Shown here one piece after another: positions 1-64,000 of a stretch of DNA of 64,000 bases (positions within the stretch are counted from its first letter, which is position 1; each line of letters opens with the position of its first letter). The stretch lies in contig VMFZ01000005.1 in NCBI GenBank assembly GCA_007376285.1, forward strand, positions 699-64,698, in the 5' to 3' direction. The translations under genes were made by a program, and so were the position numbers. The stretch comes from Parcubacteria group bacterium Gr01-1014_17. Its GTDB lineage: Bacteria > Patescibacteriota > Minisyncoccia > Phycocordibacterales > UBA10002. Under the pieces are notes generated by a model that was not told the origin of the DNA, did not search any database, and was given only the letters and a program-made list of their open reading frames with translations.

Positions 1-647
1 GGTTTTGTCGCGACCACAACTTTTACAGGTAAGTCGCGCACGGCGTCAAAAAGAGTTTTATAGTCGCGCCCTAAGTCGCGGCCGACGGATAGAATATACA
101 GCACCCGATGTTGGTCGGCGGCAAACATCGGGTGCAGGAAAGATTTCGCATCAATTCCAATATGGCGAAACACAATTTTTTCTGGAGCAATGCCGGCGTC
201 AATAAGCGGCTGTATTTGCGCGCGTGCGGTACAGACGATAACATCTAAACCCTCAATTGCTTTTTTATTGAACCAATGTAAAAACCCGCGCGGGTGGCGA
301 TGGAGCGCATTTGCAAGGTAAGTGTTGTAAATTACGAACCGCGGCTTTTTCCAGCGCAGGATTTTTTTTGCGAGAAATACGAGCGGGAGTCCTGCGCAGA
401 GAAACACGATGTCGTATTTTTTGATGGCGAAAATGTAGGGAAGATGAACAAGATTGAAAGAAACACGGCGCAAAAACTCCGGCAAACACCACTCAATAAA
501 CTCGGCATTTATGCCGAATTTTTTCATATAATTCAAGCCAAGCAGTTGGGTGTCTGGTACAAGCCCAAGCTTCCATTTTTCATAGAATGCCTTGCGTGAC
601 CCAGCGTATATATAAAGTACGCGAATGCGCTTAGGAATGTTGTTCAT
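1..647 (-). CDS. Glycosyltransferase family 1 (GT4), N-terminal ~215 aa; 3' end lies outside the window
   Basis: Continuous minus-strand frame from the ATG at ~647 to the window edge (MNNIPKRIRVLYIYAG...VLYILSVGRDLGRDYKTLFDAV). It is absent from the ORF track because no stop codon lies in the window. GT4-type N-domain followed by the start of the C-domain (VGRxxxxK-like). Confidence 0.55.
   Translation of the reverse strand, partial: MNNIPKRIRVLYIYAGSRKAFYEKWKLGLVPDTQLLGLNYMKKFGINAEFIEWCLPEFLRRVSFNLVHLPYIFAIKKYDIVFLCAGLPLVFLAKKILRWKKPRFVIYNTYLANALHRHPRGFLHWFNKKAIEGLDVIVCTARAQIQPLIDAGIAPEKIVFRHIGIDAKSFLHPMFAADQHRVLYILSVGRDLGRDYKTLFDAVRDLPVKVVVATK
103..135. repeat. 33 bp perfect palindromic element (11 bp stem CACCCGATGTT, 11 nt loop) inside the GT4 coding sequence, in-frame
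   Basis: CACCCGATGTT-GGTCGGCGGCA-AACATCGGGTG read directly. Its length is a multiple of 3 and it is translated as HPMFAADQHRV in the minus-strand gene. The stem is the same as in the terminators near 53.24 kb and 61.93 kb. Confidence 0.5.
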
Positions 648-724
648 AATTGGCTATTATATAACGAAGTCGCCTCTACTTTCGTTGCAAAAACATACAA
701 TATGAAATTTGTTATAATCGCACA

Positions 725-2917
725 ATGTATAAATTTCTGACCGGACTTCCAATAACAGTTCGCTATTTGATTGCCGGAGGCACATCTACGGCAATTGACC
801 TCGTGATTCTGTATATACTCACAGAGTTTTTCGGATGGTGGTATCTTGCGTCGGCCACTGTAGCGTTTGTGGTGGCGGTTGTCGTTAGTTTCGTCTTGCA
901 AAAGTTTTATACATTCAACAACAGCGACATATCGCAAAAAACAGTCGCCGCACAAAGCACTCTCTACCTTGCGCTTCAAATTACCAATATCGGTATTAAC
1001 ACCATGCTTATGTATGCGCTCGTTGAATGGGCGGGCGTGTGGTATTTTTTTGCGCAAATTATCGCCGCCGCCGCTATCGCCGTTGAAAGTTTCTTTGTGT
1101 ATCGTTTTATCATATTTCACACAACAGCGCCTCTAGCGCATCGCGCGGCACAGGCAGTTGCTGTGCTCCGCTTTCACCACGTGGCTCTCTCGGTAGCTGT
1201 TGTTGTATCTCTTTTGTACGGACTGCACCATTTTTTAATGCCGCAATTTATGCCTGAGGGTTTTGTGTACAAGCCCATTACTTACGAGTCCGACCATGAT
1301 GCTGGCGGATACTACGGACCGCGTGCAAACGCTTTTTTTTCGCGCAACCAACTGGATTCCCCATCTTTTCTTCCTATTCTTAACCCGCTGATTATTGGTG
1401 GTCTTGGCAAGTTACTCGGAAGTATGGAACGGGCATATATTGTTTCTGATTTTCTGTTTCCGCCGCTTATTTTTCTTGCGGTATACGCGCTCGCGCGTGA
1501 GATACTATATCGCCGTCTTCCCTCACTCATCCTCGCTTCGATTTTTATTGTCTCACCGCTTGTCGCGCTTTTTATACCGCCTTTCAACGCGGCAACTCTG
1601 CATAATTTTTTCACAGAGTGGTTTCCAGCTTTCAGAGAGCCCGCGCTTCTACATTTCTCCAGTTTTGAATATCCAAAAATCACCTTTTTGTTTTATGTCT
1701 GTGCTTTGTTTTTTATTTTCCGCGCGGTTGCGCGCGGCGGAAGAAAAAATATATTACTTGCAGGTCTTTTCTTTGGGTCGCTATTTTACACTTATTTGTA
1801 CGATTGGGCGTATATAACTGTCTCGCTTTTCATTATGTTGGTTTGGTTTGCATTGCGGCGAGAATGGAACACGGCGAAATCATGCGCTGGTATTTTCGGT
1901 ATTGGCGCGCTTGTTTCTATTCCGTATTGGCTTAACTTTGCGGCGTTGCGCCGCTTGCCGCAGTATCAAGACATCATCTTCCGCATCGGCGGACTTGAGG
2001 TTGGGCGAAGCTTTCGGTTTTCGTCGGTATGGAAAACCTACGCTCGGCATATTGTATGGATTGGAGCGCTTGCCGTCACTTCGCTTAGACGCATCCCTCG
2101 CGCTGTGATTTTCCTGATAGCGTTGCTTGCCGCGTATTTTGTTGTGGTGAATGTACAGGCGGTACTTGGTTTTTCACCACAGCCGGACCATTGGTATCGC
2201 GAGACCTTTCTTCCAGTACTGCTTTCTCTTGGTGTAGTCGGCGTGTGGACATGGGATCGTTTTCTTTCTGCGCGCATTTCCAGAAAAACAGTGCGCATCT
2301 CCTGTTCTATCTTTTTAGTTTTGTTTTTCGCACAGGCGTTTTACATGCAATATTCACTCAGTCGCAACGATTCGGTCGTGTGGGGCGTGGAACGCCGATA
2401 CGCTGATGCATACGCGTGGCTTGCGGAACATACAGAAGCCGATTCTGTAGTTGGAAGTATAAGCGAAGCAACCAACCGCGACATTTTGCTGTTCTCGCAT
2501 AACTCTCTGTTTTTGCCGAGCGGAGGTACAACTCTTATGTCCAATGAGGAGATTTGGCAACGGTTTTATGTGCTCGCTCTTGCGTGGGAATGGTCGCCGG
2601 AGCAACTGAGCAATTTTGTGCAGAAAAACTCGTACTACTTTTTTCAAGATTATTACCGCTCGAGCGCGATTGACAGTTATTTTAAGACCACACATCTACA
2701 GCTGATTCCGGAAGATGAGTTAGCAATCCACATGTCCGAGTTCGTGGAAACGCAGCAAGATAGCACGCACTCAATACAGTACAGGTTGGATTATCTTTTT
2801 GTTGGACCGCGTGAAGAGGCAATTCTGCGGGTACCAGCATCTTTTGCAAAATTGCCGCTTGCTTATAACGCTGATGGCGTGAGAATATACAGAATAAACC
2901 ATGAAAGAAAGAGATGA
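725..2917 (+). CDS. GtrA-like domain fused to a multi-pass GT-C-fold membrane glycosyltransferase (ArnT/PMT-like) with a C-terminal extracytoplasmic domain
   Basis: 730 aa. The N-terminus (LIAGGTSTAIDLVILYILTEFFGWWYLASATVAFVVAVVVSFVLQKFYTFN) matches the GtrA family. It is followed by more than 10 predicted TM helices and a ~170 aa soluble tail. The adjacent gene is a GtrB-like GT2. Confidence 0.5.
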   Translation: MYKFLTGLPITVRYLIAGGTSTAIDLVILYILTEFFGWWYLASATVAFVVAVVVSFVLQKFYTFNNSDISQKTVAAQSTLYLALQITNIGINTMLMYALVEWAGVWYFFAQIIAAAAIAVESFFVYRFIIFHTTAPLAHRAAQAVAVLRFHHVALSVAVVVSLLYGLHHFLMPQFMPEGFVYKPITYESDHDAGGYYGPRANAFFSRNQLDSPSFLPILNPLIIGGLGKLLGSMERAYIVSDFLFPPLIFLAVYALAREILYRRLPSLILASIFIVSPLVALFIPPFNAATLHNFFTEWFPAFREPALLHFSSFEYPKITFLFYVCALFFIFRAVARGGRKNILLAGLFFGSLFYTYLYDWAYITVSLFIMLVWFALRREWNTAKSCAGIFGIGALVSIPYWLNFAALRRLPQYQDIIFRIGGLEVGRSFRFSSVWKTYARHIVWIGALAVTSLRRIPRAVIFLIALLAAYFVVVNVQAVLGFSPQPDHWYRETFLPVLLSLGVVGVWTWDRFLSARISRKTVRISCSIFLVLFFAQAFYMQYSLSRNDSVVWGVERRYADAYAWLAEHTEADSVVGSISEATNRDILLFSHNSLFLPSGGTTLMSNEEIWQRFYVLALAWEWSPEQLSNFVQKNSYYFFQDYYRSSAIDSYFKTTHLQLIPEDELAIHMSEFVETQQDSTHSIQYRLDYLFVGPREEAILRVPASFAKLPLAYNADGVRIYRINHERKR

Positions 2918-3677
2918 TATTGTCGTGTCGGTCATTATTCCGCTGTACAATGAAGAGCAGCGTTTACATAAAACTTTCGCAGCGATTGAACAGTTCGGAT
3001 TTACACATGGCGTCCATCCTTTTGAAATTGTGTTTGTTGACGACGGTAGCCGCGATGCGACCGTCAAATTAGTGCGTGCATTCATAGCTAATTTTCTCGG
3101 GGCTCGACTCGTCTCACATCCGAAGAATTTAGGAAAAGGTGCGGCAGTACGCACAGGAATGCTTGCGGCGCGCGGAGCGTGGCGGCTTTTTGCGGATGCC
3201 GACATGGCGACCGACCTTAGTGAGTTTCGAAAGTTTATTCCGTTTTTCTCATCTGGCGCACCCGTTATTATCGGTAGTCGCCGTATTTACGGGGCAGAAG
3301 TACTCGTACATCAGTCGCGGTTACGCGAAATAATGGGCGGGGTCTATACGATGCTCGCTAATTTTTTTACCGGTGCCAGCGTGTCCGATTTTACTTGTGG
3401 GTTCAAGTGTTTCCGTGCAGATGCCGCGCACGCAATTTTCTCGCGCTCGCGAATTGCGCGGTGGAGTTATGATGCGGAAATTCTTTTTTTAGCTCACCGT
3501 CTTGGGTTTGCCATTCAAGAAGTCCCGGTGTTGTGGAGAAACGACGGTGCGACGCGCGTCCGGCTGTGGAAAGACGCGCCGCGCGCGTTTTTTGACCTAC
3601 TTCTTTTGCGCGTATATACGGCGATTGGGCGATATAGATTAGGCGCAGTAGAACATATTAGTCGCAATATATCTTGA
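2901..3677 (+). CDS. GT2 polyprenyl-phosphate sugar synthase (Dpm1/GtrB/Alg5-like)
   Basis: VIIPLYNEE...VFVDDGSRDAT...GKGAAVRTG...ADADMATD motifs typical of the GT2 dolichyl/undecaprenyl-phosphate glycosyltransferases. Its start overlaps the preceding GT-C gene. Confidence 0.7.
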   Translation: MKERDDIVVSVIIPLYNEEQRLHKTFAAIEQFGFTHGVHPFEIVFVDDGSRDATVKLVRAFIANFLGARLVSHPKNLGKGAAVRTGMLAARGAWRLFADADMATDLSEFRKFIPFFSSGAPVIIGSRRIYGAEVLVHQSRLREIMGGVYTMLANFFTGASVSDFTCGFKCFRADAAHAIFSRSRIARWSYDAEILFLAHRLGFAIQEVPVLWRNDGATRVRLWKDAPRAFFDLLLLRVYTAIGRYRLGAVEHISRNIS

Positions 3678-3699
3678 TGCATAGGGGTTTTAAGTATAT

Positions 3700-5901
3700 A
3701 TGCGGCTTCTGTTTATTACACAAGCGATTGATGAACGCGACCCTGTGCTCGGGTTTGTGTGTGGGTGGCTTCGCGCGTTTGCTATAGAATTTGAGCATAT
3801 ATCGTCAGTGTGTTTGCGAAAGGGCGGGTATGATTTACCGAAGAATGTATCAGTACATTCTCTCAAAGAGGGCGCCAAACAAACCGAACCAGATGTTGAT
3901 AGGCGGCAAACATCTGGTTCGGTTTCTCGACTGAGATATGTATTGCGTTTTTTGCGCTTTGTATGGCGCACACGTAATGAATACGACGCGGTGTTCGTGC
4001 ATATGAATCAGGAATATATCTTGCTTGCGGGTGTTTTGTGGCGATTGCTCGGAAAACCTGTGGCGCTTTGGTATAACCATACTGCGGGCGGAGTGTGGAC
4101 AAAAATTGCAATTCGCCTTGCGACCGTTGTATTTCACACCTCGCCATACGCGTTTACGGCTGGAACTAAAAAATCAATCCGTATGCCTGCCGGAATTAAT
4201 ACTCAACTTTTCTCTCTTGTTCATGAAATACAGAGGACACAGCATTCAATTTTATATTTAGGAAGAATCGCGCCGATTAAGGGAATAAGGGAAATAGTAC
4301 AGGCGGCTTTAATACTACGCGAACGCAATGAAGATTTTTCTTTAACGATATGCGGAGATGCGCTTCCGCGCGATGCGGCGTACGAAAAAGAAGTTCACGC
4401 GCTCGCGGAGCCGCTCGCGCGGAAGGGGAAGTGTCGTTTTTTGAATGCAATACCAAACTCTGATGCCCCGAACATTTTTTCAGCGCATGAGATTTTTGTA
4501 AACCTCACTCCTTCGGGCAATTACGATAAAACTGTGCTTGAGGCAGCGGCATGCGGCGCAATCCCCATCGTTTCATCGTCCGCGTTCCGCGATGCCTTTC
4601 CGCATGAATTGTTTTTTGAAGAACGAAATCCACAGTCGCTTGCGGATGCGATTGAACGGGTATTTGCACTATCGGACAAAAGAAAAGAAGAAATTAAAAC
4701 ACCACTAAGAAAATATGTCATAGAGACGCACGATTTGAGTTTACTGGTGAAGAAAGTGAAAAAAGTTCTTTCCGCTAAGCGTGTTTATTATGTTGCAAAC
4801 GCTCGCATACCGACAGAAAAGGCGCACGGGATTCAAATTGCAAAAATGAGCGAGGCGCTCCGCAAAATCGGCGCGGCTCTGACGCTTGTCGTTCCACGCC
4901 GTGGGAAGAAAGTGTTGCTCAAAGATTTCTACAATCTTACGGAAGAGGTTCCGCTCATCCGTCTACCATCATTCCCATACCGCGCGAGCTTTCTGCTCGG
5001 CTCACTTTCTTTTATGATTTCTGCGTTTCTGTTTCTTCTTGCGCGGAAAATCCGAGGAGAAAAATTTTTGGTGTACACCATAGATATGGATCAATTCTCT
5101 TTTTCGCTTATTCCGTTTTTGCGGGTGCCGTACTTTGTGGAGATTCACGACGCGAAACGACGCGGAATCTTGTTTCAACGGCTATTCAATCGCGCACAAG
5201 GCATTTTGACGATAAATAACATTATTAAAAATAAATTATGCGCGCGGTTTGTGATGCCGAGCGAAAAAGTGCTCGTTGCACCGAATGGTATTTCCGAAGA
5301 ATTTTTTAAAGCGAGAAATATCAGTGCGGATAAAGCGCGTGCCGTGCTCAATCTTCCGCTTAACAGAAAAATTGCGCTCTACGCAGGACAGTTTTACGCA
5401 TGGAAGGGTTTGGAAATCTTGGCGGAAGCGGCGCGCCGCGCGCCGGCAATTATATTTTACCTTGCGGGTGGGACGCGCGAAGCGTTTGAGCGCATCACCG
5501 ACATCCGCGATATTCCGGCAAATATATTGTTTGGCGGGGTGCGCCCTTATACAGAAATGCCGCTTCTCATGCGCGCGTCCGACGCACTTATCGTGCTCGG
5601 CACTAAACGCGATGAGTATTCATATTTTCACACATCGCCGATGAAACTATTTGAGTATTTGCCAGTCGGAAGACCGATTGTCGCGGCACGGACTCCAGCG
5701 ATTGTTGATATGGTTTCTGAAAAGGAGGTCTTTTTTTACGAACCAGACAATGCAGAAAGTATGGCTCAAGTGACGATGGAAGCTATATGCAATAAAACTT
5801 CCGCCAATGAAAAGGTCTCCGTGGCGCGCAAACTTGCGGAAAAATATACATGGAAAACCCGCGCCGAAGCCGTTCTTACGCTATTGGTGAATGCTGTATA
5901 A
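3700..5901 (+). CDS. Tandem double-domain glycosyltransferase (two GT4/GT-B modules, 733 aa)
   Basis: Two successive GT1-family domains, each with an EAAACG-like or LFEYLPVGRPIV-like C-terminal nucleotide-sugar binding motif (LEAAACGAIPIV at ~aa 280; KLFEYLPVGRPIVAA at ~aa 650). Confidence 0.65.
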   Translation: MRLLFITQAIDERDPVLGFVCGWLRAFAIEFEHISSVCLRKGGYDLPKNVSVHSLKEGAKQTEPDVDRRQTSGSVSRLRYVLRFLRFVWRTRNEYDAVFVHMNQEYILLAGVLWRLLGKPVALWYNHTAGGVWTKIAIRLATVVFHTSPYAFTAGTKKSIRMPAGINTQLFSLVHEIQRTQHSILYLGRIAPIKGIREIVQAALILRERNEDFSLTICGDALPRDAAYEKEVHALAEPLARKGKCRFLNAIPNSDAPNIFSAHEIFVNLTPSGNYDKTVLEAAACGAIPIVSSSAFRDAFPHELFFEERNPQSLADAIERVFALSDKRKEEIKTPLRKYVIETHDLSLLVKKVKKVLSAKRVYYVANARIPTEKAHGIQIAKMSEALRKIGAALTLVVPRRGKKVLLKDFYNLTEEVPLIRLPSFPYRASFLLGSLSFMISAFLFLLARKIRGEKFLVYTIDMDQFSFSLIPFLRVPYFVEIHDAKRRGILFQRLFNRAQGILTINNIIKNKLCARFVMPSEKVLVAPNGISEEFFKARNISADKARAVLNLPLNRKIALYAGQFYAWKGLEILAEAARRAPAIIFYLAGGTREAFERITDIRDIPANILFGGVRPYTEMPLLMRASDALIVLGTKRDEYSYFHTSPMKLFEYLPVGRPIVAARTPAIVDMVSEKEVFFYEPDNAESMAQVTMEAICNKTSANEKVSVARKLAEKYTWKTRAEAVLTLLVNAV
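3884..3922. repeat. 39 bp palindromic element (14 bp stem, 11 nt loop) inserted in-frame in the tandem-GT4 gene
   Basis: CCGAACCAGATGTT-GATAGGCGGCA-AACATCTGGTTCGG. It shares the GATGTT...GGCGGCA...AACATC core with the element at 103-135, and its length is a multiple of 3. It encodes EPDVDRRQTSGSV inside the N-terminal GT domain. Confidence 0.5.
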
Positions 5902-5908
5902 TCATCCT

Positions 5909-6580
5909 ATGAAGTCTTTACTTGGAATTGCGGATTTTTTTGGACTTACAAAAAAGATCATTCGCACGCGAATAGATGCTTTTTTGCAGAAACACGCGAC
6001 AAACGAGCGGACGCTTGATGTGGGGGGAGGTTCTGGGCCGTACAAAAAGTATTTTCCTAACCGCGTGTGCATTGATAACGAGGCGGGCGAGGGGGTTGAT
6101 TTCGTTGGCGACGCCCACGATTTATCGCGCTTCCGTGACGGAGAGTTTGAGTGCGTTCTTTGTACTGAAGTGTTGGAACACTTGCATACGCCGCAGAAAG
6201 CGATTGATGAAATGCGGCGAGTACTTAAACCTGGAGGCACCATCATTTTGACCACCCGTTTTATTTTTCCACTCCACAACATTCCTGGCGACTATTTCCG
6301 CTTTACACGCTACGGTCTCGCACATCTTTTTCGCGATTGGACGAAAGTAGAAATAAAAGAAGAAGGCACAACGATGGAGGCACTTGCGGTATTATCTGAA
6401 CGGATTGGATTCCAGACGGAAACATTTTGGACAAAATGGCTGTCTGTTGACTGGCTTATTTTGGCGAAAATTATCCCGTGGTTTTCATTTTTGATTACCA
6501 AGGAATACGGCGAGGTGGGACGCAAAAATGAAACAAAAAGTATTTTAACGAGCGGATATTTCGTGATTGCGAGAAAGTAG
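5909..6580 (+). CDS. Class I SAM-dependent methyltransferase (Methyltransf_11-like)
   Basis: LDVGGGSGPY...CTEVLEHL...LKPGGTIILTT motifs. The ORF track starts at 5891; ATG 5909 is preferred because the upstream gene stops at 5901. Confidence 0.6.
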   Translation: MKSLLGIADFFGLTKKIIRTRIDAFLQKHATNERTLDVGGGSGPYKKYFPNRVCIDNEAGEGVDFVGDAHDLSRFRDGEFECVLCTEVLEHLHTPQKAIDEMRRVLKPGGTIILTTRFIFPLHNIPGDYFRFTRYGLAHLFRDWTKVEIKEEGTTMEALAVLSERIGFQTETFWTKWLSVDWLILAKIIPWFSFLITKEYGEVGRKNETKSILTSGYFVIARK

Positions 6581-7732
6581 TATAAGTTCGTCGGCAACAC
6601 GCGCAACCATTTCTACAGTAATGTCTTCGCTTTGGCGGCGCGCTTCGCGCGCGTTGTACACAGTATTGTCCAAGATACCGAGCGCGGGCTTTTCGCGTGG
6701 TGCGGCGACCGTGCGGTGGAACTTTCCCTGCGGCGGCTGGATGTTTTCATACATCGGTCCTACGATGTCTATAGTTGGCGTGCCAAACGCTTCCGCAATA
6801 TAGACCGGTCCCGTGTCTGCGCTGATAAAAAGCGAAAACGAAGCAATGATCGCTTTTAATTCTTCCAATGAAAAGCGGTTGAGCGTATTAAGCGCGCTCG
6901 TTTCTTTTTTCACGGCACGCATCATTTTTTCTACTTCCTGCGCGTCACTGCCAACACCCAAAACGAGAATGCGCCCGCCGTGCTTTTGCGCAAGGTAGTC
7001 GGCAACTGCCGCAAACTTCTCCGGCGCCCATCGTTTGATGGGATCGCCGCCAACACCTGGCAAAATGCCGACTATCACATCTCGTTCTGGGGCAATATTT
7101 TGTTTCTCAAAGAAAGCGTTTACGCTTGCTTTCGCTTCTGCGGTATAGGTGAGCCGTTTGGTCGTATCGTCACTTTTAATACCGATGGGCTCAAGGAGCC
7201 GCAGATATTCGCGTGGCACATAACGCTCATTATAATGGGGAATTGCAATAACGGCGCGCAAAAGTTTTTTGTAAGTGCGCGTCTCGTAGGGAGAGTACCC
7301 ACCGACAATTTTCGGCGCGGCAATTGCTTTCACTCCGCCAGCGATAAGGAGCGTAAGGCCGTAAAGCGATGGCAACGGAAGCACGCCAAAGTCGGCGTGC
7401 TCGCGCGCGAGGACGCGCGCGGCGCTCCAAAAACTTTTTCCGATGACGATATACTTATCCACCTCCGGATGCCCGTGCAAAAGTTTTTGATTAACCGCAT
7501 CGCCTAACACCACAAGTCGCGCATGCGGGAAGCGCTTCTTAATCGCGTGAAAAAGAGGTGTCGTGCACACCATGTCGCCGAGTTTTGCTCCCTGCAGAAT
7601 AGCAATCTTACTGGGGTTTTTGGGCGCGCGTCTGCGCGCGCCGAAAAACACGACATGCGCCGATGCGAGTAGAAAAAGTCCAGCGTTTTTAAGCCGTTCA
7701 ATAACGGCGCGCCGCCATTTGCGAAATGTCAT
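6545..7732 (-). CDS. Glycosyltransferase family 9 (ADP-heptose:acceptor heptosyltransferase-like)
   Basis: KIAILQGAKLGDMVCTTPLFHAIKKRFPHARLVVLG N-terminal signature of the RfaF/WaaC/WaaQ family. C-terminal ADTGPVYIAEAFGTPT motif. Confidence 0.65.
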   Translation of the reverse strand: MTFRKWRRAVIERLKNAGLFLLASAHVVFFGARRRAPKNPSKIAILQGAKLGDMVCTTPLFHAIKKRFPHARLVVLGDAVNQKLLHGHPEVDKYIVIGKSFWSAARVLAREHADFGVLPLPSLYGLTLLIAGGVKAIAAPKIVGGYSPYETRTYKKLLRAVIAIPHYNERYVPREYLRLLEPIGIKSDDTTKRLTYTAEAKASVNAFFEKQNIAPERDVIVGILPGVGGDPIKRWAPEKFAAVADYLAQKHGGRILVLGVGSDAQEVEKMMRAVKKETSALNTLNRFSLEELKAIIASFSLFISADTGPVYIAEAFGTPTIDIVGPMYENIQPPQGKFHRTVAAPREKPALGILDNTVYNAREARRQSEDITVEMVARVADELILLSRNHEISAR

Positions 7733-7788
7733 AGTGTGTCGTATTATAACGCTTTAGCCAGCCCGTTTGTTTTCATAAAAAAGCGAAT
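7733..7788. promoter_or_regulatory. Divergent intergenic region between the GT9 gene (-) and the heptose module (+); presumed promoters
   Basis: 56 bp AT-rich spacer between divergent start codons. No motif could be verified. Confidence 0.25.
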
Positions 7789-8655
7789 ATGAAAGAGAAA
7801 ATAATCGTGTTGGGCGCTGACCATAACGGAGTTGCGGTAAAAGCCGTTATTAAAGAACTCCTGAGTAAACTCGGATTTATTCCTATTGACCTTGGTCCGC
7901 ACACTGAGAGCGAGAAAGTTGATTATACGGATTATGCGCAAATGCTTGGGCATATCGTCAATAATGGCGATTCAACGCGAGGGATTCTTGTTTGCGGAAC
8001 GGGCGTCGGTATGAGTATCGTTGCTAACCGCTTTCCAAATGTGCGCGCCGCACTCGCGCACAGCGCGGAGGTAGCGCAAAAGACACGCGAGCACAACGAT
8101 GCGAATGTATTGTGTCTCGGCGCATGGGTGAACTCGCTTCCCGAGAACTTGCGCATTGTTCGTGCATGGCTTAATACTGAGTTTGGCGAAGGCAGACATG
8201 TGCGGCGGGTGGAAAAAACAAAAGAGCACTCGCGCGATAAGATTGTTTTTACAAACGGAATTTTTGATATTTTGCACAAAGGGCATATTGAACTCTTTAA
8301 ATTTGCAAAATCCCTAGGCGGGCGGCTTATTGTCGGAATCAATTCAGACCGCACGACTAAGTTGCTTAAAGGGAAAGGCAGACCCATCAATTCCGCGCAA
8401 GAAAGAAAAGCCACACTTGAAACCATACAATACATTGACCAAGTCGTTGTTTTTGACGACACAAAAACAATCGGCATTATCCAAGATGTGAAGCCGGATA
8501 TTGTGGTAAAAGGCGGAGAATGGACTTCTGCGGAAGTGCGACGGCGCGACAAAATTCCAGAAAAGATAGAAGTGCGAGTTTGCCCTTTGGTAATGCAGTC
8601 GTCCGGAATTAAATATTCTTCAACCAATGTTATTGAAAAAATCAAAAACAGATAA
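7789..8655 (+). CDS. Fusion: RpiB/LacAB-family sugar-phosphate isomerase (N-terminal) plus heptose-1-phosphate adenylyltransferase (RfaE/HldE domain II-like cytidylyltransferase fold, C-terminal)
   Basis: N-terminus GADHNG...ILVCGTGVGMSIVANR...GEGRHVRRV matches RpiB. C-terminus IVFTNGIFDILHKGHIELFKFAKSLGGRLIVGINSDRTTKLLKGKGRPINSAQER...VKGGEW matches HldE domain II. Confidence 0.7.
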   Translation: MKEKIIVLGADHNGVAVKAVIKELLSKLGFIPIDLGPHTESEKVDYTDYAQMLGHIVNNGDSTRGILVCGTGVGMSIVANRFPNVRAALAHSAEVAQKTREHNDANVLCLGAWVNSLPENLRIVRAWLNTEFGEGRHVRRVEKTKEHSRDKIVFTNGIFDILHKGHIELFKFAKSLGGRLIVGINSDRTTKLLKGKGRPINSAQERKATLETIQYIDQVVVFDDTKTIGIIQDVKPDIVVKGGEWTSAEVRRRDKIPEKIEVRVCPLVMQSSGIKYSSTNVIEKIKNR

Positions 8656-9565
8656 GCCGATTTTGGTTATTGGGGATGTCATTTTAGACATCTATCATTT
8701 TGGAGACCATCTTGCCGACTCCGAAGGAGTAGCAGTTGGGCGTGACAGAGAAACGCGCCACTCGTGGGGCGGGGCGGGACTTTTAGTGCGCAACCTTCTG
8801 GAGTTGGGACAAAAAGTATCTTTCATTTCTCTGGTAGGAGACGACCAATGGGGTGAATATGAGAAACAGTGGACGCACCGCAACTTGACGAAATATTTTG
8901 TGCGCGAACGCGTAAGAAAAACCGTCGTCAAAGAGCGGTTTGTGGTGGACGGTAAAAAAGTGTTTAAGTGGAATTCGTTAGAAGATAAAAGGACGAGCCC
9001 TGCGACCGGGAGGCGTATGCTCTCTTTGGTAAAAAAAATCCTTCCACAATGCAGGGTACTCGTCATCTCCGACTATCGGCACGGCCTTTTGAGCAGACAC
9101 CTTGCGACGCAACTGGTGACGCTTGCAAAAAAAACGGACATACCGGTTGTCGTTGATTCTCAGGTGTCGCAACGGGAGAGCAACCACCAGTGGTACGCTG
9201 GAGCCGATGTGTTTTGTTTGAATGAAGAGGAGGCGCGTTCCATTGAGCCTGCATTTGATGCGGAAAATATAGAGCGTTCGCTTCAGCAACTCTCCAAAAT
9301 TCTGGATAGTAAATATATTGTGGTAAAAAGAGGAGAACGCGGTTCGGTGGCACTTATATCCGGTGCATATATAATGTCGCTGCCGCACAAAGTCAAAGCG
9401 GTTGATTCGTGTGGTGCGGGAGATGCGTTTCTCGCGGCGCTTGCCTCGCGTGGATTTCCCCCCAACGAAGACGCACTTCGATTTGCTAACTTCTGGGCGG
9501 CGCTTTCAACCACCGTTATCGGCGCCGAACCGCCAAAATATGTGCAAAAATATGTACGGCATTGA
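8627..9565 (+). CDS. PfkB-family carbohydrate kinase (heptose 7-phosphate kinase, RfaE/HldE domain I-like)
   Basis: ILVIGDVILD N-terminus and the DSCGAGDAF PfkB signature. It overlaps the preceding adenylyltransferase gene by 29 bp. Confidence 0.65.
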   Translation: MLLKKSKTDKPILVIGDVILDIYHFGDHLADSEGVAVGRDRETRHSWGGAGLLVRNLLELGQKVSFISLVGDDQWGEYEKQWTHRNLTKYFVRERVRKTVVKERFVVDGKKVFKWNSLEDKRTSPATGRRMLSLVKKILPQCRVLVISDYRHGLLSRHLATQLVTLAKKTDIPVVVDSQVSQRESNHQWYAGADVFCLNEEEARSIEPAFDAENIERSLQQLSKILDSKYIVVKRGERGSVALISGAYIMSLPHKVKAVDSCGAGDAFLAALASRGFPPNEDALRFANFWAALSTTVIGAEPPKYVQKYVRH

Positions 9566-10643
9566 TATAAAAACATTGGACCAGTTTATTACTACCCCAC
9601 AGACGGAAAAAAGGCCGTGGGGTATTTTCAGCATGATTGCGGATGTGCCGGAATTCCGATTTGAGCGATGGGAAATGATTGCGGGAAAATCGGCTTCGTT
9701 TTTGGTTGGCGCGAAACGAGAGGCGACCATTTTTATTGAATCCGGCGCGCTTATTGTTGGAAAAGCGGAGATTCTTGAGCGGCAAGCAATTACTCTGGCG
9801 ACTAAAAAACGGCTCACGCTTCATGCGACTGTAGATACAGTCGCTTATGTGTTCCACGGTCCGCCAAGCGGAAAGGGCGGTTCTAGAAAGATATTTTGCA
9901 CAACTGACTTTCGCGATAAGTACTGGGGTACTATTGAAACAATTGTGAGTACTCCGGGGTATGCGGCAAAGCGGATGCTCGTGAAAAAAGGATGCGCCGC
10001 AAGTTTGGAGTATCATTGCAGAAAGATGGAAAGTTACTACATTCACTCCGGAAAATTGCTTCTTCGTTTGCGCGCCGGGCGCGGCGAGGACCGGTTTTTT
10101 GAAATGGAGGCCGGCGCCGCCGCGCTGATTCCGCCAGGGCTTATGCATCAGCGCGGCGGCAGAGAAGATGCGGTGATTATTGAGATTTCAACAAAAGACG
10201 AAGACAGCGACTCGTTTTTAGTAGAAGATGGGGCGAAACATCCGATGCCTAGACTATGCGCGGGCTTGCCCTCCGTAGCCTTGGCGAAGGAGGGGAAACG
10301 GATTTGTTTTGATATAGACGGCGTGCTATGCAATCAAGTGGAAGGGTTGGACTATCGCGAAGCAAAACCAAACCAAGAGGCGATTGCGCTAGTTAATAAA
10401 CTCTACGACGAAGGGCACACGATATACCTTTTCACCGCGCGTTTTATGGGGCGGAACAAAAATGATTGGAAAAAAGCGTACGAGGATGGGTATGTGTTTA
10501 CAAAAAAGCAACTTGAAAGGTGGGGCGTCAAATTCCACGACTTGTTTTTCGGCAAGCCAAACCTAGATATTATTATTGATGACCGTGCTGTTTTTTATAA
10601 ACCAGATTTACAACTCATTGAAAAAGAAATAAGAAAGAGGTAG
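9552..10643 (+). CDS. Double cupin (type II phosphomannose-isomerase-like) fused to a HAD-IIIA phosphatase (GmhB-like)
   Basis: RPWGIF cupin motif and a second cupin (LEYHCRKMESYYIHSGK) resembling the ManC C-terminal PMI domain. C-terminus ICFDIDGVLCN...IIIDDRA is HAD. The ORF track start at 9402 overlaps the upstream gene by 160 bp, so ATG 9552 is preferred. Confidence 0.55.
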   Translation: MYGIDIKTLDQFITTPQTEKRPWGIFSMIADVPEFRFERWEMIAGKSASFLVGAKREATIFIESGALIVGKAEILERQAITLATKKRLTLHATVDTVAYVFHGPPSGKGGSRKIFCTTDFRDKYWGTIETIVSTPGYAAKRMLVKKGCAASLEYHCRKMESYYIHSGKLLLRLRAGRGEDRFFEMEAGAAALIPPGLMHQRGGREDAVIIEISTKDEDSDSFLVEDGAKHPMPRLCAGLPSVALAKEGKRICFDIDGVLCNQVEGLDYREAKPNQEAIALVNKLYDEGHTIYLFTARFMGRNKNDWKKAYEDGYVFTKKQLERWGVKFHDLFFGKPNLDIIIDDRAVFYKPDLQLIEKEIRKR

Positions 10644-10709
10644 GATGCAGATAGATTGAAAAGTCGCCTCATCGGCGACTCGCCGAAGAGGCGAGAAAGG
10701 TCTTTGATT

Positions 10710-11384
10710 ATGAGCGAAAATGAATTGTTGCGAACAGTGTGTGCACAGAACAAGCGGTTGGCGGAACTAGGGCTTGTGATACTTACCGAAGGCAATGTGT
10801 CGCAAAGGCAAGATAGTGTAATGGCCATAAAACCGTCCGGTATCCCATACAACAGGCTCACTTCGGACTCCATAGTGATTGTTGGAATTGCAAGTGGTCA
10901 CATACTGATAAGCGAGTTTTCTCGCGCTCCCTCGGTTGACACACCAATTCATCTGGAAATATACCGGCGGTTTCCGGAAGTGGGCGGCATCGCGCATACG
11001 CATTCGCCGTATGCAACTGCATTCGCGCAAGCTGGACAGCCGATTCCGTGTTGTGGGACAACGCACGCTGATGCGTTTTTTGGGGAAGTGCCTGTAACGC
11101 GGATTCTGACCGAACAAGAAGTGGAGGGCGATTATGAACGGAATATTGGCGTACTCATTGCATCAATGCTCAAACCAGATGCTATACCTGCGATACTGAT
11201 GAATGGGCACGGCCCATTTACTGTCGGCAAAACGGCACAGGAGGCAGTTGATAATGCGTTGATTTTGGAAAAAGTTGCCATGTTGGCACTTGTGGGTCTG
11301 CAGCCACTTTACCTGCCTTCGTATTTGCAGAAAAAACATTTTTTGCGAAAGCACGGTCAGGCCGCCTCGTACGGCCAGCTATAG
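10710..11384 (+). CDS. Class II aldolase/adducin family protein (L-ribulose-5-P 4-epimerase / fuculose-P aldolase-like)
   Basis: GNVSQR...IKPSG...HTHSPYATAFAQAG...GHGPFTVGKT motifs of the AraD/FucA family. An upstream stem-loop and RBS favour ATG 10710 over the track start at 10656. Confidence 0.65.
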   Translation: MSENELLRTVCAQNKRLAELGLVILTEGNVSQRQDSVMAIKPSGIPYNRLTSDSIVIVGIASGHILISEFSRAPSVDTPIHLEIYRRFPEVGGIAHTHSPYATAFAQAGQPIPCCGTTHADAFFGEVPVTRILTEQEVEGDYERNIGVLIASMLKPDAIPAILMNGHGPFTVGKTAQEAVDNALILEKVAMLALVGLQPLYLPSYLQKKHFLRKHGQAASYGQL

Positions 11385-11398
11385 GATTCTCTTTCACA

Positions 11399-11432
11399 AA
11401 GCGTCTCCCTACGGGAGACGCTTTTCTTTTGT
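11399..11432 (+). terminator. Rho-independent terminator (GCGTCTCCC-TAC-GGGAGACGC followed by a T-tract)
   Basis: A perfect 9 bp GC-rich stem followed by TTTTCTTTTG, directly after the aldolase stop codon. Confidence 0.6.
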
Positions 11433-11457
11433 ATGTTTTCTGCTATTATGAAAAACC

Positions 11458-12198
11458 ATGAAATTATTTCTTGATTCCGCAAATTTGGGAGAAATCAAAG
11501 AGGCGCTTGAAAGCGGGCTCATTTTAGGCATTACCACAAATCCGTCGCTTCTTTCAAAAGAGCCGAAAGGAAGCTACCTCACGCATATGAAAGACATCGT
11601 TTCGCTCCTTAAAAAAGACGGAAGAAATCTTTCTTTAAGCGTTGAAGTATTTTCCGAGAAGCCGGAGGAAATGTTCAAACAAGCCAGAGAATTTAAAAAA
11701 GCGCTGAAATACAAAAACTTAGCGATAAAGATTCCCGTCAATTATAAAGGGCAAAGTTATCTAGGTGTTGTTCGGCAGTTGAGCGATGAAGGTGTTATGG
11801 TAAATTGCACGGCGTGTATGACACCCCTCCAACTCTCTATGGCCGCCGCGGCAGGCGCACGATTCGTGAGTTTATTTTACAATCGCGTACGCGACGGGGC
11901 GAAAGACACAGAATATGAAGCAGTACGAAAAGAAATGCTGGAAAAGAAAGACATTGAGCAAGCCGATTTTGAACCGAATAATGTGCTCCGCGAGGCGCGC
12001 GCGCTTCTCGCGCCGTACCCCAAAGCGGAAATCATTGCCGGCAGTATTCGCTCGGTATTGGATATTAAAGAGGCGGGGCTTGCCGGCGCGCATATCGTGA
12101 CTGCATCTTTTAAGACGCTCAAAGCCGCGCTCACGCACTTCAAAACCGACCACGCCGTAGGTAATTTTCTGAACGATTTCAAGCAGTGGTGTGCGTAG
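11458..12198 (+). CDS. tal: Transaldolase / fructose-6-phosphate aldolase family (short TalC/MipB type)
   Basis: MKLFLDSANLGEIKEA...GITTNPSLL N-terminal signature. The ~245 aa length is typical of the short transaldolase subfamily. Confidence 0.7.
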   Translation: MKLFLDSANLGEIKEALESGLILGITTNPSLLSKEPKGSYLTHMKDIVSLLKKDGRNLSLSVEVFSEKPEEMFKQAREFKKALKYKNLAIKIPVNYKGQSYLGVVRQLSDEGVMVNCTACMTPLQLSMAAAAGARFVSLFYNRVRDGAKDTEYEAVRKEMLEKKDIEQADFEPNNVLREARALLAPYPKAEIIAGSIRSVLDIKEAGLAGAHIVTASFKTLKAALTHFKTDHAVGNFLNDFKQWCA

Positions 12199-12228
12199 GG
12201 TTTGTAATGGTAATATATCAACGGCACT

Positions 12229-12945
12229 ATGAATATTATTCACCGAATAAAAAGAACAAAGAAAAGATTTTATATCTGGCGGCGCAACCGTCACTTTCAC
12301 TTGTTCGGTCGTAAATTCATTCCAAAGGCCGAAATCCTTCCTTTTGATTCAAGGAATATTCTGCGCACTGACTATTTTTCCAGACAACTTGAGAAAGTTA
12401 GAAATATAAATGGCTCGGTGATTGAATGCGGTGTGTGGCGCGGCCGTTCCCTCTTCATATTGTCAACGCTTGCCCATAATCGCCGAGTTTTTGCCTTTGA
12501 TTCATTTGAAGGTTTTCCAAGTCCGGAAGGAGGGAAAAATGATAATCCTGAAGCGGCGCTCAAATACCATTTCAAGAACACTTCACCAGAGATGGTTCGT
12601 GAATTTCTGAATATGAGCAAGGCGGTCAGTAAATTACCAGACAATGTACGCATTGTGCAGGGGTATTTTGAAGATATATTACCTCAATGGAAAAAAGAAA
12701 TAGGACAGATTGCGCTCATCCATCTCGACTGCGATATTTATGAATCGTATCATGTATGTTTCTCCAATCTATACGACCAACTGTCCACAGGAGGTTTGAT
12801 CTTGTTTGACGAATATCTGTCAGGAAATAATGCGATTGAATGGCCCGGCGCCAAGAAAGCGATCGATGAATTCTGTGTGCGCACAGGCGAACGCGTTGAG
12901 CATGATGAGCGGTCCAACAAGTATTTCGTGACGAAGCGCCGGTAA
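12229..12945 (+). CDS. TylF/MycF-family (macrocin-type) sugar O-methyltransferase
   Basis: ECGVWRGRS...FDSFEGFP...HLDCDIYES...GGLILFDEY motifs. Confidence 0.65.
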   Translation: MNIIHRIKRTKKRFYIWRRNRHFHLFGRKFIPKAEILPFDSRNILRTDYFSRQLEKVRNINGSVIECGVWRGRSLFILSTLAHNRRVFAFDSFEGFPSPEGGKNDNPEAALKYHFKNTSPEMVREFLNMSKAVSKLPDNVRIVQGYFEDILPQWKKEIGQIALIHLDCDIYESYHVCFSNLYDQLSTGGLILFDEYLSGNNAIEWPGAKKAIDEFCVRTGERVEHDERSNKYFVTKRR

Positions 12946-12977
12946 CTTTTTACGAAGTATAAAAGTTGTGAAGTAAG

Positions 12978-14363
12978 ATGAACCACATACTCGTTTCAGC
13001 GTCAACGGGCGCGTTTGTCCGTAATTTTTTGCGCGGGGGTTTTCTCGATGAAGCCCGACGCACCGGTCTTTTGCTGGTTTTTGTAGTGCCTCCAGAAAAA
13101 ATTGACGCGTATAAAAAAGAATTCGGAGCGCATGGGGTTAGTTTTGAAATAGCGCCGCGGCAAGATTTCTCGTTTTTGGAGTCCTTGTTCAAAACACTAG
13201 AAAAGTGGAGCGTGCATACCCGTTTCATGTTTTTACATCATATGTTTTTTCTCCGGCGGTGCAGTTCGCAAGACGCGTTCTCTGTTCGTATTATTCTTTT
13301 TGCCATACGGATGCTTTTATGGTTTTTGGGGCAATTCCGTTTGTTCCGCGCGTTCGTTCGCTTGGCATATGCGGCTCTGCCTGCGTCGTCCGTGCGCGAA
13401 TTTCTTAAAACCCGCCAGCCCACACTCGTGTTTTGTCCCGCTGTTCTTTACGGTTCAGAGTGGCAATTCATTAAAGAGGCGAAAAAATTAGGCATCAAAA
13501 CAGTCGGCATGCTTTCCAGTTGGGATAATTTTTATTCCAAAACATTTCTGCGCACGCTTCCGGATTATTTGTTGGTGCAAAATGAATTACTCAAACGGCA
13601 AGCGGTAAGTTTTGCGGATTATCCGGAAAAACAAATTCGTGTTGTTGGCGCGCCGCAATATGATCGCCACATTATGCGAATGGGGGTTATAGGAAGGAAC
13701 GAGTTCTTTCGGAGTATTGGTGCGGACCCGGTGAAAAAGCTCATATTGTATGCATTTTCTGGAAAGATAAGCGAAGCCGTTGATAATGAAATGCTCGCCG
13801 TTCTTCATCGCATACTCACAGAAAGCGGATTGGCGCAGGAAGCGCAGGTGCTCGTGAGACCATACCCGAAACGCAATTTTTCTCCGCGGAAAGCGTCATG
13901 GGCAAGGCATACTTTTGGGTTTTTAGTGGAAGAATCATCAACGGAAATTGGCGCAGGGAGAGACAAATGGGAGATGGATGAAAACGCTCTTCGCTTTATG
14001 GCGAACTCGATTGCGCATGCCGATATCGTGATAACCGCATGCTCCACCTTTTTTGTAGAAGCTACGATTTTCGGAGTGCCACTAATCGGTATCTCTTTTG
14101 ACGGCGCGTTGAAACTGGACAAATGGAATTCAACACGCCGTTTTCGCACATGGGAGCATATTGCAGATTTGGAACGGACTTGGGGCGTGTGGTTTGTGGA
14201 AAGCGAAGCGGAACTTACGAAAGCACTTCAAGCATATCTTTCTTCGCGGGCATTGCACGCTGAAGGGCGCAAGTGCATTATAGATGAGCAGCTTGCCGGT
14301 CTTGGTGGCAAAGCGGCGGAGGCGATCGCTCATTCGCTTAAAGATATTCTTAGTGTTGTATGA
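12978..14363 (+). CDS. GT-B-fold transferase, TagB/TagF (CDP-alditol phosphotransferase, Glyphos_transf)-like; paralog 1 of 5
   Basis: Shares with four other ORFs in the window the block SWDN...(V)VG-PQYD, the KLILYAFSG segment and the C-terminal ITACSTFFVEATIFGVPLIGISFD motif, which resembles the TagF LITDYSSvxFD region. Confidence 0.4.
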   Translation: MNHILVSASTGAFVRNFLRGGFLDEARRTGLLLVFVVPPEKIDAYKKEFGAHGVSFEIAPRQDFSFLESLFKTLEKWSVHTRFMFLHHMFFLRRCSSQDAFSVRIILFAIRMLLWFLGQFRLFRAFVRLAYAALPASSVREFLKTRQPTLVFCPAVLYGSEWQFIKEAKKLGIKTVGMLSSWDNFYSKTFLRTLPDYLLVQNELLKRQAVSFADYPEKQIRVVGAPQYDRHIMRMGVIGRNEFFRSIGADPVKKLILYAFSGKISEAVDNEMLAVLHRILTESGLAQEAQVLVRPYPKRNFSPRKASWARHTFGFLVEESSTEIGAGRDKWEMDENALRFMANSIAHADIVITACSTFFVEATIFGVPLIGISFDGALKLDKWNSTRRFRTWEHIADLERTWGVWFVESEAELTKALQAYLSSRALHAEGRKCIIDEQLAGLGGKAAEAIAHSLKDILSVV

Positions 14364-15274
14364 AAAAATTACTATTTTCTTTTTTTAAATTGGCGACTCG
14401 CTTGTTTCAGGGTAAAAATTTGGGCGCATGGATACCCGGCTTGCGCCCGTCCCACCGCTTTTTGCTGAATGCGCTCAAGCCAAAAGGGGTTGTAGAAATA
14501 ATTGTGTTTGGTAAAACGCTTTTTGTAGATACACGCGATTCTGGCGAAGCAAACGAAATAATTTTAGGTGAACAATATAGCCCGTACGAAACAGAAATAT
14601 TCCGCTCGCTGGTAAATCCAGGTATGACAATCGCCGACATTGGTGCGCATATCGGCTACTTCACGATTATGGCAGCGGACTTAGTTGGTCCATCGGGTCG
14701 CGTATACGCATTTGAGCCAGATCCTAAAAATTTCGCGTTATTGTCGCGTTCTATATCCGCGAACCAGTTTGTTAATGTCGTATCGGAGAATAAGGCGGTC
14801 TCAAACAAAGCTGGAATTGAGACATTGTTTCTGGACCGTTCCAATTTAGGTAATATGTCTTTTTCTAGACAAAATATACCTGCCGACTCTTCTGGCGGAA
14901 ATGTTAGTGTGCCCACAGTAACGCTTGATGAGTATTTTTCCGGATTATCATTAGATATCATCAAAATTGATGTGCAGGGTGCAGAAGGCCGCGTGTTTGA
15001 ATGTAGTAAGGATACACTCCATAAGGTGCAGTTTGTACTTGCGGAGTTTTGGCCGTTCGGCTTGCGGAATGTCGGCACTGATCCGCGCGCATTTCTTGAG
15101 ATGTTTGTACGCGCTGGTTTTTCTCTCTATCTGTTGAATGAAGGCGCGCATACCATGAAGAAAAAGACCATCGATGAGCTTCTTTTAATTTCCGGTAATC
15201 GTCCGGAAGGGAAAGGATGGGCGAATATTTTATGCGTGCGTGATTCGCCGCAAGCATTATTATATGGTCATTAA
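14360..15274 (+). CDS. FkbM-family methyltransferase
   Basis: IADIGAHIGYFT...YAFEPDPKNF...IKIDVQGAE motifs. Confidence 0.6.
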   Translation: MKKLLFSFFKLATRLFQGKNLGAWIPGLRPSHRFLLNALKPKGVVEIIVFGKTLFVDTRDSGEANEIILGEQYSPYETEIFRSLVNPGMTIADIGAHIGYFTIMAADLVGPSGRVYAFEPDPKNFALLSRSISANQFVNVVSENKAVSNKAGIETLFLDRSNLGNMSFSRQNIPADSSGGNVSVPTVTLDEYFSGLSLDIIKIDVQGAEGRVFECSKDTLHKVQFVLAEFWPFGLRNVGTDPRAFLEMFVRAGFSLYLLNEGAHTMKKKTIDELLLISGNRPEGKGWANILCVRDSPQALLYGH

Positions 15275-15848
15275 ACCGACTGGTAGCAGGCAAAGTAAAA
15301 TTGTGCGAAGCGGCGAAGCCGCGCGCATATTTCATGCATTCGGACCGAAGAAAGGCCGCGTGCTTGATATGGGGTGCGGCGCATTTCCATTCCAGCCGTC
15401 TGGTAGCGGATATGAAGTAGTGGGGATTGATCAAGACAAAGTAGGGTTTGTGCACTGCGATTTTTCATACGACCAACTCCCGTTTCCAGATGAGTCGCTT
15501 GATGCCGTGACCGCTTGGGAGGTCTTTGAACATCTTGAAAATCCATTTTTTGCGATGCGCGAAGTGCGTCGTGTACTCAAGTCAGGCGGAAGATTTTTTA
15601 TGTCTGTGCCGAATCCAGCGCATATAGAAAGCCGTGTGCACTTCTTTTTATATGGCGATTTACCGCGTTGGCGGCGGCGAAGCGACCATATTTTTATTCC
15701 GCTTCCCGCAATTATGCGTAAGACATTCGCAAAAAGATTCAACCTCATTTCTATGAGGTACGCCTTACCATCTTTATTGGGATTTCGTTTGCCGTTTTGT
15801 GCAGGTAAGCATACTGGGTTGAACGCGGTGTGGATGTTTGAGAAGTGA
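15264..15848 (+). CDS. Class I SAM-dependent methyltransferase
   Basis: VLDMGCGAF...AWEVFEHLENP...LKSGGRFFMSVPN motifs. Its 3' end overlaps the convergent nucleotidyltransferase gene by ~97 bp. Confidence 0.55.
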   Translation: MVIKPTGSRQSKIVRSGEAARIFHAFGPKKGRVLDMGCGAFPFQPSGSGYEVVGIDQDKVGFVHCDFSYDQLPFPDESLDAVTAWEVFEHLENPFFAMREVRRVLKSGGRFFMSVPNPAHIESRVHFFLYGDLPRWRRRSDHIFIPLPAIMRKTFAKRFNLISMRYALPSLLGFRLPFCAGKHTGLNAVWMFEK

Positions 15849-16572
15849 AATACTTCTCCGCCTTTTGGAGCCATTCCACATCCGTTGTCGTCGTTGCGGG
15901 AATGTTGGTTTCAAATGCGCCAAGGAGTCCTTTTTCCGCAAGGTCGCTCAAAAATTGATGATGTAGACAGAAGTTATCCGGTACGACTAGCGGCAGGTTT
16001 TCAGTTACTACTTGTTTTTTGAGCAGGAAAAAGCCAATGTCTTGTCCATGGTAAAAAGGGTCTGGAGACAACCGGTTATCGTATCTTTCTATCAGGCCCT
16101 TTTTATTGATATGGACATTATTGTTTGGTCCGTAGATTCCGTCTTTGTTTTTGTTTCTGTAGACAGTCATCATCGATGGAACATTAAGCTCGTTAAAGCG
16201 CGCTAGGTGCTTTTCTAAATTGAACGGCCAGTATATGTCATTTTTGTGAAGAACGAAAAAATCATCCAAGAGCGGGATGGCGCGCGCGAAACGCGCGCCA
16301 TGGTTCAGTGCGGAAGGTGCATGCTGGTACGATATTTCTACACCAAATTTTTTTCCACTACCTAAATACTCTGTAATGCTTTCTTCTGCGTGTCCAGTAA
16401 GTATCAAAAAACGTTTAAGCCCGTTTGCCTTGAAAAGTTCAATCAAGTGTTCTAGAAACGGCTTCCTGGCGACTTTTACCATCCCTTTATTTATATTTTT
16501 AGTCAAAGAGATTAACCGCTCGCCGCGTCCACCCGAAAGAATAACGACTTGTGTAATGTTTGACTTTTTCAT
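15751..16572 (-). CDS. Sugar-1-phosphate nucleotidyltransferase (NTP_transferase family)
   Basis: VVILSGGRGERLISLT...KGMVKVARKPFLEHLIE N-terminal G-rich loop. Confidence 0.6.
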   Translation of the reverse strand: MKKSNITQVVILSGGRGERLISLTKNINKGMVKVARKPFLEHLIELFKANGLKRFLILTGHAEESITEYLGSGKKFGVEISYQHAPSALNHGARFARAIPLLDDFFVLHKNDIYWPFNLEKHLARFNELNVPSMMTVYRNKNKDGIYGPNNNVHINKKGLIERYDNRLSPDPFYHGQDIGFFLLKKQVVTENLPLVVPDNFCLHHQFLSDLAEKGLLGAFETNIPATTTTDVEWLQKAEKYFTSQTSTPRSTQYAYLHKTANEIPIKMVRRTS

Positions 16573-16594
16573 TTGATGGTGTCAATCTTTTCAT

Positions 16595-17341
16595 ATGAAT
16601 ATACCGCATTTTAAGCAGTATGCAAATGATTTGCAGGTGATTGAAAAAGCATTTGGCCATCTTCCTGATTTTGATGTGAATGCTGTGTTTGCCACATGGG
16701 AGGCGGGAAATCTATTTCTTCCTGAATGGAAAAACAGTAAGTTATTTGGTTGGTGGATGAATGTAGCTGCGCATATGAGCGTTGCCGCTGTGCTTGGCTA
16801 TAAGTTGTCTTTATTTATGAAAGATTCTCTTGCGAAAGAAGGGTTTACACCGAAAGATATTATAGAAGCACTACTTGTACATGATTGGGCGAAACGTTTG
16901 GAATCTGATGTACTGGCAGATGGCGCAGAAATGGTAATGCGTGAATCAGAGATGCATCATAAGACTCTTTTGCAGTGGTTTCCGGAAAAAGTTACCGAGC
17001 TCACTGCCGCTACGGGTGACAATGGGGTACAAATTACGGACACGCGCCAATTTACCTCTGGCGAGAAAATAATCTTTTACAGCGATTATTGCACTTCTAG
17101 TTGCCGCATCGTTCCTTTCGTAAAACGACTTGAAGAATTACTGCCGCATTTCGCGCGTGGCGGGCGGTACGAAAAAGCGGATGCATACTACAAAAAACAC
17201 TACAGGATGAGCCATAATGAAAAAATAACACAATTACTTGCACCGATTGAGGCGGAGTTTATTGCACTAACAGGAGGCGCAAAAAAAAACTTCCCAGCAT
17301 GTCTCATTCCTGATGAGTTTTGCGAAAATACATATGAATAA
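16595..17341 (+). CDS. Hypothetical protein (possible HD-like motif)
   Basis: No confident family assignment. LLVHDWAKR could be an HD motif. It lies 22 bp from the divergent nucleotidyltransferase start. Confidence 0.3.
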   Translation: MNIPHFKQYANDLQVIEKAFGHLPDFDVNAVFATWEAGNLFLPEWKNSKLFGWWMNVAAHMSVAAVLGYKLSLFMKDSLAKEGFTPKDIIEALLVHDWAKRLESDVLADGAEMVMRESEMHHKTLLQWFPEKVTELTAATGDNGVQITDTRQFTSGEKIIFYSDYCTSSCRIVPFVKRLEELLPHFARGGRYEKADAYYKKHYRMSHNEKITQLLAPIEAEFIALTGGAKKNFPACLIPDEFCENTYE

Positions 17342-18413
17342 ACGTATTTTAATCACCGGTTCGGAGGGGTATTTGGGGAGCGTTATTGCGCCGTTTTTAA
17401 TTGAGCGCGGATACGACACAACAGGTCTGGACATCGGTCTTTTTAATGACGCCTTGCTTTATAAAGCGCCGCATTTTCGCGTTATTAAAAAAGACGCGCG
17501 AAATGTTTCCGCAAGAGACCTAAGGGGAATTGACGCAGTTGTGCATCTAGCGGGTATTTCTATAAACGACCCGTTCGGAAACTTGCCTCCAGAAAAACTG
17601 TACGGTCCTACGCGTGAGTACGCACGCAACATAGCGGCGCTATGCAAAAAAGCGGGCGTAAAGTTTATCTTCGCATCAAGTTGTTCAATTTACGGAAAGT
17701 CGGGGGAAGAAATGTTGAACGAGGATTCGGTCGTCCATCCGCAGATTGACTATGCAAAAAACAAACTTCAAGTGGAAGAGGACTTGGCGCTTTTGGCAGA
17801 TAAGAGCTTTTCGCCGATTGCGCTCCGTTTTGCGACTGCGTTTGGAACATCTCCGCGTATGCGGTTTGATATTGTTATAAATATGTTTGCTGGAATGGCG
17901 TTTACGGAAAAGAAAATTACGCTAAACTCGGACGGGCAAGCGTGGCGGCCGAATGTGCATATCTCGGACATTGCGCGCGCCGTGGAATGCGCGCTACGCG
18001 CGGATTATGCGGGCGGGAAATTGCTTGTACTCAATGTGGGTACGGAAAACAATAATATGAAAATTGCAGACATTGCAAACATAGTAAGCGAGGAGTGCGG
18101 AGGCACGCCGATTTTGTTTGCATTCAAGGAAGCGCGCGGCGCAAGAAGCGCATTCGTTACTAGTGCTGCGGTTTCCGCAAGCGGCGCGGATTCGCGCAAT
18201 TATCGCGTGTCGTTCGCACTCGTTAAAGAATACTTTCCAGATTTTGAATGCAAGTATTCAGTTCGCTATGGCGTAAAGGAAATGCTCGCGCAGTTCCGCA
18301 AGATTAATATGACGCCAGCGCAATTTAGAGACCGTGGATTTTACCGAATTAAACGGCTTGAAGATTTGTATTCAAAAGGCGAGATTGACAGCGAGGTAAG
18401 ATTGAAAAAATAA
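17334..18413 (+). CDS. NAD-dependent epimerase/dehydratase (extended SDR)
   Basis: RILITGSEGYLGS Rossmann motif and YAKNK catalytic region. Paralogous to the ORF at 24588-25526 (shared LRFATAFGTSPRMRFD vs LRLATVFGMSPRMRLD). Confidence 0.65.
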   Translation: MNKRILITGSEGYLGSVIAPFLIERGYDTTGLDIGLFNDALLYKAPHFRVIKKDARNVSARDLRGIDAVVHLAGISINDPFGNLPPEKLYGPTREYARNIAALCKKAGVKFIFASSCSIYGKSGEEMLNEDSVVHPQIDYAKNKLQVEEDLALLADKSFSPIALRFATAFGTSPRMRFDIVINMFAGMAFTEKKITLNSDGQAWRPNVHISDIARAVECALRADYAGGKLLVLNVGTENNNMKIADIANIVSEECGGTPILFAFKEARGARSAFVTSAAVSASGADSRNYRVSFALVKEYFPDFECKYSVRYGVKEMLAQFRKINMTPAQFRDRGFYRIKRLEDLYSKGEIDSEVRLKK

Positions 18414-18415
18414 CT

Positions 18416-19297
18416 ATGGAATATCGCGCGCTTGGAAAGACAGGAATGAAAGTGTCGGTGGTGGGAATTGAAACCCATCAGTGGAGCGGTATGGGAGGAA
18501 GATTGTTTTCTGTGCTTGATATTCGCGCTATTCTCGCGCGTGCTGAGAAAAGCGGAATAAACTTTATTGACACCGGCGAATGTTATTTCTTCCACGCCGC
18601 GGAGCGACTTTTAGGGGATGCACTCGGAAAAAACAGAAAGAAATTCATCATTGCAACCAAGTTTGGACACAAGAGCGAGCCGCAAAGAGTTGTTCCTGCG
18701 TGGACGAAAGAAGCGATTCAGAAGTCGTTGGAAAATTCTATGAAAGCACTCAATACTGATTACATTGACCTCTATCAGATTCATCTTAATAGCACTGAAG
18801 ACGCACAGAGCATTCGTACAAATATATCATCTATTAAAGAAGTGTTGCATGAAGCATGGCGCACGGGAAAAGTTCGCGCGGTCGGCATATGTTTGGGCGA
18901 TAATGAATTATTTGACACTAATGGCGCGTTGCTAAAAGATGTTGCGAAAATGCTTGATATAGAAATTGTACAATTCGTTTACAGCCGCCTTGCACGGGAA
19001 GCCGAAAAACAAATTTTGCCTTTTGCGAAAAAGCATGAACTCGGCGTGATTGCGCGCGCGCCGCTCTCTAAAGGATACCTTTCCACGCGTTTTAAGCCGA
19101 CAAATAAGAGTTATGATGCGGAGCGTATGAAAGAAGTTGAGAAAATAAAAGAAACGGAAGTGCCAGCGGGCGCAGATTTGTCGGAATGGGCGATTGCGTG
19201 GTGCGCAAGCAATCCGCTTGTGTCATCGGTTGTTCCTGGGTGCAGCGCGCCGGAACAGATTGATTCTACTGTGCGCGCGCTCAAAATTAAGGTATAG
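18416..19297 (+). CDS. Aldo/keto reductase
   Basis: YRALGKTGMKVS...INFIDTGECY...LYQIH typical AKR blocks. Confidence 0.7.
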   Translation: MEYRALGKTGMKVSVVGIETHQWSGMGGRLFSVLDIRAILARAEKSGINFIDTGECYFFHAAERLLGDALGKNRKKFIIATKFGHKSEPQRVVPAWTKEAIQKSLENSMKALNTDYIDLYQIHLNSTEDAQSIRTNISSIKEVLHEAWRTGKVRAVGICLGDNELFDTNGALLKDVAKMLDIEIVQFVYSRLAREAEKQILPFAKKHELGVIARAPLSKGYLSTRFKPTNKSYDAERMKEVEKIKETEVPAGADLSEWAIAWCASNPLVSSVVPGCSAPEQIDSTVRALKIKV

Positions 19298-19306
19298 TTT
19301 AGCGGT

Positions 19307-20560
19307 ATGAAAAATAGGATATGCAGAGTATGCAAAAGCACTGCTGTCAAGCCGTTTCTTGACTTGGGAAATCAGCCACACGGCGACAGTTTTATCGCAA
19401 CGAAGGATTTGAATGAGCACGAGCCACACTATCCTCTCCGCGCATGTTTTTGTTTGGATTGCACTACTGCGCAGATTGATTATACAGTTCCGAAAGAAGT
19501 AATGTTTGAGTATTATCCGTATGTATCAGGTACTACACGAATGCTCAAGGAGCATTTTGAAAAAAGCACTGAGCGGCTTATTAAGAAACTAAAATTAAAA
19601 AAAGGGGACTTCGTCGTAGATATAGGCTCAAACGACGGCACATGGCTTGAGTGTTATAAAAATACCGGCATCCGCTTTTTGGGGATTGACGGTGCGAAAA
19701 ATCTTGCAAAGATTGCAAACGCTAAAGGATTGGAAACATGGCCTAAGTTTTTTAACAAAAAAATCGCGCAAGAAGTAATTGCAAAAAAAGGAGGCGCAAA
19801 TCTCGTAACCGCAGCTGGCGTTTTCTTTCATCTGGAAGAACTACATTCCGTAACGGAAGGAATTGCAGAGCTTATCGGAGGCACGGGAGTACTCTGCGTT
19901 CAGGCGATTTATTTGGGAGAAATGGTGAATATCGGCGCGTTTGACCAGATTTACCATGAGCATCTAACTTATTGGACATTGCGTTCAATTGAACATTTGC
20001 TTGGGTATTATGGACTGGAGGTATTTTCGGTGGAGTTTTTCCCGATCCACGGCGGCACGATTGAATATCTGATTGCGAAGAATGGCGTGCGCAAAATTGA
20101 ACCGTCTGTTGCGGCAATGAGGAGCAAGGAAAAGAAACTCCGACTCGGAGATATTAAGACCTTTGAAAAGTTCGGTGCGCGCGTATGGGAGATGAAAAAA
20201 GAACTTATACCGATTCTTCGGAAATATAAAAAAAAAGAAAAGCGGATATTCGCACTTGGCGCGCCGATTAAGGGTTCTACGCTCCTAAATTCGTTCGGCA
20301 TCGGCACTGAACTGGTGGAATGCGCTGTGGAAGTAAACCCGCTTAAAATAGGGAAGTATATTCCTGGCGTTCGCATTCCTATTAAAGATGAGCGGACAGC
20401 CGGCGAACCGGACGCGTACCTAGTTTTACCGTGGAATTTCCTACCAGAACTTCTACGAAAAATGGAGTCGTATATAAAGGGCGGCGGCGCATTTATCGTA
20501 CCCGTGCCGAAACCAATGGTGATTGATAAAAATAATTATCACAAATTTACAAAGAAATGA
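19307..20560 (+). CDS. NDP-sugar C-methyltransferase family (TylCIII/TcaB9-like: zinc-ribbon, MT core and C-terminal domain)
   Basis: 417 aa. N-terminal CRVC...CLDC four-cysteine motif, a central SAM-MT region (VVDIGSNDG) and a C-terminal domain. The architecture matches C3/C5 sugar methylases. Confidence 0.5.
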   Translation: MKNRICRVCKSTAVKPFLDLGNQPHGDSFIATKDLNEHEPHYPLRACFCLDCTTAQIDYTVPKEVMFEYYPYVSGTTRMLKEHFEKSTERLIKKLKLKKGDFVVDIGSNDGTWLECYKNTGIRFLGIDGAKNLAKIANAKGLETWPKFFNKKIAQEVIAKKGGANLVTAAGVFFHLEELHSVTEGIAELIGGTGVLCVQAIYLGEMVNIGAFDQIYHEHLTYWTLRSIEHLLGYYGLEVFSVEFFPIHGGTIEYLIAKNGVRKIEPSVAAMRSKEKKLRLGDIKTFEKFGARVWEMKKELIPILRKYKKKEKRIFALGAPIKGSTLLNSFGIGTELVECAVEVNPLKIGKYIPGVRIPIKDERTAGEPDAYLVLPWNFLPELLRKMESYIKGGGAFIVPVPKPMVIDKNNYHKFTKK

Positions 20561-21459
20561 ATATATTCGTAACAGGCGGAACTGGATTTTTGGGTAGACA
20601 TTTGGTGCCCCACTTACAAGAAAAGGGGCACAGAGTGGTTGTCATTAATTCCAAGAATTGCGATTTGCGTGAGAAGCAGAACCTACTGCAGTTTAATGAT
20701 CAAACATTTGACAGAATTTACCATCTTGCGGCGTGGACTAAGGCGGGGGATTTCTGCCTGTACCACCAAGGAGAACAGTGGGTCATCAACCAGCAAATCA
20801 ATACGAACATTCTTTGGTTTTGGAAAGAGTTTCAGGAAAAGGCGCTTATGGTAACGATGGGCACAAGTTGCGCCTACCCGCTTGGAGATGCCGCGCTCAA
20901 GGAAGAAAATTATATGGCGGACGAGCCGGACCCGCATCTTGCCACCTACGCTTATACCAAGCGTATGCTCTACGCCGGGCTGCTGGCTTTTCAGATGCAG
21001 TTCGGAATGAAATTTCAGCACCTCATTCCGTCTACGCTTTACGGACCGAAGTTTGAAGCCGGTGATAACCACTTTATCTTTGACTTGATAAAGAAAATCC
21101 ACGCCGGAAAAACGCGCGAAGAAGAAGTGGTACTCTGGGGCACGGGCGAGCAGGTGCGCGAGCTGATGTTCGTTGACGACGCTGTACGACTCATTGAGTT
21201 TGCGGCAGAGCTTCCACAAAGCGAGTTGTTGAACCTCGGAAGCGGCGCGGGCTACAACATTCGACAGTATGCCGAGATGCTCTGCGAGATTATGGGTTAC
21301 GACCCGAAAAAGATTCGGTACGACACCACGAAGTACAGTGGAAACCCAAAACGGTTTTTTGATACAACCAAGATTAAGAAACTCTTTCCCGACTTTGAAT
21401 ATACCGATATACGCGAAGGGTTGCGCAAAACAGTTGCGTATTACGAATCCATAGTGTAG
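20557..21459 (+). CDS. GDP-L-fucose synthase-like (GDP-4-keto-6-deoxy-sugar 3,5-epimerase/4-reductase family SDR)
   Basis: MNIFVTGGTGFLGRHL...YAYTKRMLYAG...LNLGSG pattern resembles Fcl/WcaG. Confidence 0.5.
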   Translation: MNIFVTGGTGFLGRHLVPHLQEKGHRVVVINSKNCDLREKQNLLQFNDQTFDRIYHLAAWTKAGDFCLYHQGEQWVINQQINTNILWFWKEFQEKALMVTMGTSCAYPLGDAALKEENYMADEPDPHLATYAYTKRMLYAGLLAFQMQFGMKFQHLIPSTLYGPKFEAGDNHFIFDLIKKIHAGKTREEEVVLWGTGEQVRELMFVDDAVRLIEFAAELPQSELLNLGSGAGYNIRQYAEMLCEIMGYDPKKIRYDTTKYSGNPKRFFDTTKIKKLFPDFEYTDIREGLRKTVAYYESIV

Positions 21460-21468
21460 GTTTCTATT

Positions 21469-21939
21469 ATGAAGCAGAAGAAATCAACAATGAAAATGCG
21501 GGTTTTCAACCCCGTATGCAATCTCAATACAATTAAAGACGGCCGGGGCGGGGTATTTTCGTTTGTCCCGCCTGCGCCGATTGCCGAATGGACTCATCAG
21601 TTTATCAAGGCGGGAAAGATACGCGGCAACCATTACCACCCGGAGTTTGACGAATATGTACTTCTTGTTGATGGCGCTGGTGTGGAAGTGGAGAAAGACC
21701 ACAAAACAAAGCAGGAACATTTTGTATATATGAGCAAAGGCACTTGCATTTTCATTCCGCGCAACACGCGCCATGTGTTTATGGCGATGACGGATTGCGA
21801 GTCGGTGTCTTTTCTCACGAAACCGTGGGACAAGTGCAAGCGCCCGATTGTACATGAAAACTTAGGACTCGGCATAGGCGACCACGGCGACCCAAAAAGC
21901 GAGTACTATAAAGCAAGGAATCAGAAAATTACATCATAA
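21469..21939 (+). CDS. Cupin-domain protein (sugar keto-isomerase/epimerase-like, WxcM/FdtA-like)
   Basis: Small cupin fold with HYHPEFDEYVLLVDG...IFIPRNTRH. Sits among NDP-sugar modifying genes. Confidence 0.4.
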   Translation: MKQKKSTMKMRVFNPVCNLNTIKDGRGGVFSFVPPAPIAEWTHQFIKAGKIRGNHYHPEFDEYVLLVDGAGVEVEKDHKTKQEHFVYMSKGTCIFIPRNTRHVFMAMTDCESVSFLTKPWDKCKRPIVHENLGLGIGDHGDPKSEYYKARNQKITS

Positions 21940-22901
21940 TGCCTGTTCGTTTTGGAATCATCGGGTGTTCGCGGGTGGCGCAGCGGCGATTTTTGCCCGC
22001 CCTCGCCGCTTCGGAACGCGCGGCGCTTTCTTTTGTCGGCAGTCGAGATGCGGAGAAGGCAAAAAAATATGCAAATGAATTTCACGCTGCGCATTTTGGA
22101 AATTACGAAGATGTTCTCGCGAGCAAGAATGTTGATGCTGTGTACATTTCAACTCCGCCAACTTTGCATTACGAGTGGATTGTGAAATCCGCGCGCGCTG
22201 GTAAGCATATTATCTGCGAGAAGCCCGCGTGTATGGACTATGAATCGGCGCACCGAGCAGTTCAAATATGCAGAGAAGCGGGCGTGCGCCTTATGGAAAA
22301 TTACGCCTTTTTATACCACCCACAACACGCCGCCGCGCGCGATATTATGTCAGAAATCGGAAGCATAAAACGAATAAGCGCGCGCTATCTTTATCCGTTT
22401 CCGCATGGAGGAGATATCCGATTTAATCCTGCATTGGGCGGCGGCGTGTTCCACGATTCGTTTGGATATCCGCTAGCGCTCGCACGATTTTACTTCGGAC
22501 AATTTCCGGAATCAATATCATGCGTGCAAACAATGGACGCGCATCGCGGTATTGATACTGCAGCGGAAATTGTTTTACATTTCTCACGAAATCGCGCGCT
22601 TGATGGAAAGGTGCAAATGGGAAGTGCCGAATACGCATCGTCGTATACTTTACAAGGAGATAGCGGAAGTGTGGAAATAGTGCGTGCATTTGCCGTTGAT
22701 GCCGATAAACCCGCGGAAATCTTGCGTACAATCAATGGCGAGATTGAAAAGATTCAGATACCACCAGCAAGCCAGTTTCAGCTCGCGCTTGACGATTTCT
22801 GCGATGTTGTAAGAGGGAAAACACAAAAGGATTTTGATGGGGAACTTATTGCACGCGCAAAAATTAAAGATGCCGCAGAGCAGTGTCTTATGAGAAAATA
22901 A
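21939..22901 (+). CDS. Gfo/Idh/MocA-family NAD(P)-dependent oxidoreductase
   Basis: VRFGIIGCSRVAQRRFLPAL...EKP motif region and a C-terminal alpha/beta domain. Confidence 0.65.
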   Translation: MPVRFGIIGCSRVAQRRFLPALAASERAALSFVGSRDAEKAKKYANEFHAAHFGNYEDVLASKNVDAVYISTPPTLHYEWIVKSARAGKHIICEKPACMDYESAHRAVQICREAGVRLMENYAFLYHPQHAAARDIMSEIGSIKRISARYLYPFPHGGDIRFNPALGGGVFHDSFGYPLALARFYFGQFPESISCVQTMDAHRGIDTAAEIVLHFSRNRALDGKVQMGSAEYASSYTLQGDSGSVEIVRAFAVDADKPAEILRTINGEIEKIQIPPASQFQLALDDFCDVVRGKTQKDFDGELIARAKIKDAAEQCLMRK

Positions 22902-23868
22902 TTTGCGAGCCGGGTGCATTTATTTTTACCGGCAGAATATCTTTTTTAGGAAAGGTCTTTGTAAGTTTCGCGCGCGCGTACGGCGGAGCGAAAAAAAGAA
23001 CATATCCTCCTCCGCCCGCGCCAAGTAGCTTACCACCCCATGCACCAGCCTCTAATCCTTTTTGATATAGACTATCTATGGTCGGATTGGACACTCCTCC
23101 GTCAAGCGTGCGTTTTATTTTCCACGCATCGTGGAGCTGTTCTCCAAATAGTTGGAGCGGCTTATTTTTTGTCAGAATGTCATATCCTCTGTACGCCATT
23201 TCTTTGAGGGTGCGTAGCGCATCGGTATTTTGGTCTATGCGTTTTATTTGGTGTGCGGTTACAGCAGATGCTCTTCGCATAATGCCAGTATAGACGAGAA
23301 AAAGATGACTCTCAAAATCAGCAAGCCGTTTGTGAGAGATGGATACGGGGCGCACTAGGAAATCTTTTTCTGTTTTGAATTCAATCAAATTGAAACCTCC
23401 ATACGCCGCGGTAACTTGATCCTGACAACCAACTTTATCCTTTACTTTGTGTTTTTCAATAAAGATTGCCTCGCGTGCCAGTTTTTCCGCCGTTACTATT
23501 TTTTTATTAAAACAGTGTAGAGCATGAAGTACCGATACAGTTAGCGAGGAAGATGAGCCGAGCCCACTGAATGCGTGAGTATCAAAAATACTATGTAGCG
23601 CGACATCTTTTGCAACCCCCGTGTGTTTAAGGCACTCTCTAAACACATTATGTTGTATATGATGCACTGTTTTTGCCAATTCCACACTGCTGTATGAAAG
23701 GCGGATTGCATAATCAAACATATGGCTCAAAAATCGGTTTGCGGTAACATACGCATATTTATCAATCGCCGTTGCCAACACAGCGCCCCCTTCCTTAAGA
23801 AAGTATTCGGGATGGTCGGTACCTCCGCCGAAAAAACTTATGCGGAGTGGAGTGCGCGCAATAATCAT
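22888..23868 (-). CDS. hddA: GHMP kinase, D-glycero-alpha-D-manno-heptose 7-phosphate kinase (HddA)-like
   Basis: MIIARTPLRISFFGGGTDHPEYF N-terminus is the HddA hallmark. GHMP motif SGLGSSSS. Sits in an operon with an HddC-like nucleotidyltransferase. Confidence 0.65.
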   Translation of the reverse strand: MIIARTPLRISFFGGGTDHPEYFLKEGGAVLATAIDKYAYVTANRFLSHMFDYAIRLSYSSVELAKTVHHIQHNVFRECLKHTGVAKDVALHSIFDTHAFSGLGSSSSLTVSVLHALHCFNKKIVTAEKLAREAIFIEKHKVKDKVGCQDQVTAAYGGFNLIEFKTEKDFLVRPVSISHKRLADFESHLFLVYTGIMRRASAVTAHQIKRIDQNTDALRTLKEMAYRGYDILTKNKPLQLFGEQLHDAWKIKRTLDGGVSNPTIDSLYQKGLEAGAWGGKLLGAGGGGYVLFFAPPYARAKLTKTFPKKDILPVKINAPGSQIIFS

Positions 23869-23875
23869 GATTCGA

Positions 23876-24595
23876 TTACATTACCACAGGGTACATCTTA
23901 CGCGCTATTCTGTAACGTTCGGGTACCCCGATGTCAATAAGAATCTCGTCTGTTCTGAAACCATAACAATGTCGACGGAAAAGGGTGGGGAAGAATTCAT
24001 CTTCAAGTGAAAACGCGCTTTTATCCGGAAATAGTTTCGCGATTTTGCGGTTGACGATGTAGATTCCGGCATTCAAATGAAATGTTCCGTTGGCATCTGC
24101 GTCGGTTTTTTTTCTCCAGCCAGTAACACGCTGCGTCTCATCCATCTCCACTATGTTTCCACTGTCCCCTCTGTACGATTTGGTAAGCGCCATCGATAAG
24201 ATTCCTTCTTTTTCATTGTGGAAAGCACATAGTGCGTTAAAGTCAGGACTGAAGACCATATCTCCATTCATAATGAAAAATCGCTCTGCGCCGTTCGTAA
24301 AATGGAGCGCCCGTTTAACAGCGCCGCCAGTGCCAAGCGGTTCATCTTCTTCGGAAAATACGACGCGGTAGCCGCGCTCTTCACAATGTGCTTTCACCTG
24401 TTCTTTGAGATATCCGACGCTTAAAATGATTTTCTCAAAACCCGCTTTCGTAAGCATTGTCATAATCATATCCAAAAGCGTTTTATCGCCCATCGAGGCG
24501 AGTATTTTTGGCAGGTCAACAAAAACACTGCGCAAACGCGTACCAAGACCGCCGCACAAAACAATGATAGGTATATTTCGCAGTTCGTTAGACAT
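23876..24595 (-). CDS. hddC: D-glycero-alpha-D-manno-heptose 1-phosphate guanylyltransferase (HddC)-like nucleotidyltransferase
   Basis: IPIIVLCGGLGTRLRSV...LPKILASMGDKTLLD...LGTGGAV NTP-transferase motifs. Adjacent to the HddA-like kinase. Confidence 0.55.
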   Translation of the reverse strand: MSNELRNIPIIVLCGGLGTRLRSVFVDLPKILASMGDKTLLDMIMTMLTKAGFEKIILSVGYLKEQVKAHCEERGYRVVFSEEDEPLGTGGAVKRALHFTNGAERFFIMNGDMVFSPDFNALCAFHNEKEGILSMALTKSYRGDSGNIVEMDETQRVTGWRKKTDADANGTFHLNAGIYIVNRKIAKLFPDKSAFSLEDEFFPTLFRRHCYGFRTDEILIDIGVPERYRIARKMYPVVM

Positions 24596-25526
24596 TTGAA
24601 TACTGGTTGTTTTTGAGAATCGTAAAACCTTTGATGAGTTCCTCTATACCACGGTCCAGATTCCATTCTGTGTTGAATCCGGCGGCGGCAATGCGCGCAT
24701 TGGAGACGATATAATCGCGCTTATCTGGGTCTTCGCCAATTGGAGCTTCAATATAGGTAAACTTTGGCAGATGTTTTTTAATAATCGCACACAACTCAAG
24801 TTTTGAGAGGTTGGCGTCATCAAGCCCCACATTGTAGGGCCTGCCTCTCATTTTTTGAAAGTTTTCTATGCCGTGGATAAATACTCGCACGACATCCTGG
24901 ATATGTATGTAGTTTCGCTTGAAGTGCCATTCAAAAATAAGCATTGCGCGATCATTCACGGCGCGGTACACGAAATCGTTGACCAGCAAATCCAATCGCA
25001 TTCTTGGCGACATTCCAAATACGGTCGCAAGGCGGAAGCTTAACCCATTTTCGCGCGCCAACGCCACTTTCTCGGCCTTTACTTTGGTGACACCGTAGAA
25101 AGAGATTGGGCGGAGTGGCGACTTTTCAGTACAGAACTTATTTTTTTCGCCAATGCCATATCCGCTGTTGGTAATGGGGATGAGCATGCGCTGGCTCTTG
25201 CTCATAAGTTTTCCGAGCAGGGCGACTGCCCCAAAGTTGGTTGTTTCCGCCGCGATTTTGTTTTGCTCGCAAAGCGGCGCTCCCACGAGCGCCGCGAGCG
25301 GAATAATAATGTCGGCTTTTTCTACGAGTGGCTTGATTGTATTTTTGTCGCGGCAGTCACCACGCACAATGTTGAATGTTTTATACTGGCAACAATCGGT
25401 CAAACTGTTCTGGCGGTACATAAAGTTGTCCAACACGGTAACCACATAACCACTTTCAAGAAGCGCCGGGGTCAATACCGAGCCGATGTACCCCGCGCCG
25501 CCGGTGATGAGTATTTTTTGGATCAT
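24588..25526 (-). CDS. NAD-dependent epimerase/dehydratase (extended SDR; candidate NDP-heptose modifying enzyme)
   Basis: KILITGGAGYIGS and YGVTKVKAEK. First gene of the minus-strand hddA/hddC operon. Confidence 0.6.
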   Translation of the reverse strand: MIQKILITGGAGYIGSVLTPALLESGYVVTVLDNFMYRQNSLTDCCQYKTFNIVRGDCRDKNTIKPLVEKADIIIPLAALVGAPLCEQNKIAAETTNFGAVALLGKLMSKSQRMLIPITNSGYGIGEKNKFCTEKSPLRPISFYGVTKVKAEKVALARENGLSFRLATVFGMSPRMRLDLLVNDFVYRAVNDRAMLIFEWHFKRNYIHIQDVVRVFIHGIENFQKMRGRPYNVGLDDANLSKLELCAIIKKHLPKFTYIEAPIGEDPDKRDYIVSNARIAAAGFNTEWNLDRGIEELIKGFTILKNNQYSNV

Positions 25527-25632
25527 ACGTCTCTAGAAAGGCACACTATATCTCTTGTCTGCGATTTTTGCAATTTCCCAGCATATTTTTTGTGTTTCCA
25601 ATGTGGGGGTGATAGGATGAAAAAACACTCCT
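25527..25632. promoter_or_regulatory. Divergent intergenic region (epimerase operon on -, E1 alpha/beta operon on +)
   Basis: ~105 bp spacer between divergent starts. No motif verified. Confidence 0.25.
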
Positions 25633-26559
25633 ATGAACATGGACAAAAGAAGCATCGCGCGCGAGGTTATTCGATTGCGCGTACAGCAAATGGTAGTCAA
25701 TGAATGGTATAAAGCAGGAAGATTTAAAATCCCCATTCACCTTGGCTTCGGTCATGAGGCGCTCGCGGTTGCGGTAAGTGCCGTGATGGGGCGCGGCGAC
25801 TGGTTGTTTTTGACACACAGAAATATCGCCTATAATCTTGGTCGGGAAAAATCTCTCAAACCATTTCTTGATGAATATTCGCTTAAACCGACCGGTGTTG
25901 CTGGCGGGCGATTCGGCTCCATGAATTTGATACATCCTTCGCGCGGCATTCTGTATACATCAAGCATTTTAGCAAATCAGTTTCCAGTGGCGGTTGGGTC
26001 CGCGTTTGGCTTCACGGTTTCCGATGCAAACGGTATTGCTATTGTGTGCGGTGGCGATGGAGCAATTGAAGAAGGCGCATTTTACGAAAGCGTACTTATG
26101 GCAGCAAGCATCAAAGCTCCCATACTTTTTTTAATTGAAAATAACGAGTGGTCAATGCATACCTCCATTCGCGAACGCCGTGTGGATATTGACCTTAAAA
26201 AACTAGCGAGTTCGCTAGGAGTGCTGTATGTGTCCTTGAAAGGTAATAATGTGTTCGCCTATATTCAGGCGCTTGCCCGCGCTCGAAAACAAATTCTTAC
26301 ATCGCGCGCGCCGCTCTGTATTGAGGTAAAGGTAAATACACTGGGCGATTGGTATGATATGAAAAATCCGCTCTATCCTCAAGGTAAATTTGTCAAATAT
26401 CATACAGGAGCTTCGCCAAGCGTTATGCTCTCAGAAGAAGTGGTGCTCCAAAAAAATGCTGACGATCCGCTTTTTGTTTTAGGAAAACTTATTTCAGAGG
26501 CATCAGTAAAAAAAATGGCCGTTCAAGAATTGGCACACATAAGAAAAGAAATGATATGA
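25633..26559 (+). CDS. Thiamine-diphosphate-dependent E1 component, alpha subunit (pyruvate/acetoin dehydrogenase-like)
   Basis: GGRFGSMNL and GDGAIEEGAFYESVLMAASIKAPILFLIENNEWSMHTS match the E1 alpha TPP motif (GDG...NN), not transketolase. Confidence 0.7.
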   Translation: MNMDKRSIAREVIRLRVQQMVVNEWYKAGRFKIPIHLGFGHEALAVAVSAVMGRGDWLFLTHRNIAYNLGREKSLKPFLDEYSLKPTGVAGGRFGSMNLIHPSRGILYTSSILANQFPVAVGSAFGFTVSDANGIAIVCGGDGAIEEGAFYESVLMAASIKAPILFLIENNEWSMHTSIRERRVDIDLKKLASSLGVLYVSLKGNNVFAYIQALARARKQILTSRAPLCIEVKVNTLGDWYDMKNPLYPQGKFVKYHTGASPSVMLSEEVVLQKNADDPLFVLGKLISEASVKKMAVQELAHIRKEMI

Positions 26560-27491
26560 CTTACCTTTCATTTTTAAATTGTATTTTAAGAAAAGAGATT
26601 GCCACTCATACGAATCTCGTCGTGTTCGGGCAAAATATTTCCGCCGGTTCATACCTTGGTGGGCTCACCGCCGGTCTTTCTGTACCGCCAGAATCACGCA
26701 TTATCAATACCATTAATGCAGAGAATTCTCTCGTTGGTTTCGGTTTCGGGTTGGCGCTTTCAGGCACCAATGCAATATTTTTTATGCGGCAGATTGATTT
26801 TTTACTTCTCACAACTGACCAACTAGTAAATACCTACAATATCATCCGCAATAATCCCGCAGGACTTCCTGGCTCTTTCACCATTATGACTACTGTTATT
26901 GACCAAGGGTATGAAGGTCCGCAGTCAAGCTCCAACAATTTGGGGGACTTTTGTTCGCTTGCCCGCATTGACGCGTTTACCGTCACGAACAAAAGAGATA
27001 TTGAAGCGATTATTCCCGCACAACTGGTGTCGCCTGGTTTTCGAATTATCGCGGCGAGTCCGCGGTTGTACAAAACCGACCTGCTTGAACCGCCACTTGC
27101 CTATCGTTCTCCAACCGGCAACCTTTTTCAGTATCAGGAAGGGAATGATACGACGATTATCTGTTTTAATTTATCTTTTCCATATGGGTACGCACTTGCT
27201 CAAGCGATGCAGACAAAAGGGCTCCACCCGTCGCTTTTCAGCGTAAATATTCCCGTGCCGATTAAGTGGAATGTTATTTTAGAAAGTGTGAAAAAAACAA
27301 AAAAGCTCGTTATATTTGACGACAGTAAAAGTATGAATTGTTCGTATTACGCGCTTTTGGCGGAGGCGCGACTCCGTTTCAATTTGCAAAAAGAAATTAT
27401 CATTACCCGGCATTTAGGGAGTGATTGGCTTACGCCGAATTCGGACCAACTTGAAATTGATTACCAAAAGGTTATTAAAGATATCGTATGA
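26556..27491 (+). CDS. E1 component beta subunit (transketolase-like pyrimidine-binding and C-terminal domains)
   Basis: VVFGQNI...GFGFGLALSG pattern of E1 beta. Translationally coupled to the alpha subunit (ATGA overlap). Confidence 0.6.
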   Translation: MTYLSFLNCILRKEIATHTNLVVFGQNISAGSYLGGLTAGLSVPPESRIINTINAENSLVGFGFGLALSGTNAIFFMRQIDFLLLTTDQLVNTYNIIRNNPAGLPGSFTIMTTVIDQGYEGPQSSSNNLGDFCSLARIDAFTVTNKRDIEAIIPAQLVSPGFRIIAASPRLYKTDLLEPPLAYRSPTGNLFQYQEGNDTTIICFNLSFPYGYALAQAMQTKGLHPSLFSVNIPVPIKWNVILESVKKTKKLVIFDDSKSMNCSYYALLAEARLRFNLQKEIIITRHLGSDWLTPNSDQLEIDYQKVIKDIV

Positions 27492-28252
27492 ATTTTGAAT
27501 ATAACGAGATAAAAGGAAAACGCGTGCTGGTTACAGGCGCGAGTTCAGGAATTGGAGCCGCGATTGCAAGACAATTCGGTGCACGCGGCGCGCGCGTTGG
27601 AATCCATTACGGTAAAAACCACATCGCGGCTCTTGCTGTGCTTCGTATGATTCGAAAATCCGGTGGCGAGGGTAAACTTTTTGGCGGAGATCTTCGTATA
27701 GAAAAAGTCGCACAAAATCTCATGAGAGATTTTGTGCGCGCATTTGGCGGCATTGATGTTTTGGTGAATAACGCAGGTGCGCTCTATACTTACCGTCATT
27801 TTAGCCAATTAGATGGAAAAATGTTTGATGATATGTTTGTGTTACATTCAAAAGCGCCGTTTTTGCTTATGCAAGCCGCTTTTGTTCCTATGCAAAAGCA
27901 ACGCTTTGGGCGAATCATCAACATAAGCACCAACGCCATTACATACGCCGGTTCGCACACGCTGAACTATTGTGCCTCAAAAGCCGCGCTTGAGGCGATA
28001 TCTGCCGGTTTTGCGCGCGAGGGGGCGAAGGATAACATATTGGTAAATGTAGTGCGCTGTGGATTGATTGATACGCCAATGCATCGTAAGACTCAGGAGT
28101 ACGGAGAAACACGCTTTCAAGAAAGAATAAAAATGATTCCGCTTGGCCATGCGGGCAGTCCCGATGACATTGCGCAAATGGTTCTCTTTTTGGCGTCAGC
28201 GTGCGGCGATTTTATTACCAACGAGATATTTACTATTGCCGGAGGAGAATGA
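27488..28252 (+). CDS. Short-chain dehydrogenase/reductase (SDR)
   Basis: VLVTGASSGIGAAIA...NNAG...YCASKAALE classical SDR motifs. Confidence 0.75.
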   Translation: MNFEYNEIKGKRVLVTGASSGIGAAIARQFGARGARVGIHYGKNHIAALAVLRMIRKSGGEGKLFGGDLRIEKVAQNLMRDFVRAFGGIDVLVNNAGALYTYRHFSQLDGKMFDDMFVLHSKAPFLLMQAAFVPMQKQRFGRIINISTNAITYAGSHTLNYCASKAALEAISAGFAREGAKDNILVNVVRCGLIDTPMHRKTQEYGETRFQERIKMIPLGHAGSPDDIAQMVLFLASACGDFITNEIFTIAGGE

Positions 28253-28254
28253 AC

Positions 28255-28292
28255 AACCCCCACACTTGTCCGACAAGTGTGGGGGTATTGTG
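28255..28292. terminator. Bidirectional terminator hairpin (15 bp perfect stem ACCCCCACACTTGTC / GACAAGTGTGGGGGT)
   Basis: Perfect inverted repeat between convergent gene ends (SDR + strand, radical SAM - strand), followed by a T-rich run on the + strand. Confidence 0.6.
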
Positions 28293-29231
28293 TTATTTGA
28301 AGTACTTTCCCGCTTCCGTGTAGGGAACGGTGCAGTGCTTGCACATAGGCAAGTTATTTTTCTTGCCATCCAGATGCAGTTTTCGTACGGTCCCAAACTT
28401 TGGGGAATTAAATATCGCGATGGTGTTATCGTTTGCGACATTACCAAAGTTGTATTTTCCCTCGCTCCAATCTTCACAGCAGTAAGTTACTTGGCCATCG
28501 GCAAGTATATACATCACCTGGAACGGGAAAGGACAGGCGGTTTTTTCAAGAGTGTCATCTCGGTTGATTCCAACTTCAAGCGAACCCCATGAATGGGCCG
28601 GCAGGACTCCAAGGAAGTCACGCCGCGCGCGGTCTATGCGATGTTCCCAGAACTCAAGAAACGCTTTTTCTTCATGCGCATTGGTTTCTTGTCTGACAAA
28701 CCGTACAAGAAATCGCGTCTGGTAATTGCCTTCATTTCGCAAGGCAATCATCTGTAGGCAGTTCGCGACCGTCTTTTCCAAACGGCCGTTGACTCGAATC
28801 GCTTCATAAATCGGCGCGGTTGCGCCGTCAATAGAAAAGATAATCGTGTCAATACCGCTTTCAAGCATTTCTTCCTGTTTCTCCCGCGACAGGTTAAACA
28901 GCGCCATATTGCTGGAGAAGCCGATGTTTCTGAACCCGTGTTTTTTTGCATACCGAATTCTTCTCGACATCAGTTGGTCAAGAAACGGCTCTCCCAAGCC
29001 AAAGAGGTCCATCATCTCAACCTCTCCATTATGTGGAGAAAGGTCGTTGATGATTTTCTCAAAAAGCTCCATCGTCATAATGCCACGGACTTTTTTTGTT
29101 GGCGTGCTTATTGGGCACATTGGGCATCGCAAGTTGCAAATGCCACCGATTGTTTCAATCGTTACTCTCCGCGGAATAATTTGTCCCTGCGGAGCTGAAG
29201 GGGGCGTAAATGCCCATGGTTTTTCTGTCAT
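28293..29231 (-). CDS. Radical SAM protein with C-terminal SPASM/twitch cysteine cluster
   Basis: CNLRCPMCP (CxxxCxxC) near the N-terminus. C-terminal CPFPF...YCCEDW...CKHC cluster. The start is placed at MTEKPW because the upstream gene stops at 29228. Confidence 0.65.
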   Translation of the reverse strand: MTEKPWAFTPPSAPQGQIIPRRVTIETIGGICNLRCPMCPISTPTKKVRGIMTMELFEKIINDLSPHNGEVEMMDLFGLGEPFLDQLMSRRIRYAKKHGFRNIGFSSNMALFNLSREKQEEMLESGIDTIIFSIDGATAPIYEAIRVNGRLEKTVANCLQMIALRNEGNYQTRFLVRFVRQETNAHEEKAFLEFWEHRIDRARRDFLGVLPAHSWGSLEVGINRDDTLEKTACPFPFQVMYILADGQVTYCCEDWSEGKYNFGNVANDNTIAIFNSPKFGTVRKLHLDGKKNNLPMCKHCTVPYTEAGKYFK

Positions 29232-29800
29232 AATACTCCTTTCGTTGTTCGGACAAATTCTTTCCATGTCCCGTAGTTTTTGTGAGTTTCAGATATAAGC
29301 GGCTTGACACAGTCGAGCGGCCATTTGATGTTCACATCAGAGTCATTCCATATGATTCCGGCGCTTAAGTCCTCACGAAACCGATTGTCGGCAAAAGCCA
29401 TAACTTCTGCGTTGTTGGTTATAGATAGACATCCGTGTGCAAAACCGCGCGGCACGAACAGTGCATTGTGTTTTTCTGCTGTTAAGTCAACGGCGAGCCA
29501 TTCGCCGAGAGTAGGGCTTTTTTTTCTGATGTCTATGACCGCCCAAAACATTCTGCCTCGCGTTGCTACCAGCATTTTCCCTTCCATTTCTGGCGGAAGT
29601 TGCACATGCATACCGCGCAAGACATTTTTGTGTTTTGAGTGTACCAGACTTATCTGTTTCCACTCCGGTATGCCCCCAATTTTCTTTTTGAGTTCTTTCT
29701 CATCAAAAAACCGAGTCAGGCAGCCCCTGTGGTCCGTTATATGCCAAGGGATAATCTCAACTACCCCCGCCAATTTTGTCGGACGGATTTCCAGTTCCAT
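29228..29800 (-). CDS. NDP-4-keto-6-deoxy-sugar 3,5-epimerase (RmlC/RfbC-like cupin)
   Basis: GVVEIIPWHITDHRGCLTRFF...RGMHVQ...FVPRGFAHG motifs of the dTDP-4-dehydrorhamnose 3,5-epimerase family. Confidence 0.7.
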   Translation of the reverse strand: MELEIRPTKLAGVVEIIPWHITDHRGCLTRFFDEKELKKKIGGIPEWKQISLVHSKHKNVLRGMHVQLPPEMEGKMLVATRGRMFWAVIDIRKKSPTLGEWLAVDLTAEKHNALFVPRGFAHGCLSITNNAEVMAFADNRFREDLSAGIIWNDSDVNIKWPLDCVKPLISETHKNYGTWKEFVRTTKGVL

Positions 29801-29884
29801 TTTCTTTCCTTTTTTTAAAGACCAGTCTATCGCGAATTCTATGTCATTTAGTTCGTCTTGTCAAAAAAAACAAGAAACCGGTAT

Positions 29885-30727
29885 TCATCTTTTCTGAATC
29901 GCGAGAGCCATTACCGCATAATGATTCCGCAGAGTTTTTATCCGCCTTATGCTCAATGCTTCAAAGCCGCATTCTTTAAGAATCCGTGTAAGCGTTTCCT
30001 GGTCAAACATCCACAAGTGGCACGCATTAAAAATATCATCATCTTTTGGTTTGAGGCGAGACGCCAGTGCATCAGGCACTTCAACATAAAGAAACGAATT
30101 TGCATCCATATCTTTGCGAACGCTTTTCAGAAGCGACCTGGGATTCGCCATATGTTCCAAGACATAAACAAGGGAAATAAGATTGAATTTCCTATGAAAT
30201 CGGTTGGGCTTGTAAAACTTCTGTATCAGCGGAATTTTCAGTTTCTTTTTTACAAAGTCGTTGTTTTTGGCAGGGTCAATAATATAAGAACGCCAAAGGC
30301 GGTCTTGAAACTCATAAGCGAAAATTGCCGCGCCGCCTCCTATATCAAGCGCCGAGAACGGCGGCGCGGGCTTTTTAATAATGCCGTCTTCCCACACCCT
30401 TTCGATCGTTTCTTTTATCCAGCAAACTCTCTTCTTTGTTTCAGATTGATGTTCCGGCAGAGCTGTTATTTTGTTGAAGATTTCTTCTGCGGTTTCTTTT
30501 CTCCAATTGGCATTCGTGTCTCTATAGGCCGTTTCGTATATTGTGTGTATGACTTTCGGCGGTCTGGAATAGATGGAATAAAAGAAACCGCATTTTGAAC
30601 ACCGAACCCACTTTCGGAAATAATTTTTTGCGGTTACTCTCACTGCCGCTTCATATCGGTCCGGTTCTTTGTATGAGAAGATTACTTTATGAGAAGACGA
30701 CTTGCATAAAAGGCACGGCGATGGCAT
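29885..30727 (-). CDS. Class I SAM-dependent methyltransferase with N-terminal zinc-ribbon
   Basis: CLLC...CSKC cysteine pairs, then LDIGGGAAIF...LVYVLEHM MT motifs. Confidence 0.55.
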   Translation of the reverse strand: MPSPCLLCKSSSHKVIFSYKEPDRYEAAVRVTAKNYFRKWVRCSKCGFFYSIYSRPPKVIHTIYETAYRDTNANWRKETAEEIFNKITALPEHQSETKKRVCWIKETIERVWEDGIIKKPAPPFSALDIGGGAAIFAYEFQDRLWRSYIIDPAKNNDFVKKKLKIPLIQKFYKPNRFHRKFNLISLVYVLEHMANPRSLLKSVRKDMDANSFLYVEVPDALASRLKPKDDDIFNACHLWMFDQETLTRILKECGFEALSIRRIKTLRNHYAVMALAIQKR

Positions 30728-30793
30728 ATAGTGAAAGATACTATTCCAACTGCGTGTTGGAGTCAATTTTGTTTCGTGCTATTCTTTTTTTCT

Positions 30794-31690
30794 ATGATAC
30801 CTCACACAGAGCGTCGACACCCTTTGGTCAGTATCGGCGTTCCCACCTATAATCGAGCCGACCTTTTGCAACTCACACTCGATTCGCTTCTTGCGCAGAC
30901 CGACAAAAATGTAGAAATTATTATCTCGGACAACGCGTCAACCGACGGCACTGAAGCACTCTGCCGCGCATATGCAGATAGAGAAAATCGAATTTTCTAC
31001 TTTCGACAAGAAAAAAACAGAGGTCAAATGAACAATTATTCGTTCCTTTTGCAGAAAGCGCGCGGGAAGTATTTTATGTGGGCGCAAGACGACGATTCTA
31101 TAGACCAAAACTATGTGGAAGTTCTTACTGATGTGTTAGAAAAGAATCCTGAATACTCGGTTGCCTTGAGCCATTATTACGAAAAACGAGTTGGCGCACT
31201 GACTCCCTTGCCCATCCGCGCTATCACCCACGACTACACGCATAAAAGTTATCGCGAACTGTACGAGCGTTGCCTGTATGGGAAAATCAGCGCGCTTCTG
31301 CTCTACGGTTTATATCGGACCGCGTGTATAAAAGTGCTCTACGCCCGACAGCTTCCCCTCACCTTTAACAATCTTTTGTTGTGGATGTCGGAACTCGTGC
31401 TTGCGGTAAAGGTGTATTCGGTGCCCCTGCTTTTATATACGCATACGCAAGATGTCAGGAGCCACGAAGCGCGACAACCAGACGGTCCGCTTACGCTCGC
31501 AGAGAAAAGGCCTTTTGCAATTACACACTATGTCGCGACCGGCCCCTTTTGGCTTCTTACTTCGCGCGCGATTCCCTTACATAGGAAATTATTGATTTTC
31601 GGCCCGTGGATTCGCCGCGCGTGGAAATATAAACGCAAAATATTTAATGAATGGCGCTGCGCATTTCTCAATATGTTTCGGCGCGTATGA
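30794..31690 (+). CDS. GT2-family glycosyltransferase
   Basis: VSIGVPTYNRADLL...IISDNASTDGT...DDD typical GT-A motifs. The track start at 30731 overlaps the divergent gene, so ATG 30794 is preferred. Confidence 0.65.
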   Translation: MIPHTERRHPLVSIGVPTYNRADLLQLTLDSLLAQTDKNVEIIISDNASTDGTEALCRAYADRENRIFYFRQEKNRGQMNNYSFLLQKARGKYFMWAQDDDSIDQNYVEVLTDVLEKNPEYSVALSHYYEKRVGALTPLPIRAITHDYTHKSYRELYERCLYGKISALLLYGLYRTACIKVLYARQLPLTFNNLLLWMSELVLAVKVYSVPLLLYTHTQDVRSHEARQPDGPLTLAEKRPFAITHYVATGPFWLLTSRAIPLHRKLLIFGPWIRRAWKYKRKIFNEWRCAFLNMFRRV

Positions 31691-31693
31691 TAT

Positions 31694-33595
31694 TTATCGC
31701 TTGAGGAGTTGTATCAACGCATCCAGAGCCGCGTTCAGTGATCCAACAACTTGAGAAATTGCCGCGAGATTTTCTTTTCGTCTTTGTAGAGAGGTTGTGG
31801 TAGAAGTGTTTGTAGAAGGAGCAGAATTTACACCCGTAAGCGTGAACGGTAATGTGGCAGCGATTGATTGGCATCTCACAGATGCACTCGGCATATAAGT
31901 GCCGTAACATACGCGAGCACTATAATTTCCAGGCAAAGACGAGCGGGTGTCAAAACCGTCAATACCGGACGACGCATTATGACTGCCGATATTTACTGCT
32001 GTCCCATCGGGTTTTACTATTTCCGAGTGTACCGTAATAACCGATGGACAAGTGTAAGAAACATATATCACATCTCCGATTGCAAATGTAGTTTTATTAT
32101 TCGAAAGCGTAAACGTGAGATTAGAACATGTGTTCGCCGCAGTCGTAAAAGTATGTTCGGGCGGATAGCCGGTACTGAGTACCGCTGAATTTCCCTTTGC
32201 ATCAAAGTTATAAACTCTAAATGTGTAGAGCGTACCGCTTTTTAGATTTGAGAGGGTATAAGAATGCGGGGTCACATATGCCGCCCAAGAATTATCGTAC
32301 GGGGTAATCGCCCAATCCGCCACACTTCCATAGTTCACATATCCAAGGGCCGGTTCATCGGTAGTCCAAGTGATGACCGCTGAATTTGCGGTAATTGAAG
32401 AAGCCAACACTGATGACACGACTGGGGGCGTTATATCCGGTTTCGGAATAGTGAAATAATTGTCACTGTCGTCATACACTTCCGGACTGTCCCAATTAAA
32501 GACCCTTATTTTATAGTCGCTTCCAAAGCCGATTGCATTGTAGTATGGAGACGCCACCCTATCTCCCGAAGACGGTTCTCTCTCTACTGATGGCGGAAGC
32601 GACAAAGTTGTAGAATTAGTGGTAATTGGAGCGCTGTTGCTGTACACAACCTGTGAACCTTTTAAAATCTTGAATCCAACCCGACTCACTCCCTTTAACA
32701 AATAATTGATACCCTGATTAGAAAAATACATATCCCATGTTTCTCCCCCGTTTGGTGATGTGATGGTTATGGGAACGGTATTCTGCAGTGGCGGTGGTGT
32801 GGAGGTAGTATTAGATGCAGTTGTAATGGATGAGGAGATTGTTGCCGTTGTTGTTGTAGAAGGAGTAGAAACTGTAATCGTTGTTTGACTTGTCCCCGAA
32901 GAGGTACCGTTGACAGGTGCGACAGTCGTTGTCACCTCAACAATGGTAGTCGTTGCGCTTGTGGTAGTAGTAGAGGGTGCAAAAGGCGTGGTCGTTGTTG
33001 CAATCGGCAATTGTATTTCAGATGTTGTTGCGAGTTTCTTTTGAATGCCGGGCACCATCGTGAGCCCGGGCGGCACAACATCTGACTTGCCGGAGCCGCT
33101 CGTCAGCAAGTCGTTTATTTTGGTGAGCGTTTTCGGCCCTATATTTCCGACTGCTTCAATGTTGTGGCGCTCTTGGAACTTGCGGACTGCGGCGGCTGTG
33201 AGAGACCCGTAGAAGCCGGTTTGGAGTTTCTCAGGATAAAGGTCTGGAAATTGTGATAGAAACTTTTGAAGTTCACGCACATCCTCTCCACGCGAGCCGA
33301 TGGAAAGGGTGCGTGTGAAAATTGGTGCATTAATTTCTTGCGCTGCAGGTTGCCAGATAAGCGCACTAGGTTCTTCTTTTTCGCGCCGGAGCGCGTCACG
33401 CGCTTCAGTGAGCCGTACTTGAAGCACGACGATTTGGATTTCAATTTCTTGAATGGTACGCTCGAGCCCGCCGAGCGTATCTCCGCCCGCCGTCGTTTGG
33501 GCGTGCGCGCCAAAACCATACAAGAAAGCAAAGAGAAACACTCCTATTGCAAGAATCTCGGTACTTCTATGTTGCTTACGAGCGAACAATGACAT
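31694..33595 (-). CDS. Cell-surface protein: N-terminal signal/anchor, coiled-coil, peptidoglycan-binding domain, ~70 aa Thr/Ser-rich linker, then beta-rich (FN3-like) domains
   Basis: Hydrophobic N-terminus LAIGVFLFAFLYGFGAHA. PG_binding_1-like GSRGEDVRELQKFLS...GPKTLTKI. A TTTTPFAPSTTTTSATTTIVEVTTTVAPVNGTSSGTSQTTITVSTPSTTTTATISSSITTASNTTSTP stretch. C-terminal repeats with YTF/VY beta patterns. Confidence 0.5.
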   Translation of the reverse strand: MSLFARKQHRSTEILAIGVFLFAFLYGFGAHAQTTAGGDTLGGLERTIQEIEIQIVVLQVRLTEARDALRREKEEPSALIWQPAAQEINAPIFTRTLSIGSRGEDVRELQKFLSQFPDLYPEKLQTGFYGSLTAAAVRKFQERHNIEAVGNIGPKTLTKINDLLTSGSGKSDVVPPGLTMVPGIQKKLATTSEIQLPIATTTTPFAPSTTTTSATTTIVEVTTTVAPVNGTSSGTSQTTITVSTPSTTTTATISSSITTASNTTSTPPPLQNTVPITITSPNGGETWDMYFSNQGINYLLKGVSRVGFKILKGSQVVYSNSAPITTNSTTLSLPPSVEREPSSGDRVASPYYNAIGFGSDYKIRVFNWDSPEVYDDSDNYFTIPKPDITPPVVSSVLASSITANSAVITWTTDEPALGYVNYGSVADWAITPYDNSWAAYVTPHSYTLSNLKSGTLYTFRVYNFDAKGNSAVLSTGYPPEHTFTTAANTCSNLTFTLSNNKTTFAIGDVIYVSYTCPSVITVHSEIVKPDGTAVNIGSHNASSGIDGFDTRSSLPGNYSARVCYGTYMPSASVRCQSIAATLPFTLTGVNSAPSTNTSTTTSLQRRKENLAAISQVVGSLNAALDALIQLLKR

Positions 33596-33667
33596 TGTCT
33601 GTAGTGTACGATATTATCACTCAAACACAAGCCAATTATCCACATTGGCTTACTGTGTTATATTGTC

Positions 33668-35269
33668 TTGGAATATATGCTTCACAACTTCATTGTTTTC
33701 TTTGAGACCATTCTCTTTTTGTACATTTCGTATGTTGCAGGAAGGGCTTTCTTGCCGCGGCTCGGCGTCAAAGCGGTTTCCGGAATAGTGGTTGCGGTGC
33801 AGGCGGTTCTGCTCGGTTTGGGTATGTTCGCGCTCGCTGGTTTGGCGTTCGGACTCTTGGGGATATTCAATGCGGTAACGCTCTGGGCGTTTACGGCGAT
33901 GCTTGTGTTTGTCGCGCGAAAACAGATTCGGGCACACTTCTTATCGCTTACCATGGAAAACACGCGGCGCGTTTTCCATGCATTCCTCGGTTTGTTTAGG
34001 GAGAATACTTTTTTAAAAATACTGATTGCGGTATGGTTGGTTGCTAATTTTTCTCTCGCGTTCGTGCCGCTTACCGCGCACGACACCATAGATTACCATC
34101 TGCCCATTGTGCTGGACATTGTGGAAAAGGGGCGGACGGACTTTACGAGCGCGATTGAGCACTATAGTTTTACGCCCGTTCTCGCGGAGATTTTATACGC
34201 TGTGCCCGCCGTGCTGTTCAACGAAAAAACTGCTCCATTCGTCTTTCAGCCGCTACAGTATATGACGCTCCCGCTTTTTCTCGCGCTCGCGTACGGGTTT
34301 TTGCGGGATAAGCTCAAACGGCGCTGGCTCGCGCCGGCGGCGCTTCTCGCGGTGTTGGGCATGATGGCCCTCCAAAGAGAGGTTTTACACATGGGGTATG
34401 TGGACACCTTTGCGTTTTTATACGGATTTGCGGCGCTTTTCCCGCTTTTGGAATATGCGTCACAACAAAACGGAAACGCAAAACCGCATTTTTCGGAATT
34501 GATGTTTTCCGCCGTGATGCTCGGGATTTCGCTCGGTATGAAATATTTCGGTTTTTTCTTCGGCGTATTCGCCATTGTGTTTCTGGTCGTCGCATGGAGG
34601 CGTTTCTCTATAACGGCGCATGAAATGGGGCGAATGCTTTTTATATTCTGCGCGATTGTCGCGGCTATTTCCTTATTTTGGTACGCCAAGAATTGGTTCT
34701 GGTTCGACAATCCGCTGTACCCGATGTTTTCATCCGACCCTGCGATTGCGATAACTCAGCAAGGTATTAAGTCGTTTCTGCTTGACCGAACATTTTTGAA
34801 TTTTTTTATTTTCCCCTTTGCGCTTTTCGGTCAATGGTTTTTGAATCCCGCGGTAGAGAGTTCAAGCAATCTGGTGATTTTTGCGTATTTTGTATTGCTG
34901 TATCTGCTTGTCGCTCCGCGGATTTTCACGCGCGAGAAGTTTACGCGCGCGGAAGTATTGCTGTTTGTGTTCGTGCATGGCTATCTCGCATTCCACTTCG
35001 TACTCTCGCATTACCTCCGCTACCTCTTGCCGTCGGTGATGATTTTACCTGTGCTCCTTGCGCTTCTCGCGGACAGGCTCTTCTCTACCGCGGAACGCGC
35101 GCTTTCCGCGCTGCGGTTTTCTGTACTTCACAAAACCGCTCACCTCATTGTGGCGCTCGCTATTTTGGTTGTGTTTCTCGGAAACTTCCATTATTTCCAA
35201 ATTCGTTTTTCCTATATTTTAGGTATTTATAATGAACAAGAATATGTACGAAAAATCGGAAGCCAATAA
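33668..35269 (+). CDS. GT-C-fold integral membrane glycosyltransferase (ArnT/PMT/GT39-83-like)
   Basis: 533 aa with about 13 predicted TM helices and no soluble catalytic domain. Immediately followed by a GtrB-like GT2. Confidence 0.5.
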   Translation: MEYMLHNFIVFFETILFLYISYVAGRAFLPRLGVKAVSGIVVAVQAVLLGLGMFALAGLAFGLLGIFNAVTLWAFTAMLVFVARKQIRAHFLSLTMENTRRVFHAFLGLFRENTFLKILIAVWLVANFSLAFVPLTAHDTIDYHLPIVLDIVEKGRTDFTSAIEHYSFTPVLAEILYAVPAVLFNEKTAPFVFQPLQYMTLPLFLALAYGFLRDKLKRRWLAPAALLAVLGMMALQREVLHMGYVDTFAFLYGFAALFPLLEYASQQNGNAKPHFSELMFSAVMLGISLGMKYFGFFFGVFAIVFLVVAWRRFSITAHEMGRMLFIFCAIVAAISLFWYAKNWFWFDNPLYPMFSSDPAIAITQQGIKSFLLDRTFLNFFIFPFALFGQWFLNPAVESSSNLVIFAYFVLLYLLVAPRIFTREKFTRAEVLLFVFVHGYLAFHFVLSHYLRYLLPSVMILPVLLALLADRLFSTAERALSALRFSVLHKTAHLIVALAILVVFLGNFHYFQIRFSYILGIYNEQEYVRKIGSQ

Positions 35270-36032
35270 AAGAAACAGCGTCGTGGTGATTATGCCTGCG
35301 TATAATGCGGCTCGGACTTTGGAGAAAACATATAGGGCGATTCCGTATGGCGCGGTGGATGAAATTATTCTGGTAGACGATGCAAGCCGCGATGATACTC
35401 TCGCGGTCGCACACACGCTCCCTATCCGTGTGTTCAAGCACAAGCGCAATTACGGATACGGCGCGAACCAAAAGACCTGCTACACCGAAGCGCTTAAAAC
35501 AGACAACGATATTATCGTTATGCTTCATCCCGATTATCAGTACGACCCGTCGCTTTTACCGACGCTTATTGCGCCCATTGCGGAGGGCCGCTCGGACATC
35601 GTGCTGGGCTCACGGCTTATGGGGAAGAGCCCTGTTGCGCAGGGAATGCCGTGGTGGAAATACCTCGGCAATCGACTCCTCACTCGTTTAGAAAATATCG
35701 TGTTTGGTTTGCATTTATCCGAATATCATACCGGTTATCGCGCGTACGCGCGCCGCGTGCTTGAGGAGGTGCATTATGAAATGAATTCGGATAAGTTTGT
35801 GTTTGACCAAGAGTTTATCGCGCAGGCGGTGTGCAACAAGTACCGGATTGTGGAAGTGCCCGTGCCGACAAAATATTTTCCGGAAGCATCGTCTGCGAGT
35901 TTCCGCGCCAGCGTCGTGTACGGTTTTTCTATTTTGTTTCTGTTGGCGCGCTACCTTCTCCATCGGAATGGGTGGGTGTGTTCTATGCAGTTTGAGAGCT
36001 TGCCGAGGCGATATAAAACGGCGGTTCGTTAA
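35232..36032 (+). CDS. GT2 polyprenyl-phosphate sugar synthase (GtrB/Dpm1-like) with C-terminal TM helix
   Basis: VVIMPAYNAARTL...VDDASRDDT...YGYGANQK. C-terminal FSILFLLARYLL hydrophobic segment. Confidence 0.7.
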   Translation: MNKNMYEKSEANKRNSVVVIMPAYNAARTLEKTYRAIPYGAVDEIILVDDASRDDTLAVAHTLPIRVFKHKRNYGYGANQKTCYTEALKTDNDIIVMLHPDYQYDPSLLPTLIAPIAEGRSDIVLGSRLMGKSPVAQGMPWWKYLGNRLLTRLENIVFGLHLSEYHTGYRAYARRVLEEVHYEMNSDKFVFDQEFIAQAVCNKYRIVEVPVPTKYFPEASSASFRASVVYGFSILFLLARYLLHRNGWVCSMQFESLPRRYKTAVR

Positions 36033-36851
36033 CATATTCCGCTGTTTAGCATTAAGCCACGGCCGTATCTTATTGCTAAATGCGCACATACACTATCTTT
36101 AACGGTCGTCAGAGATAGTGTATCCAAGTATTTTGCAAAATACTGAAATAGAAAAATAAACATTTTTTACGATTTTGCGCTTTGGTTTTTTGCGATAAAG
36201 TGGTATTATTTTTTGTATGAATCTCATTGTAAAACGAATCTTTACCTGTTTTGTTATTTTACTAATTCTTTATTATGCTGTGATTTTATTGCTTACACCA
36301 CCAAAGGAATCGTGGCCAGTTTTCTCTCTTAAAACTGGGGAATTTAAATGTTGGACCTAAGGGTATCGAGAAAAATCTAGTTTTGAAAGACGTCTATTCA
36401 ACAATGGAAACGCTTTTAAGAAAATTTGATGGATGTTACTTTGATTTGACAGATATGAACTACTCAATTAACACCTCATTAAACAGAGAGAAACTTGTAG
36501 TCGAACCAAATGAATATGTTAATCTTTCTAACGAACGCGAGTTTGTTTTTCCAGTAAGACTTGATGGTTTGAGCCGGATTTTTATTCTGCTTCAGATTCT
36601 ATTTGTTGGATTACCTTTGGTATTGTTAGTCTTCAAAACCATCATCAAGTTTGTTATTAAAGGTAGAGACTTTTTTATAAAATAATTTATGAATCTATCC
36701 AACAACGAAAAACTGGATGTCTACGAGTTGGTCTGACATTCCTACATTCCTAGGAAAGTAGGAATATCAGCACATTGGGACATTCTTATATTTCTAGTGT
36801 ATCGTACAATGTGGCACAGTTCTTCACAATAAAACAACAAGAAAGGCGGCT
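36033..36851. other. AT-rich non-coding stretch at the start of a lower-GC island
   Basis: A visibly lower GC content than the flanking genes. Contains a hairpin CACTATCT...AGATAGTG (~36095-36125). No long ORF. Confidence 0.4.
36404..36685 (+). CDS. Small hypothetical protein with a C-terminal TM segment
   Basis: The track ORF 36383-36685 uses a TTG start; ATG 36404 is preferred. C-terminal hydrophobic segment IFILLQILFVGLPLVLLVF. Low-GC codon usage. Confidence 0.25.
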   Translation: METLLRKFDGCYFDLTDMNYSINTSLNREKLVVEPNEYVNLSNEREFVFPVRLDGLSRIFILLQILFVGLPLVLLVFKTIIKFVIKGRDFFIK

Positions 36852-37643
36852 ATGGTCAAAAGACAAGAAACGCGGTATCTCATTTCCCGAAGCGAGCAAA
36901 GCATCTTTTCCGAAATCTACTTCCCCAAAAGAGCGGCGTACTATGGCACTATCTTTGATGCCTTGCGTAAAGGTTATAAAGAGGATGTCGTTAAAAAATA
37001 CATGGACACTAATGCGCCGGTTCTCCTTGAAGAGTACCAAGCATATCCTGCACTCTTTGACCCAGATGACTACACAAAAGCACGGAGAGTAACAGAGCCA
37101 GTCTCAGTTGAGAAAGCGCGCGAACGCATCAAAATGTACCAATCCCCATTTAAAGGTTGGTCAACTTATAGCGTAGACGGTGTCTTTTTTGATAAAAAGA
37201 ACAAAATGTACGAGGAAGCGGTCCAAGTAGTGCGCATTATGTTCCGCTTCCAGAGTTCTTTCGCTCTCGTAGCAGAAAAGGAGGGATGCAGTGATGTATT
37301 GCGATGCATGCTGGTATGGCTTGCTACCCGCCAAGGACGGTTGGCTGGCCACAAAATATGGTTTGAGAGCGAGAAACGGCTTTTCGTCACAAACCAGCCG
37401 CCTTTTCCGAAACGCAAGCGCGCTTTTGTAGAACAGCACTTCGCTAGCATCGCCAGAGAAGTGAATAAATGGATTGACGACCGCGGGCTTTTCACCTTTG
37501 CGTATTTGGTCCATAAGTTTGCAGAAAATGTGCTTGCCGAGCAACTGTACGAAAAAGAGATTTGGGCGACCAATCTTTTTAATCAAAACCTCATTATAAC
37601 GAGCCGTGTTGAAAACGGCGAAAATCACATAACGCAGAAATGA
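36852..37643 (+). CDS. Hypothetical protein (263 aa), no recognisable domain
   Basis: Clean ATG-to-stop ORF inside the low-GC island. No motif recognised. Confidence 0.4.
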   Translation: MVKRQETRYLISRSEQSIFSEIYFPKRAAYYGTIFDALRKGYKEDVVKKYMDTNAPVLLEEYQAYPALFDPDDYTKARRVTEPVSVEKARERIKMYQSPFKGWSTYSVDGVFFDKKNKMYEEAVQVVRIMFRFQSSFALVAEKEGCSDVLRCMLVWLATRQGRLAGHKIWFESEKRLFVTNQPPFPKRKRAFVEQHFASIAREVNKWIDDRGLFTFAYLVHKFAENVLAEQLYEKEIWATNLFNQNLIITSRVENGENHITQK

Positions 37644-37655
37644 AAGGAAAAATAA

Positions 37656-37997
37656 ATGAAAGAAAGTAAGATTCATCCAAAAGTCACGGAACTCTTGCAA
37701 GAAGTATTCGGTTGGTTTAACGAAGATGAAGGCGAGCGAGCCGGAAAATATCCAGAAGTTTATCTCGTGTCTTTGTTAGAAAATATCAAAGAGGAATTGC
37801 CCGAAGTATCAGCGATGCTCTATTCAGCGGTTGATATGGCAAGATTCGGTCCTGATGTAAAAGGATTCAGATTCGGTCCCGCGACAGAAAGATTCCAAAA
37901 GATATTATCTGTCGTTCAACCAAATGAGAAAGTACCATCTCATAAAATGGGAAAGAAATCTCTAAAACGCCGACATTTGCAAAAAATTGCCGCGTAA
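37656..37997 (+). CDS. Hypothetical acidic protein (113 aa) with a basic C-terminal tail
   Basis: Begins 13 bp after the previous ORF. Ends KKSLKRRHLQKIAA. Followed by a terminator. Confidence 0.35.
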   Translation: MKESKIHPKVTELLQEVFGWFNEDEGERAGKYPEVYLVSLLENIKEELPEVSAMLYSAVDMARFGPDVKGFRFGPATERFQKILSVVQPNEKVPSHKMGKKSLKRRHLQKIAA

Positions 37998-38015
37998 CTT
38001 CTTGTTGTGTTCTCG

Positions 38016-38048
38016 CAAGCCCCGTTCAAATGGACGGGGCTTTTCTGT
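38016..38048 (+). terminator. Rho-independent terminator (AGCCCCGT-loop-ACGGGGCT followed by TTTTCT)
   Basis: An 8 bp GC-rich stem with a T-tract, directly after the island's last ORF. Confidence 0.55.
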
Positions 38049-38063
38049 ACTATATGGTAATAT

Positions 38064-39428
38064 TTGTCGGCGCGGCGATATCTTTTCTTTTTCCCGAATT
38101 GCGTCGGCGACCAATTGCAGAAAATTGCCGCGGCGCGGAATGATATACGCATCGTCTTTTTGGTTCTGAAAAAGGATTACGAACGCTACAAGCTGTTTCT
38201 GACTCGATTTCCCAGTGAACGCGTTATTGTGGAATCAGTATTACTTTCTTTCCAGAGAACTTTTTTTCAGAAGATTGTCCGCTTTTTTTATTCGTACCTT
38301 CTCTATACCAACACGACGCGTATTCTCGCAACGATGGGTATGCGCCCAGGCGAACCTCCCGCGGGAGGCAATCGTTTTATGGCGCCGCTCAAATGGCTCA
38401 TCGCGAACTCATTTGGGCGTTCGCGTTTTGTGCGTTTGAAAGTCGCGCCCTTTTTGCATTATCTCGCATTCAAGGACAGGCCGCTCGCTCCGTTGTTTGA
38501 GAAATACCGTCCCGATGCGGTATTTCTCTCCAGCATGTACGACCGTTTTGAAACACAAGTTATTCCGGAAGCAAAACGCCGCGGCATAAGAACCATCGCC
38601 ATGCCCGCGAGTTGGGACCATGTGGACAAATATTATTTGCCGTTCCATGCGGATATATTCGTGGCGCACAGCGAGCAGATAAAGCGCGCGGCAATCCGTT
38701 TCCAAAGTTATGCGCCCGAGTCCATCGTCGTGACTGGTTACCCGCATTTTGATTTTTTGGCGAGCAGAGAGTCGGTGCTTTCGCGCGAAGATACGCTCAA
38801 GGATCTCAACTTGCCGGCGGACTCACGCTACATTTTGTACGTGTCGGGAAGCGCGTATTGCCCCGATGAGCCGGACATTGTGGCTGAAATGTTGAAGTGG
38901 GTTGACGCTGGCGCGTTCGGCGAGAACACTTATATTGTTTTGCGACCGTACCTCGGTTCGCGAAGCAAAGATAAGGATTTTGACGCAGAAAAATATACGC
39001 GCCTATCGGAACATCCGCGCCTGCGCGTATTTGACAAGCGCGGCGTTGAAAAATTAGACGAGTCGGTGCTCTATCTCAATGTGATGCGGCATTCCGCAAT
39101 GGTGCTTGCTGTGTACAGCACGGTGTTTTTGGAATCAGTTGTGTTTGACCGCCCGCTCGTTGCGGCGCCATTTGACGGGTGGAATACGCGGCCGCTGTAC
39201 CGCTCAATACGGCGTTTTGAAGGATTTGAGCATTTTAAGGATGTTGCAGCGATCGGCGCGATTCGCGCGGCGCGCTCTTTTCCGGAATTGAAAAAAGTTA
39301 TTTCGGATTATCTTGCACATCCTGAACGGGATGCGGAAAAGCGTGAGAAAATGCGTCGCGAAATTTGTTGGAAGCTGGACGGTCGTTCTAGTGAACGATT
39401 AGTGAATCTTATTTTGGAAAATCTGTGA
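38064..39428 (+). CDS. TagF-like GT-B transferase, paralog 2 of 5
   Basis: ASWDHVDKY...VTGYPHFD...ILYVSGSAY...VYSTVFLESVVFDRPLVAAPFD...LDGRSSERL blocks shared with the other paralogs. Apparent TTG start. Confidence 0.4.
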   Translation: MSARRYLFFFPNCVGDQLQKIAAARNDIRIVFLVLKKDYERYKLFLTRFPSERVIVESVLLSFQRTFFQKIVRFFYSYLLYTNTTRILATMGMRPGEPPAGGNRFMAPLKWLIANSFGRSRFVRLKVAPFLHYLAFKDRPLAPLFEKYRPDAVFLSSMYDRFETQVIPEAKRRGIRTIAMPASWDHVDKYYLPFHADIFVAHSEQIKRAAIRFQSYAPESIVVTGYPHFDFLASRESVLSREDTLKDLNLPADSRYILYVSGSAYCPDEPDIVAEMLKWVDAGAFGENTYIVLRPYLGSRSKDKDFDAEKYTRLSEHPRLRVFDKRGVEKLDESVLYLNVMRHSAMVLAVYSTVFLESVVFDRPLVAAPFDGWNTRPLYRSIRRFEGFEHFKDVAAIGAIRAARSFPELKKVISDYLAHPERDAEKREKMRREICWKLDGRSSERLVNLILENL

Positions 39429-40762
39429 AGACCATCTTTATCATTTGCTTCCACCCGCTCATCTCGCGCAATATTTTGAGCGCGCCATTTTTTAAGATAC
39501 TTGCCGGTGTTGCAGGATTGCGCATTGTGTTGGTTGTTTCTGAAAAGAAGATTGATTTCTTTGAGAAGTTTTACCAAAAAGACAATGTCATTATAGAAGG
39601 CATTCCACGGAAATTAAACGAAGCCGATTATTTGTTTAAGGACTTGGCGGCGGCGGCGATTCGCACGCGCACGCGGAAGCTGATACGCAATATGCGCCTT
39701 GGACACGAACGGTGGAATGCGCTTCGCGTGTTTTTTTGGGCACCGCTCATCCGTCCGCTTATTCCAAAGCTTTATGCGTGGTGTATGCCATGCAAGCGGT
39801 ACGCTACACTGTTTGAAAAATACAAGCCCACTGAGGTGTTTGCAACGGATATTTTTAATCCGATGGATGTCATTTTTATGTACGAAGCGAAACAGCGCGG
39901 CATCGCCACCGTCGGAATGGTGCGCTCGTGGGACAACTTGACCGCCAAAGGCGGATTTAGGGTGGTGCCGGACACGCTCGTTGTACAAAACGAGATTATT
40001 AAAAAAGAAGCGCAAGATATTCACGACATTCCGGAAACTAAAATCCGCGTCGTCGGCATTCCGCATTACGACAAATATCGGAATGGCGCGCCAATGCCGC
40101 GAACAGATTTTTGCGCGACACTAGGTATCCCTCCGGAGAGAAAATTTATTTTGTACGCCCCGGTGGGAAATCGATTCTTCACAAAGAATACCTTTGACCG
40201 AGAAATGATACTGATTCTTCGCGCTATACTTCCTGATAATTTTTATCTTTTGGTGCGTACGCCACCAGGCGACCCGGTTGATATGGAAGGAATACCACTC
40301 GACCCGCACATTATTATTGACGAGCCGGGTACGCGGTTTCCGTGGGCGGGGGAGCGGCTGATTGATACGGAAATGTCTCCGCAGGACGATGACTGGCTTG
40401 CCGCAACACTTTCGCATTGCGAGCTTTTGGTTTCCGGCTTCACCACGCTCATTGTTGATGCGGCGCGGTTCGGCAAGCCGATTATTGTGGTGGGTTTTGA
40501 TGCGAAAACGCCTTTGCCATATAACGAAAGCGTCTTGCGCCAGCTTGGGTTCAATCATTTTCAGCCAATCTTAAAAAGCGGCGGCGCGCGAGTGGCGCGG
40601 AATGAAAAAGAATTGAAGCTGGTTATAGATGAGTATCTTGCGAATCCGGAACATGATGCGGAGGCGCGGCAGAGAATGGTTACCGAGCAGTGTTTCAGAT
40701 ATGACGGCAAGTCAAGCGAACGGCTCCTCCGCGTTATTTTGGAGAATATAAAGATATGTTAA
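39425..40762 (+). CDS. TagF-like GT-B transferase, paralog 3 of 5
   Basis: RSWDNLTAKG...VVGIPHYDKY...FILYAPVGN...GFTTLIVDAARFGKPIIVVGFD...YDGKSSERL blocks. Confidence 0.4.
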   Translation: MKTIFIICFHPLISRNILSAPFFKILAGVAGLRIVLVVSEKKIDFFEKFYQKDNVIIEGIPRKLNEADYLFKDLAAAAIRTRTRKLIRNMRLGHERWNALRVFFWAPLIRPLIPKLYAWCMPCKRYATLFEKYKPTEVFATDIFNPMDVIFMYEAKQRGIATVGMVRSWDNLTAKGGFRVVPDTLVVQNEIIKKEAQDIHDIPETKIRVVGIPHYDKYRNGAPMPRTDFCATLGIPPERKFILYAPVGNRFFTKNTFDREMILILRAILPDNFYLLVRTPPGDPVDMEGIPLDPHIIIDEPGTRFPWAGERLIDTEMSPQDDDWLAATLSHCELLVSGFTTLIVDAARFGKPIIVVGFDAKTPLPYNESVLRQLGFNHFQPILKSGGARVARNEKELKLVIDEYLANPEHDAEARQRMVTEQCFRYDGKSSERLLRVILENIKIC

Positions 40763-40772
40763 TCTTGCTCGT

Positions 40773-42566
40773 ATGAACATTTTAGGCCTTAAAATTAAAC
40801 AACATGACACGGGTGCCGCGCTTATTGCCGGCAATCGCGTGGTCGCGATTGCCGAGGAACGGTTGAATCGCGTGAAGCATTCCCGCGATATGTTTCCAAA
40901 TCTCTCCATTGAGTATTGCTTGAACACACTCTGCGTGCGGCCGGAGGAGGTGGATTTAGTGGTACTGGATCAAGTCGGCTCGCATACGAAGCGCCCCTCT
41001 GAAGTTGTTTTTAAGCGAAATGGAGGAGGGCGGTTTACAAAAGCGCGCGTTGAAACCATCAACCATCATGATGCGCACGCGGCGGCGGCTTTTTTCTGTT
41101 CCCCGTTTCTGGAGGCAGGCATATTGATTGTAGACGGCGTCGGAGAGACTCTTCGCGATAATTTGGGGGCGCTCGGCACGGAAACGGAAACCATCTACCG
41201 CGGAGATGAAAATCATCTCGTCATGCTTCAAAAAACCCGCCACCTGCGTGAAATGCTTGGATTTCCCTATACGACCGGCATCGGAAAACTCTACTCATTT
41301 ATTTCAGATGGATACCTTAACTTCGGCGATTACAACGAAGGCAAAATGATGGGTTTGGCGCCCTATGGAGACGGTAGAATTTTGGAAAAGTATCCGCTTT
41401 CGCGCTGGTTTCGCATAGACGCGGAAGGTAGGGTTTTGTGCAACCCGCTCATTTCGTTCGCGGGGCGCGAAGAGTCGAAAGGATTTCGCCAGAAATCATA
41501 TCCGCAGGGTTGGCTGCGATGGTTTCTGAATGAAGCGCTACGGAAAACCGCATACGGGTTGTTTCGCGCCGCATACCGCAGGCGCGAGCCGTCTTTAACG
41601 GAACCAATTTTGTTTGATGAGATTCATTTGCGCAAGCCGCGGCGGAAAGCCGAAACGCTTCCGGAGCCGTATTACGCCGCGGCGGCATACGCGGTACAAA
41701 AGGTGTTGGAAGAGGTAATGGTAGTATGGGGGAAACGGATCAAATCTATGACAGGCGTAGATAATCTATGCCTCGCCGGAGGAGTCGGTTTGAACATTGA
41801 CGCGAATCGAAGGTTCCTGGAGGATGTCGGCTTCAAAAAGCTTTTTGTTCAACCAGCAGCATCCGACACCGGCATTGCGCTTGGGTGCGCGTTGTGGGGC
41901 GCACACCAGATTTTGAGATTGCCCCGTTTTTATGAAATGAAAAGCGCATCGCTCGGTAAAACCTATTTGGAAACAGACATCACCAACGCGCTTGAAAAAT
42001 ACAAAGACAAAATTACGGCGCGCCGTTCGAACGACTTTGCGAGCGATGCCGCAAAGTTAATTGCGAGCGGCAAAATTATCGGCTGGTTTCAGGGCGGGAG
42101 CGAATACGGGCCACGCGCGCTCGGCAACCGCTCTATCATTGGTGATGCCCGCAATCCTGAAATGGCGAACATCATTAACAAAAAAGTGAAGCACCGCGAG
42201 CCGTGGCGGCCATTCGCGGCAAGTGTTCTTGCTGAGAAGCAACGCGAATGGTTTGAGTTGGAACACCCAAGCCCGTTTATGCTTCTTGCCGCGCCGGTGA
42301 TGAAAGAGAAGCGCGCGCTCGTTCCTTCGATTGTGCATATAGATGGGAGTTGCCGTATTCAATCCGTAACAGCGGAAGCAAACGAGCCGTATTATGCATT
42401 GCTTAAAGTGTTTGAAAAAGAGACCGGCGTACCGCTCGTTCTCAATACTTCTTTCAACGACGCGGGCGAACCCATTGTGGAGACGCCCGAAGATGCACTC
42501 CGGTGTTTTTTGAATACGGAAATGGACGCGCTCGTACTTCACAATTGGATTGTAGAGAAGAAGTAA
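40773..42566 (+). CDS. Carbamoyltransferase (NodU/CmcH family)
   Basis: ILGLKIKQHDTGAALI...HHDAHAAAAFF N-domain and the C-terminal Carbam_trans_C region (GPRALGNRSI...HIDGSCRIQ). Confidence 0.8.
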   Translation: MNILGLKIKQHDTGAALIAGNRVVAIAEERLNRVKHSRDMFPNLSIEYCLNTLCVRPEEVDLVVLDQVGSHTKRPSEVVFKRNGGGRFTKARVETINHHDAHAAAAFFCSPFLEAGILIVDGVGETLRDNLGALGTETETIYRGDENHLVMLQKTRHLREMLGFPYTTGIGKLYSFISDGYLNFGDYNEGKMMGLAPYGDGRILEKYPLSRWFRIDAEGRVLCNPLISFAGREESKGFRQKSYPQGWLRWFLNEALRKTAYGLFRAAYRRREPSLTEPILFDEIHLRKPRRKAETLPEPYYAAAAYAVQKVLEEVMVVWGKRIKSMTGVDNLCLAGGVGLNIDANRRFLEDVGFKKLFVQPAASDTGIALGCALWGAHQILRLPRFYEMKSASLGKTYLETDITNALEKYKDKITARRSNDFASDAAKLIASGKIIGWFQGGSEYGPRALGNRSIIGDARNPEMANIINKKVKHREPWRPFAASVLAEKQREWFELEHPSPFMLLAAPVMKEKRALVPSIVHIDGSCRIQSVTAEANEPYYALLKVFEKETGVPLVLNTSFNDAGEPIVETPEDALRCFLNTEMDALVLHNWIVEKK

Positions 42567-42568
42567 TT

Positions 42569-43201
42569 ATGCAGAATATACACTACGGTGTGTTACAGTG
42601 TTACGGTATGAAAAAACCACATTGGTCATGTTGGCGACATCTCAATTATTTATTTTACCAACAGCACCTTTCTGGTTTGCGTGGCACCCTGCTTGATGTC
42701 GGAGTCGGGAAGAGGCACCTCAAAAATTTATTCACTGGTTTTAATTATAAGGGAGTTGATTGGGCGGGAGATGCCGATGTGTTATGTGATTTGAATGCGG
42801 AGTGGCCGTTTCAGAAAGAAAAATTTGATGTCATCATTTGCTCAAACACGCTGGAACATATAAAAAATCCTCATTTTCTCGCCGAGAATATGCTCAAGAG
42901 CTTACGCGGCACTCTATTAGGTACGGTTCCTTATATTACAAAATTACATCAAGAACCGCATGATTATTTCCGTTATACGCCCTACGCGCTTATGGATCTT
43001 TTAGAAGGCGTGAAAATATATCCTCTTGGGAGCGCCATAGACGCGCTTCACTTGATACGGAAAAAAGTCGCTCATGACATGCAGCCGATTTTTAAAAACA
43101 GATTATGGCATTTTGTTAATAAATTGACTGATAGGATAGAACCGAAACTTGATCCTTCTTGGCAAATGCCGTTGGGATATTGGTTTATGGTTAAAAAGTA
43201 A
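42569..43201 (+). CDS. Class I SAM-dependent methyltransferase
   Basis: LLDVGVGKRHL...ICSNTLEHIKNP motifs. The track start at 42503 overlaps the upstream gene, so ATG 42569 is preferred. Confidence 0.55.
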   Translation: MQNIHYGVLQCYGMKKPHWSCWRHLNYLFYQQHLSGLRGTLLDVGVGKRHLKNLFTGFNYKGVDWAGDADVLCDLNAEWPFQKEKFDVIICSNTLEHIKNPHFLAENMLKSLRGTLLGTVPYITKLHQEPHDYFRYTPYALMDLLEGVKIYPLGSAIDALHLIRKKVAHDMQPIFKNRLWHFVNKLTDRIEPKLDPSWQMPLGYWFMVKK

Positions 43202-43213
43202 CTATCTTTAAAA

Positions 43214-44215
43214 ATGATGCCGACGATTTTATATGTGTATGAAGAGCGGATTCTGGAGGCGCTTCGCGCGTTGGTGTTTTCGCATTTTCCTTCCCGTGAG
43301 TTTTCGGTTGAGCAGATGACCTATGCGGCACCGCTTTCTGAACAAAAAGAGAAATTATCGCGTGCCGACGCCGTGTTTTTCGCGCCGGGAAGGTTTTTAT
43401 CCGACGAAGCGATGCACGCGGCTTCGCGCTGTCGGCTCATGCAGTTATGGAGTTCCGGATTTGACAAGTTTAATGTACATGGGGCGACCGCGGCGGGGAT
43501 TCCGGTCGCGACAAACGGCGGCGCAAACGCTTCGTCAGTTGCCGAACACGCCGTTCTTTTGATGCTTGCGGTGTCGCGCCGCCTTCCAGAAATGGATATA
43601 AAGGCGCGGAGCGGACAGTGGGGCGGTAGCAGTTATGGTTTGGAAATGCAGATGCTTGAGAAAAAACGGCTCGGCATTGTGGGGTTCGGGAACATTGGGC
43701 AGAAAGTCGCGGAAAAAGTGGCAGGGTTCGGTATGGAGATTTGTTATTATGACACGCGCCGCGCCGCTCTCGAGGAAGAAAAGCGGCTGAATGTGCGCTC
43801 TATTTCTTTTGACGAATTACTCCGCGCCTCCGACATTATTACCCTACACCTTCATTTAAACGAAACTACCAAACGCCTTATTGATGCGCGCGCGTTTTCT
43901 CTGATGAAAAAGGGCGCGATACTTATTAATGCGGCGCGCGCGGAATTGGTTGACAAAGACGCGTTCTGCAAGGCGCTCAAAACAGGCATCGTGCGCGGCG
44001 CGGGGCTGGATGTATTTGCAGAAGAGCCGCCTCGTTCCGATGATGCACTCTTTTCTTTTCCGACGGTCGTGGCGACTCCACATATTGCCGGTTCAAACCG
44101 TGATGCGTATGAGGAGGTGATGAAGCGCTCGCTTCAGAACATTAAACGCGCGCTCAAAGGAGAAGATATTCTCTGGTCCGTCAACGGATTAATCCGCCGT
44201 AAACTTATCGTATGA
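43214..44215 (+). CDS. D-isomer-specific 2-hydroxyacid dehydrogenase (glycerate/phosphoglycerate dehydrogenase family)
   Basis: LGIVGFGNIGQKVAEK NAD motif and HIAGSN catalytic His region. Confidence 0.75.
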   Translation: MMPTILYVYEERILEALRALVFSHFPSREFSVEQMTYAAPLSEQKEKLSRADAVFFAPGRFLSDEAMHAASRCRLMQLWSSGFDKFNVHGATAAGIPVATNGGANASSVAEHAVLLMLAVSRRLPEMDIKARSGQWGGSSYGLEMQMLEKKRLGIVGFGNIGQKVAEKVAGFGMEICYYDTRRAALEEEKRLNVRSISFDELLRASDIITLHLHLNETTKRLIDARAFSLMKKGAILINAARAELVDKDAFCKALKTGIVRGAGLDVFAEEPPRSDDALFSFPTVVATPHIAGSNRDAYEEVMKRSLQNIKRALKGEDILWSVNGLIRRKLIV

Positions 44216-45030
44216 TAAAATTGATGAAGCGCACATTCTGGAAGATATTCTGGTGTTTCTTTTTGGTATTATGGAAGTGCATTCCCTTGAGGCGCAAAGC
44301 GCTTTTGTTGGAACAGGAGCCGCTTCACGGCGCCCTCGATTGGGATAGAAGTGTTTTACTATCCGTCAGTTCTTTGCAGGACATACGGCGATTGCGTGCC
44401 GCTGGGAGTGAACCCTACACCGCGCGGTGGATTGCAGAAGATATGCGCGACGGCGATTGCCTCTACGATATCGGCGCTTCCGTCGGGGCGTATTCTTTTA
44501 TTGCCGCGCGTGCGCATAAAAACATAACGATTTACGCGTTTGAGCCGTCAGCCGCAAGTTTCGCATCGCTTCTAGCGAATATCGCGCGCAACGGATGTGG
44601 CGCGCGCGTCATTCCTCTTTCAGTAGCTCTTGGCGAACGAACAGGATTTACAACTTTTATCTACGCTTCGCTCTTTTCGGGCGCGACAAAACAGCATGGC
44701 ATCAAAGGCGTGGGCGCACTTTCCGATACACGGCAAGTTGTATACGCATGGGCGCTTGACGACCTTATTGTCGGAGCAAAACTCGCACCGCCGACGCATA
44801 TTAAAATAGATGTAGACGGCTCCGAGATAATGGTAATGCTTGGAATGCTAAAAACACTTGCATTTCCGTCCGTACGACTCGTGCAAGTTGAGGCAAGCCA
44901 GGGGAAGGAAGGTACGGCGGGTACGATTTCCGAAATACTGACTGGTGCCGGGTTTGTATTAGCGGAGACCAATCGCGCGGACAACTTTCGTGCGACCGAT
45001 TACTTATTTCGCCGTGCTTCCGTTATATAG
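44212..45030 (+). CDS. FkbM-family methyltransferase
   Basis: LYDIGASVGAYS...YAFEPSAASF...IKIDVDGSE motifs. Confidence 0.55.
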   Translation: MIKLMKRTFWKIFWCFFLVLWKCIPLRRKALLLEQEPLHGALDWDRSVLLSVSSLQDIRRLRAAGSEPYTARWIAEDMRDGDCLYDIGASVGAYSFIAARAHKNITIYAFEPSAASFASLLANIARNGCGARVIPLSVALGERTGFTTFIYASLFSGATKQHGIKGVGALSDTRQVVYAWALDDLIVGAKLAPPTHIKIDVDGSEIMVMLGMLKTLAFPSVRLVQVEASQGKEGTAGTISEILTGAGFVLAETNRADNFRATDYLFRRASVI

Positions 45031-45033
45031 TAT

Positions 45034-46389
45034 ATGCCGTACAAAAAGATACTCTTTTTTGTAAAGTCATTGCGATTTCTGCGCTATTTTAAAAGTGTGG
45101 TTGAAGCTCTGCTTCGCCGTGGGTTTGCTGTGCATATTGTGTTTGATTCGGAGAAATATGAAGAACCGTCCGACAATTCTCTGGAACAATTTAAAAAAGA
45201 ACACCCGCTTTTTTCATGGGAGAATGGGCCGCTTCGCACCGACCGATGGGCTCGCTTTATCATCGCGTGCCGCAATATACGCAATTACGCTTTTTTGGTT
45301 CGCATCCGCGCGGTAAAGCGCCATACTGACCGGATGTTCCAATATCTTCCTGTCTCGTTGAGGAAAAGCATTGCACGCATGCCGTTTTTGCGGTTTGTGA
45401 TTGCACTGCGCCCCGTGGACTTTTTCTTATCTCTCTGCGAATACATGGTGCCGCCAGATATAAGTATTACGAACTATATTCGCGCCGCGCGTCCGAGCGC
45501 CATACTGGTATCGTACCGCAACTTTCCCTGCACTTCTCCTGATATAGATTATCTTAAGTCAGCAAGAAAGTTACGCATACCCGCGGCAACCATCACGCCT
45601 TCGTGGGACAACCTGACGACTAAATCGCTGATTCAAGTAAAACCAGACGCTGTATTGGTTTGGAACGAAGAGCACGCGCATTCAGTGCATCGCTATCATC
45701 ATATTCCGAAAGAGACCATAAAAATAGTTGGCGCCCCCCAGTTTGATGCGTGGTTTGAACGCCGCGTCCCCTTTCAAATTCGTGAACGCTTTATAGACTC
45801 ATATGGGCTTGACCCGAACCGGAAATTTCTTTTGTATATCTCTTCGGCATCGGCTGGACGGCGCAACCCGAACGCGATTCACCTGCTTCGTGAGGCGTGC
45901 AACGCCAGCACGGACCCGCTCGTGCGCACGATACACATTCTCGTGCGCCCCTATCCAGGATACGAAGGATTTTCAGCAGTAGGGAATATATTCGGCGTCA
46001 CGGTCCTGCCGGCTCCGGCAGAGGGGAGACGCACACTTCAAGATGACGCGCTGTTTTACGATTCCATTTTTCATTCTTTTGCGGTGATTGCTTTGGATAG
46101 TGCGGCGTTTTTTGATGTGATGGCGGTCGGCAGACCGGGCATTGTCTACCGAGATGCGCATTTTTCCGACATTCAAAGTGCTGAACATTTTTCAGCACTT
46201 ATGGGGCGTGGAGCGCTCTATGAGGCGAATTCTGGATATAGGTTCACCTCCCTTGTTTCCAGATTACTTGCCGGTAAGGATGAATTTGCCGCGCGTCGCG
46301 CAGAATATTTAAAAAGATTTATACGCCCGCGCGGCATAGAACGAAGTGCCGGTGAAGCCGTTGCAGATGAAGTAGAAAAATTCTTATGA
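45034..46389 (+). CDS. TagF-like GT-B transferase, paralog 4 of 5
   Basis: PSWDNLTTKS...IVGAPQFDAW...FLLYISSASAG...VIALDSAAFFDVMAVGRPGIVYRD blocks. Confidence 0.4.
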   Translation: MPYKKILFFVKSLRFLRYFKSVVEALLRRGFAVHIVFDSEKYEEPSDNSLEQFKKEHPLFSWENGPLRTDRWARFIIACRNIRNYAFLVRIRAVKRHTDRMFQYLPVSLRKSIARMPFLRFVIALRPVDFFLSLCEYMVPPDISITNYIRAARPSAILVSYRNFPCTSPDIDYLKSARKLRIPAATITPSWDNLTTKSLIQVKPDAVLVWNEEHAHSVHRYHHIPKETIKIVGAPQFDAWFERRVPFQIRERFIDSYGLDPNRKFLLYISSASAGRRNPNAIHLLREACNASTDPLVRTIHILVRPYPGYEGFSAVGNIFGVTVLPAPAEGRRTLQDDALFYDSIFHSFAVIALDSAAFFDVMAVGRPGIVYRDAHFSDIQSAEHFSALMGRGALYEANSGYRFTSLVSRLLAGKDEFAARRAEYLKRFIRPRGIERSAGEAVADEVEKFL

Positions 46390-47588
46390 TTCATTCTCTT
46401 TTCAAGAGATTTCGGCTACATTTTTTCGCACTCGCCGCGCTCGCGCTTTTTCCGCTTCTCGCGATTCTTGCTCGCATTCGTGCGCGGGGACGCACCGGCA
46501 ACGCACCGCGTATATTGGTCGTACCAATACTGACGCGCGTCGGGGATTTGGTGTGTTCAACACCGGTGTTTCGGGAAATAAAGATGCACTTTCCAAACGC
46601 CCACCTTGCAGTGGTCGTCGGTCGGAAAGCAAAGGGAATTCTTGTGCACAATCCACGGATTGACGATCTGATTGATTACAATAATGAGCGTTTTCATGGA
46701 TTTGCTGGACGCTGGAGGTTTTTCTATTTTTTATATTCGCAAAAATTTGACGCGGTATTTTCATTGGGAACGAGCGTTATCGGTACGCTTTCCTGTATTT
46801 TCGCCGCCGCTCCGATTCGTGTGAAGACCGTGGTGGCGCACCCGCCGTTTTTTGAGCGATTGACCGATTGGATGAACACAGATCGGGTAACCTATACGCA
46901 CGGCACATTTCTCCAGAAACATTATGTGTCGCTTCTTTCCGCGCTGGGAGTTCGTTCTGCACAACCGATCAAAGAGGTATTCACGACCGAGGCGGGCGAG
47001 AGGAAAGCGCGCGCATTTTTTGATGGCGCGTTTGGAGGCGTTCCGCCGCTTTTGGTTGGTATGACTGTCTCTGCGGGCAACAAGATAAAAGAATGGCCAC
47101 TGGCGCGTTTCGCGGAGGTTGCGGATATACTGGTGGAGAAATATGGAGCAAGAATTATTTTCATAGACAGTCCGGCGAATCGCGAACGCACTGAAGAGGT
47201 GGTGGGTCTGATGAAACGGCGTGCTGCGGCGTGCGCAATAGATTTTTCTTTGGAAGAACTACCTTCGCTCATTAAACGATTACACGCTTTTGTGGCGGTA
47301 GACACGGGCGCTATTTATATTGCGCACGCGCTTGGCGTTCCATTGGTTGATATTATTGGACCCGTTGAGCCGAATGAACAGCCGCCCTCTGATGAAAAGA
47401 GTGTTCAGGTCCTTCCGGCGAGTGGAATCGAGCCCACCTCATTTGTTTTCTATTCGAATGAGTGTAACGGCAATTATATGCCGGCGGTTCTCTCTATTAC
47501 CGCGCCACAAGTCGTTGCGGCTTTTGAGTTGCTCATTGCGCGCGGATTTGTACGCAATGCGCAACCTTTTTATGAAAAGAATTCGTAA
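46386..47588 (+). CDS. Glycosyltransferase family 9 (heptosyltransferase-like), second copy
   Basis: RILVVPILTRVGDLVCSTPVFREIKMHFPNAHLAVVVG N-terminal GT9 signature and VDTGAIYIAHALGVP. Confidence 0.6.
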   Translation: MIHSLFKRFRLHFFALAALALFPLLAILARIRARGRTGNAPRILVVPILTRVGDLVCSTPVFREIKMHFPNAHLAVVVGRKAKGILVHNPRIDDLIDYNNERFHGFAGRWRFFYFLYSQKFDAVFSLGTSVIGTLSCIFAAAPIRVKTVVAHPPFFERLTDWMNTDRVTYTHGTFLQKHYVSLLSALGVRSAQPIKEVFTTEAGERKARAFFDGAFGGVPPLLVGMTVSAGNKIKEWPLARFAEVADILVEKYGARIIFIDSPANRERTEEVVGLMKRRAAACAIDFSLEELPSLIKRLHAFVAVDTGAIYIAHALGVPLVDIIGPVEPNEQPPSDEKSVQVLPASGIEPTSFVFYSNECNGNYMPAVLSITAPQVVAAFELLIARGFVRNAQPFYEKNS

Positions 47589-49353
47589 CATCGCATCGCA
47601 TTGGTGGCGGTTGTTTAATACGCTGTACCGTAGTTGCCGGCGCCGCATGGCATTTGTCGTGTTTCTCGGCTTTGCCTCAAGTTTTTTTGAAGGATTTGGC
47701 GTGGTGCTTCTTGTTCCGCTTATTGCGTTTCTCGTAGGAGGACAGGGTGCGCCAACCGGCGCATTAGCGAACTTTCTTTCAAACATTCCTCTTGGTTTCT
47801 TGGGTGGGTGGTCGTTCAAGGCGGTTTTCGTTCTGGTTGTGGTTTTGTTTTTGGCAAAAGGCGCTCTACTGTTTTGGGCAGGCGTATTCCGTGCGAACAC
47901 ACTGACGAGCTATAGCAGAATGATGCGCGAACGCTTATACCGCCAAATGCTCGGTTCCTCATTTTCTTATTTACGCGCTCAGAAAATAGGAAATTTTAAC
48001 CATATATTGATTTCTGATTTGAAGGCGAGCGTCAAATTGCTTCATTTTTCCACGGATGTTATCCGTTCGGTTGCAAACCTCTTTTCATACGCCGCACTTG
48101 CTTTTCTCCTCTCGCCGGCCATCGCGGGGTTGACGCTTGCCGGAGGCGCGTTGTTTCTCCTTGCATGGAATCCGGTTTTTGCGCGTTTACGGAACTATAT
48201 GCGCAAGCTTATGCGTGTCCGAGCGGACATGACTCACGCTATAGATGAGACGCTCATCGGCATCAAAACCATCAAGGCGCTTGGGGTTGAGAAGGAATCG
48301 CTTCTGCGGGTGCGAGGCTATTTTAATGAGACAGAAGAAGTTGAGCGAAGGAAAGACCTTGCGCGCCTTACCGCCAAGCTCTCTGTTGAGCCCGTATCAC
48401 TCTTTTTCATTATAAGCGTCTTTGCTATATCGTATTACTATTTATCGTTTGATGTAACCACATTCATTCCGATTGTGTATTTGATACAACAGATGTTTAC
48501 GCGCATTGGCAAGATACAGTCTTCGCTTAATGTGGTAGATGATTCCATTGCACATGCGGAAAAAGTCGCGGCTATCATTGCTGAAACTGAAGCTAACAAA
48601 GAGCCGCGCGGCGGTGCTATTCCTTTTTTATTTGAAAGAGAATTGGCGCTTTCGCATATTGAATTTTCATACCGCGGAGAGCCGATTTTTTCTGATTTAT
48701 CTTTTTTCGTGAAGCGAGGCGAATTTGTCGGCATAATCGGACCAACGGGTTCCGGCAAGACAACGATGGTTGATTTATTGCTTCGTTTGATGGAGCCTGC
48801 GGATGGGCATGTGCTTCTTGATGGTAGAGATGTGTCGCAGTTTTCAATTTCTGACTGGCGCAAAAAAATCATGTATGTTCCGCAGGAGAGTTTTCTTTTG
48901 AATGCGACCATAGCAGACAATGTGCGATTTTTGCAGGACATTCCCGATGCGTCAGTGAGGCAGGCGATTTCTCGGGCACAATTAGGGGATTTGGTGGCGC
49001 GCTGGCCGAAAGGAATTGATACGCAGGTTGGTGAGCGCGGCGCCGAACTTTCCGGCGGGGAGCGCCAGCGCATCGCCATTGCCCGCGCGCTTGCGCGCAA
49101 CCCCGATGTGCTCATCTTGGACGAAGCGACGAGCGCGCTTGATTTTGAAACAGAAGCTTCTGTGAAGAATGTTATTGACTCCCTGAAAGGAATGGTAACG
49201 ATTATCGTCATTGCGCACCGCATTTCCACCGTGCTCGGCGCGGACCGTATTATCGCTTTAGAAAATGGGCGGATTGTTGAAGAGGGAAGCCCGAAAGAAC
49301 TTCAGGTGAATCCAGATTCATATTTGTCGCGGATGCTGTCGTTTATCTCATGA
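47557..49353 (+). CDS. ABC exporter, fused permease-ATPase (MsbA/type I exporter-like)
   Basis: Six N-terminal TM helices, then Walker A GPTGSGKTT, signature LSGGERQR and Walker B LILDEAT. The track ORF starts at 47320 inside the upstream gene; an internal ATG (47557 or 47572) is preferred. Confidence 0.8.
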   Translation: MRNLFMKRIRNIASHWWRLFNTLYRSCRRRMAFVVFLGFASSFFEGFGVVLLVPLIAFLVGGQGAPTGALANFLSNIPLGFLGGWSFKAVFVLVVVLFLAKGALLFWAGVFRANTLTSYSRMMRERLYRQMLGSSFSYLRAQKIGNFNHILISDLKASVKLLHFSTDVIRSVANLFSYAALAFLLSPAIAGLTLAGGALFLLAWNPVFARLRNYMRKLMRVRADMTHAIDETLIGIKTIKALGVEKESLLRVRGYFNETEEVERRKDLARLTAKLSVEPVSLFFIISVFAISYYYLSFDVTTFIPIVYLIQQMFTRIGKIQSSLNVVDDSIAHAEKVAAIIAETEANKEPRGGAIPFLFERELALSHIEFSYRGEPIFSDLSFFVKRGEFVGIIGPTGSGKTTMVDLLLRLMEPADGHVLLDGRDVSQFSISDWRKKIMYVPQESFLLNATIADNVRFLQDIPDASVRQAISRAQLGDLVARWPKGIDTQVGERGAELSGGERQRIAIARALARNPDVLILDEATSALDFETEASVKNVIDSLKGMVTIIVIAHRISTVLGADRIIALENGRIVEEGSPKELQVNPDSYLSRMLSFIS

Positions 49354-50705
49354 AAACTATTTTTATTTCAATTCTTTCCGGCGTTGAGGCGAAAGCGATT
49401 TTGCGAACCGATATTCTCGGGACGCTTCTGGCGCGTGGAAACATTCGCGTGGTGCTGTTTGTGAAGAACGCAGCACGCGCCGCATTTTATGAAAAAGAGT
49501 TTTTGCATCCTCGAGTTTGTTACGAAGTAATTGACGCATATGCATTTTCGCCCATAAACACATTGTTTGATTTTCTGAAAAATTTTTTAGTGCGCACTAA
49601 TACGCTCGCGCTCTATCGCCGACTTCTCCTCATTGACCGTAAAAATGTCTTCGTATTTGTCGGAGGTTTTCTGTTCAGTGCACTGTTAGCCAGGCCGCTC
49701 TTTCAGCGTATCGCTCGATTTCTGGACGCCAGTTTTGTGCGCGACCAGATTTTTTACTCGGTGTTTGAGCGCTACAGGCCGTCTCTCGTATTTCTCGCCA
49801 ATCTTTTTGATACGGTGGAAGTAAGTATGCTCCGCGAAGCAAAACGGCGCGGAATTCGCAGTGTAGGTTTTGTTAATTCATGGGACAAAATTGCATCAAA
49901 GGGTTTTTTGCGGCTTGTGTCTGATGTAGTGATTGCACCAAACCATATCGTTAAAGAAGAGGCCATATATTATGATAATGTGCCACGCGAAAAGATTTTT
50001 GTGTCAGGCGTTCCACAATACGATATGTATTGGAGTATAGAAAATATTCTGCCTCGCGAGGTGTTTTTCCAAAAAATGAAGATGGACCCGAAGAAGCGCC
50101 TTATTATATTTGGCCCTATAGGAAAAACACTCAGCAATTCCGATTGGGAGATGATTGACACCATGCATTCATTACTCCAAGTGCATATTCCAGAAACGCA
50201 GATGCTTGCCCGTTTTCAACCAAATGACTTTGCGGGTGATGAAGCAGAATTTCGGAAGCGTCCTTGGCTTCATGTAGATGTTCCTGGTGTGCGCTTTGGT
50301 ACGGGTATTGGGATGGACTGGGATATGACTGCCGCTGAACTCCTTCATTTGAAAAATACACTTTTCCATTGTGCGCTTCTTGTTTCTTATGCCTCCAGTA
50401 TTTCAATCGACGCGGCGGTTTTTGACAAGCCGATAATAAATATTGGATTTGAAATACGCCATGGCGACCCAGCATGGAAACAGCCGACGCGCCGATATGC
50501 AACCGTGCATTACCAAAAAGCGCTCGCAACTGGTGGGATTCGTTTGGTTAAAAGCGAAGAAGAATTGATTGAGTGGATTAAGAAATATCTGGCGCATCCG
50601 CAATTGGACCGTAAAGGCCGCGCGCGCCTCGTGCACGAACAGTGCGTGTATACCGATGGCAAAACAGGCAAGCGCATAGCAGATTTTCTCTTGCGGCAGT
50701 TATAA
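49350..50705 (+). CDS. TagF-like GT-B transferase, paralog 5 of 5
   Basis: NSWDKIASKG...VSGVPQYDMY...LIIFGPIGK...LLVSYASSISIDAAVFDKPIINIGFE...TDGKTGKRI blocks. Confidence 0.4.
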   Translation: MKTIFISILSGVEAKAILRTDILGTLLARGNIRVVLFVKNAARAAFYEKEFLHPRVCYEVIDAYAFSPINTLFDFLKNFLVRTNTLALYRRLLLIDRKNVFVFVGGFLFSALLARPLFQRIARFLDASFVRDQIFYSVFERYRPSLVFLANLFDTVEVSMLREAKRRGIRSVGFVNSWDKIASKGFLRLVSDVVIAPNHIVKEEAIYYDNVPREKIFVSGVPQYDMYWSIENILPREVFFQKMKMDPKKRLIIFGPIGKTLSNSDWEMIDTMHSLLQVHIPETQMLARFQPNDFAGDEAEFRKRPWLHVDVPGVRFGTGIGMDWDMTAAELLHLKNTLFHCALLVSYASSISIDAAVFDKPIINIGFEIRHGDPAWKQPTRRYATVHYQKALATGGIRLVKSEEELIEWIKKYLAHPQLDRKGRARLVHEQCVYTDGKTGKRIADFLLRQL

Positions 50706-50714
50706 TAGAGCGTT

Positions 50715-51932
50715 ATGAATGTCGTGCGTAAAAAAATATGCGTGGTGAACGGAAAGCGGGGCGGTTTTAACGCGCTTCTGCCGACGATGCGCGCGATTGA
50801 AGCGGAACCATCGCTTGAATTGCAGGTGCTTCTGACTGATATGCATCTTTCCGAACAATTCGGATATACCCTTGAGTACGCAAAACGCTACATCTCTATT
50901 GCACGTACCGTTCCCTTGAATCAAACAGGAGGCACGGCACGGGAGAGAGTTGAGGCGCTTGGCCGCGGACTTTCGGGACTAGCAGGCGCGTTTGACGACT
51001 TGAAGCCGGATATTGTGCTTCTTCTCGGCGATCGTTCCGAGACACTCGTTGCCGCATTTGCGGCTTTGCAATTGGGCATTCCAGTCGCGCACATTCAGGG
51101 AGGCGAAGTATCGGGCAATTTAGACGGAATCCAGCGGCACGCGATTACCAAGCTCGCGCATCTTCACTTCACCGAAACTGAACGCGCTCGTCGGACTGTT
51201 CTACATTTAGGCGAAGAACGATGGCGCGTTCAGCGCGTCGGCGCACCGTATTTAGATTTTATTTTCCAAAAATTATACACGCCGGAGCAAGAAGTCCGCG
51301 CGAAGTTTAATCTTCAAGAAAATGAGCCGTTTCTTTTAATTCTTCAGCATCCGGAAACCAGAATGCCTGAGCGTAGTCGGAGCGACATGGAAGAAATCTT
51401 ATCTGCGGTTGAAGCAACGAGCCTGCGCGCGGTGGTCGCGTATCCGTGTTCAGACCAGGGATATGAAGGCATTATTGAAGCAATTGAGACGCGGCGCGGC
51501 AACCCGCAGTTTTCCATCCACAAAAATATCCCAGCTGAGGACTTTATCGGGCTTCAGGCGTGCGCGTCTGTGCTTGTGGGTAATTCTTCGGCAGCGATTT
51601 ATGAAGCGCCGTATTTGTATTTGCCGTCGGTGTCGGTCGGGAGCCGCCAGCGCAAGCGCGAACGGGAAAATAATATCATAGATGTTTTGCCGGAACGCCG
51701 CTTGATTAAAAAAGCGATTGATACGGCGCGTTTTGATGTGATTTTTCGGAAAAAGTTACACAGCCTGCGCCGTATCTACGGAGACGGAAAAGCGCATAAA
51801 CGAATTGTAAACGCTTTGCGCAAAGCCCCTCCGCGCGCGCGACTGTTTAAGAAGTCCCTCACTCATTACAGCATAAAACGCCAACTATTTGACCGATATG
51901 TAAAGCCACTAACCGACCGCTTGCGCGCGTAA
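50715..51932 (+). CDS. UDP-N-acetylglucosamine 2-epimerase (WecB/NeuC family)
   Basis: ICVVNGKRGGFNAL...LLLGDRSETLVAAFAA...HIQGGEVSG...THLHF motifs. Confidence 0.8.
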   Translation: MNVVRKKICVVNGKRGGFNALLPTMRAIEAEPSLELQVLLTDMHLSEQFGYTLEYAKRYISIARTVPLNQTGGTARERVEALGRGLSGLAGAFDDLKPDIVLLLGDRSETLVAAFAALQLGIPVAHIQGGEVSGNLDGIQRHAITKLAHLHFTETERARRTVLHLGEERWRVQRVGAPYLDFIFQKLYTPEQEVRAKFNLQENEPFLLILQHPETRMPERSRSDMEEILSAVEATSLRAVVAYPCSDQGYEGIIEAIETRRGNPQFSIHKNIPAEDFIGLQACASVLVGNSSAAIYEAPYLYLPSVSVGSRQRKRERENNIIDVLPERRLIKKAIDTARFDVIFRKKLHSLRRIYGDGKAHKRIVNALRKAPPRARLFKKSLTHYSIKRQLFDRYVKPLTDRLRA

Positions 51933-52004
51933 CAAAAACCGAGTTATTTTCGTTCCAAGAAATGGATATGCACGGAGAAAATAGAAAAATCAGAAAGGTA
52001 AGAA

Positions 52005-53231
52005 ATGAAGATAGAAAAAGAAGAGAAACAATTGACGGTATTAGTATTGGGTGGCGACGGATATCTCGGGTGGCCTACCGCGATGCATTTTGCGGCGCGA
52101 GGCCATGCGGTTGCGATTGCGGATAACCTCCAAAAACGGCGGATGGAAGAAGAAGTTGGCGGCGAACCCTTGTTTCTCCGCCCGACGCTTCAGCGGCGGG
52201 TCAAGCTTTGGAATTCGCTCAATGCCGGACATTACATTGCATTGCCCCCGGGCAATGTCATTGATATTGCGCAAAATGGGCCTGCGCTCATTGACTTCAT
52301 ACTTCGGTTTGAGCCTGATGTCATCATCCATTACGCGGAGCAGCCATCGGCACCATACTCAATGTGGAGCCGTTCGCGGGCAGTCAATACGGTTGTAAAC
52401 AATAGCGCTGGAACGCTCAATGTGTTGTTTGCGATTCGCGAGCTAAAGCGTCAAAACGGCAAAGACGCGCATCTTATCAAGTTGGGAACAATGGGCGAGT
52501 ATGGGACGCCAAACATTGATATTGAAGAGGGGTGGTTGGAAGTTGAACACAATGGTCGCAAAGACCGTTTGCCGTTTCCGAAACTCCCCGGCAGTTTCTA
52601 TCACGCTAGCAAAGTTGCGGACTCTGCCTACATTGAGTTCGCGTGTCGCGCGTGGGGGATTCGGGCGACTGACCTCAATCAGGGAGTGGTGTACGGAATC
52701 GATACGGCCGAGACAACACTTCATACTGACTTGGTCACCAGCTTCCACTATGATGCCGTGTTTGGTACCGCACTCAATCGCTTCATTGCGCAGGCGGTCG
52801 TGGAAGTCCCGCTTACGGTGTACGGCAAGGGTGGGCAGACGCGCGGATATTTGAACATTCGCGATACACTCCAGTGTGTTGCCTTGGCGGCGCAGAGTCC
52901 GCCGAATGCCGGAGAGTTCCGTGTGTTTAACCAGTTCACCGAGCAGTTCTCTGTGCTGGATCTTGCGGAAAAGGTGAAACGAGTTGGCAACACGCTCGGT
53001 CTCATCGTGGTCATTGACCACATTCAAAATCCACGCGTGGAGAAAGAGGCGCACTATTACAACCCCAAGCACACCGGTCTTTTGTCGCTTGGGCTTCAGC
53101 CACATCTGCTCACCGACGAAGTGATCACCGAAATGATACAAAAAGTCATCACAGCGCAAAAGGCGATTGACCGCGATGTCATTGCGCCTCGCATCCTTTG
53201 GCGTCCAGTCGAGGAAGCGCCATCAATCTAA
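52005..53231 (+). CDS. sqdB: UDP-sulfoquinovose synthase (SqdB/SQD1/Agl3 family)
   Basis: VLVLGGDGYLGW, HYAEQPSAPYSM, IKLGTMGEYGTPNIDIEEGW and RATDLNQGVVYG are the hallmark blocks of the UDP-sulfoquinovose synthases. Confidence 0.8.
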   Translation: MKIEKEEKQLTVLVLGGDGYLGWPTAMHFAARGHAVAIADNLQKRRMEEEVGGEPLFLRPTLQRRVKLWNSLNAGHYIALPPGNVIDIAQNGPALIDFILRFEPDVIIHYAEQPSAPYSMWSRSRAVNTVVNNSAGTLNVLFAIRELKRQNGKDAHLIKLGTMGEYGTPNIDIEEGWLEVEHNGRKDRLPFPKLPGSFYHASKVADSAYIEFACRAWGIRATDLNQGVVYGIDTAETTLHTDLVTSFHYDAVFGTALNRFIAQAVVEVPLTVYGKGGQTRGYLNIRDTLQCVALAAQSPPNAGEFRVFNQFTEQFSVLDLAEKVKRVGNTLGLIVVIDHIQNPRVEKEAHYYNPKHTGLLSLGLQPHLLTDEVITEMIQKVITAQKAIDRDVIAPRILWRPVEEAPSI

Positions 53232-53235
53232 ACAT

Positions 53236-53272
53236 AGCACCCGATGTCTGCAAAACATCGGGTGTTTTTTAT
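53236..53272 (+). terminator. Rho-independent terminator (CACCCGATGT-CTGCAAA-ACATCGGGTG followed by TTTTTT)
   Basis: A 10 bp stem with a T6 tract after the sqdB stop. The stem is the same as in the in-frame palindromes at 103-135 and 3884-3922. Confidence 0.65.
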
Positions 53273-53288
53273 AAGTTATACTGTCTGT

Positions 53289-54191
53289 ATGCGTTTGCTT
53301 ATCACCGGCAGTTCCGGCTTTATTGGCTCGTATGTCGCAGAAGAAGCTCGTGCGCGCGGGCATGAGGTATTTCCTTTTGATATAAAAGGAAGTTCACGCA
53401 ATGATTTTCGTCATTTTAGCGCAATCAAAAATGCGTGCAAAAAAGCAAAACCAGAGGCCGTCGTCATACATCTCGGCGCGTTACCATCGGTACAGCAGTC
53501 AATTAAAGAGCCGGAAGTAACCTATGAGACGAATGTACGCGGCACATGGAATGTGCTGGAAGCCGCGCGCCTAGGAGGCGCGCGGCGGTTCGTATTTGCA
53601 TCTTCCGCCGCGGTATATGGCACGACCGGCGAAGAATATGACGGCAAGCCGCTATCGGAAGATTTACCGCTTCAACCGAAAAATCCGTATGGACTTGCGA
53701 AAAAAATCGGCGAGCAGATGGTGGAAATGTGGTCGCGCGACACATTATGGAAAAACATTGACGGCGTGTCTTTGCGGTTTTTCAATGTATTTGGTCCTCG
53801 CCAAAGGCGGGATAGCGCGTACGCTACTGCTATTGAAAAGTTTTTGTATCAAGTTGCGAAAAAAGAGCCGCTTACTGTTGTCTCTCCAGGCACTCAGCGC
53901 CGCGATATGGTATTTGTGAGGGATGTTGCGCGCGCCGTGCTTGCCGCCGCGGAAGCAAAGAAGCCGTTGTGCGGTGTCGCCATAAATATCGGGAGCGGCG
54001 CGAATTACTCCATTCAGGAGATTGCGGATATAATTGGCGGTAAAAAATATCCGCGTGTTATGCTCCCACCACGGCAAGGCGATGTACTCGAAGTCCTCGC
54101 GGACATCTCGCGCGCCAAGACACTCCTAAACTGGTCGCCCGAGGTCTCGTTTGAAGAAGGGATTAAAATTATAAAAAAATGCAAGCAATAA
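53289..54191 (+). CDS. NAD-dependent epimerase/dehydratase (UDP-hexose 4-epimerase-like)
   Basis: MRLLITGSSGFIGS and YGLAKKIGEQ. The track start at 53244 lies inside the terminator hairpin, so ATG 53289 is preferred. Confidence 0.7.
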   Translation: MRLLITGSSGFIGSYVAEEARARGHEVFPFDIKGSSRNDFRHFSAIKNACKKAKPEAVVIHLGALPSVQQSIKEPEVTYETNVRGTWNVLEAARLGGARRFVFASSAAVYGTTGEEYDGKPLSEDLPLQPKNPYGLAKKIGEQMVEMWSRDTLWKNIDGVSLRFFNVFGPRQRRDSAYATAIEKFLYQVAKKEPLTVVSPGTQRRDMVFVRDVARAVLAAAEAKKPLCGVAINIGSGANYSIQEIADIIGGKKYPRVMLPPRQGDVLEVLADISRAKTLLNWSPEVSFEEGIKIIKKCKQ

Positions 54192-54871
54192 TTTTAGCAG
54201 CGGGACGCGGCGAACGGCTTCGGCCGCTTACGGATTCCACGCCGAAGCCGCTTATTTTGGTTGAAGGGCAATCAATGATTGCCCATGCTCTTAACGCGTT
54301 ACCTGACGCAGTTACCGAGATTGTTATTGTTGTCGGTTATCTCGGAGAACTTATTGAAAAGATCATAGGATTTTCTTGGAAAGGAAAACCGGTTCGGTAT
54401 GTGCGGCAGGAGAATGGGCGAACTGGAACTTTTGCCGCGCTTTCTGCCGCAAAAAAGATTCTCAGCGAACGATTTTTAGTCCTCGCAAGCGATGTGTTTT
54501 ATAAAAAAGATGACTTAACCAATTTACTTAACCATACGCTCGCCCTTTTAGTTCGGAAAGAAGTTGGCGACGATTCGCGCCGTATCGCGCAATGCATCGT
54601 TGAAAACGAAATTCTTTGCGGTATTAACGAAGGGGAAACCCCGAAAGGAAAGGTGTTTGCGAACTCCTCGGCGTATGTGCTTGATAAACGAATCTTTGAC
54701 GAGCCGGTTGTGCGCGGAGAAAACGGAGAGGAGTGGCTCTCGGTGATGGTGGGAAATCTCGCATCCCGCGTTCCTATTCGCACAGTGGTCAGTACTTTTC
54801 ATGCTACTATCACAAATTCAGAGGACATTCCTCGTGTTGAAAATAAATTACGCGCGCATTTGACAAAATGA
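54179..54871 (+). CDS. Sugar-phosphate nucleotidyltransferase (NTP_transf_3 / MobA-like fold)
   Basis: MQAIILAAGRGERLRPLTDSTPKPLI glycine-rich loop. Confidence 0.55.
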   Translation: MQAIILAAGRGERLRPLTDSTPKPLILVEGQSMIAHALNALPDAVTEIVIVVGYLGELIEKIIGFSWKGKPVRYVRQENGRTGTFAALSAAKKILSERFLVLASDVFYKKDDLTNLLNHTLALLVRKEVGDDSRRIAQCIVENEILCGINEGETPKGKVFANSSAYVLDKRIFDEPVVRGENGEEWLSVMVGNLASRVPIRTVVSTFHATITNSEDIPRVENKLRAHLTK

Positions 54872-54921
54872 CATAACTCGTAATATCCTGCCTACAGGTT
54901 TCCAAAAGAAAAGGATAGTAA

Positions 54922-55506
54922 ATGAACATTGAAAGACGAGAATCAGTTTTGCGGATTGAACAGGACGAAGTCGTGTTTGAGGGTAGGTTTTCCACAACAA
55001 CACAACGACATTTCACGAATACACGGGACGGAAAACACGGTGTCTGGGAAGTTTTTTCGCGCAAAGGCGCAACTGGACGAGTTGTTGGTGTACTTGGAGT
55101 AACATCTGCGTTTGACGCAGTGTTGGTAAATATCTATCGCGTACCACTTCGTGCGTGGGTTGTTTCGTTAGTATACGGAGGGTGTATGTCGGGAGAATCC
55201 GAAACGCAAACGGCTCAGCGCGAGTTTCAAGAAGAAACTGGATATGTTATCAACGAACCTCGTTTGCTTTTTGCAGGCCCTTTTGCGCCCGGGGTAATGG
55301 CGGATGAGATGTCTGTTTTTGTCGGTTTTGGGGCTACGCCGAGCGGAGCGGCTAGTTGTGATGTTGCGGAAGACATAGACATTCTTGTTTTACCTCTCCG
55401 TGACGCAACAAAAGAACTCGCATCACTTTCGCTTTCAGGAAAAGCATTGGTTGATGTGAAAGTTTTTGGTGCGCTATATGCCACAAAAGAAATCTGCGGA
55501 TTGTAG
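54922..55506 (+). CDS. NUDIX hydrolase
   Basis: Nudix box GESETQTAQREFQEETG. Confidence 0.7.
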   Translation: MNIERRESVLRIEQDEVVFEGRFSTTTQRHFTNTRDGKHGVWEVFSRKGATGRVVGVLGVTSAFDAVLVNIYRVPLRAWVVSLVYGGCMSGESETQTAQREFQEETGYVINEPRLLFAGPFAPGVMADEMSVFVGFGATPSGAASCDVAEDIDILVLPLRDATKELASLSLSGKALVDVKVFGALYATKEICGL

Positions 55507-55581
55507 TTTTCGTAAAGGCGCTTCATTACGGGGCGCCTATTTTTTTGGAATATGTTGTCCTGTGTTAGTGTTATAGCAATT

Positions 55582-56295
55582 ATGCAGAAAAAAACATACA
55601 AAGTGCTCGCGACCGTCACGGCGCGCGGGGGGTCAAAAAGGATTCCCAAAAAAAGCATTGTGCCGCTTTTGGGAAAACCTTCAATAATTTATGTGATTGA
55701 AGCGCTTAAAAAAGCGAAGCGCATCACGCGCCTTATTGTAGATACGGATGATGCAGAGATTGCGGACATTGGGCGTAAAGCGGGCACGGAGATTCCCTTT
55801 ATGCGCCCCGCGTATTTGGCGACCGACACCACGCCACATATCGCCGTGCTCAAATACGAACTTGATTTTCTAAAAGAAAAAGAAGGATATGCGCCGGACG
55901 CGGTAGTTTTGGTTCAGCCAACGAGTCCACTGGTCAGTTCCGAAGAAATTGATAAATGCATTGAGCTTTTGTTTAAGGAAAATTTAGATTCAGTTGAATC
56001 GGTTTTTGAAGTGCCAACCCATTTTCACCCGTTTGCACAACGCGTCATTGATACGGAAAGGTACACACATTTTCTTTTTCAAAAAGAACGCACAGAATCA
56101 AAGCGGACGGGGATTAAGCCGACAACTTATGCAATGGGGAATGTGTATTGTTTTCGACCTTCAAATTTGAAGGAATACGGGACGATTCAAGGGGAAAAAA
56201 GCAAGTCAGTGATTATAGAGCGGCGGACCGCCGTGGATATTGATGAGCTGTTTGATGTGGAAATTGCAGAGACAGTACTTAAAAATCTGGCATAA
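55582..56295 (+). CDS. Acylneuraminate cytidylyltransferase family (CMP-nonulosonic acid synthetase, NeuA/LegF/PseF-like)
   Basis: LATVTARGGSKRIPKKSI N-terminal motif. The track start at 55552 is extended; ATG 55582 is preferred. Confidence 0.75.
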   Translation: MQKKTYKVLATVTARGGSKRIPKKSIVPLLGKPSIIYVIEALKKAKRITRLIVDTDDAEIADIGRKAGTEIPFMRPAYLATDTTPHIAVLKYELDFLKEKEGYAPDAVVLVQPTSPLVSSEEIDKCIELLFKENLDSVESVFEVPTHFHPFAQRVIDTERYTHFLFQKERTESKRTGIKPTTYAMGNVYCFRPSNLKEYGTIQGEKSKSVIIERRTAVDIDELFDVEIAETVLKNLA

Positions 56296-56347
56296 AAAAA
56301 TCTTCCTCATCCGCGTTGGGACAAGGAAGATTGTGAGTAACCAGATA

Positions 56348-58330
56348 CTAAACCGTTTCAACAGTTCTGAGCATTTTGGTGACATTCTGTTTGCTGAGAA
56401 CCCGTGATACCCCGATCGGGTCGTTTCCGTAAAGACGCAGTAGGTCGTTGATCTGCGCTTTTTGGCTTTCGGTATGGAAGAATCGCACCCATATTCCTTC
56501 CTGTATAGCATTACCGCAGTTCGAGAAGTCAAAATGAAAGAAACCCTCCCGTACCGTGTCTGTGTCAAGGAACTCATGTTTTTTCATAATGGAAAAGATT
56601 TCCAGTTCATGAAGGTATAAAAGTTCGTCGTTTACTATCGTTCGCGCGCAAAAGAACGCATATTGCATGATCTCATCCACCGCATCCATAAATGCCATGG
56701 CTTTGAAGCGGTATATCATATTACTCCCATGCTTTCCATTAGCATATTCCGCAATTGCAGCAGTATTCTTTGCCGATTTTTGGAGCGCATCTTCTGACAG
56801 AAACAACTCCTCGATTGTTTCTTTTCGGAAACTATTGAAGATATCTTTCAACTTCGGCGGAAAGTTTTCCCTCCAACCATTGAAGAGGTTCAGAATGAAG
56901 TCCGATGTCTTTACTCCACGCTCATTAAGGAACGAAAAAAGTTCTACCAAAATGCTGTCGTTGTAGAACACTTCTATGGCGAGATGGAAGAGCCGCATTT
57001 CCAAATACTCCTCAAACGAGAGGTCTTTTGTAGAAGTACATATTTCTTCAATTTCCACGCTCACGATAGGTTCTTCATTGCCGAACGGATACACGCCGAA
57101 ACATTGCGACATCACCCGGTATCCTGTTTTCATATCAAACTTCTCCCGTGTTTCCGCCGCGCTCATCTCCACTCCCATAAGCATCATGAGCGGATAATTG
57201 CGGATGAACTGAAATCCCGCGTCCAAAAGGATTCGATTGGTCTCAATATGAGACATGACCGAATCCCCCGGCATCGCGAGAATTGACTCCGAGTATACAT
57301 TACTTCCCAGCTCACGGGCTTTTTGCGCAAGCTCCATAAGTTGGTCAGCTTTGATATTATTCCGTTTTATGTTTTTGAGCACTTCTTCGGAGAGCGATTG
57401 CACTGCGCCAGAAAGCCGAAGCGCCCCATGCACATTTTTTGCAACGCGTAGCACCCGCTCTTTCTGGTTTTTACCGGTGGCGACATGAATGTATTCCGGC
57501 CAGCCGAACTCGTTCTGGATGCGCGCAATTGCATCACCGATTTTCTCATCTTCCGGGTACATCCCGAAGTTTGAATCCACGATGTGCAAATCATGGACCG
57601 TCTTGTGTTTACGCTCCGCAATATAGCGCAGTTCTCGTTCAATTGTTTCGGTTCCGCGCCGATTGACTTTGTTGTAATACAGGAGTCCTTCTACGCAGAA
57701 GGTGCAAGTAAACGGACAGCCGCGATTGCACTGAATCATCGGTACGATGTGTGGTTCAAAAAACTCGTCTAATACTCCCGTCAAATATGGCGAGGGTATT
57801 TCGTCAAGGTTTTTTACCCGTTCCGCCGGCGGAACGATGACCGCTTTCCCTTCTCGGATAAAGTGGCAACCGGGCAACGCGATATTTTTTGCCACTTCAG
57901 CATCCCATCCGTTTTCGGTCAGCGCTTCCAAAAGCGCGGTAAAGCCGACCTCCCCCTCTTTGTAGACATAAAAATCTACGAGAGGATATTTTCGGAGAAA
58001 CTGTTCTTGCTCTGCGGGGTTGGTAGGATAATTCGGTCCGCCGAACACGATGATGGTTTGGGGATTTTTTTGCTTAATCCGTTGCGCAAAACTATACGAC
58101 AGGTCAATGTTCCACATATAGTTGCTGAACGCAACCATAGGCGGAATGTCTTGTAACAGAGCGTCAATCAGTTTGTTCGGATATTTGAAAATCCGAAAAT
58201 TAAACCTATCCTCACCTTTCAGGTGGGATGCGGCGTAGGTAACGAGGCACGCGACTGGGTAGGGCATGCAGTTTAAGGCGATGGTCTTGTAAGTATGTGT
58301 TAAATCACATACGAATATTTGTGTATTCAT
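56348..58330 (-). CDS. B12-binding-domain radical SAM protein (class B radical SAM, candidate methyltransferase), ~661 aa
   Basis: N-terminal B12-binding-like region (IIVFGGPNYP), then the radical SAM CxxxCxxC CNRGCPFTCTFC, and a ~250 aa C-terminal extension. The track ORF extends to 59032 with a low-complexity 234 aa N-terminus overlapping the divergent neuB gene. That extension is judged not to be real, and the start is placed at MNTQIF. Confidence 0.65.
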   Translation of the reverse strand: MNTQIFVCDLTHTYKTIALNCMPYPVACLVTYAASHLKGEDRFNFRIFKYPNKLIDALLQDIPPMVAFSNYMWNIDLSYSFAQRIKQKNPQTIIVFGGPNYPTNPAEQEQFLRKYPLVDFYVYKEGEVGFTALLEALTENGWDAEVAKNIALPGCHFIREGKAVIVPPAERVKNLDEIPSPYLTGVLDEFFEPHIVPMIQCNRGCPFTCTFCVEGLLYYNKVNRRGTETIERELRYIAERKHKTVHDLHIVDSNFGMYPEDEKIGDAIARIQNEFGWPEYIHVATGKNQKERVLRVAKNVHGALRLSGAVQSLSEEVLKNIKRNNIKADQLMELAQKARELGSNVYSESILAMPGDSVMSHIETNRILLDAGFQFIRNYPLMMLMGVEMSAAETREKFDMKTGYRVMSQCFGVYPFGNEEPIVSVEIEEICTSTKDLSFEEYLEMRLFHLAIEVFYNDSILVELFSFLNERGVKTSDFILNLFNGWRENFPPKLKDIFNSFRKETIEELFLSEDALQKSAKNTAAIAEYANGKHGSNMIYRFKAMAFMDAVDEIMQYAFFCARTIVNDELLYLHELEIFSIMKKHEFLDTDTVREGFFHFDFSNCGNAIQEGIWVRFFHTESQKAQINDLLRLYGNDPIGVSRVLSKQNVTKMLRTVETV

Positions 58331-58429
58331 GCGGTTGGTCTTTCTGTTTGAGGTTTTTTGTAAAGGTTCTTTTCCGGTAGTATTCTCACATAACTTTTCT
58401 TGTTTCGCAAGTGTTCTATAATTCACCAT
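58331..58429. promoter_or_regulatory. Divergent promoter region between the class B radical SAM gene (-) and the NeuB-family gene (+)
   Basis: ~100 bp AT-rich spacer between divergent ATGs. No motif verified. Confidence 0.3.
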
Positions 58430-59443
58430 ATGAATAAGAATTCTGTATTTATAATTTGCGAGGCAGGCGTAACAAATTACGGCGATTTTAACATCGCAAA
58501 AAAGCAAATTGATGCCGCGGTTGCCGCACAGGCGGATGCGGTAAAGTTTCAACTCTGGCGCACCGAAGATTTGGTGTCCAAAAAAGTCGCCAAGAAATAC
58601 CAGAAAGAATTGGGTTACGACTGGTTCGCGCGGCTCAAATATAAAGAGCTTGCGCCTCGAGAAATAAAAGCATTGCAGGCATATGCAAAAGAGAAACATA
58701 TTTTGTTTTTTGCGACGGCACATGATGTGGCAAGTTTGGAATATTTGGACAAAGAATTGCATGTGCCGTTTTTCAAAGTCGGTTCCGGTGAAGCTGGAAA
58801 TATTGATTTTCTCAAAAATGTCGGTAAGCGCAGAAAACCTGTTTTTATTTCCTTTGGTTTTCACACGGATGCGGAAGCGCGCAAAGCGATGCGCGTACTG
58901 AAAAAGTCCGGCGCGCCGAGAGTTATTCCGCTCCATTGCGTTACGGTGTATCCGACTCCGTTTAACCAAGTTAATCTTCTTCGTATTGGTTGGTTTCGCC
59001 GCGCGTTCGGCATTGCTGGTTTTTCCGACCATAGCGTCGGCCGCGCTGCGTGCCTCGCGGCGGTTGCGCGCGGCGCGTCAGTGATTGAAAAACATTTGAC
59101 TTTTGACAAAAAGGACCCGCGTTCGCTGGACAATCCAGGCGCGCTTTTGCCGGATGAATTTGTCGCGCTGGTGCGCGAGGTTCGAGACATTGAAAGTGCA
59201 TTGCGTGTTCCTTCTTCTGTCGCCCTTCAAAAAGCGCGCGCAAAAGCGCGCGCGTGGGCCGAGCAGGCGATTGTTGCGGCGCGAGACATTGCGGCTGGAG
59301 AAAAAGTCACTCGCGCGATGCTTGCGTTCAAACGGCCTGCGAAAGGCGGTGTTTCGTCAAACGAAATTGGCACCGTACTAGGAAAAAACGCAAGAGTTGC
59401 GATACCTGCAGATGAACAGGTACTTCTGAAAGATCTATCATAA
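58430..59443 (+). CDS. neuB: N-acylneuraminate (nonulosonic acid) synthase, NeuB family with C-terminal SAF domain
   Basis: FIICEAGVTNYGD...AVKFQ...FKVGSGE NeuB motifs and a C-terminal SAF/antifreeze-like domain. Substrate specificity (Neu5Ac, Leg, Pse or Kdn) cannot be read from the sequence. Confidence 0.7.
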   Translation: MNKNSVFIICEAGVTNYGDFNIAKKQIDAAVAAQADAVKFQLWRTEDLVSKKVAKKYQKELGYDWFARLKYKELAPREIKALQAYAKEKHILFFATAHDVASLEYLDKELHVPFFKVGSGEAGNIDFLKNVGKRRKPVFISFGFHTDAEARKAMRVLKKSGAPRVIPLHCVTVYPTPFNQVNLLRIGWFRRAFGIAGFSDHSVGRAACLAAVARGASVIEKHLTFDKKDPRSLDNPGALLPDEFVALVREVRDIESALRVPSSVALQKARAKARAWAEQAIVAARDIAAGEKVTRAMLAFKRPAKGGVSSNEIGTVLGKNARVAIPADEQVLLKDLS

Positions 59444-59486
59444 CATTTGACTTTTTGACGGCGTTGCAGTAAAAGTAACTTCTCTT

Positions 59487-61025
59487 ATGCACACGCCGGA
59501 CACTTCCAAATTTAATTTTGACGGGCTTTTTACTCTTGAGATGGCGAACAACCATCAAGGGTCTTTAGAGCATGGCAAGCGCATTATCCGCGAAGCGGCA
59601 GCGGCGGTCAAAGAATCTGGTGTTCGCGCCGCGGTAAAACTCCAACTCCGCGACCTTGACTCATTCATTCACCCTGCATTCCGCGAGCGAAAAGATGTAA
59701 AACATATTCCGCGTTTTCTTTCCGCCCGCCTCGGGCGGGATGAGTTCCGCGAACTCGTAGAAGAAACGCGCCGGCATGGGCTCTATACTATGGCGACCCC
59801 GTTTGACGAGCCATCTGTGGATTTTCTAAATTCGCTCGGTGTGGAGATTGTAAAAGTCGCGAGTTGCAGCGCGCAGGATTGGCCGCTTTTGGAAAAGATT
59901 GCTGGGGCAGGGAAGCCGGTCATTGTGTCTGTCGGCGGGCTGTCGGTAAAAGAGGTGGATAAAGTGGTTTCGTTTTTTGAGCATCGCGGCGTGCACTTTG
60001 CATTGATGCATTGCGTGGCGCTCTACCCAACACCTTCGGACAAATTCTCGCTTGGCTATCTTGACGCAATGAAGAGCCGTTACCCGCATTTGACTATCGG
60101 GTTTTCAACGCATGAAGCGCCGTCCGACACTTCTACTATTGGGCTTGCGTACGCAAAGGGCGCACGAATTTTTGAGAAACACATAGGCGTGCCGACCGAT
60201 ACGATTACGCTCAATGCGTACTCCGCAAATCCGCAGGAACTGCGTTTGTGGTTCGCGGCGTATCAGAATGCAGCCACTGCGTGCGGCGGAAGCGGGCGTC
60301 CTGTTACAGAAGCAGAGCGCGCTGATTTACAGTCGTTGAAGCGTTGCGTGTTTGCGAAAGTGCCTATTCGTGCAGGAGAGAAGATTTCGCGCGAGCATGT
60401 GTTTTTTGCTATGCCGCTTGTTTTACCCGAACATTTAACGAGCGGCGAGTTTCGCGTCGGTGCTGTTGCCGACCGCGACTATGCGGAAGGTGAGGCGCTT
60501 TCTGGCAAACTCGCACCGCGCGGTTTTTCAAAACAGGAAACCATTTCCGAAGCTGTGCGCGAAGCAAAGGGAATGCTTAATTTTGCGAAGATTCCACTCT
60601 CGCACGATTTTACCGTTGAAGTGTCACATCATTACGGCTTGGAGCGGTTTAAGGAAGTCGGTTGCATTATTATTGATTGCATAAACCGCGAATATGCGCG
60701 CAAGCTTGTGGTGCAATTTCCGGGACAGTACCATCCGGTGCATTACCACAAAGTGAAAGATGAAAGCTTTCATGTGCTCTCAGGTACTGTGGAGATGGAC
60801 GTGGAAGGGAAGAAGAAGGTGCTTATGCCCGGCGACACTTTGTGGATGCCGCGCGGCGTGTGGCACGGATTTCGCACTGATACAGGCGTCGTGTTTGAAG
60901 AGATATCAACAACTTCACTGGAAACGCAGGGCGATTCGTACTACATAGATAAGAGCATTTCCGCTATGCCGCGCGAAGCGCGCAAAACCAAGCTCTTGAA
61001 CTGGGGGCGGCATCAGTTTGACTAA
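59487..61025 (+). CDS. Second NeuB-family synthase with an extra C-terminal cupin domain (512 aa)
   Basis: FTLEMANNHQGSLEHG...VKLQ...VKVASCS NeuB core and a SAF domain. A ~100 aa C-terminal cupin follows (QYHPVHYHKVKDESFHVLSGTVEM...WMPRGVWHGF). Confidence 0.6.
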   Translation: MHTPDTSKFNFDGLFTLEMANNHQGSLEHGKRIIREAAAAVKESGVRAAVKLQLRDLDSFIHPAFRERKDVKHIPRFLSARLGRDEFRELVEETRRHGLYTMATPFDEPSVDFLNSLGVEIVKVASCSAQDWPLLEKIAGAGKPVIVSVGGLSVKEVDKVVSFFEHRGVHFALMHCVALYPTPSDKFSLGYLDAMKSRYPHLTIGFSTHEAPSDTSTIGLAYAKGARIFEKHIGVPTDTITLNAYSANPQELRLWFAAYQNAATACGGSGRPVTEAERADLQSLKRCVFAKVPIRAGEKISREHVFFAMPLVLPEHLTSGEFRVGAVADRDYAEGEALSGKLAPRGFSKQETISEAVREAKGMLNFAKIPLSHDFTVEVSHHYGLERFKEVGCIIIDCINREYARKLVVQFPGQYHPVHYHKVKDESFHVLSGTVEMDVEGKKKVLMPGDTLWMPRGVWHGFRTDTGVVFEEISTTSLETQGDSYYIDKSISAMPREARKTKLLNWGRHQFD

Positions 61026-61063
61026 AGAAAGGAATGGTGCTAGTATTCTGTTTGGAAAAATGA

Positions 61064-61150
61064 AACATCCCCCCAACCCCCCTTGAAAGGGGGAGCCTCA
61101 GAAAATCCTCCCTTGAGGGAGGTGTCTCCCGTAGGGAGACGGAGGATGTT
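61064..61150 (+). repeat. 87 bp structured repeat element, copy 1 (terminal inverted repeats AACATCC/GGATGTT, three internal hairpins)
   Basis: AACATCCCCCCAACCCCCCTTGAAAGGGGGAGCCTCAGAAAATCCTCCCTTGAGGGAGGTGTCTCCCGTAGGGAGACGGAGGATGTT. Hairpins: CCCCCC/GGGGG, CCTCCC-TTGA-GGGAGG and GTCTCCC-GTA-GGGAGAC. Confidence 0.6.
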
Positions 61151-61174
61151 GTCTTAAAAACAAAAGGAAAACAA

Positions 61175-61831
61175 ATGCACAAAAAATTAGTAGTGGTCTT
61201 TGATTTTGACGGCGTACTCACGGTTGGCGGCGAAGGGTTGAAGCAAAAAGCGTGGGACATTCTTGCGTTGCCGCTTCATCAAGAAAATGCAAATTTGCTC
61301 TATAAAAAGCGAGAGGAATTCTCTGGCGGCAAGGGCTCTCGGAACGATATTCTCCGTGAGACATTCGCAGAGTTCTATCCCCCATACAATGTGGGTCTTC
61401 TCACCGCCGGTTACGCCGACTGTTACAACACAATTGTGCATAAACTGTTGGAGCAATCCGGAATGCCAGAGGGGACGGAACAGACGCTTGCGACTCTCGC
61501 GAAGTTTTGCACTCTGTTTGTGAATTCTGCGACGCCGGAAAAAGCGGTACGGGAATCGGTGCAGAACTTCAACATTGTGCAACACTTCCGCGGCATCTTC
61601 GGCCAGCCGATTTCCAAAGTGGACAATCTTGCTCGTGCCCAGCATCTGACACAAGTTGACAGAGAGTTTATACTCTTTGTAGGCGACAGCGATGGAGATG
61701 CCAAAGCCGCAAAAGAGTTTGGGTGCGATTTCGTGGGGGTCGCAAATGATTGGAACAAGTGGACAAAGGAGACCGTCAAGTTTCCGCTTGTTGGTTCCAT
61801 AGCCGAACTTCCGAAATTGCTGGAAACATAA
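61175..61831 (+). CDS. HAD-superfamily hydrolase (candidate sugar-phosphate phosphatase, e.g. nonulosonate-9-P phosphatase)
   Basis: VVVFDFDGVLT motif I and FVGDSDGD motif IV. Flanked on both sides by the 87 bp element. Confidence 0.6.
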   Translation: MHKKLVVVFDFDGVLTVGGEGLKQKAWDILALPLHQENANLLYKKREEFSGGKGSRNDILRETFAEFYPPYNVGLLTAGYADCYNTIVHKLLEQSGMPEGTEQTLATLAKFCTLFVNSATPEKAVRESVQNFNIVQHFRGIFGQPISKVDNLARAQHLTQVDREFILFVGDSDGDAKAAKEFGCDFVGVANDWNKWTKETVKFPLVGSIAELPKLLET

Positions 61832-61918
61832 AACATCCCCCCAACCCCCCTTCAAAGGGGGAGCTTCTGAAAATCCTCCCTTGAGGGAGGTGTCTCCCGT
61901 AGGGAGACGGAGGATGTT
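61832..61918 (+). repeat. 87 bp structured repeat element, copy 2 (3 substitutions relative to copy 1, all in a hairpin loop or the first linker)
   Basis: Same sequence as copy 1 except TTCAAA for TTGAAA and GCTTCTG for GCCTCAG. Begins directly after the HAD stop codon. Confidence 0.6.
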
Positions 61919-61920
61919 CA

Positions 61921-61960
61921 TAACACCCGATGAAAATCGGGTGTTTTCTTTTGTTTCTTT
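61921..61960 (+). terminator. Rho-independent terminator (ACACCCGAT-GAAA-ATCGGGTGT followed by a T-rich tract)
   Basis: Hairpin with a T-tract immediately after repeat copy 2. Same CACCCGAT stem family as the other palindromes. Confidence 0.6.
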
Positions 61961-61989
61961 TTTCCTCCCTCTGTGGTTATATAATTCGT

Positions 61990-62712
61990 ATGAAGATTTA
62001 CGCCATTATTCCTGCGCGGGGCGGCTCAAAAGGCGTGCCTGGGAAAAATGTGAAGGACTTATGCGGCAAGCCGCTTATTGCGTGGACAATTGAAGCCGCG
62101 AAAAAAGTTCCGGAGATTTCTCGTGTCATTGTGAATACCGATGACGTAGATATTGCGGAGGCGGCAAAAAAGTATGGCGCGGAAGTCTTTCACCGACCGA
62201 AGAAATTGGCGCAAGACCTCACACTGGATTTGCCGGTTTTTGAACATCATTTGCGCGCGCTTGAAGCGGATGGGGACTTGCCAGACATAGTTGTTGACAT
62301 TCGCGCGACTGCGCCGCTTCGGCGCAGTGCGCGAATTGCGGAGGGGATTGCTCTTCTGAAACGGCTCGGGCGCGCCCGCGCGGACTCTGTTCGCGCGGTG
62401 TCAAAAGCAAGCAAGCATCCGTACAAAATGTGGCGGTTTCAAGGAGAACACATTGAGCCGTTTTTACCGGAAGCGCATACGGGAATGAAAGAGCCATACA
62501 ACGCGCCGCGCCAGATTTTGCCGGATGTGTTTCAAAACAATGGTTGTGTTAACATATTTTGGCCCGAGACGATTTTGGAGAAAAAATCAATGACTGGAGA
62601 AAAAATTGCCGGGTTTGTGATGGATGAGTGGGAGTCGGTGAATATCGACCACCCGATTGATTTTTTTGTAGCGGAACATTTAATGCGCGCACATCGCGAA
62701 AAATTCTTATGA
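61990..62712 (+). CDS. Second acylneuraminate cytidylyltransferase-family protein (CMP-sugar synthetase)
   Basis: MKIYAIIPARGGSKGVPGKN N-terminal signature. The track start at 61930 lies in the terminator, so ATG 61990 is preferred. Confidence 0.7.
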   Translation: MKIYAIIPARGGSKGVPGKNVKDLCGKPLIAWTIEAAKKVPEISRVIVNTDDVDIAEAAKKYGAEVFHRPKKLAQDLTLDLPVFEHHLRALEADGDLPDIVVDIRATAPLRRSARIAEGIALLKRLGRARADSVRAVSKASKHPYKMWRFQGEHIEPFLPEAHTGMKEPYNAPRQILPDVFQNNGCVNIFWPETILEKKSMTGEKIAGFVMDEWESVNIDHPIDFFVAEHLMRAHREKFL

Positions 62713-63779
62713 AAGTGAAAATCATAGGAGCGGGGTCAATAGGGAATCACTTGACGCAGGCGTGCCGGCGGATGGGGTGGAGCGTGTGCATTGTAGATGC
62801 AGACCCAAAGGCGCTTCTGCGGATGAAGAATGAGATTTATCCGACTCGCTACGGAGCGTGGGACAGTGCGATTAAACAATATACGCTAGATGAGGCGCCG
62901 AGCGGCGGTTTTGACATTATTATGGTCGGGACGCCGCCGCATGTTCGGATGGCGGTGGCGCTTGAAATGCTTGCAGAAAAGCCGAAAATACTTCAGTTGG
63001 AAAAGCCATTATGCGCGCCGTTTGATAAAAATCTGCGGAAGTTTGTTACGGCGTATAAAAAACAAAAAACTACAAAAGTAATCGTCGGATATGACCATTC
63101 GGTTGCGAAGGCAATGCATCGTGTCGCTGAATTGATTGCAAGCGGCATTACCGGAGAGGTGAAAACAATTGATGTTGAGTTTCGGGAACATTGGGAAGGA
63201 ATCTTCAAGGCGCACCCATGGCTCAAGGGTCCGCAGGATACCTATTTGGGATATTGGAAAAAGGGCGGCGGGGCAAGCGGAGAGAACTCTCACGCGCTTC
63301 ATTTGTGGCAGTATCTGGCGCGTATTTCCGGGTTTGGCGTATGGAAGAAAATGTCGGCGGCGATGAAAATGGAAAAAGATGGAAAAGTAGAATACGATTC
63401 TCTCTCTGCGTTTTTGTTTGAAACAGATACGGGAAAAGTCGGGCGCGTGATTCAAGATGTCGTCACAAAGCCGACGCGCAAGTGGGCGCGGCTTCAGGGT
63501 GTAGATGGTTTTATTGAGTGGATATGCAACGGCGTTCCTGGCGGCGACCTTGTGAGATATGCCGGCGCGGATGGCGTGGTGAAAGAAGAGATATTTGAAA
63601 AGAAACGACCAGATGACTTTTATCAAGAGACGCTCCATATCGCGGGTTTACTGTCCGGCAAAATCCACTTTGCAGATTCACCTCTTTCATTTGAAAGCGC
63701 GCTATCGGTGATGTCGGTTTTGGAGACCGCGTGGAGAAACAACAAAACGCAACTTGCGTATATCCGCAAGGTATGTTAG
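62709..63779 (+). CDS. Gfo/Idh/MocA-like NAD(P)-binding oxidoreductase
   Basis: MKVKIIGAGSIGNHL Rossmann N-terminus and an EKP motif region. Confidence 0.5.
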   Translation: MKVKIIGAGSIGNHLTQACRRMGWSVCIVDADPKALLRMKNEIYPTRYGAWDSAIKQYTLDEAPSGGFDIIMVGTPPHVRMAVALEMLAEKPKILQLEKPLCAPFDKNLRKFVTAYKKQKTTKVIVGYDHSVAKAMHRVAELIASGITGEVKTIDVEFREHWEGIFKAHPWLKGPQDTYLGYWKKGGGASGENSHALHLWQYLARISGFGVWKKMSAAMKMEKDGKVEYDSLSAFLFETDTGKVGRVIQDVVTKPTRKWARLQGVDGFIEWICNGVPGGDLVRYAGADGVVKEEIFEKKRPDDFYQETLHIAGLLSGKIHFADSPLSFESALSVMSVLETAWRNNKTQLAYIRKVC

Positions 63780-63829
63780 TATATTTTCGGAGTTCTAGAA
63801 GGTCTTTCACAATCAAATAGGAGGTCTGA

Positions 63830-64000
63830 ATGCATAAATGGATGAAGTGGACGGTGCTTGAAGCGGCGTCCAAAACGGTAGTGCGTTTGTTGCAGAAAGT
63901 TCTAGGAGACGCAACGACAACACTCGGCGGTGTCAGCGCGGTTATCTTCTTAACCGGTTTTGTACAGCTCGTGATGGGTCTTTTCGGTCTATTGTCCAAG
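63830..64000 (+). CDS. Hypothetical protein, 5' portion only (runs off the window end); possibly membrane-associated
   Basis: AGGAGG RBS 7 bp upstream of the ATG. Hydrophobic stretch VSAVIFLTGFVQLVMGLFGLL. Confidence 0.3.
   Translation, partial: MHKWMKWTVLEAASKTVVRLLQKVLGDATTTLGGVSAVIFLTGFVQLVMGLFGLLSK

What the first reader, a model, noticed from the sequence alone, without database searches (positions are those of the whole stretch)
52005..53231. UDP-sulfoquinovose synthase inside a bacterial surface-glycan locus
The SqdB/SQD1/Agl3 hallmarks are clear. In bacteria sqdB normally sits with sqdX/sqdD-type lipid glycosyltransferases for sulfolipid. Here it is embedded in a glycan locus, as in the archaeal N-glycan agl3, implying a sulfoquinovose-containing glycan. 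An epimerase and a nucleotidyltransferase immediately downstream could supply UDP-glucose.
Basis: partly seen in the sequence, partly recalled or inferred. Interest (0 to 1): 0.6.

Follow-up and report, generated by a model that had tools for sequence, protein, structure and literature searches.

The report
Sulfosugar synthase inside sialic-acid-like cassette
A tiny groundwater bacterium (Parcubacteria) carries a true relative of the enzyme that makes the plant sulfolipid sugar, but the gene sits inside a conserved gene set for sialic-acid-like sugars, which points to a sulfonated surface sugar not yet described in bacteria.

Summary
ORF 52005-53231 (+, 408 aa) is a full-length member of the SQD1/SqdB/Agl3 family: 55% identical to Arabidopsis SQD1 (E 1e-134), with every catalytic motif present, and SQD1 is by far its best structural match. 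The source is Parcubacteria group bacterium Gr01-1014_17, from a lineage reported to lack lipid synthesis. No SqdX-type lipid glycosyltransferase lies in the 64-kb window, which consists almost entirely of glycan genes.

The gene lies between a NeuC-type hydrolysing 2-epimerase and an SDR, a CMP-transferase and NeuB. In a survey of 167 homologues, one clade of 40 from several phyla shows this linkage: 19 of 22 well-flanked loci in the clade against 0 of 70 outside it. An APS/PAPS reductase, which makes sulfite, abuts the gene in six loci. One Saccharibacteria contig carries two parallel NeuC-MTase-CMPt-NeuB modules that differ only by an inserted reductase-SqdB pair. The SqdB-linked NeuBs form their own subfamily.

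My favoured reading (about 0.45) is that the enzyme supplies a C6-sulfonated UDP-sugar that becomes a 9-sulfo nonulosonic acid. The main rival (about 0.35) is plain UDP-sulfoquinovose used as a residue of a glycan that also contains a nonulosonic acid. Neither has been tested biochemically.

The parts
52005..53231 (+). SqdB/SQD1/Agl3-family SDR of the 'NulO-linked' clade (signature K36 E40 N78 P101 S229 H231 N267 in SQD1 numbering); predicted sulfite-dependent UDP-sugar C6-sulfonate synthase
50715..51932 (+). NeuC-type hydrolysing UDP-HexNAc 2-epimerase, 73 bp upstream of SqdB; closest solved relative is the LegG-type GDP/UDP-diNAcBac 2-epimerase
   Evidence: TIGR03568 336 bits, above the 235.9 cutoff; PF02350; PDB 5zlr 188 bits versus GNE 151
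53236..53266 (+). 12-bp-stem hairpin followed by a T-run, directly after the SqdB stop codon; one of three copies of the same palindrome in the window
53244..54191 (+). Second SDR, 4-epimerase-like; the true start is probably 53289 (MRLLITGSSG; relatives are 302-306 aa); a conserved partner of SqdB in 11 lineages
54179..54871 (+). Sugar-1-phosphate nucleotidylyltransferase (Arch_glmU N-domain 125 bits, AglF-like 96 bits, both below cutoff); present only in this genome among clade loci
54922..55506 (+). NUDIX hydrolase (weak NudE-like hit); present only in this genome
55552..56295 (+). CMP-nonulosonate synthetase-like cytidylyltransferase (CTP_transf_3; PseF-like 139 bits); the most frequent neighbour of SqdB in the clade
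56348..58333 (-). B12-binding radical SAM C-methyltransferase (KedN5-like). The mechanical ORF runs on to 59032, but relatives are 661 aa
58400..59443 (+). NeuB-family nonulosonate synthase of the SqdB-linked subfamily (His at NmNeuB position 112, Trp at 288, Arg314 kept)
49350..50705 (+). 451-aa GT-B transferase (Glyphos_transf / BFO_1060-family, weak hits); candidate transferase for the cassette's sugar; co-inherited with the clade in 11 lineages
47320..49353 (+). ABC exporter with fused TMD and NBD (relatives are ~597 aa, so the start is probably near 47560); co-inherited in 8 lineages
45034..46389 (+). Second 451-aa paralogue of the GT-B / BFO_1060-like family
46386..47588 (+). GT9 (heptosyltransferase-like) glycosyltransferase; conserved only in the closest relatives
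43214..44215 (+). D-2-hydroxyacid dehydrogenase; sits inside the cassette in the alphaproteobacterial and actinobacterial versions (NeuB-NeuC-2HDH-CMPt-SqdB)
59487..63779 (+). Second ulosonic-acid module: NeuB-cupin fusion (59487-61025), HAD phosphatase (61175-61831), second CTP_transf_3 (61930-62712), GFO/IDH/MocA oxidoreductase (62709-63779)

Best explanation
The ORF encodes a functional SqdB/SQD1-type enzyme. By homology to SQD1 and Agl3, it oxidises C4 of a UDP-hexose with tightly bound NAD+, eliminates water to form the 4-keto-5,6-ene, adds sulfite at C6 and reduces C4 again.

In this Parcubacterium, and throughout a clade of about 40 sampled homologues, the gene does not serve sulfolipid synthesis. 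It is an integral gene of a nonulosonic-acid (NulO) cassette.

The route I favour puts it in the place that the C6-modifying dehydratase (LegB, PseB or Pen) holds in legionaminic and pseudaminic acid pathways:
1. UDP-GlcNAc plus sulfite gives UDP-6-deoxy-6-sulfo-GlcNAc, optionally 4-epimerised by the adjacent SDR.
2. The LegG-like NeuC hydrolyses and 2-epimerises it to 6-sulfo-ManNAc.
3. The specialised NeuB condenses that sugar with PEP to give a 9-deoxy-9-sulfo-nonulosonic acid.
4. The CTP_transf_3 enzyme activates it as the CMP-sugar.
5. A 451-aa GT-B transferase and the ABC exporter place it on a surface glycan.

What is shown: family membership, the conserved motifs, the conserved gene linkage, the neighbouring sulfite-producing reductase in relatives, and the separate NeuB subfamily. 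What is inferred: the sugar substrate (UDP-GlcNAc or UDP-Glc), the hand-over to NeuC and NeuB, and the final product.
For: Family membership and chemistry. The published fingerprint [ST]MG...Yx3K (PMC8987622) is met.

Conserved linkage:
- The order NeuC-SqdB-SDR-CMPt...NeuB is kept in relatives down to 81% identity.
- SqdB lies directly between NulO genes, in shuffled orders, in Patescibacteria, in Pseudolabrys and other Alphaproteobacteria, and in a locus carrying a protein (P0106) that NCBI labels Gaiellaceae.
- In the 167-homologue survey a single NJ clade of 40 holds 31 of the 33 linked loci. With at least 3 kb of flank on both sides the count is 19 of 22 inside against 0 of 70 outside (Fisher p 7e-17). 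The 31 linked loci form 26 clusters at 80% identity, and the nearest NulO gene lies a median 1.1 kb away.

Sulfite supply: an APS/PAPS reductase lies within about 0.7 kb upstream of SqdB in 6 of 40 clade loci against 1 of 127 outside. It passes the NF002537 cutoff and has the CC...CxxC...ECGLH motifs.

L011 carries two tandem modules, NeuC-MTase-CMPt-[CysH-SqdB]-NeuB and NeuC-MTase-CMPt-NeuB, that differ only by the inserted pair.

SqdB-adjacent NeuBs from all phyla form one subfamily. It is separate from N. meningitidis NeuB and from the second NeuB copies of the same genomes. It has invariant His112 and Trp288 and keeps Arg314.

The cassette NeuBs score below the Neu5Ac-synthase equivalog cutoff: 262-323 bits against 399.65.

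NeuC is closest to LegG, which acts on a C6-modified HexNAc. The SDR is closest to UDP-GlcNAc and UDP-GlcA 4-epimerases.

No classical GT2 or GT4 family is co-inherited with the clade.

A precedent for a 5,6-ene intermediate opening a NulO pathway is Pen of B. thuringiensis (PMC8987622).
Against: - The SqdB active-site motifs are essentially identical to those of UDP-glucose-using SQD1. Only about 5-7 clade-marking positions differ, none lies in a catalytic motif, and most are shared with sister groups that have no NulO genes. There is therefore no visible adaptation to a 2-acetamido substrate.
- One clade member (L014) sits in a glycan locus without NulO genes, and two others (L020, L141) are unlinked.
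- The Terriglobia and Chloroflexota sister groups pair SqdB with the SDR without NulO genes. The pair can therefore serve other glycoconjugates.
- NeuC, NeuB and CMPt already make a complete canonical sialic-acid pathway without SqdB.
- The donor of the 451-aa GT-B proteins cannot be assigned, so one of them could be a UDP-sulfoquinovose transferase.
- No C-sulfonated nonulosonic acid has been reported in the library searched.
- The window itself has no sulfite-producing gene.
Confidence: 0.45

Rival explanations
1. The enzyme makes ordinary UDP-sulfoquinovose from UDP-glucose and sulfite, possibly 4-epimerised to UDP-sulfofucose by the adjacent SDR. A glycosyltransferase of the locus adds that sulfohexose as a separate residue to a surface glycan that also carries a nonulosonic acid. 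The tight linkage then reflects a conserved SQ-plus-NulO epitope inherited as one unit.
For: - The active site is indistinguishable from that of UDP-Glc-using SQD1.
- Agl3 sets the precedent for sulfoquinovose in a protein glycan (PMC4388408).
- A sugar-1-P nucleotidylyltransferase with AglF-like similarity lies two genes downstream.
- L014 and the Terriglobia and Chloroflexota sister groups use SqdB, with or without the SDR, in the absence of NulO genes.
- NeuC, NeuB and CMPt are self-sufficient for a sialic acid.
- The GT-B paralogues have an unassigned donor.
Against: - If sulfoquinovose were an independent residue, the gene should often occur in glycan loci without NulO genes, and it should travel with a dedicated UDP-hexose glycosyltransferase. 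Instead 19 of 22 well-flanked clade loci are NulO-linked, the gene usually lies between NulO genes, and no GT2 or GT4 family is co-inherited.
- It does not explain why L011 keeps two full NeuC/CMPt/NeuB sets that differ only by CysH-SqdB.
- It does not explain why SqdB-linked NeuBs are a distinct subfamily.
- The nucleotidyltransferase is present in only 1 of 40 clade loci.
Confidence: 0.35
2. The enzyme has lost sulfite addition and acts only as a UDP-sugar 5,6- or 4,6-dehydratase, like Pen, PseB or LegB. It would start a 9-deoxy nonulosonic acid pathway.
For: - Agl3 and SQD1 release the 5,6-ene when sulfite is absent (PMC4388408; PMC8987622).
- Arg101, essential in Agl3, is Pro here.
- The gene's position in the cassette matches that of LegB or PseB.
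Against: - A bona fide APS/PAPS reductase abuts the gene in six clade loci.
- All other SQD1/Agl3-specific motifs, TMGEYGTPNIDIEEG and SFYHxSK, are invariant.
- Pro101 is also found in most sampled bacterial homologues.
- Leg- and Pse-type routes need an aminotransferase and an acetyltransferase. I found no DegT-family aminotransferase in the window ORFs I scanned.
Confidence: 0.07
3. Classical role. The gene makes UDP-sulfoquinovose for the membrane sulfolipid SQDG, using an SqdX- or SqdD-type transferase encoded elsewhere in the genome and host-derived diacylglycerol.
For: - This is the textbook function of bacterial SqdB.
- sqdB and sqdX are unlinked in some cyanobacteria (PMC13436972).
- Only 64 kb of the genome could be examined.
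Against: - No SqdX-like GT4 occurs in the window or next to any clade member, whereas the control (Alicyclobacillus) shows SqdB-GT4 next to a lipid gene.
- Parcubacteria are reported to lack fatty-acid and phospholipid synthesis (PMC4508563).
- The gene lies in a run of 16 co-directional glycan genes.
- The clade is distinct from the SQD1/Alicyclobacillus clade.
Confidence: 0.05

Closest known systems
SQD1 (Arabidopsis) / bacterial SqdB, the UDP-sulfoquinovose synthase of sulfolipid (SQDG) synthesis
   Same: Same protein family and fold: 55% identity over the full length and TM 0.83-0.87. The GxxGxxG motif, the T/Y/K triad, His183, the TMGEY motif and the C-terminal UDP-sugar domain are all shared. 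The same sulfite-addition chemistry is presumed.
   Different: It belongs to a separate phylogenetic clade, with seven fully discriminating positions including Arg101Pro. There is no SqdX-, SQD2- or SqdD-type lipid glycosyltransferase nearby. Its host lineage is reported to lack lipid synthesis. The gene is embedded in a NulO cassette and not beside lipid genes.
Agl3 of Sulfolobus acidocaldarius (sulfoquinovose for the N-glycan)
   Same: An SqdB-family enzyme that serves a glycan and not a lipid. A sugar-1-P nucleotidylyltransferase lies nearby in this window. From my own recollection, which I did not check here, agl3 neighbours the UDP-glucose pyrophosphorylase gene agl4.
   Different: This is a bacterium, not an archaeon. 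The protein is closer to plant SQD1 than Agl3 is (55% against the ~40% identity the paper reports for Agl3). It lacks the Arg101 that is essential in Agl3. No AglB-type oligosaccharyltransferase was seen. The linkage is to NeuC, NeuB and a CMP-transferase, which Agl3 loci are not known to have.
LegB/PglF, PseB and Pen, the first-step SDR dehydratases of legionaminic and pseudaminic acid pathways
   Same: An extended SDR that modifies C6 of a UDP-sugar through a 4-keto and 5,6-ene intermediate. It is encoded next to a hydrolysing 2-epimerase (LegG/NeuC-like), a NeuB-family synthase and a CMP-transferase. The position in the cassette is analogous.
   Different: It is not homologous at the subfamily level: the motif is TMG, not TDK or TDE. 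It would add sulfite where those enzymes reduce to a 6-deoxy sugar. No aminotransferase or N-acetyltransferase accompanies it.
NeuC-NeuB-NeuA pathway for CMP-N-acetylneuraminic acid
   Same: All three enzyme families are present and adjacent. NeuC passes the TIGR03568 cutoff.
   Different: The NeuB and CMP-transferase proteins fall below the equivalog cutoffs. NeuB belongs to a distinct SqdB-linked subfamily. The cassette adds SqdB, with or without an APS reductase, a 4-epimerase-like SDR or a 2-hydroxyacid dehydrogenase.
6-C-sulfofucose in Thermoplasma acidophilum N-glycans
   Same: A C6-sulfonated hexose of galacto configuration in a surface glycan. An SqdB-plus-4-epimerase pair, like SqdB plus the adjacent SDR here, would yield UDP-sulfofucose.
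   Different: It is archaeal. As far as I know its biosynthetic genes are not established. No NulO linkage has been described (papers listed; the rest is from my own knowledge).

Membership tests
SQD1/SqdB/Agl3 UDP-sulfoquinovose synthase family | Extended-SDR two-domain fold with an N-terminal GxxGxxG NAD site and full-length similarity to solved SQD1 | tested here: met
   G16-G-D-G19-Y-L-G22. phmmer against 1i24/1qrr gives E 1.5e-134 over residues 11-402. Foldseek gives E 1e-43 and TM 0.83-0.87, with the next hit at E 1e-16.
SQD1/SqdB/Agl3 UDP-sulfoquinovose synthase family | Catalytic Thr145 / Tyr182 / Lys186 and the family fingerprint [ST]MG...Yx3K (PMC8987622, Table 1) | tested here: met
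   T162-M163-G164 and Y199...K203 are invariant in alignments A1 and A2; fingerprint quoted.
SQD1/SqdB/Agl3 UDP-sulfoquinovose synthase family | His183 next to the catalytic Tyr, and the Glu147/Tyr148 dehydration pair of Agl3 | tested here: met
   H200, E165 and Y166 are conserved. The mutational data come from PMC4388408.
SQD1/SqdB/Agl3 UDP-sulfoquinovose synthase family | Agl3-essential residues His95, Arg101 and Met145 (alanine mutants are inactive) | tested here: not met
   His (H109) and Met (M163) are present, but Arg101 is Pro114. Pro or Ala occupies this position in about 120 of the 167 sampled homologues across many phyla. It is therefore a subfamily trait and not a lesion. Its consequence for activity has not been tested.
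SQD1/SqdB/Agl3 UDP-sulfoquinovose synthase family | NCBIfam NF041015 equivalog score at or above the curated cutoff (575 bits) | tested here: inconclusive
   The score is 423 bits. Experimentally validated SQD1 scores 485 and Alicyclobacillus SqdB 475, so both also fail the cutoff. The cutoff does not delimit the functional family.
SQD1/SqdB/Agl3 UDP-sulfoquinovose synthase family | Catalyses UDP-Glc + sulfite -> UDP-sulfoquinovose | not testable with these tools
   The only support is indirect: a sulfite-producing APS/PAPS reductase directly upstream in 6 of 40 clade loci. There is none in this window.
Bacterial sulfolipid (SQDG) system SqdB + SqdX/SqdD | A sulfoquinovosyl-diacylglycerol-forming glycosyltransferase (GT4 SqdX/SQD2 or GT8 SqdD) adjacent or elsewhere in the genome | tested here: not met
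   phmmer with the Alicyclobacillus SqdX-type GT4 finds nothing in the 64-kb window and nothing adjacent to any clade member. The positive control worked. The rest of the genome could not be examined.
Bacterial sulfolipid (SQDG) system SqdB + SqdX/SqdD | The host makes diacylglycerol lipids | not tested
   The source was identified as Parcubacteria group bacterium Gr01-1014_17. The literature states that the Parcubacteria genomes studied have no fatty-acid or phospholipid synthesis genes (PMC4508563). I did not check this MAG itself.
Nonulosonic-acid (NulO) biosynthesis cassette (NeuC/LegG - NeuB/LegI/PseI - NeuA/LegF/PseF) | Hydrolysing UDP-HexNAc 2-epimerase | tested here: met
   For 50715-51932, TIGR03568 scores 336 bits against a 235.9 cutoff. 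The closest PDB entry is a LegG-type enzyme.
Nonulosonic-acid (NulO) biosynthesis cassette (NeuC/LegG - NeuB/LegI/PseI - NeuA/LegF/PseF) | NeuB-family PEP-condensing synthase with metal and PEP ligands and the SAF-domain Arg | tested here: met
   For 58400-59443: NeuB_NnaB 270 bits, which is below the 399.65 equivalog cutoff, and NmNeuB E 1.7e-40. The residues equivalent to K53, Q55, K129, S132, E134, Y186, S213, H215, E234, H236, D247 and R314 are conserved.
Nonulosonic-acid (NulO) biosynthesis cassette (NeuC/LegG - NeuB/LegI/PseI - NeuA/LegF/PseF) | CMP-NulO synthetase (CTP_transf_3) | tested here: met
   For 55552-56295: PF02348 at E 2.6e-21, and PseF-like at 139 bits, below the 205.7 cutoff.
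Nonulosonic-acid (NulO) biosynthesis cassette (NeuC/LegG - NeuB/LegI/PseI - NeuA/LegF/PseF) | SqdB-type enzyme as a pathway member (a proposed new variant) | tested here: inconclusive
   The genetic linkage is strong. No biochemical evidence exists, and no pocket change towards a 2-acetamido substrate is visible.

The most novel reading that the evidence does not exclude
A clade of SqdB-type enzymes, found in Patescibacteria, Alphaproteobacteria and a locus labelled Actinomycetota, is the committed step of a previously unrecognised pathway. The pathway leads to C-sulfonated sialic-acid-like sugars (9-deoxy-9-sulfo-nonulosonic acids). Sulfite, supplied in some genomes by a dedicated APS/PAPS reductase, is fixed onto C6 of a UDP-HexNAc. 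A LegG-like NeuC, a specialised NeuB subfamily and a CMP-transferase carry the sugar forward, and it is displayed on the cell surface of ultra-small episymbiotic bacteria.
Probability: 0.4. Interest if true: 0.9.

Novelty: new variant of a known kind. Interest (0 to 1): 0.7.

Why it matters
[quoted passage not shown] Recent reviews treat its synthesis as a matter of phototroph sulfolipid (PMC13436972), with the archaeal N-glycan as the only exception I know of.

This locus, and the clade it represents, shows SqdB-type C-S bond formation tied genetically to sialic-acid-like sugar synthesis in non-phototrophic bacteria. These include CPR bacteria, which live attached to other cells and invest a large share of a tiny genome in surface glycans. 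Here 64 kb is glycan genes, and Parcubacteria genomes are generally under 1 Mb.

If the product is a sulfonated nonulosonic acid, it would be a new class of acidic surface sugar. It would also be a new sink and source in the organosulfonate cycle, and a new epitope relevant to host attachment. Even on the conservative reading, it would be the first genetic evidence I could find, in the library searched, for sulfoquinovose-type sugars in bacterial surface glycans.

The prediction can be tested directly with four or five recombinant enzymes.

Tried and rejected
(1) Arg101Pro as a sign of lost or altered function. Rejected as a discriminator: Pro or Ala at this position occurs in most sampled bacterial homologues, whatever their context.

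(2) The NCBIfam cutoff failure as evidence against membership. Rejected after calibration with SQD1 and Alicyclobacillus SqdB.

(3) Clade-specific residues as evidence of a switch to UDP-GlcNAc. Only 5-7 marker positions were found. Most are shared with sister groups that lack NulO genes, so they are lineage markers.

(4) Fold search of the 451-aa transferase to assign its donor. It returned only a generic GT-B fold, resembling WecB, MshA and TagF.

(5) The original SQD1 structure paper, needed for the sugar-contact residues, is not held. I therefore could not map the pocket around C2.

(6) An exact-sequence look-up of the SqdB-like protein found no record. The source was identified through the transaldolase instead.

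The closest relatives (81-92% identity) came only from three contig look-ups, and the survey is a sample, not a census.

(8) The promoter scan is at chance level, 22 found against 19 expected. No tRNA or Rfam family was found in the window.

(9) Literature searches for any link between sulfoquinovose or sqdB and nonulosonic acids returned nothing. That means absence from the held library only.

(10) The Fisher test treats loci as independent, but related sequences share ancestry. For that reason I also report 26 clusters at 80% identity and the shuffled gene orders.
Full report
**1. What is at the coordinates**

An ATG-initiated ORF occupies exactly 52005-53231 on the + strand and encodes 408 aa.
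- It aligns over residues 11-402 with Arabidopsis SQD1 (PDB 1i24/1qrr) at E 1.5e-134. The next solved family reaches only E 2.6e-9.
- Its best NCBIfam model is UDP-sulfoquinovose synthase NF041015 (E 8e-127, full length). Pfam sees only the generic Epimerase / GDP_Man_Dehyd SDR domains.
- The published family fingerprint [ST]MG...Yx3K (PMC8987622) is met.
- An AlphaFold model (pLDDT 78) has SQD1 as its best structural neighbour at E 1e-43 and TM 0.83-0.87, against E 1e-16 for the next hit.

The 423-bit NCBIfam score is under the curated 575-bit cutoff. I calibrated that cutoff and found that validated SQD1 scores 485 and Alicyclobacillus SqdB 475. The cutoff therefore says nothing about function.

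One residue that is essential in Agl3, Arg101 (R101A is inactive; PMC4388408), is Pro114 here. Pro or Ala occupies this position in most bacterial homologues I sampled. By alignment with E. coli GalE, from my own knowledge, the position corresponds to Lys84, an NAD contact and not a sugar contact.

**2. Source and surroundings**

The window's transaldolase is 100% identical to a protein of Parcubacteria group bacterium Gr01-1014_17 on a 65,147-bp contig. The organism is therefore a CPR/Patescibacteria MAG. Parcubacteria are reported to have genomes generally under 1 Mb with no fatty-acid or phospholipid synthesis genes (PMC4508563).

Almost every ORF I scanned in the 64-kb window has a glycan-related Pfam family: glycosyltransferases, many methyltransferases, sugar-nucleotide enzymes, a carbamoyltransferase, radical SAM enzymes and an ABC exporter. 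A few ORFs gave no hit.

The gene lies in a run of 16 co-directional, closely packed genes from 38064 to 56295. Its immediate neighbours are:
- upstream, a NeuC-type hydrolysing 2-epimerase (TIGR03568 336 bits, above the 235.9 cutoff);
- downstream, a 4-epimerase-like SDR, a sugar-1-P nucleotidylyltransferase, a NUDIX protein and a CTP_transf_3 cytidylyltransferase;
- on the opposite strand, a B12-radical SAM methyltransferase;
- then a NeuB+SAF synthase;
- then a second module of a NeuB-cupin fusion, a HAD phosphatase, a second CTP_transf_3 and a GFO/IDH/MocA oxidoreductase.

No SqdX-like GT4 exists anywhere in the window.

**3. Relatives and their contexts**

The closest homologues (81-92% identity) come from unnamed metagenome contigs and keep the same order: 2-Hacid_dh, FkbM MTase, unknown 451-aa protein, GT9, ABC exporter, 451-aa GT-B protein, NeuC, SqdB, SDR, CMP-transferase, rSAM on the minus strand, NeuB, then NeuB-cupin.

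More distant homologues (62-68% identity) are again embedded among NeuC, NeuB and CTP_transf_3 genes, but in different orders. They come from other Patescibacteria, from Pseudolabrys (Alphaproteobacteria), and from a metagenome locus carrying a protein (P0106) that NCBI labels Gaiellaceae.

I then fetched 160 further loci from species-representative genomes and from metagenomes and annotated them with phmmer seeds taken from the window. In an NJ tree of 167 non-redundant homologues:
- one clade of 40 holds 31 of the 33 NulO-linked loci;
- among loci with at least 3 kb of flank on both sides, 19 of 22 are linked inside the clade and 0 of 70 outside (Fisher p 7e-17);
- the linked members form 26 clusters at 80% identity;
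- the nearest NulO gene lies a median 1.1 kb away, start to start.

As a control, in Alicyclobacillus, which falls in the same clade as SQD1, SqdB is followed by a ~390-aa GT4 of SqdX architecture and preceded by phosphatidylserine decarboxylase. The method therefore detects the classical sulfolipid arrangement where it exists.

Other out-of-clade homologues neighbour GT2, GT21 and PMT_2-type transferases.

**4. Clues to mechanism**

(a) Sulfite. A 225-232-aa APS/PAPS reductase lies within about 0.7 kb upstream of SqdB in 6 of 40 clade loci, against 1 of 127 outside. It passes the NF002537 cutoff and has the CC...CxxC...ECGLH motifs. This argues that the clade still consumes sulfite and counts against a dehydratase-only role.

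(b) Tandem modules. The Saccharibacteria contig L011 carries NeuC-MTase-CMPt-[reductase-SqdB]-NeuB, followed directly by NeuC-MTase-CMPt-NeuB. Two complete enzyme sets imply two different products. The only extra enzymes in the first set are the reductase and SqdB.

(c) NeuB subfamily. The SqdB-adjacent NeuBs of all phyla form one subfamily. It is separate from N. meningitidis Neu5Ac synthase, from the second NeuB copies of the same genomes, and from the cupin-fused NeuBs. They have invariant His at NmNeuB position 112, Trp at 288 and Phe at 140, and they keep Arg314. From memory, Arg314 is the N-acetyl contact of NmNeuB. All cassette NeuBs score below the Neu5Ac-synthase equivalog cutoff.

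(d) NeuC. The window's NeuC is closest among solved structures to LegG, which acts on a C6-modified UDP-HexNAc.

(e) The adjacent SDR. It is closest to a UDP-GlcNAc C4-epimerase and to a UDP-GlcA 4-epimerase (descriptions).

(f) Co-inherited families. These are NeuC, CMPt and NeuB (16 lineages each), the 451-aa GT-B family (11), the SDR (11), the ABC exporter (8) and the 2-hydroxyacid dehydrogenase (7). No classical GT2 or GT4 is among them. The 451-aa proteins hit weakly the BFO_1060 family. Its Tannerella members are genetically validated Pse/Leg-derivative transferases (PMC5420450). Structurally, however, they are only a generic GT-B fold.

**5. Evidence against the sulfonated-NulO route**

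- The enzyme's active-site motifs are the same as in UDP-glucose-using SQD1.
- Seven positions separate the NulO-linked sequences (31 of 31) from the SQD1-type group (46 of 46). Six of them are shared with Terriglobia and Chloroflexota sister groups, which pair SqdB with the SDR but have no NulO genes. These positions are lineage markers, not proof of a new substrate.
- L014 is a clade member in a glycan locus that has a PglF-like dehydratase, a WecA-type transferase and a UDP-sugar dehydrogenase but no NulO genes. L020 and L141 are unlinked.
- NeuC, NeuB and CMPt can make a sialic acid without SqdB.

**6. Conclusion**

The glycan, non-lipid role is well supported. Whether sulfoquinovose itself is the glycan residue is open.

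I favour the view that the enzyme is the C6-modifying first step of a NulO pathway that yields a 9-deoxy-9-sulfo-nonulosonic acid (about 0.45). The alternatives are plain UDP-sulfoquinovose for a NulO-containing glycan (about 0.35), a non-sulfonating dehydratase (about 0.07) and sulfolipid synthesis (about 0.05).

No held paper mentions nonulosonic acids and sulfoquinovose together, and recent reviews treat SqdB only in the sulfolipid context. I rate this a new variant of a known kind.

Noticed in passing
window 59487-63779; also L001, L004, L008, L009, L090: A second conserved ulosonic-acid module: NeuB fused to a C-terminal cupin, a HAD phosphatase, a second CTP_transf_3 and a GFO/IDH/MocA oxidoreductase. 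The cupin-fused NeuBs lose the Arg314 equivalent and carry D247N and E134S. This suggests a non-N-acylated (KDN-like, sugar-phosphate-derived) substrate.
   Followed up: partly
window 102-134, 53238-53264, 61924-61943: Three copies of a palindromic hairpin with the stem CACCCGATG...CATCGGGTG, each intergenic and followed by a T-run. One sits in the short gap between the SqdB stop codon and the next SDR gene. It may be a terminator, an attenuator or a REP-like element.
   Followed up: partly
L011 1-9853: Two tandem, parallel NulO modules in a Ca. Saccharibacteria contig: NeuC-MTase-CMPt-[PAPS reductase-SqdB]-NeuB and NeuC-MTase-CMPt-NeuB. This is a natural with/without comparison for the role of SqdB.
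   Followed up: yes
L008 9299-9976, L011 3025-3723, L090 9293-9970, L092, L095: An APS/PAPS reductase (CysH-like, with Fe-S-type CC...CxxC and ECGLH motifs) lies directly upstream of SqdB in CPR genomes. Such organisms are usually thought to lack assimilatory sulfate reduction, which suggests a dedicated sulfite supply.
   Followed up: partly
L037, L046, L051, L077 and about 28 other out-of-clade loci: In Actinomycetota, Solirubrobacterales, Chloroflexota and Acidobacteriota, the SqdB homologues neighbour membrane GT2, GT21 (ceramide-glucosyltransferase-like) or PMT_2-type GT-C transferases, not SqdX. This hints at further non-SQDG uses of sulfoquinovose in bacteria.
   Followed up: partly
window 56348-59032 (-) versus 58400-59443 (+): The mechanical ORF for the B12-radical SAM protein (894 aa) overruns the NeuB gene on the other strand. 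Relatives are 661 aa, so the real gene probably ends (that is, has its 5' start) near 58333. Similarly, the ABC exporter ORF (677 aa, TTG start) is about 80 aa longer than its relatives.
   Followed up: partly
window 7789-12198: A run of sugar-phosphate genes inside the glycan island: an RpiB-cytidylyltransferase fusion, a PfkB kinase, an unknown 413-aa protein, a class II aldolase and a transaldolase/FSA. It may be a pathway to an unusual nucleotide-activated sugar.
   Followed up: no
window 17313-29267: Genes typical of branched or rare deoxysugar synthesis: a sugar C-methyltransferase (19307-20560), a TylF-type O-methyltransferase (12229-12945), a pair resembling the E1 alpha and beta subunits of a thiamine-dependent dehydrogenase (25633-27491), a radical SAM/SPASM protein (28293-29267, minus strand) and several SDRs.
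   Followed up: no
window 36001-38000: GC content drops to 0.396 against about 0.47 elsewhere. The region is ORF-poor, and one 263-aa ORF (36852-37643) has no Pfam hit. It may mark a junction between two glycan sub-clusters or an insertion.
   Followed up: no
window 38064-40762, 45034-46389, 49350-50705, 12978-14363: Five paralogues (18-34% identical to one another) of a ~450-aa GT-B protein family with faint Glyphos_transf / BFO_1060 similarity lie in one locus. That is an unusual expansion of a putative ulosonic-acid or phospho-sugar transferase family.
   Followed up: partly

Follow-up and report, generated by a model that had tools for sequence, protein, structure and literature searches.

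A predicted cobalamin-dependent radical SAM enzyme encoded within a gene cluster for a sialic-acid-like sugar in an uncultured Parcubacteria bacterium

Introduction

TokK and ThnK are the C6 alkyl-chain methylases of carbapenems, and CysS is the iterative methylase of cystobactamid. In TokK, Trp76 sits under the cobalt of base-off cobalamin, and this Trp is common to ThnK and CysS. The TokK substrate is a pantetheinylated carbapenam, that of CysS a pantetheinylated methoxy-aminobenzoate. All of TokK, CysS and KedN5 are iterative methylases of non-sugar substrates.

GenK and GenD1 (gentamicin) C-methylate aminoglycoside sugars, and Fom3 (fosfomycin) methylates a CMP-linked substrate. For tunicamycin, the SDR-type 5,6-dehydratase TunA makes an exo-glycal, and TunB, a radical SAM enzyme, then builds the higher-carbon sugar.

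Mass spectrometry has detected "higher-carbon" (C10+) ulosonic acids in Magnetospirillum gryphiswaldense and Methanococcus, with no gene assigned (PMC8157484; bioRxiv 10.64898/2026.04.20.719630). The searchable literature contained no paper joining "radical SAM" and "nonulosonic acid", and our literature search found no link of radical SAM or cobalamin enzymes to nonulosonic, sialic, legionaminic or pseudaminic acids or to sulfoquinovose. Radical SAM and sulfoquinovose synthase go unmentioned in two genome surveys of nonulosonic-acid clusters.

Here, we describe a radical SAM gene that lies among clustered genes for a sialic-acid-like sugar in an uncultured Parcubacteria bacterium. The window, i.e., the whole stretch of DNA that was analysed, is 64 kb long. 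With moderate confidence, we favour the reading that the product is a class B radical SAM methyltransferase of TokK/ThnK/CysS architecture, C-methylating a nonulosonic-acid intermediate as an optional tailoring step.

Results

Gene arrangement around the radical SAM gene

The following features were located within the window.

56348..58330, minus strand: the radical SAM gene itself, encoding a predicted cobalamin-dependent enzyme of 660 aa plus stop, with the start MNTQIF
56299..56332, minus strand: terminator-like hairpin (stem of 14 bp, then a T-run), just past the radical SAM stop codon
58331..58429, no strand: divergent intergenic region of 99 bp separating the ATG codons of the radical SAM gene and neuB
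58430..59443, plus strand: NeuB-family nonulosonic acid synthase with a SAF domain, likely ATG at 58430 (Pfam NeuB, 208.8 bits)
55552..56295, plus strand: CMP-sugar synthetase, CTP_transf_3, PseF/NeuA-like (Pfam/NCBIfam), the convergent neighbour
52005..53231, plus strand: SQD1-like SDR of 408 aa, with Pro replacing Arg101 of SQD1/Agl3; a conserved partner in the clade
50715..51932, plus strand: NeuC-type hydrolysing UDP-GlcNAc 2-epimerase (TIGR03568, 336 bits; cut-off 235.9)
43214..44215, plus strand: PGDH-like D-2-hydroxyacid dehydrogenase, in other genomes often part of the operon

The CMP-transferase gene (55552..56295) and the radical SAM gene converge. The 99 bp spacer and the Pfam NeuB match bear out the original prediction of divergent transcription from a NeuB-family gene. 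Among more specific profiles, this NeuB-like protein scored 270 bits with TIGR03569 (cut-off 399.65) and 188 bits with PseI (cut-off 340). A block within the spacer, TTATAGAACACTTGC..., is common to the related locus L001; a simple sigma-70 promoter scan of the spacer returned nothing exceeding chance. No tRNA and no Rfam family, cobalamin riboswitch included, was found in the 64 kb window. The window as a whole is a glycan locus.

Start of the radical SAM gene

The six-frame ORF around the gene spans 56348..59032 on the minus strand (894 aa) and carries an additional upstream part:

58331..59032, minus strand: 234 codons antisense to neuB, without domain match, judged spurious

The true gene might be a longer frame, either this ORF or the 693 aa GenBank model, as 249 codons of open frame lie upstream of the short start and the 693 aa form is the deposited annotation (P0001, "cobalamin B12-binding domain-containing protein"), which begins 33 codons upstream, at 58429. 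However, we regard this as extremely improbable. The extension has neither domain nor homology: with the 894 aa form, Pfam returned the same two domains displaced by 234 residues, and the extension itself matched nothing. Homologues that are 72-86% identical and 661-662 aa long have the N-terminal start MKTPIFVCDLTH, i.e., the nearest homologues begin at the Met equivalent to that of MNTQIF, and they lack the extension. In L001 and L002 (80% identical) and in L006 (72%), a stop 17 or 12 codons upstream of the equivalent ATG closes the frame, and none of the three has an alternative start codon upstream of that ATG; the start was therefore placed at 58330. Furthermore, the 894 aa form would overlap the opposite-strand neuB by about 600 nt, and the 693 aa form, whose start directly abuts the neuB ATG with zero spacer, leaves no room before it. 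On these sequence comparisons, the 234-codon extension is spurious and the frame is to be trimmed to MNTQIF, as originally proposed; the 33-codon GenBank extension is probably also too long, its start having been deposited too early. The extension had been described as low-complexity sequence overlapping the neuB-like gene: the overlap is real, but "low-complexity" was loose, as the extension is nothing but neuB translated from its antisense strand.

Domains and conserved residues

Features within the 660 aa protein (minus strand) are as follows.

57932..58174: Pfam PF02310, B12-binding, aa 53-133, in the N-terminal Rossmann domain (35.1 bits; gathering cut-off 32.1)
57260..57730: Pfam PF04055, Radical_SAM core, aa 201-357 (52.1 bits; gathering cut-off 29.5)
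57695..57718: CPFTCTFC with C205, C209 and C212 (C205-x3-C209-x2-C212), predicted [4Fe-4S] ligands
58112..58114: codon of W73, the equivalent of TokK Trp76 in an alignment with TokK
56351..57133: C-terminal domain, about aa 400-660, equivalent of the third, substrate-binding domain of TokK/CysS (Foldseek match and secondary structure)

Both expected domains exceed their Pfam cut-offs, PF02310 by just 3 bits, and the expected CxxxCxxC motif is present as CPFTCTFC. By these sequence features, the protein is a member of the radical SAM superfamily and belongs to class B, having an N-terminal cobalamin-binding Rossmann domain before the core. Across 86 family sequences, C205, C209 and C212 are invariant and W73 is kept in 97-100%. 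Invariant Lys and Arg residues are numerous (K49, K287, R203, R323, R405, R446 and R655), which would be compatible with an anionic substrate.

Relationship to TokK, CysS and other class B enzymes

The AF2 model of the 660 aa protein (pLDDT 90.4) matched TokK (7kdx; TM 0.77) over its full length and CysS (9n1b-d; TM 0.71-0.75) in Foldseek, in both cases with all three domains and with alignments spanning about 650-720 aligned columns. TM values were much lower for OxsB (0.49) and TsrM (0.47). The N-terminal domain of the model aligns with the Cbl domains of TokK, CysS, OxsB and TsrM. The model is a confident one, and this full-length match shows a three-domain TokK/ThnK/CysS architecture, and the "long C-terminal extension" of the original prediction can thus be identified as the third, substrate-binding domain of the TokK type.

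The top sequence matches among solved structures were likewise TokK (E about 4.7e-47) and then CysS (E about 5e-34). The top NCBIfam profile was the KedN5 methylcobalamin-dependent radical SAM C-methyltransferase (NF033712; aa 21-588 of 660, E 1e-55), with 189 bits against a curated cut-off of 700; membership in the KedN5 family was ruled out on this score, the protein being a relative of that family and not a member. HpnR, HpnJ, BchE, PhpK, BzaD, TsrM-type and other NCBIfam class B equivalogs scored 20-60 bits against cut-offs of 250-750, so that the protein reached the curated cut-off of none of the NCBIfam models. By the profiles compared, it stands nearest to the TokK/CysS/KedN5 group. The assignment to class B methylases thus stands, but the closest characterised kin found are TokK and CysS by sequence and fold, and KedN5 by profile, rather than GenK, Fom3 or HpnP, which the original prediction had named; neither these three nor GenD1 came up among the NCBIfam or PDB sequence hits. 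GenK, GenD1 and Fom3 are likened to the window protein by function alone, an analogy from general knowledge in which the CMP-linked substrate of Fom3 resembles a CMP-nonulosonic acid.

TokK (from Streptomyces; PDB 7kdx and 7kdy) is only 22-24% identical to the window protein. The CxxxCxxC motif is in the same position in both, and W73 aligns with the TokK W76 that lies beneath base-off cobalamin. In contrast, the TokK substrate contacts W215 and R280 are replaced by E214 and H282, and as these contacts are not conserved, the substrate cannot be read from homology. TokK also belongs to an antibiotic cluster, whereas the window gene is found in a surface-glycan/nonulosonic-acid locus. CysS shares the three-domain plan at about 19% identity, and its genomic context is unrelated to that of the window.

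The replacement of the TokK active-site Trp215 by Glu might also mean that the enzyme does not methylate at all, but performs OxsB-, BchE- or HpnJ-like chemistry on a sugar (a rearrangement, an oxidation, or the formation or cleavage of a C-C bond). Class B enzymes without methylation do exist, OxsB and BchE being examples, and HpnJ and BchE are among the weak NCBIfam matches. However, sequence and fold are far nearer to the TokK/CysS methylases (TM 0.77 and 0.75) than to OxsB (TM 0.49), the top profile is a C-methyltransferase family, and 97-100% of the family keep the Trp under the cobalt that characterises the TokK/ThnK/CysS methylases. A non-methylating activity is thus distinctly improbable.

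Conserved synteny and the nature of the substrate

Neighbours were counted in 85 radical SAM loci with flanks of +/-10 kb, and clades were taken from a neighbour-joining tree. The partners within these loci were a CMP-transferase (28 loci), NeuB (26), NeuC (19) and an SQD1-like gene (18), and the nonulosonic-acid-linked loci were clustered in two clades. An 80% identical relative has the same NeuB/radical SAM/CMP-transferase arrangement as the window, and homologues of other lineages that are merely 42-52% identical adjoin NeuB, NeuC, CTP_transf_3, SQD1-like and 2-Hacid_dh genes. An orthologue (L024) is carried by a cultured bacterium, Thalassospira lucentensis DSM 14000. In the clade of the window, the radical SAM gene is accompanied by NeuC, NeuB, a CMP-transferase, an SQD1-like gene (11 of 13 members) and often a D-2-hydroxyacid dehydrogenase. 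In many loci the SQD1-like and radical SAM genes are direct neighbours or no more than one gene apart; the SQD1-like gene is the most characteristic partner of the radical SAM gene and was missing from the original prediction. That prediction tied a sugar C-methylation or another radical modification to the nonulosonic-acid genes, and the cross-phylum synteny and the sugar-nucleotide context support it, although the function is still inferred.

The reverse dependence does not hold. L090 and L098 carry a NeuB-NeuC-HacidDH-CTP-SQD1-like operon without the radical SAM gene despite flanks of at least 6 kb, refuting the idea that the gene is obligate in the SQD1-like/NeuBCA operon. Since the operon is also found without it, the gene seems to add a tailoring step that is optional.

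The SQD1-like protein matched the SQD1 structure 1i24 with E 1.5e-134 over aa 11-402 and carries the [ST]MG...Yx3K signature (GTMGEYG and SFYHASK) plus His183. With NCBIfam NF041015 it scored 423 bits against 575, missing the cut-off for UDP-sulfoquinovose synthase. EQPSAP replaces EQRSAP, and thereby Arg101, in 19 of 19 radical SAM-linked SQD1-like proteins; Arg101 is essential in Agl3, the R101A mutant being inactive. None of 27 loci of canonical R-type SQD1 contained radical SAM, NeuB, NeuC or CMP-transferase genes. The change to Pro is nevertheless not unique to the cassette, a possibility ruled out by the P-type making up 30 of 40 diverse SQD1-like representatives, many of them outside nonulosonic-acid loci.

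These results bear on a second alternative, namely, that the class B methylase acts not on a nonulosonic acid but on the product of the SQD1-like enzyme or on some other sugar of the surface glycan. Candidates would be a C6-modified UDP-hexose or UDP-HexNAc, its 5,6-ene or its 4-keto-5,6-ene, with the nonulosonic-acid genes merely being neighbours. The frequent adjacency of the SQD1-like gene (11 of 13 in the clade of the window) and the loss of Arg101 in all 19 linked proteins are in its favour, as is the release of a 5,6-ene by SQD1 and Agl3 in the absence of sulfite. Distant family members are surrounded by nucleotide-sugar genes, and loci outside the nonulosonic-acid context have genes for a TylC3-like C-methyltransferase, HldE-like and RmlD-like proteins and a carbamoyltransferase nearby; these members retain nearly all conserved residues, and the glycan-related content of the whole 64 kb window fits another sugar as well. 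As one alignment position alone tells linked from non-linked members, the substrate of the family may be a sugar or sugar nucleotide of a more general kind, and not a nonulosonic acid. However, L018, L031, L059 and L085 have NeuB, NeuC and the CMP-transferase without an SQD1-like gene, and CMP-transferase and NeuB are the commonest partners overall. We therefore consider a substrate other than a nonulosonic acid unlikely, and C-methylation of a nonulosonic-acid intermediate the most likely function suggested by the sequences.

Discussion

If the enzyme C-methylates a nonulosonic-acid intermediate, a [4Fe-4S] cluster on C205, C209 and C212 would reductively cleave SAM to a 5'-deoxyadenosyl radical, which would take a hydrogen off the substrate at an unactivated sp3 carbon. 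A methyl group would then pass to the substrate radical from methylcobalamin, which the N-terminal Rossmann domain would hold base-off above W73, and a second SAM would remethylate cob(I)alamin. Repeated action at one position may be possible, as in TokK and CysS. The substrate would probably be a locally encoded pathway intermediate (a CMP-activated acid, the free acid or a hexosamine precursor), and the product a C-methylated, possibly chain-extended, sialic-acid-like sugar for a cell-surface glycan.

Cobalamin synthesis is not known in Parcubacteria, and the window gave no match to a cobalamin riboswitch, which speaks against this reading. The cofactor would need to be scavenged.

A more far-reaching reading, which we put forward as speculative and rather improbable, is that this radical SAM subfamily is the missing C-methylase of CMP-sialic-acid-like backbones, possibly iterative and often accompanied by the SQD1-like enzyme with the Arg101-to-Pro change, and that the products are the higher-carbon (C10+) ulosonic acids. 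In such a chain extension, the SQD1-like enzyme would modify the carbon that becomes C9. The pairing of an SDR with a radical SAM enzyme is like TunA and TunB in logic only: the SQD1-like protein of the window belongs to the SQD1 family and not to that of TunA, and its coupling with the radical SAM enzyme is hypothetical. A homologue search seeded with an alphaproteobacterial member returned no Magnetospirillum among the names, which were generic only.

Should the C10 reading be true, the 10-carbon ulosonic acids of bacteria and archaea, so far unexplained, would gain a specific candidate gene, and the pathway would be widespread, from Patescibacteria to Proteobacteria. The analysis also flags an uncharacterised branch of SQD1-like enzymes, with Arg101 changed to Pro, inside nonulosonic-acid operons. 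If a nonulosonic acid is the methylated substrate, cobalamin-dependent radical SAM chemistry would reach sialic-acid-like sugars, a new substrate class. The gene also implies a B12 need for the tailoring of a surface glycan in a Parcubacteria bacterium with a reduced genome.

Reading frame of the radical SAM gene

The six-frame ORF covering the radical SAM gene runs from 56348 to 59032 on the minus strand and encodes 894 aa. From the methionine of MNTQIF at position 58330, the same frame encodes 660 residues plus a stop codon. Homologues 72-86% identical are 661-662 aa long and have the N-termini MKTPIFVCDLTH. In three related contigs, the upstream frame is closed by a stop 17 or 12 codons 5' of the equivalent ATG (L001/L002, 80% identity; L006, 72%), and none of these three loci carries an alternative start 5' of that ATG; MNTQIF is thus the conserved start. 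It is highly improbable that the longer reading frame, though open in the window, is the true gene: its additional residues have no Pfam match, the two domain matches of the 894 aa form merely move by exactly 234 residues, and the frame is closed in all three relatives. The 894 aa ORF arises because the antisense frame over neuB happens to be open, and the original prediction was right both in calling the 234 aa extension spurious and in placing the start at MNTQIF.

The GenBank protein of this gene (P0001; Parcubacteria group bacterium, 693 aa, 100% identical, named “cobalamin B12-binding domain-containing protein”) starts at 58429, next to the neuB ATG at 58430. Both start codons lie in one CATATG, leaving no spacer. 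This deposited model is probably 33 codons too long, the conserved start lying 33 codons downstream. With the short form, the divergent spacer is 99 bp (58331..58429), part of which is conserved with L001. The TTG start at 58400 given for neuB by the ORF listing is likewise probably 10 codons early, as MNKNSVFII gives a length matching the relatives.

The radical SAM gene is the sole minus-strand gene within a long plus-strand run of glycan genes, and several relatives likewise have it inverted. One hairpin follows its stop codon:

56299..56332, T-run on the minus strand only: hairpin with a 14 bp stem, where the CMP-transferase and radical SAM genes converge

With its T-run confined to that strand, the hairpin resembles a terminator for the radical SAM gene. 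There was no match to tRNA or Rfam families in the 64 kb window, hence no cobalamin riboswitch.

Enzyme class and predicted structure

A class B radical SAM enzyme had been predicted, and profile searches gave both expected domains above the Pfam cut-offs: B12-binding (PF02310, aa 53-133, 35.1 bits versus 32.1) and the radical SAM core (PF04055, aa 201-357, 52.1 bits versus 29.5). The cluster motif CPFTCTFC (57695..57718) supplies C205, C209 and C212. Among solved structures, the closest sequence matches are two cobalamin-dependent methylases, TokK (E 4.7e-47) and CysS (5.4e-34). An AlphaFold2 model, built from an alignment of 27 family members (mean pLDDT 90.4, pTM 0.88), matched TokK across all three domains (TM 0.77) and CysS with a TM of 0.71-0.75; OxsB (0.49), TsrM (0.47) and MgmA were well behind. 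These results place the protein among class B (cobalamin-dependent) radical SAM enzymes with a TokK-type architecture. Since the fold match spans three domains, the “long C-terminal extension” of the original prediction corresponds, in the model, to a known domain, the TokK-type third domain, which makes up much of the substrate channel in TokK.

In TokK, Trp76 is positioned 3.8 Å beneath cobalt when cobalamin is base-off, a residue that TokK shares only with ThnK and CysS among characterised methylases. W73 aligns with this residue and is kept in 97-100% of 86 family sequences. At the positions of Trp215 and Arg280, which serve the substrate in TokK, this protein has E214 and H282, so the substrate should differ from that of TokK. 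The best curated profile was the KedN5 C-methyltransferase family (189 bits, cut-off 700), and all other class B equivalogs scored 20-60 bits. The sequence thus points to a relative of the TokK/CysS/KedN5 group belonging to no named family; its more than 1,500 homologues all carry generic names. Class B chemistry other than methylation is quite unlikely, and the gene product is most likely a cobalamin-dependent radical SAM C-methyltransferase.

Genomic context

The neighbourhood in an 80% identical relative is the same as in the window, and homologues of 42-52% identity from unrelated lineages adjoin the genes counted below.

Genes within +/-10 kb of radical SAM homologues (tblastn, 85 loci; contigs often truncated)
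CMP-transferase: 28/85
NeuB: 26/85
NeuC-type epimerase: 19/85
SDR of ~400 aa (SQD1-like): 18/85
D-2-hydroxyacid dehydrogenase: 9/85

Gene-order maps include operons such as NeuB-NeuC-HacidDH-rSAM-CTP-SDR (HacidDH, D-2-hydroxyacid dehydrogenase; rSAM, radical SAM; CTP, CMP-transferase). Loci with nonulosonic-acid neighbours fell into two clades of a rough neighbour-joining tree, and 11 of the 13 members of the clade holding the window's gene have the SDR. Family members beyond both clades also lie among nucleotide-sugar genes (for example, those for a TylC3-like C-methyltransferase, an HldE-like kinase/nucleotidyltransferase, an RmlD-like reductase, a carbamoyltransferase and GT28), and they keep nearly all conserved residues, with one position alone discriminating them from members inside. 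The family overall therefore looks like sugar-tailoring enzymes; only certain clades, the window's included, show the link to nonulosonic acids.

Several loci carry further genes. In L003 (12379-14402), SHMT and FolD genes come after the one for a PGDH-like D-2-hydroxyacid dehydrogenase, hinting at a local serine/one-carbon supply beside the methylase. Some cassette loci (L004:1270-2784, L010) have either a second B12-binding radical SAM gene, shorter at ~504 aa, or another copy of the family; that in L004 adjoins genes for a Maf/MptE-like flagellin glycosyltransferase and for acetamidino formation (PP-loop amidotransferase, HisF/HisH-like).

The SQD1-like partner

The original prediction had missed a conserved partner of the radical SAM gene:

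52005..53231 (+): SQD1-like SDR, 408 aa

This protein is a full-length homologue of Arabidopsis SQD1, UDP-sulfoquinovose synthase (PDB 1i24, E 1.5e-134), scores 423 bits on NCBIfam NF041015, under the cut-off of 575, and retains the TMG and YHxSK signatures. However, EQRSAP of SQD1 and Agl3 reads EQPSAP in 19/19 radical SAM-linked proteins. Arg101, essential in Agl3 (the R101A mutant is inactive), is thus Pro in the window's SDR.

From the SQD1 side, 80 metagenome loci were scanned. Canonical R-type (EQRSAP) loci had radical SAM, NeuB, NeuC or CMP-transferase genes in 0 of 27 cases; the proteins linked to NeuB-NeuC-HacidDH-CTP operons are P-type (“HYAEQP”, the HYAEQPSAP subgroup). Among P-type operons with adequate flanks, L086, L095 and L092 include the radical SAM gene and L090 and L098 lack it. 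P-type proteins are a majority (30/40) of diverse SQD1-like representatives and, as far as we found, form a branch without a characterised member. At hexose C6, which becomes C9 in the nonulosonic acid, the window's SQD1-like protein could install a sulfonate, a 5,6-ene or another group.

Other features of the window

The whole window (1..64000) is devoted to glycan biosynthesis (GT1, GT2, GT4 and GT9 glycosyltransferases, GtrA, SDRs, methyltransferases, an ABC exporter), with an even GC content (0.43-0.53) that dips to 0.35 at 36001..37000.

19307..20560 (+): TylC3-type NDP-hexose C-methyltransferase, Methyltransf_13/14 domains
38064..39428, 39425..40762, 45034..46389, 49350..50705 (+): four ~450 aa paralogues, weak Glyphos_transf and BFO_1060-family glycosyltransferase matches
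40773..42566 (+): NodU/CmcH-type carbamoyltransferase, 597 aa
59487..63779 (+): second ulosonic-acid module, kept in L001 and L086, comprising the next four
within the module (+): NeuB-SAF-cupin fusion, 512 aa, weak sugar-isomerase-like cupin matches
61175..61831 (+): HAD phosphatase
61930..62712 (+): second CMP-transferase
62709..63779 (+): GFO/IDH/MocA oxidoreductase

The second module may represent a Kdn-like phosphate-dependent route. The TylC3-type protein is a second, SAM-only sugar C-methylase of the region; in Chlorobium ferrooxidans, the gene immediately 5' of the radical SAM homologue encodes a member of its family (L078:8548-9882). The ~450 aa paralogues are candidate nonulosonic-acid transferases, and 8 of 18 cassette loci contain further members of their family. 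In Nisaea nitritireducens, a NodU/CmcH-type gene (L036:12559-14352) is the second gene 3' of the radical SAM homologue, with a second, B12-less radical SAM gene alongside.

Discussion

Synteny with NeuB, NeuC and CMP-transferase genes supports, as an inference, the earlier proposal of C-methylation or another radical modification of a sugar. Most likely, the enzyme would perform an optional tailoring step on the nonulosonic acid that the neighbouring NeuC, NeuB, CMP-transferase and SQD1-like proteins make, or on a precursor of it; this pathway assignment is inferred from gene order, and the structure is a predicted one. That the substrate is instead the product of the SQD1-like protein, or another sugar of the glycan, is a lesser possibility.

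No paper in the searchable literature combines “radical SAM” with “nonulosonic acid”, and broader searches for the same link found none either; the protein adds a new, uncharacterised member to a known enzyme class, in a genomic setting undescribed there. An elongated, probably 10-carbon ulosonic acid backbone has been reported from Magnetospirillum gryphiswaldense and, less abundantly, from Methanococcus (PMC8157484; bioRxiv 10.64898/2026.04.20.719630). The more recent paper (bioRxiv) has CMP-activated species that differ from one another in CH2 steps; no gene is assigned in either. In our reading, which is not a finding, a TokK/CysS-like, potentially iterative C-methylase encoded within nonulosonic-acid clusters readily suggests itself as a candidate for this kind of chemistry.
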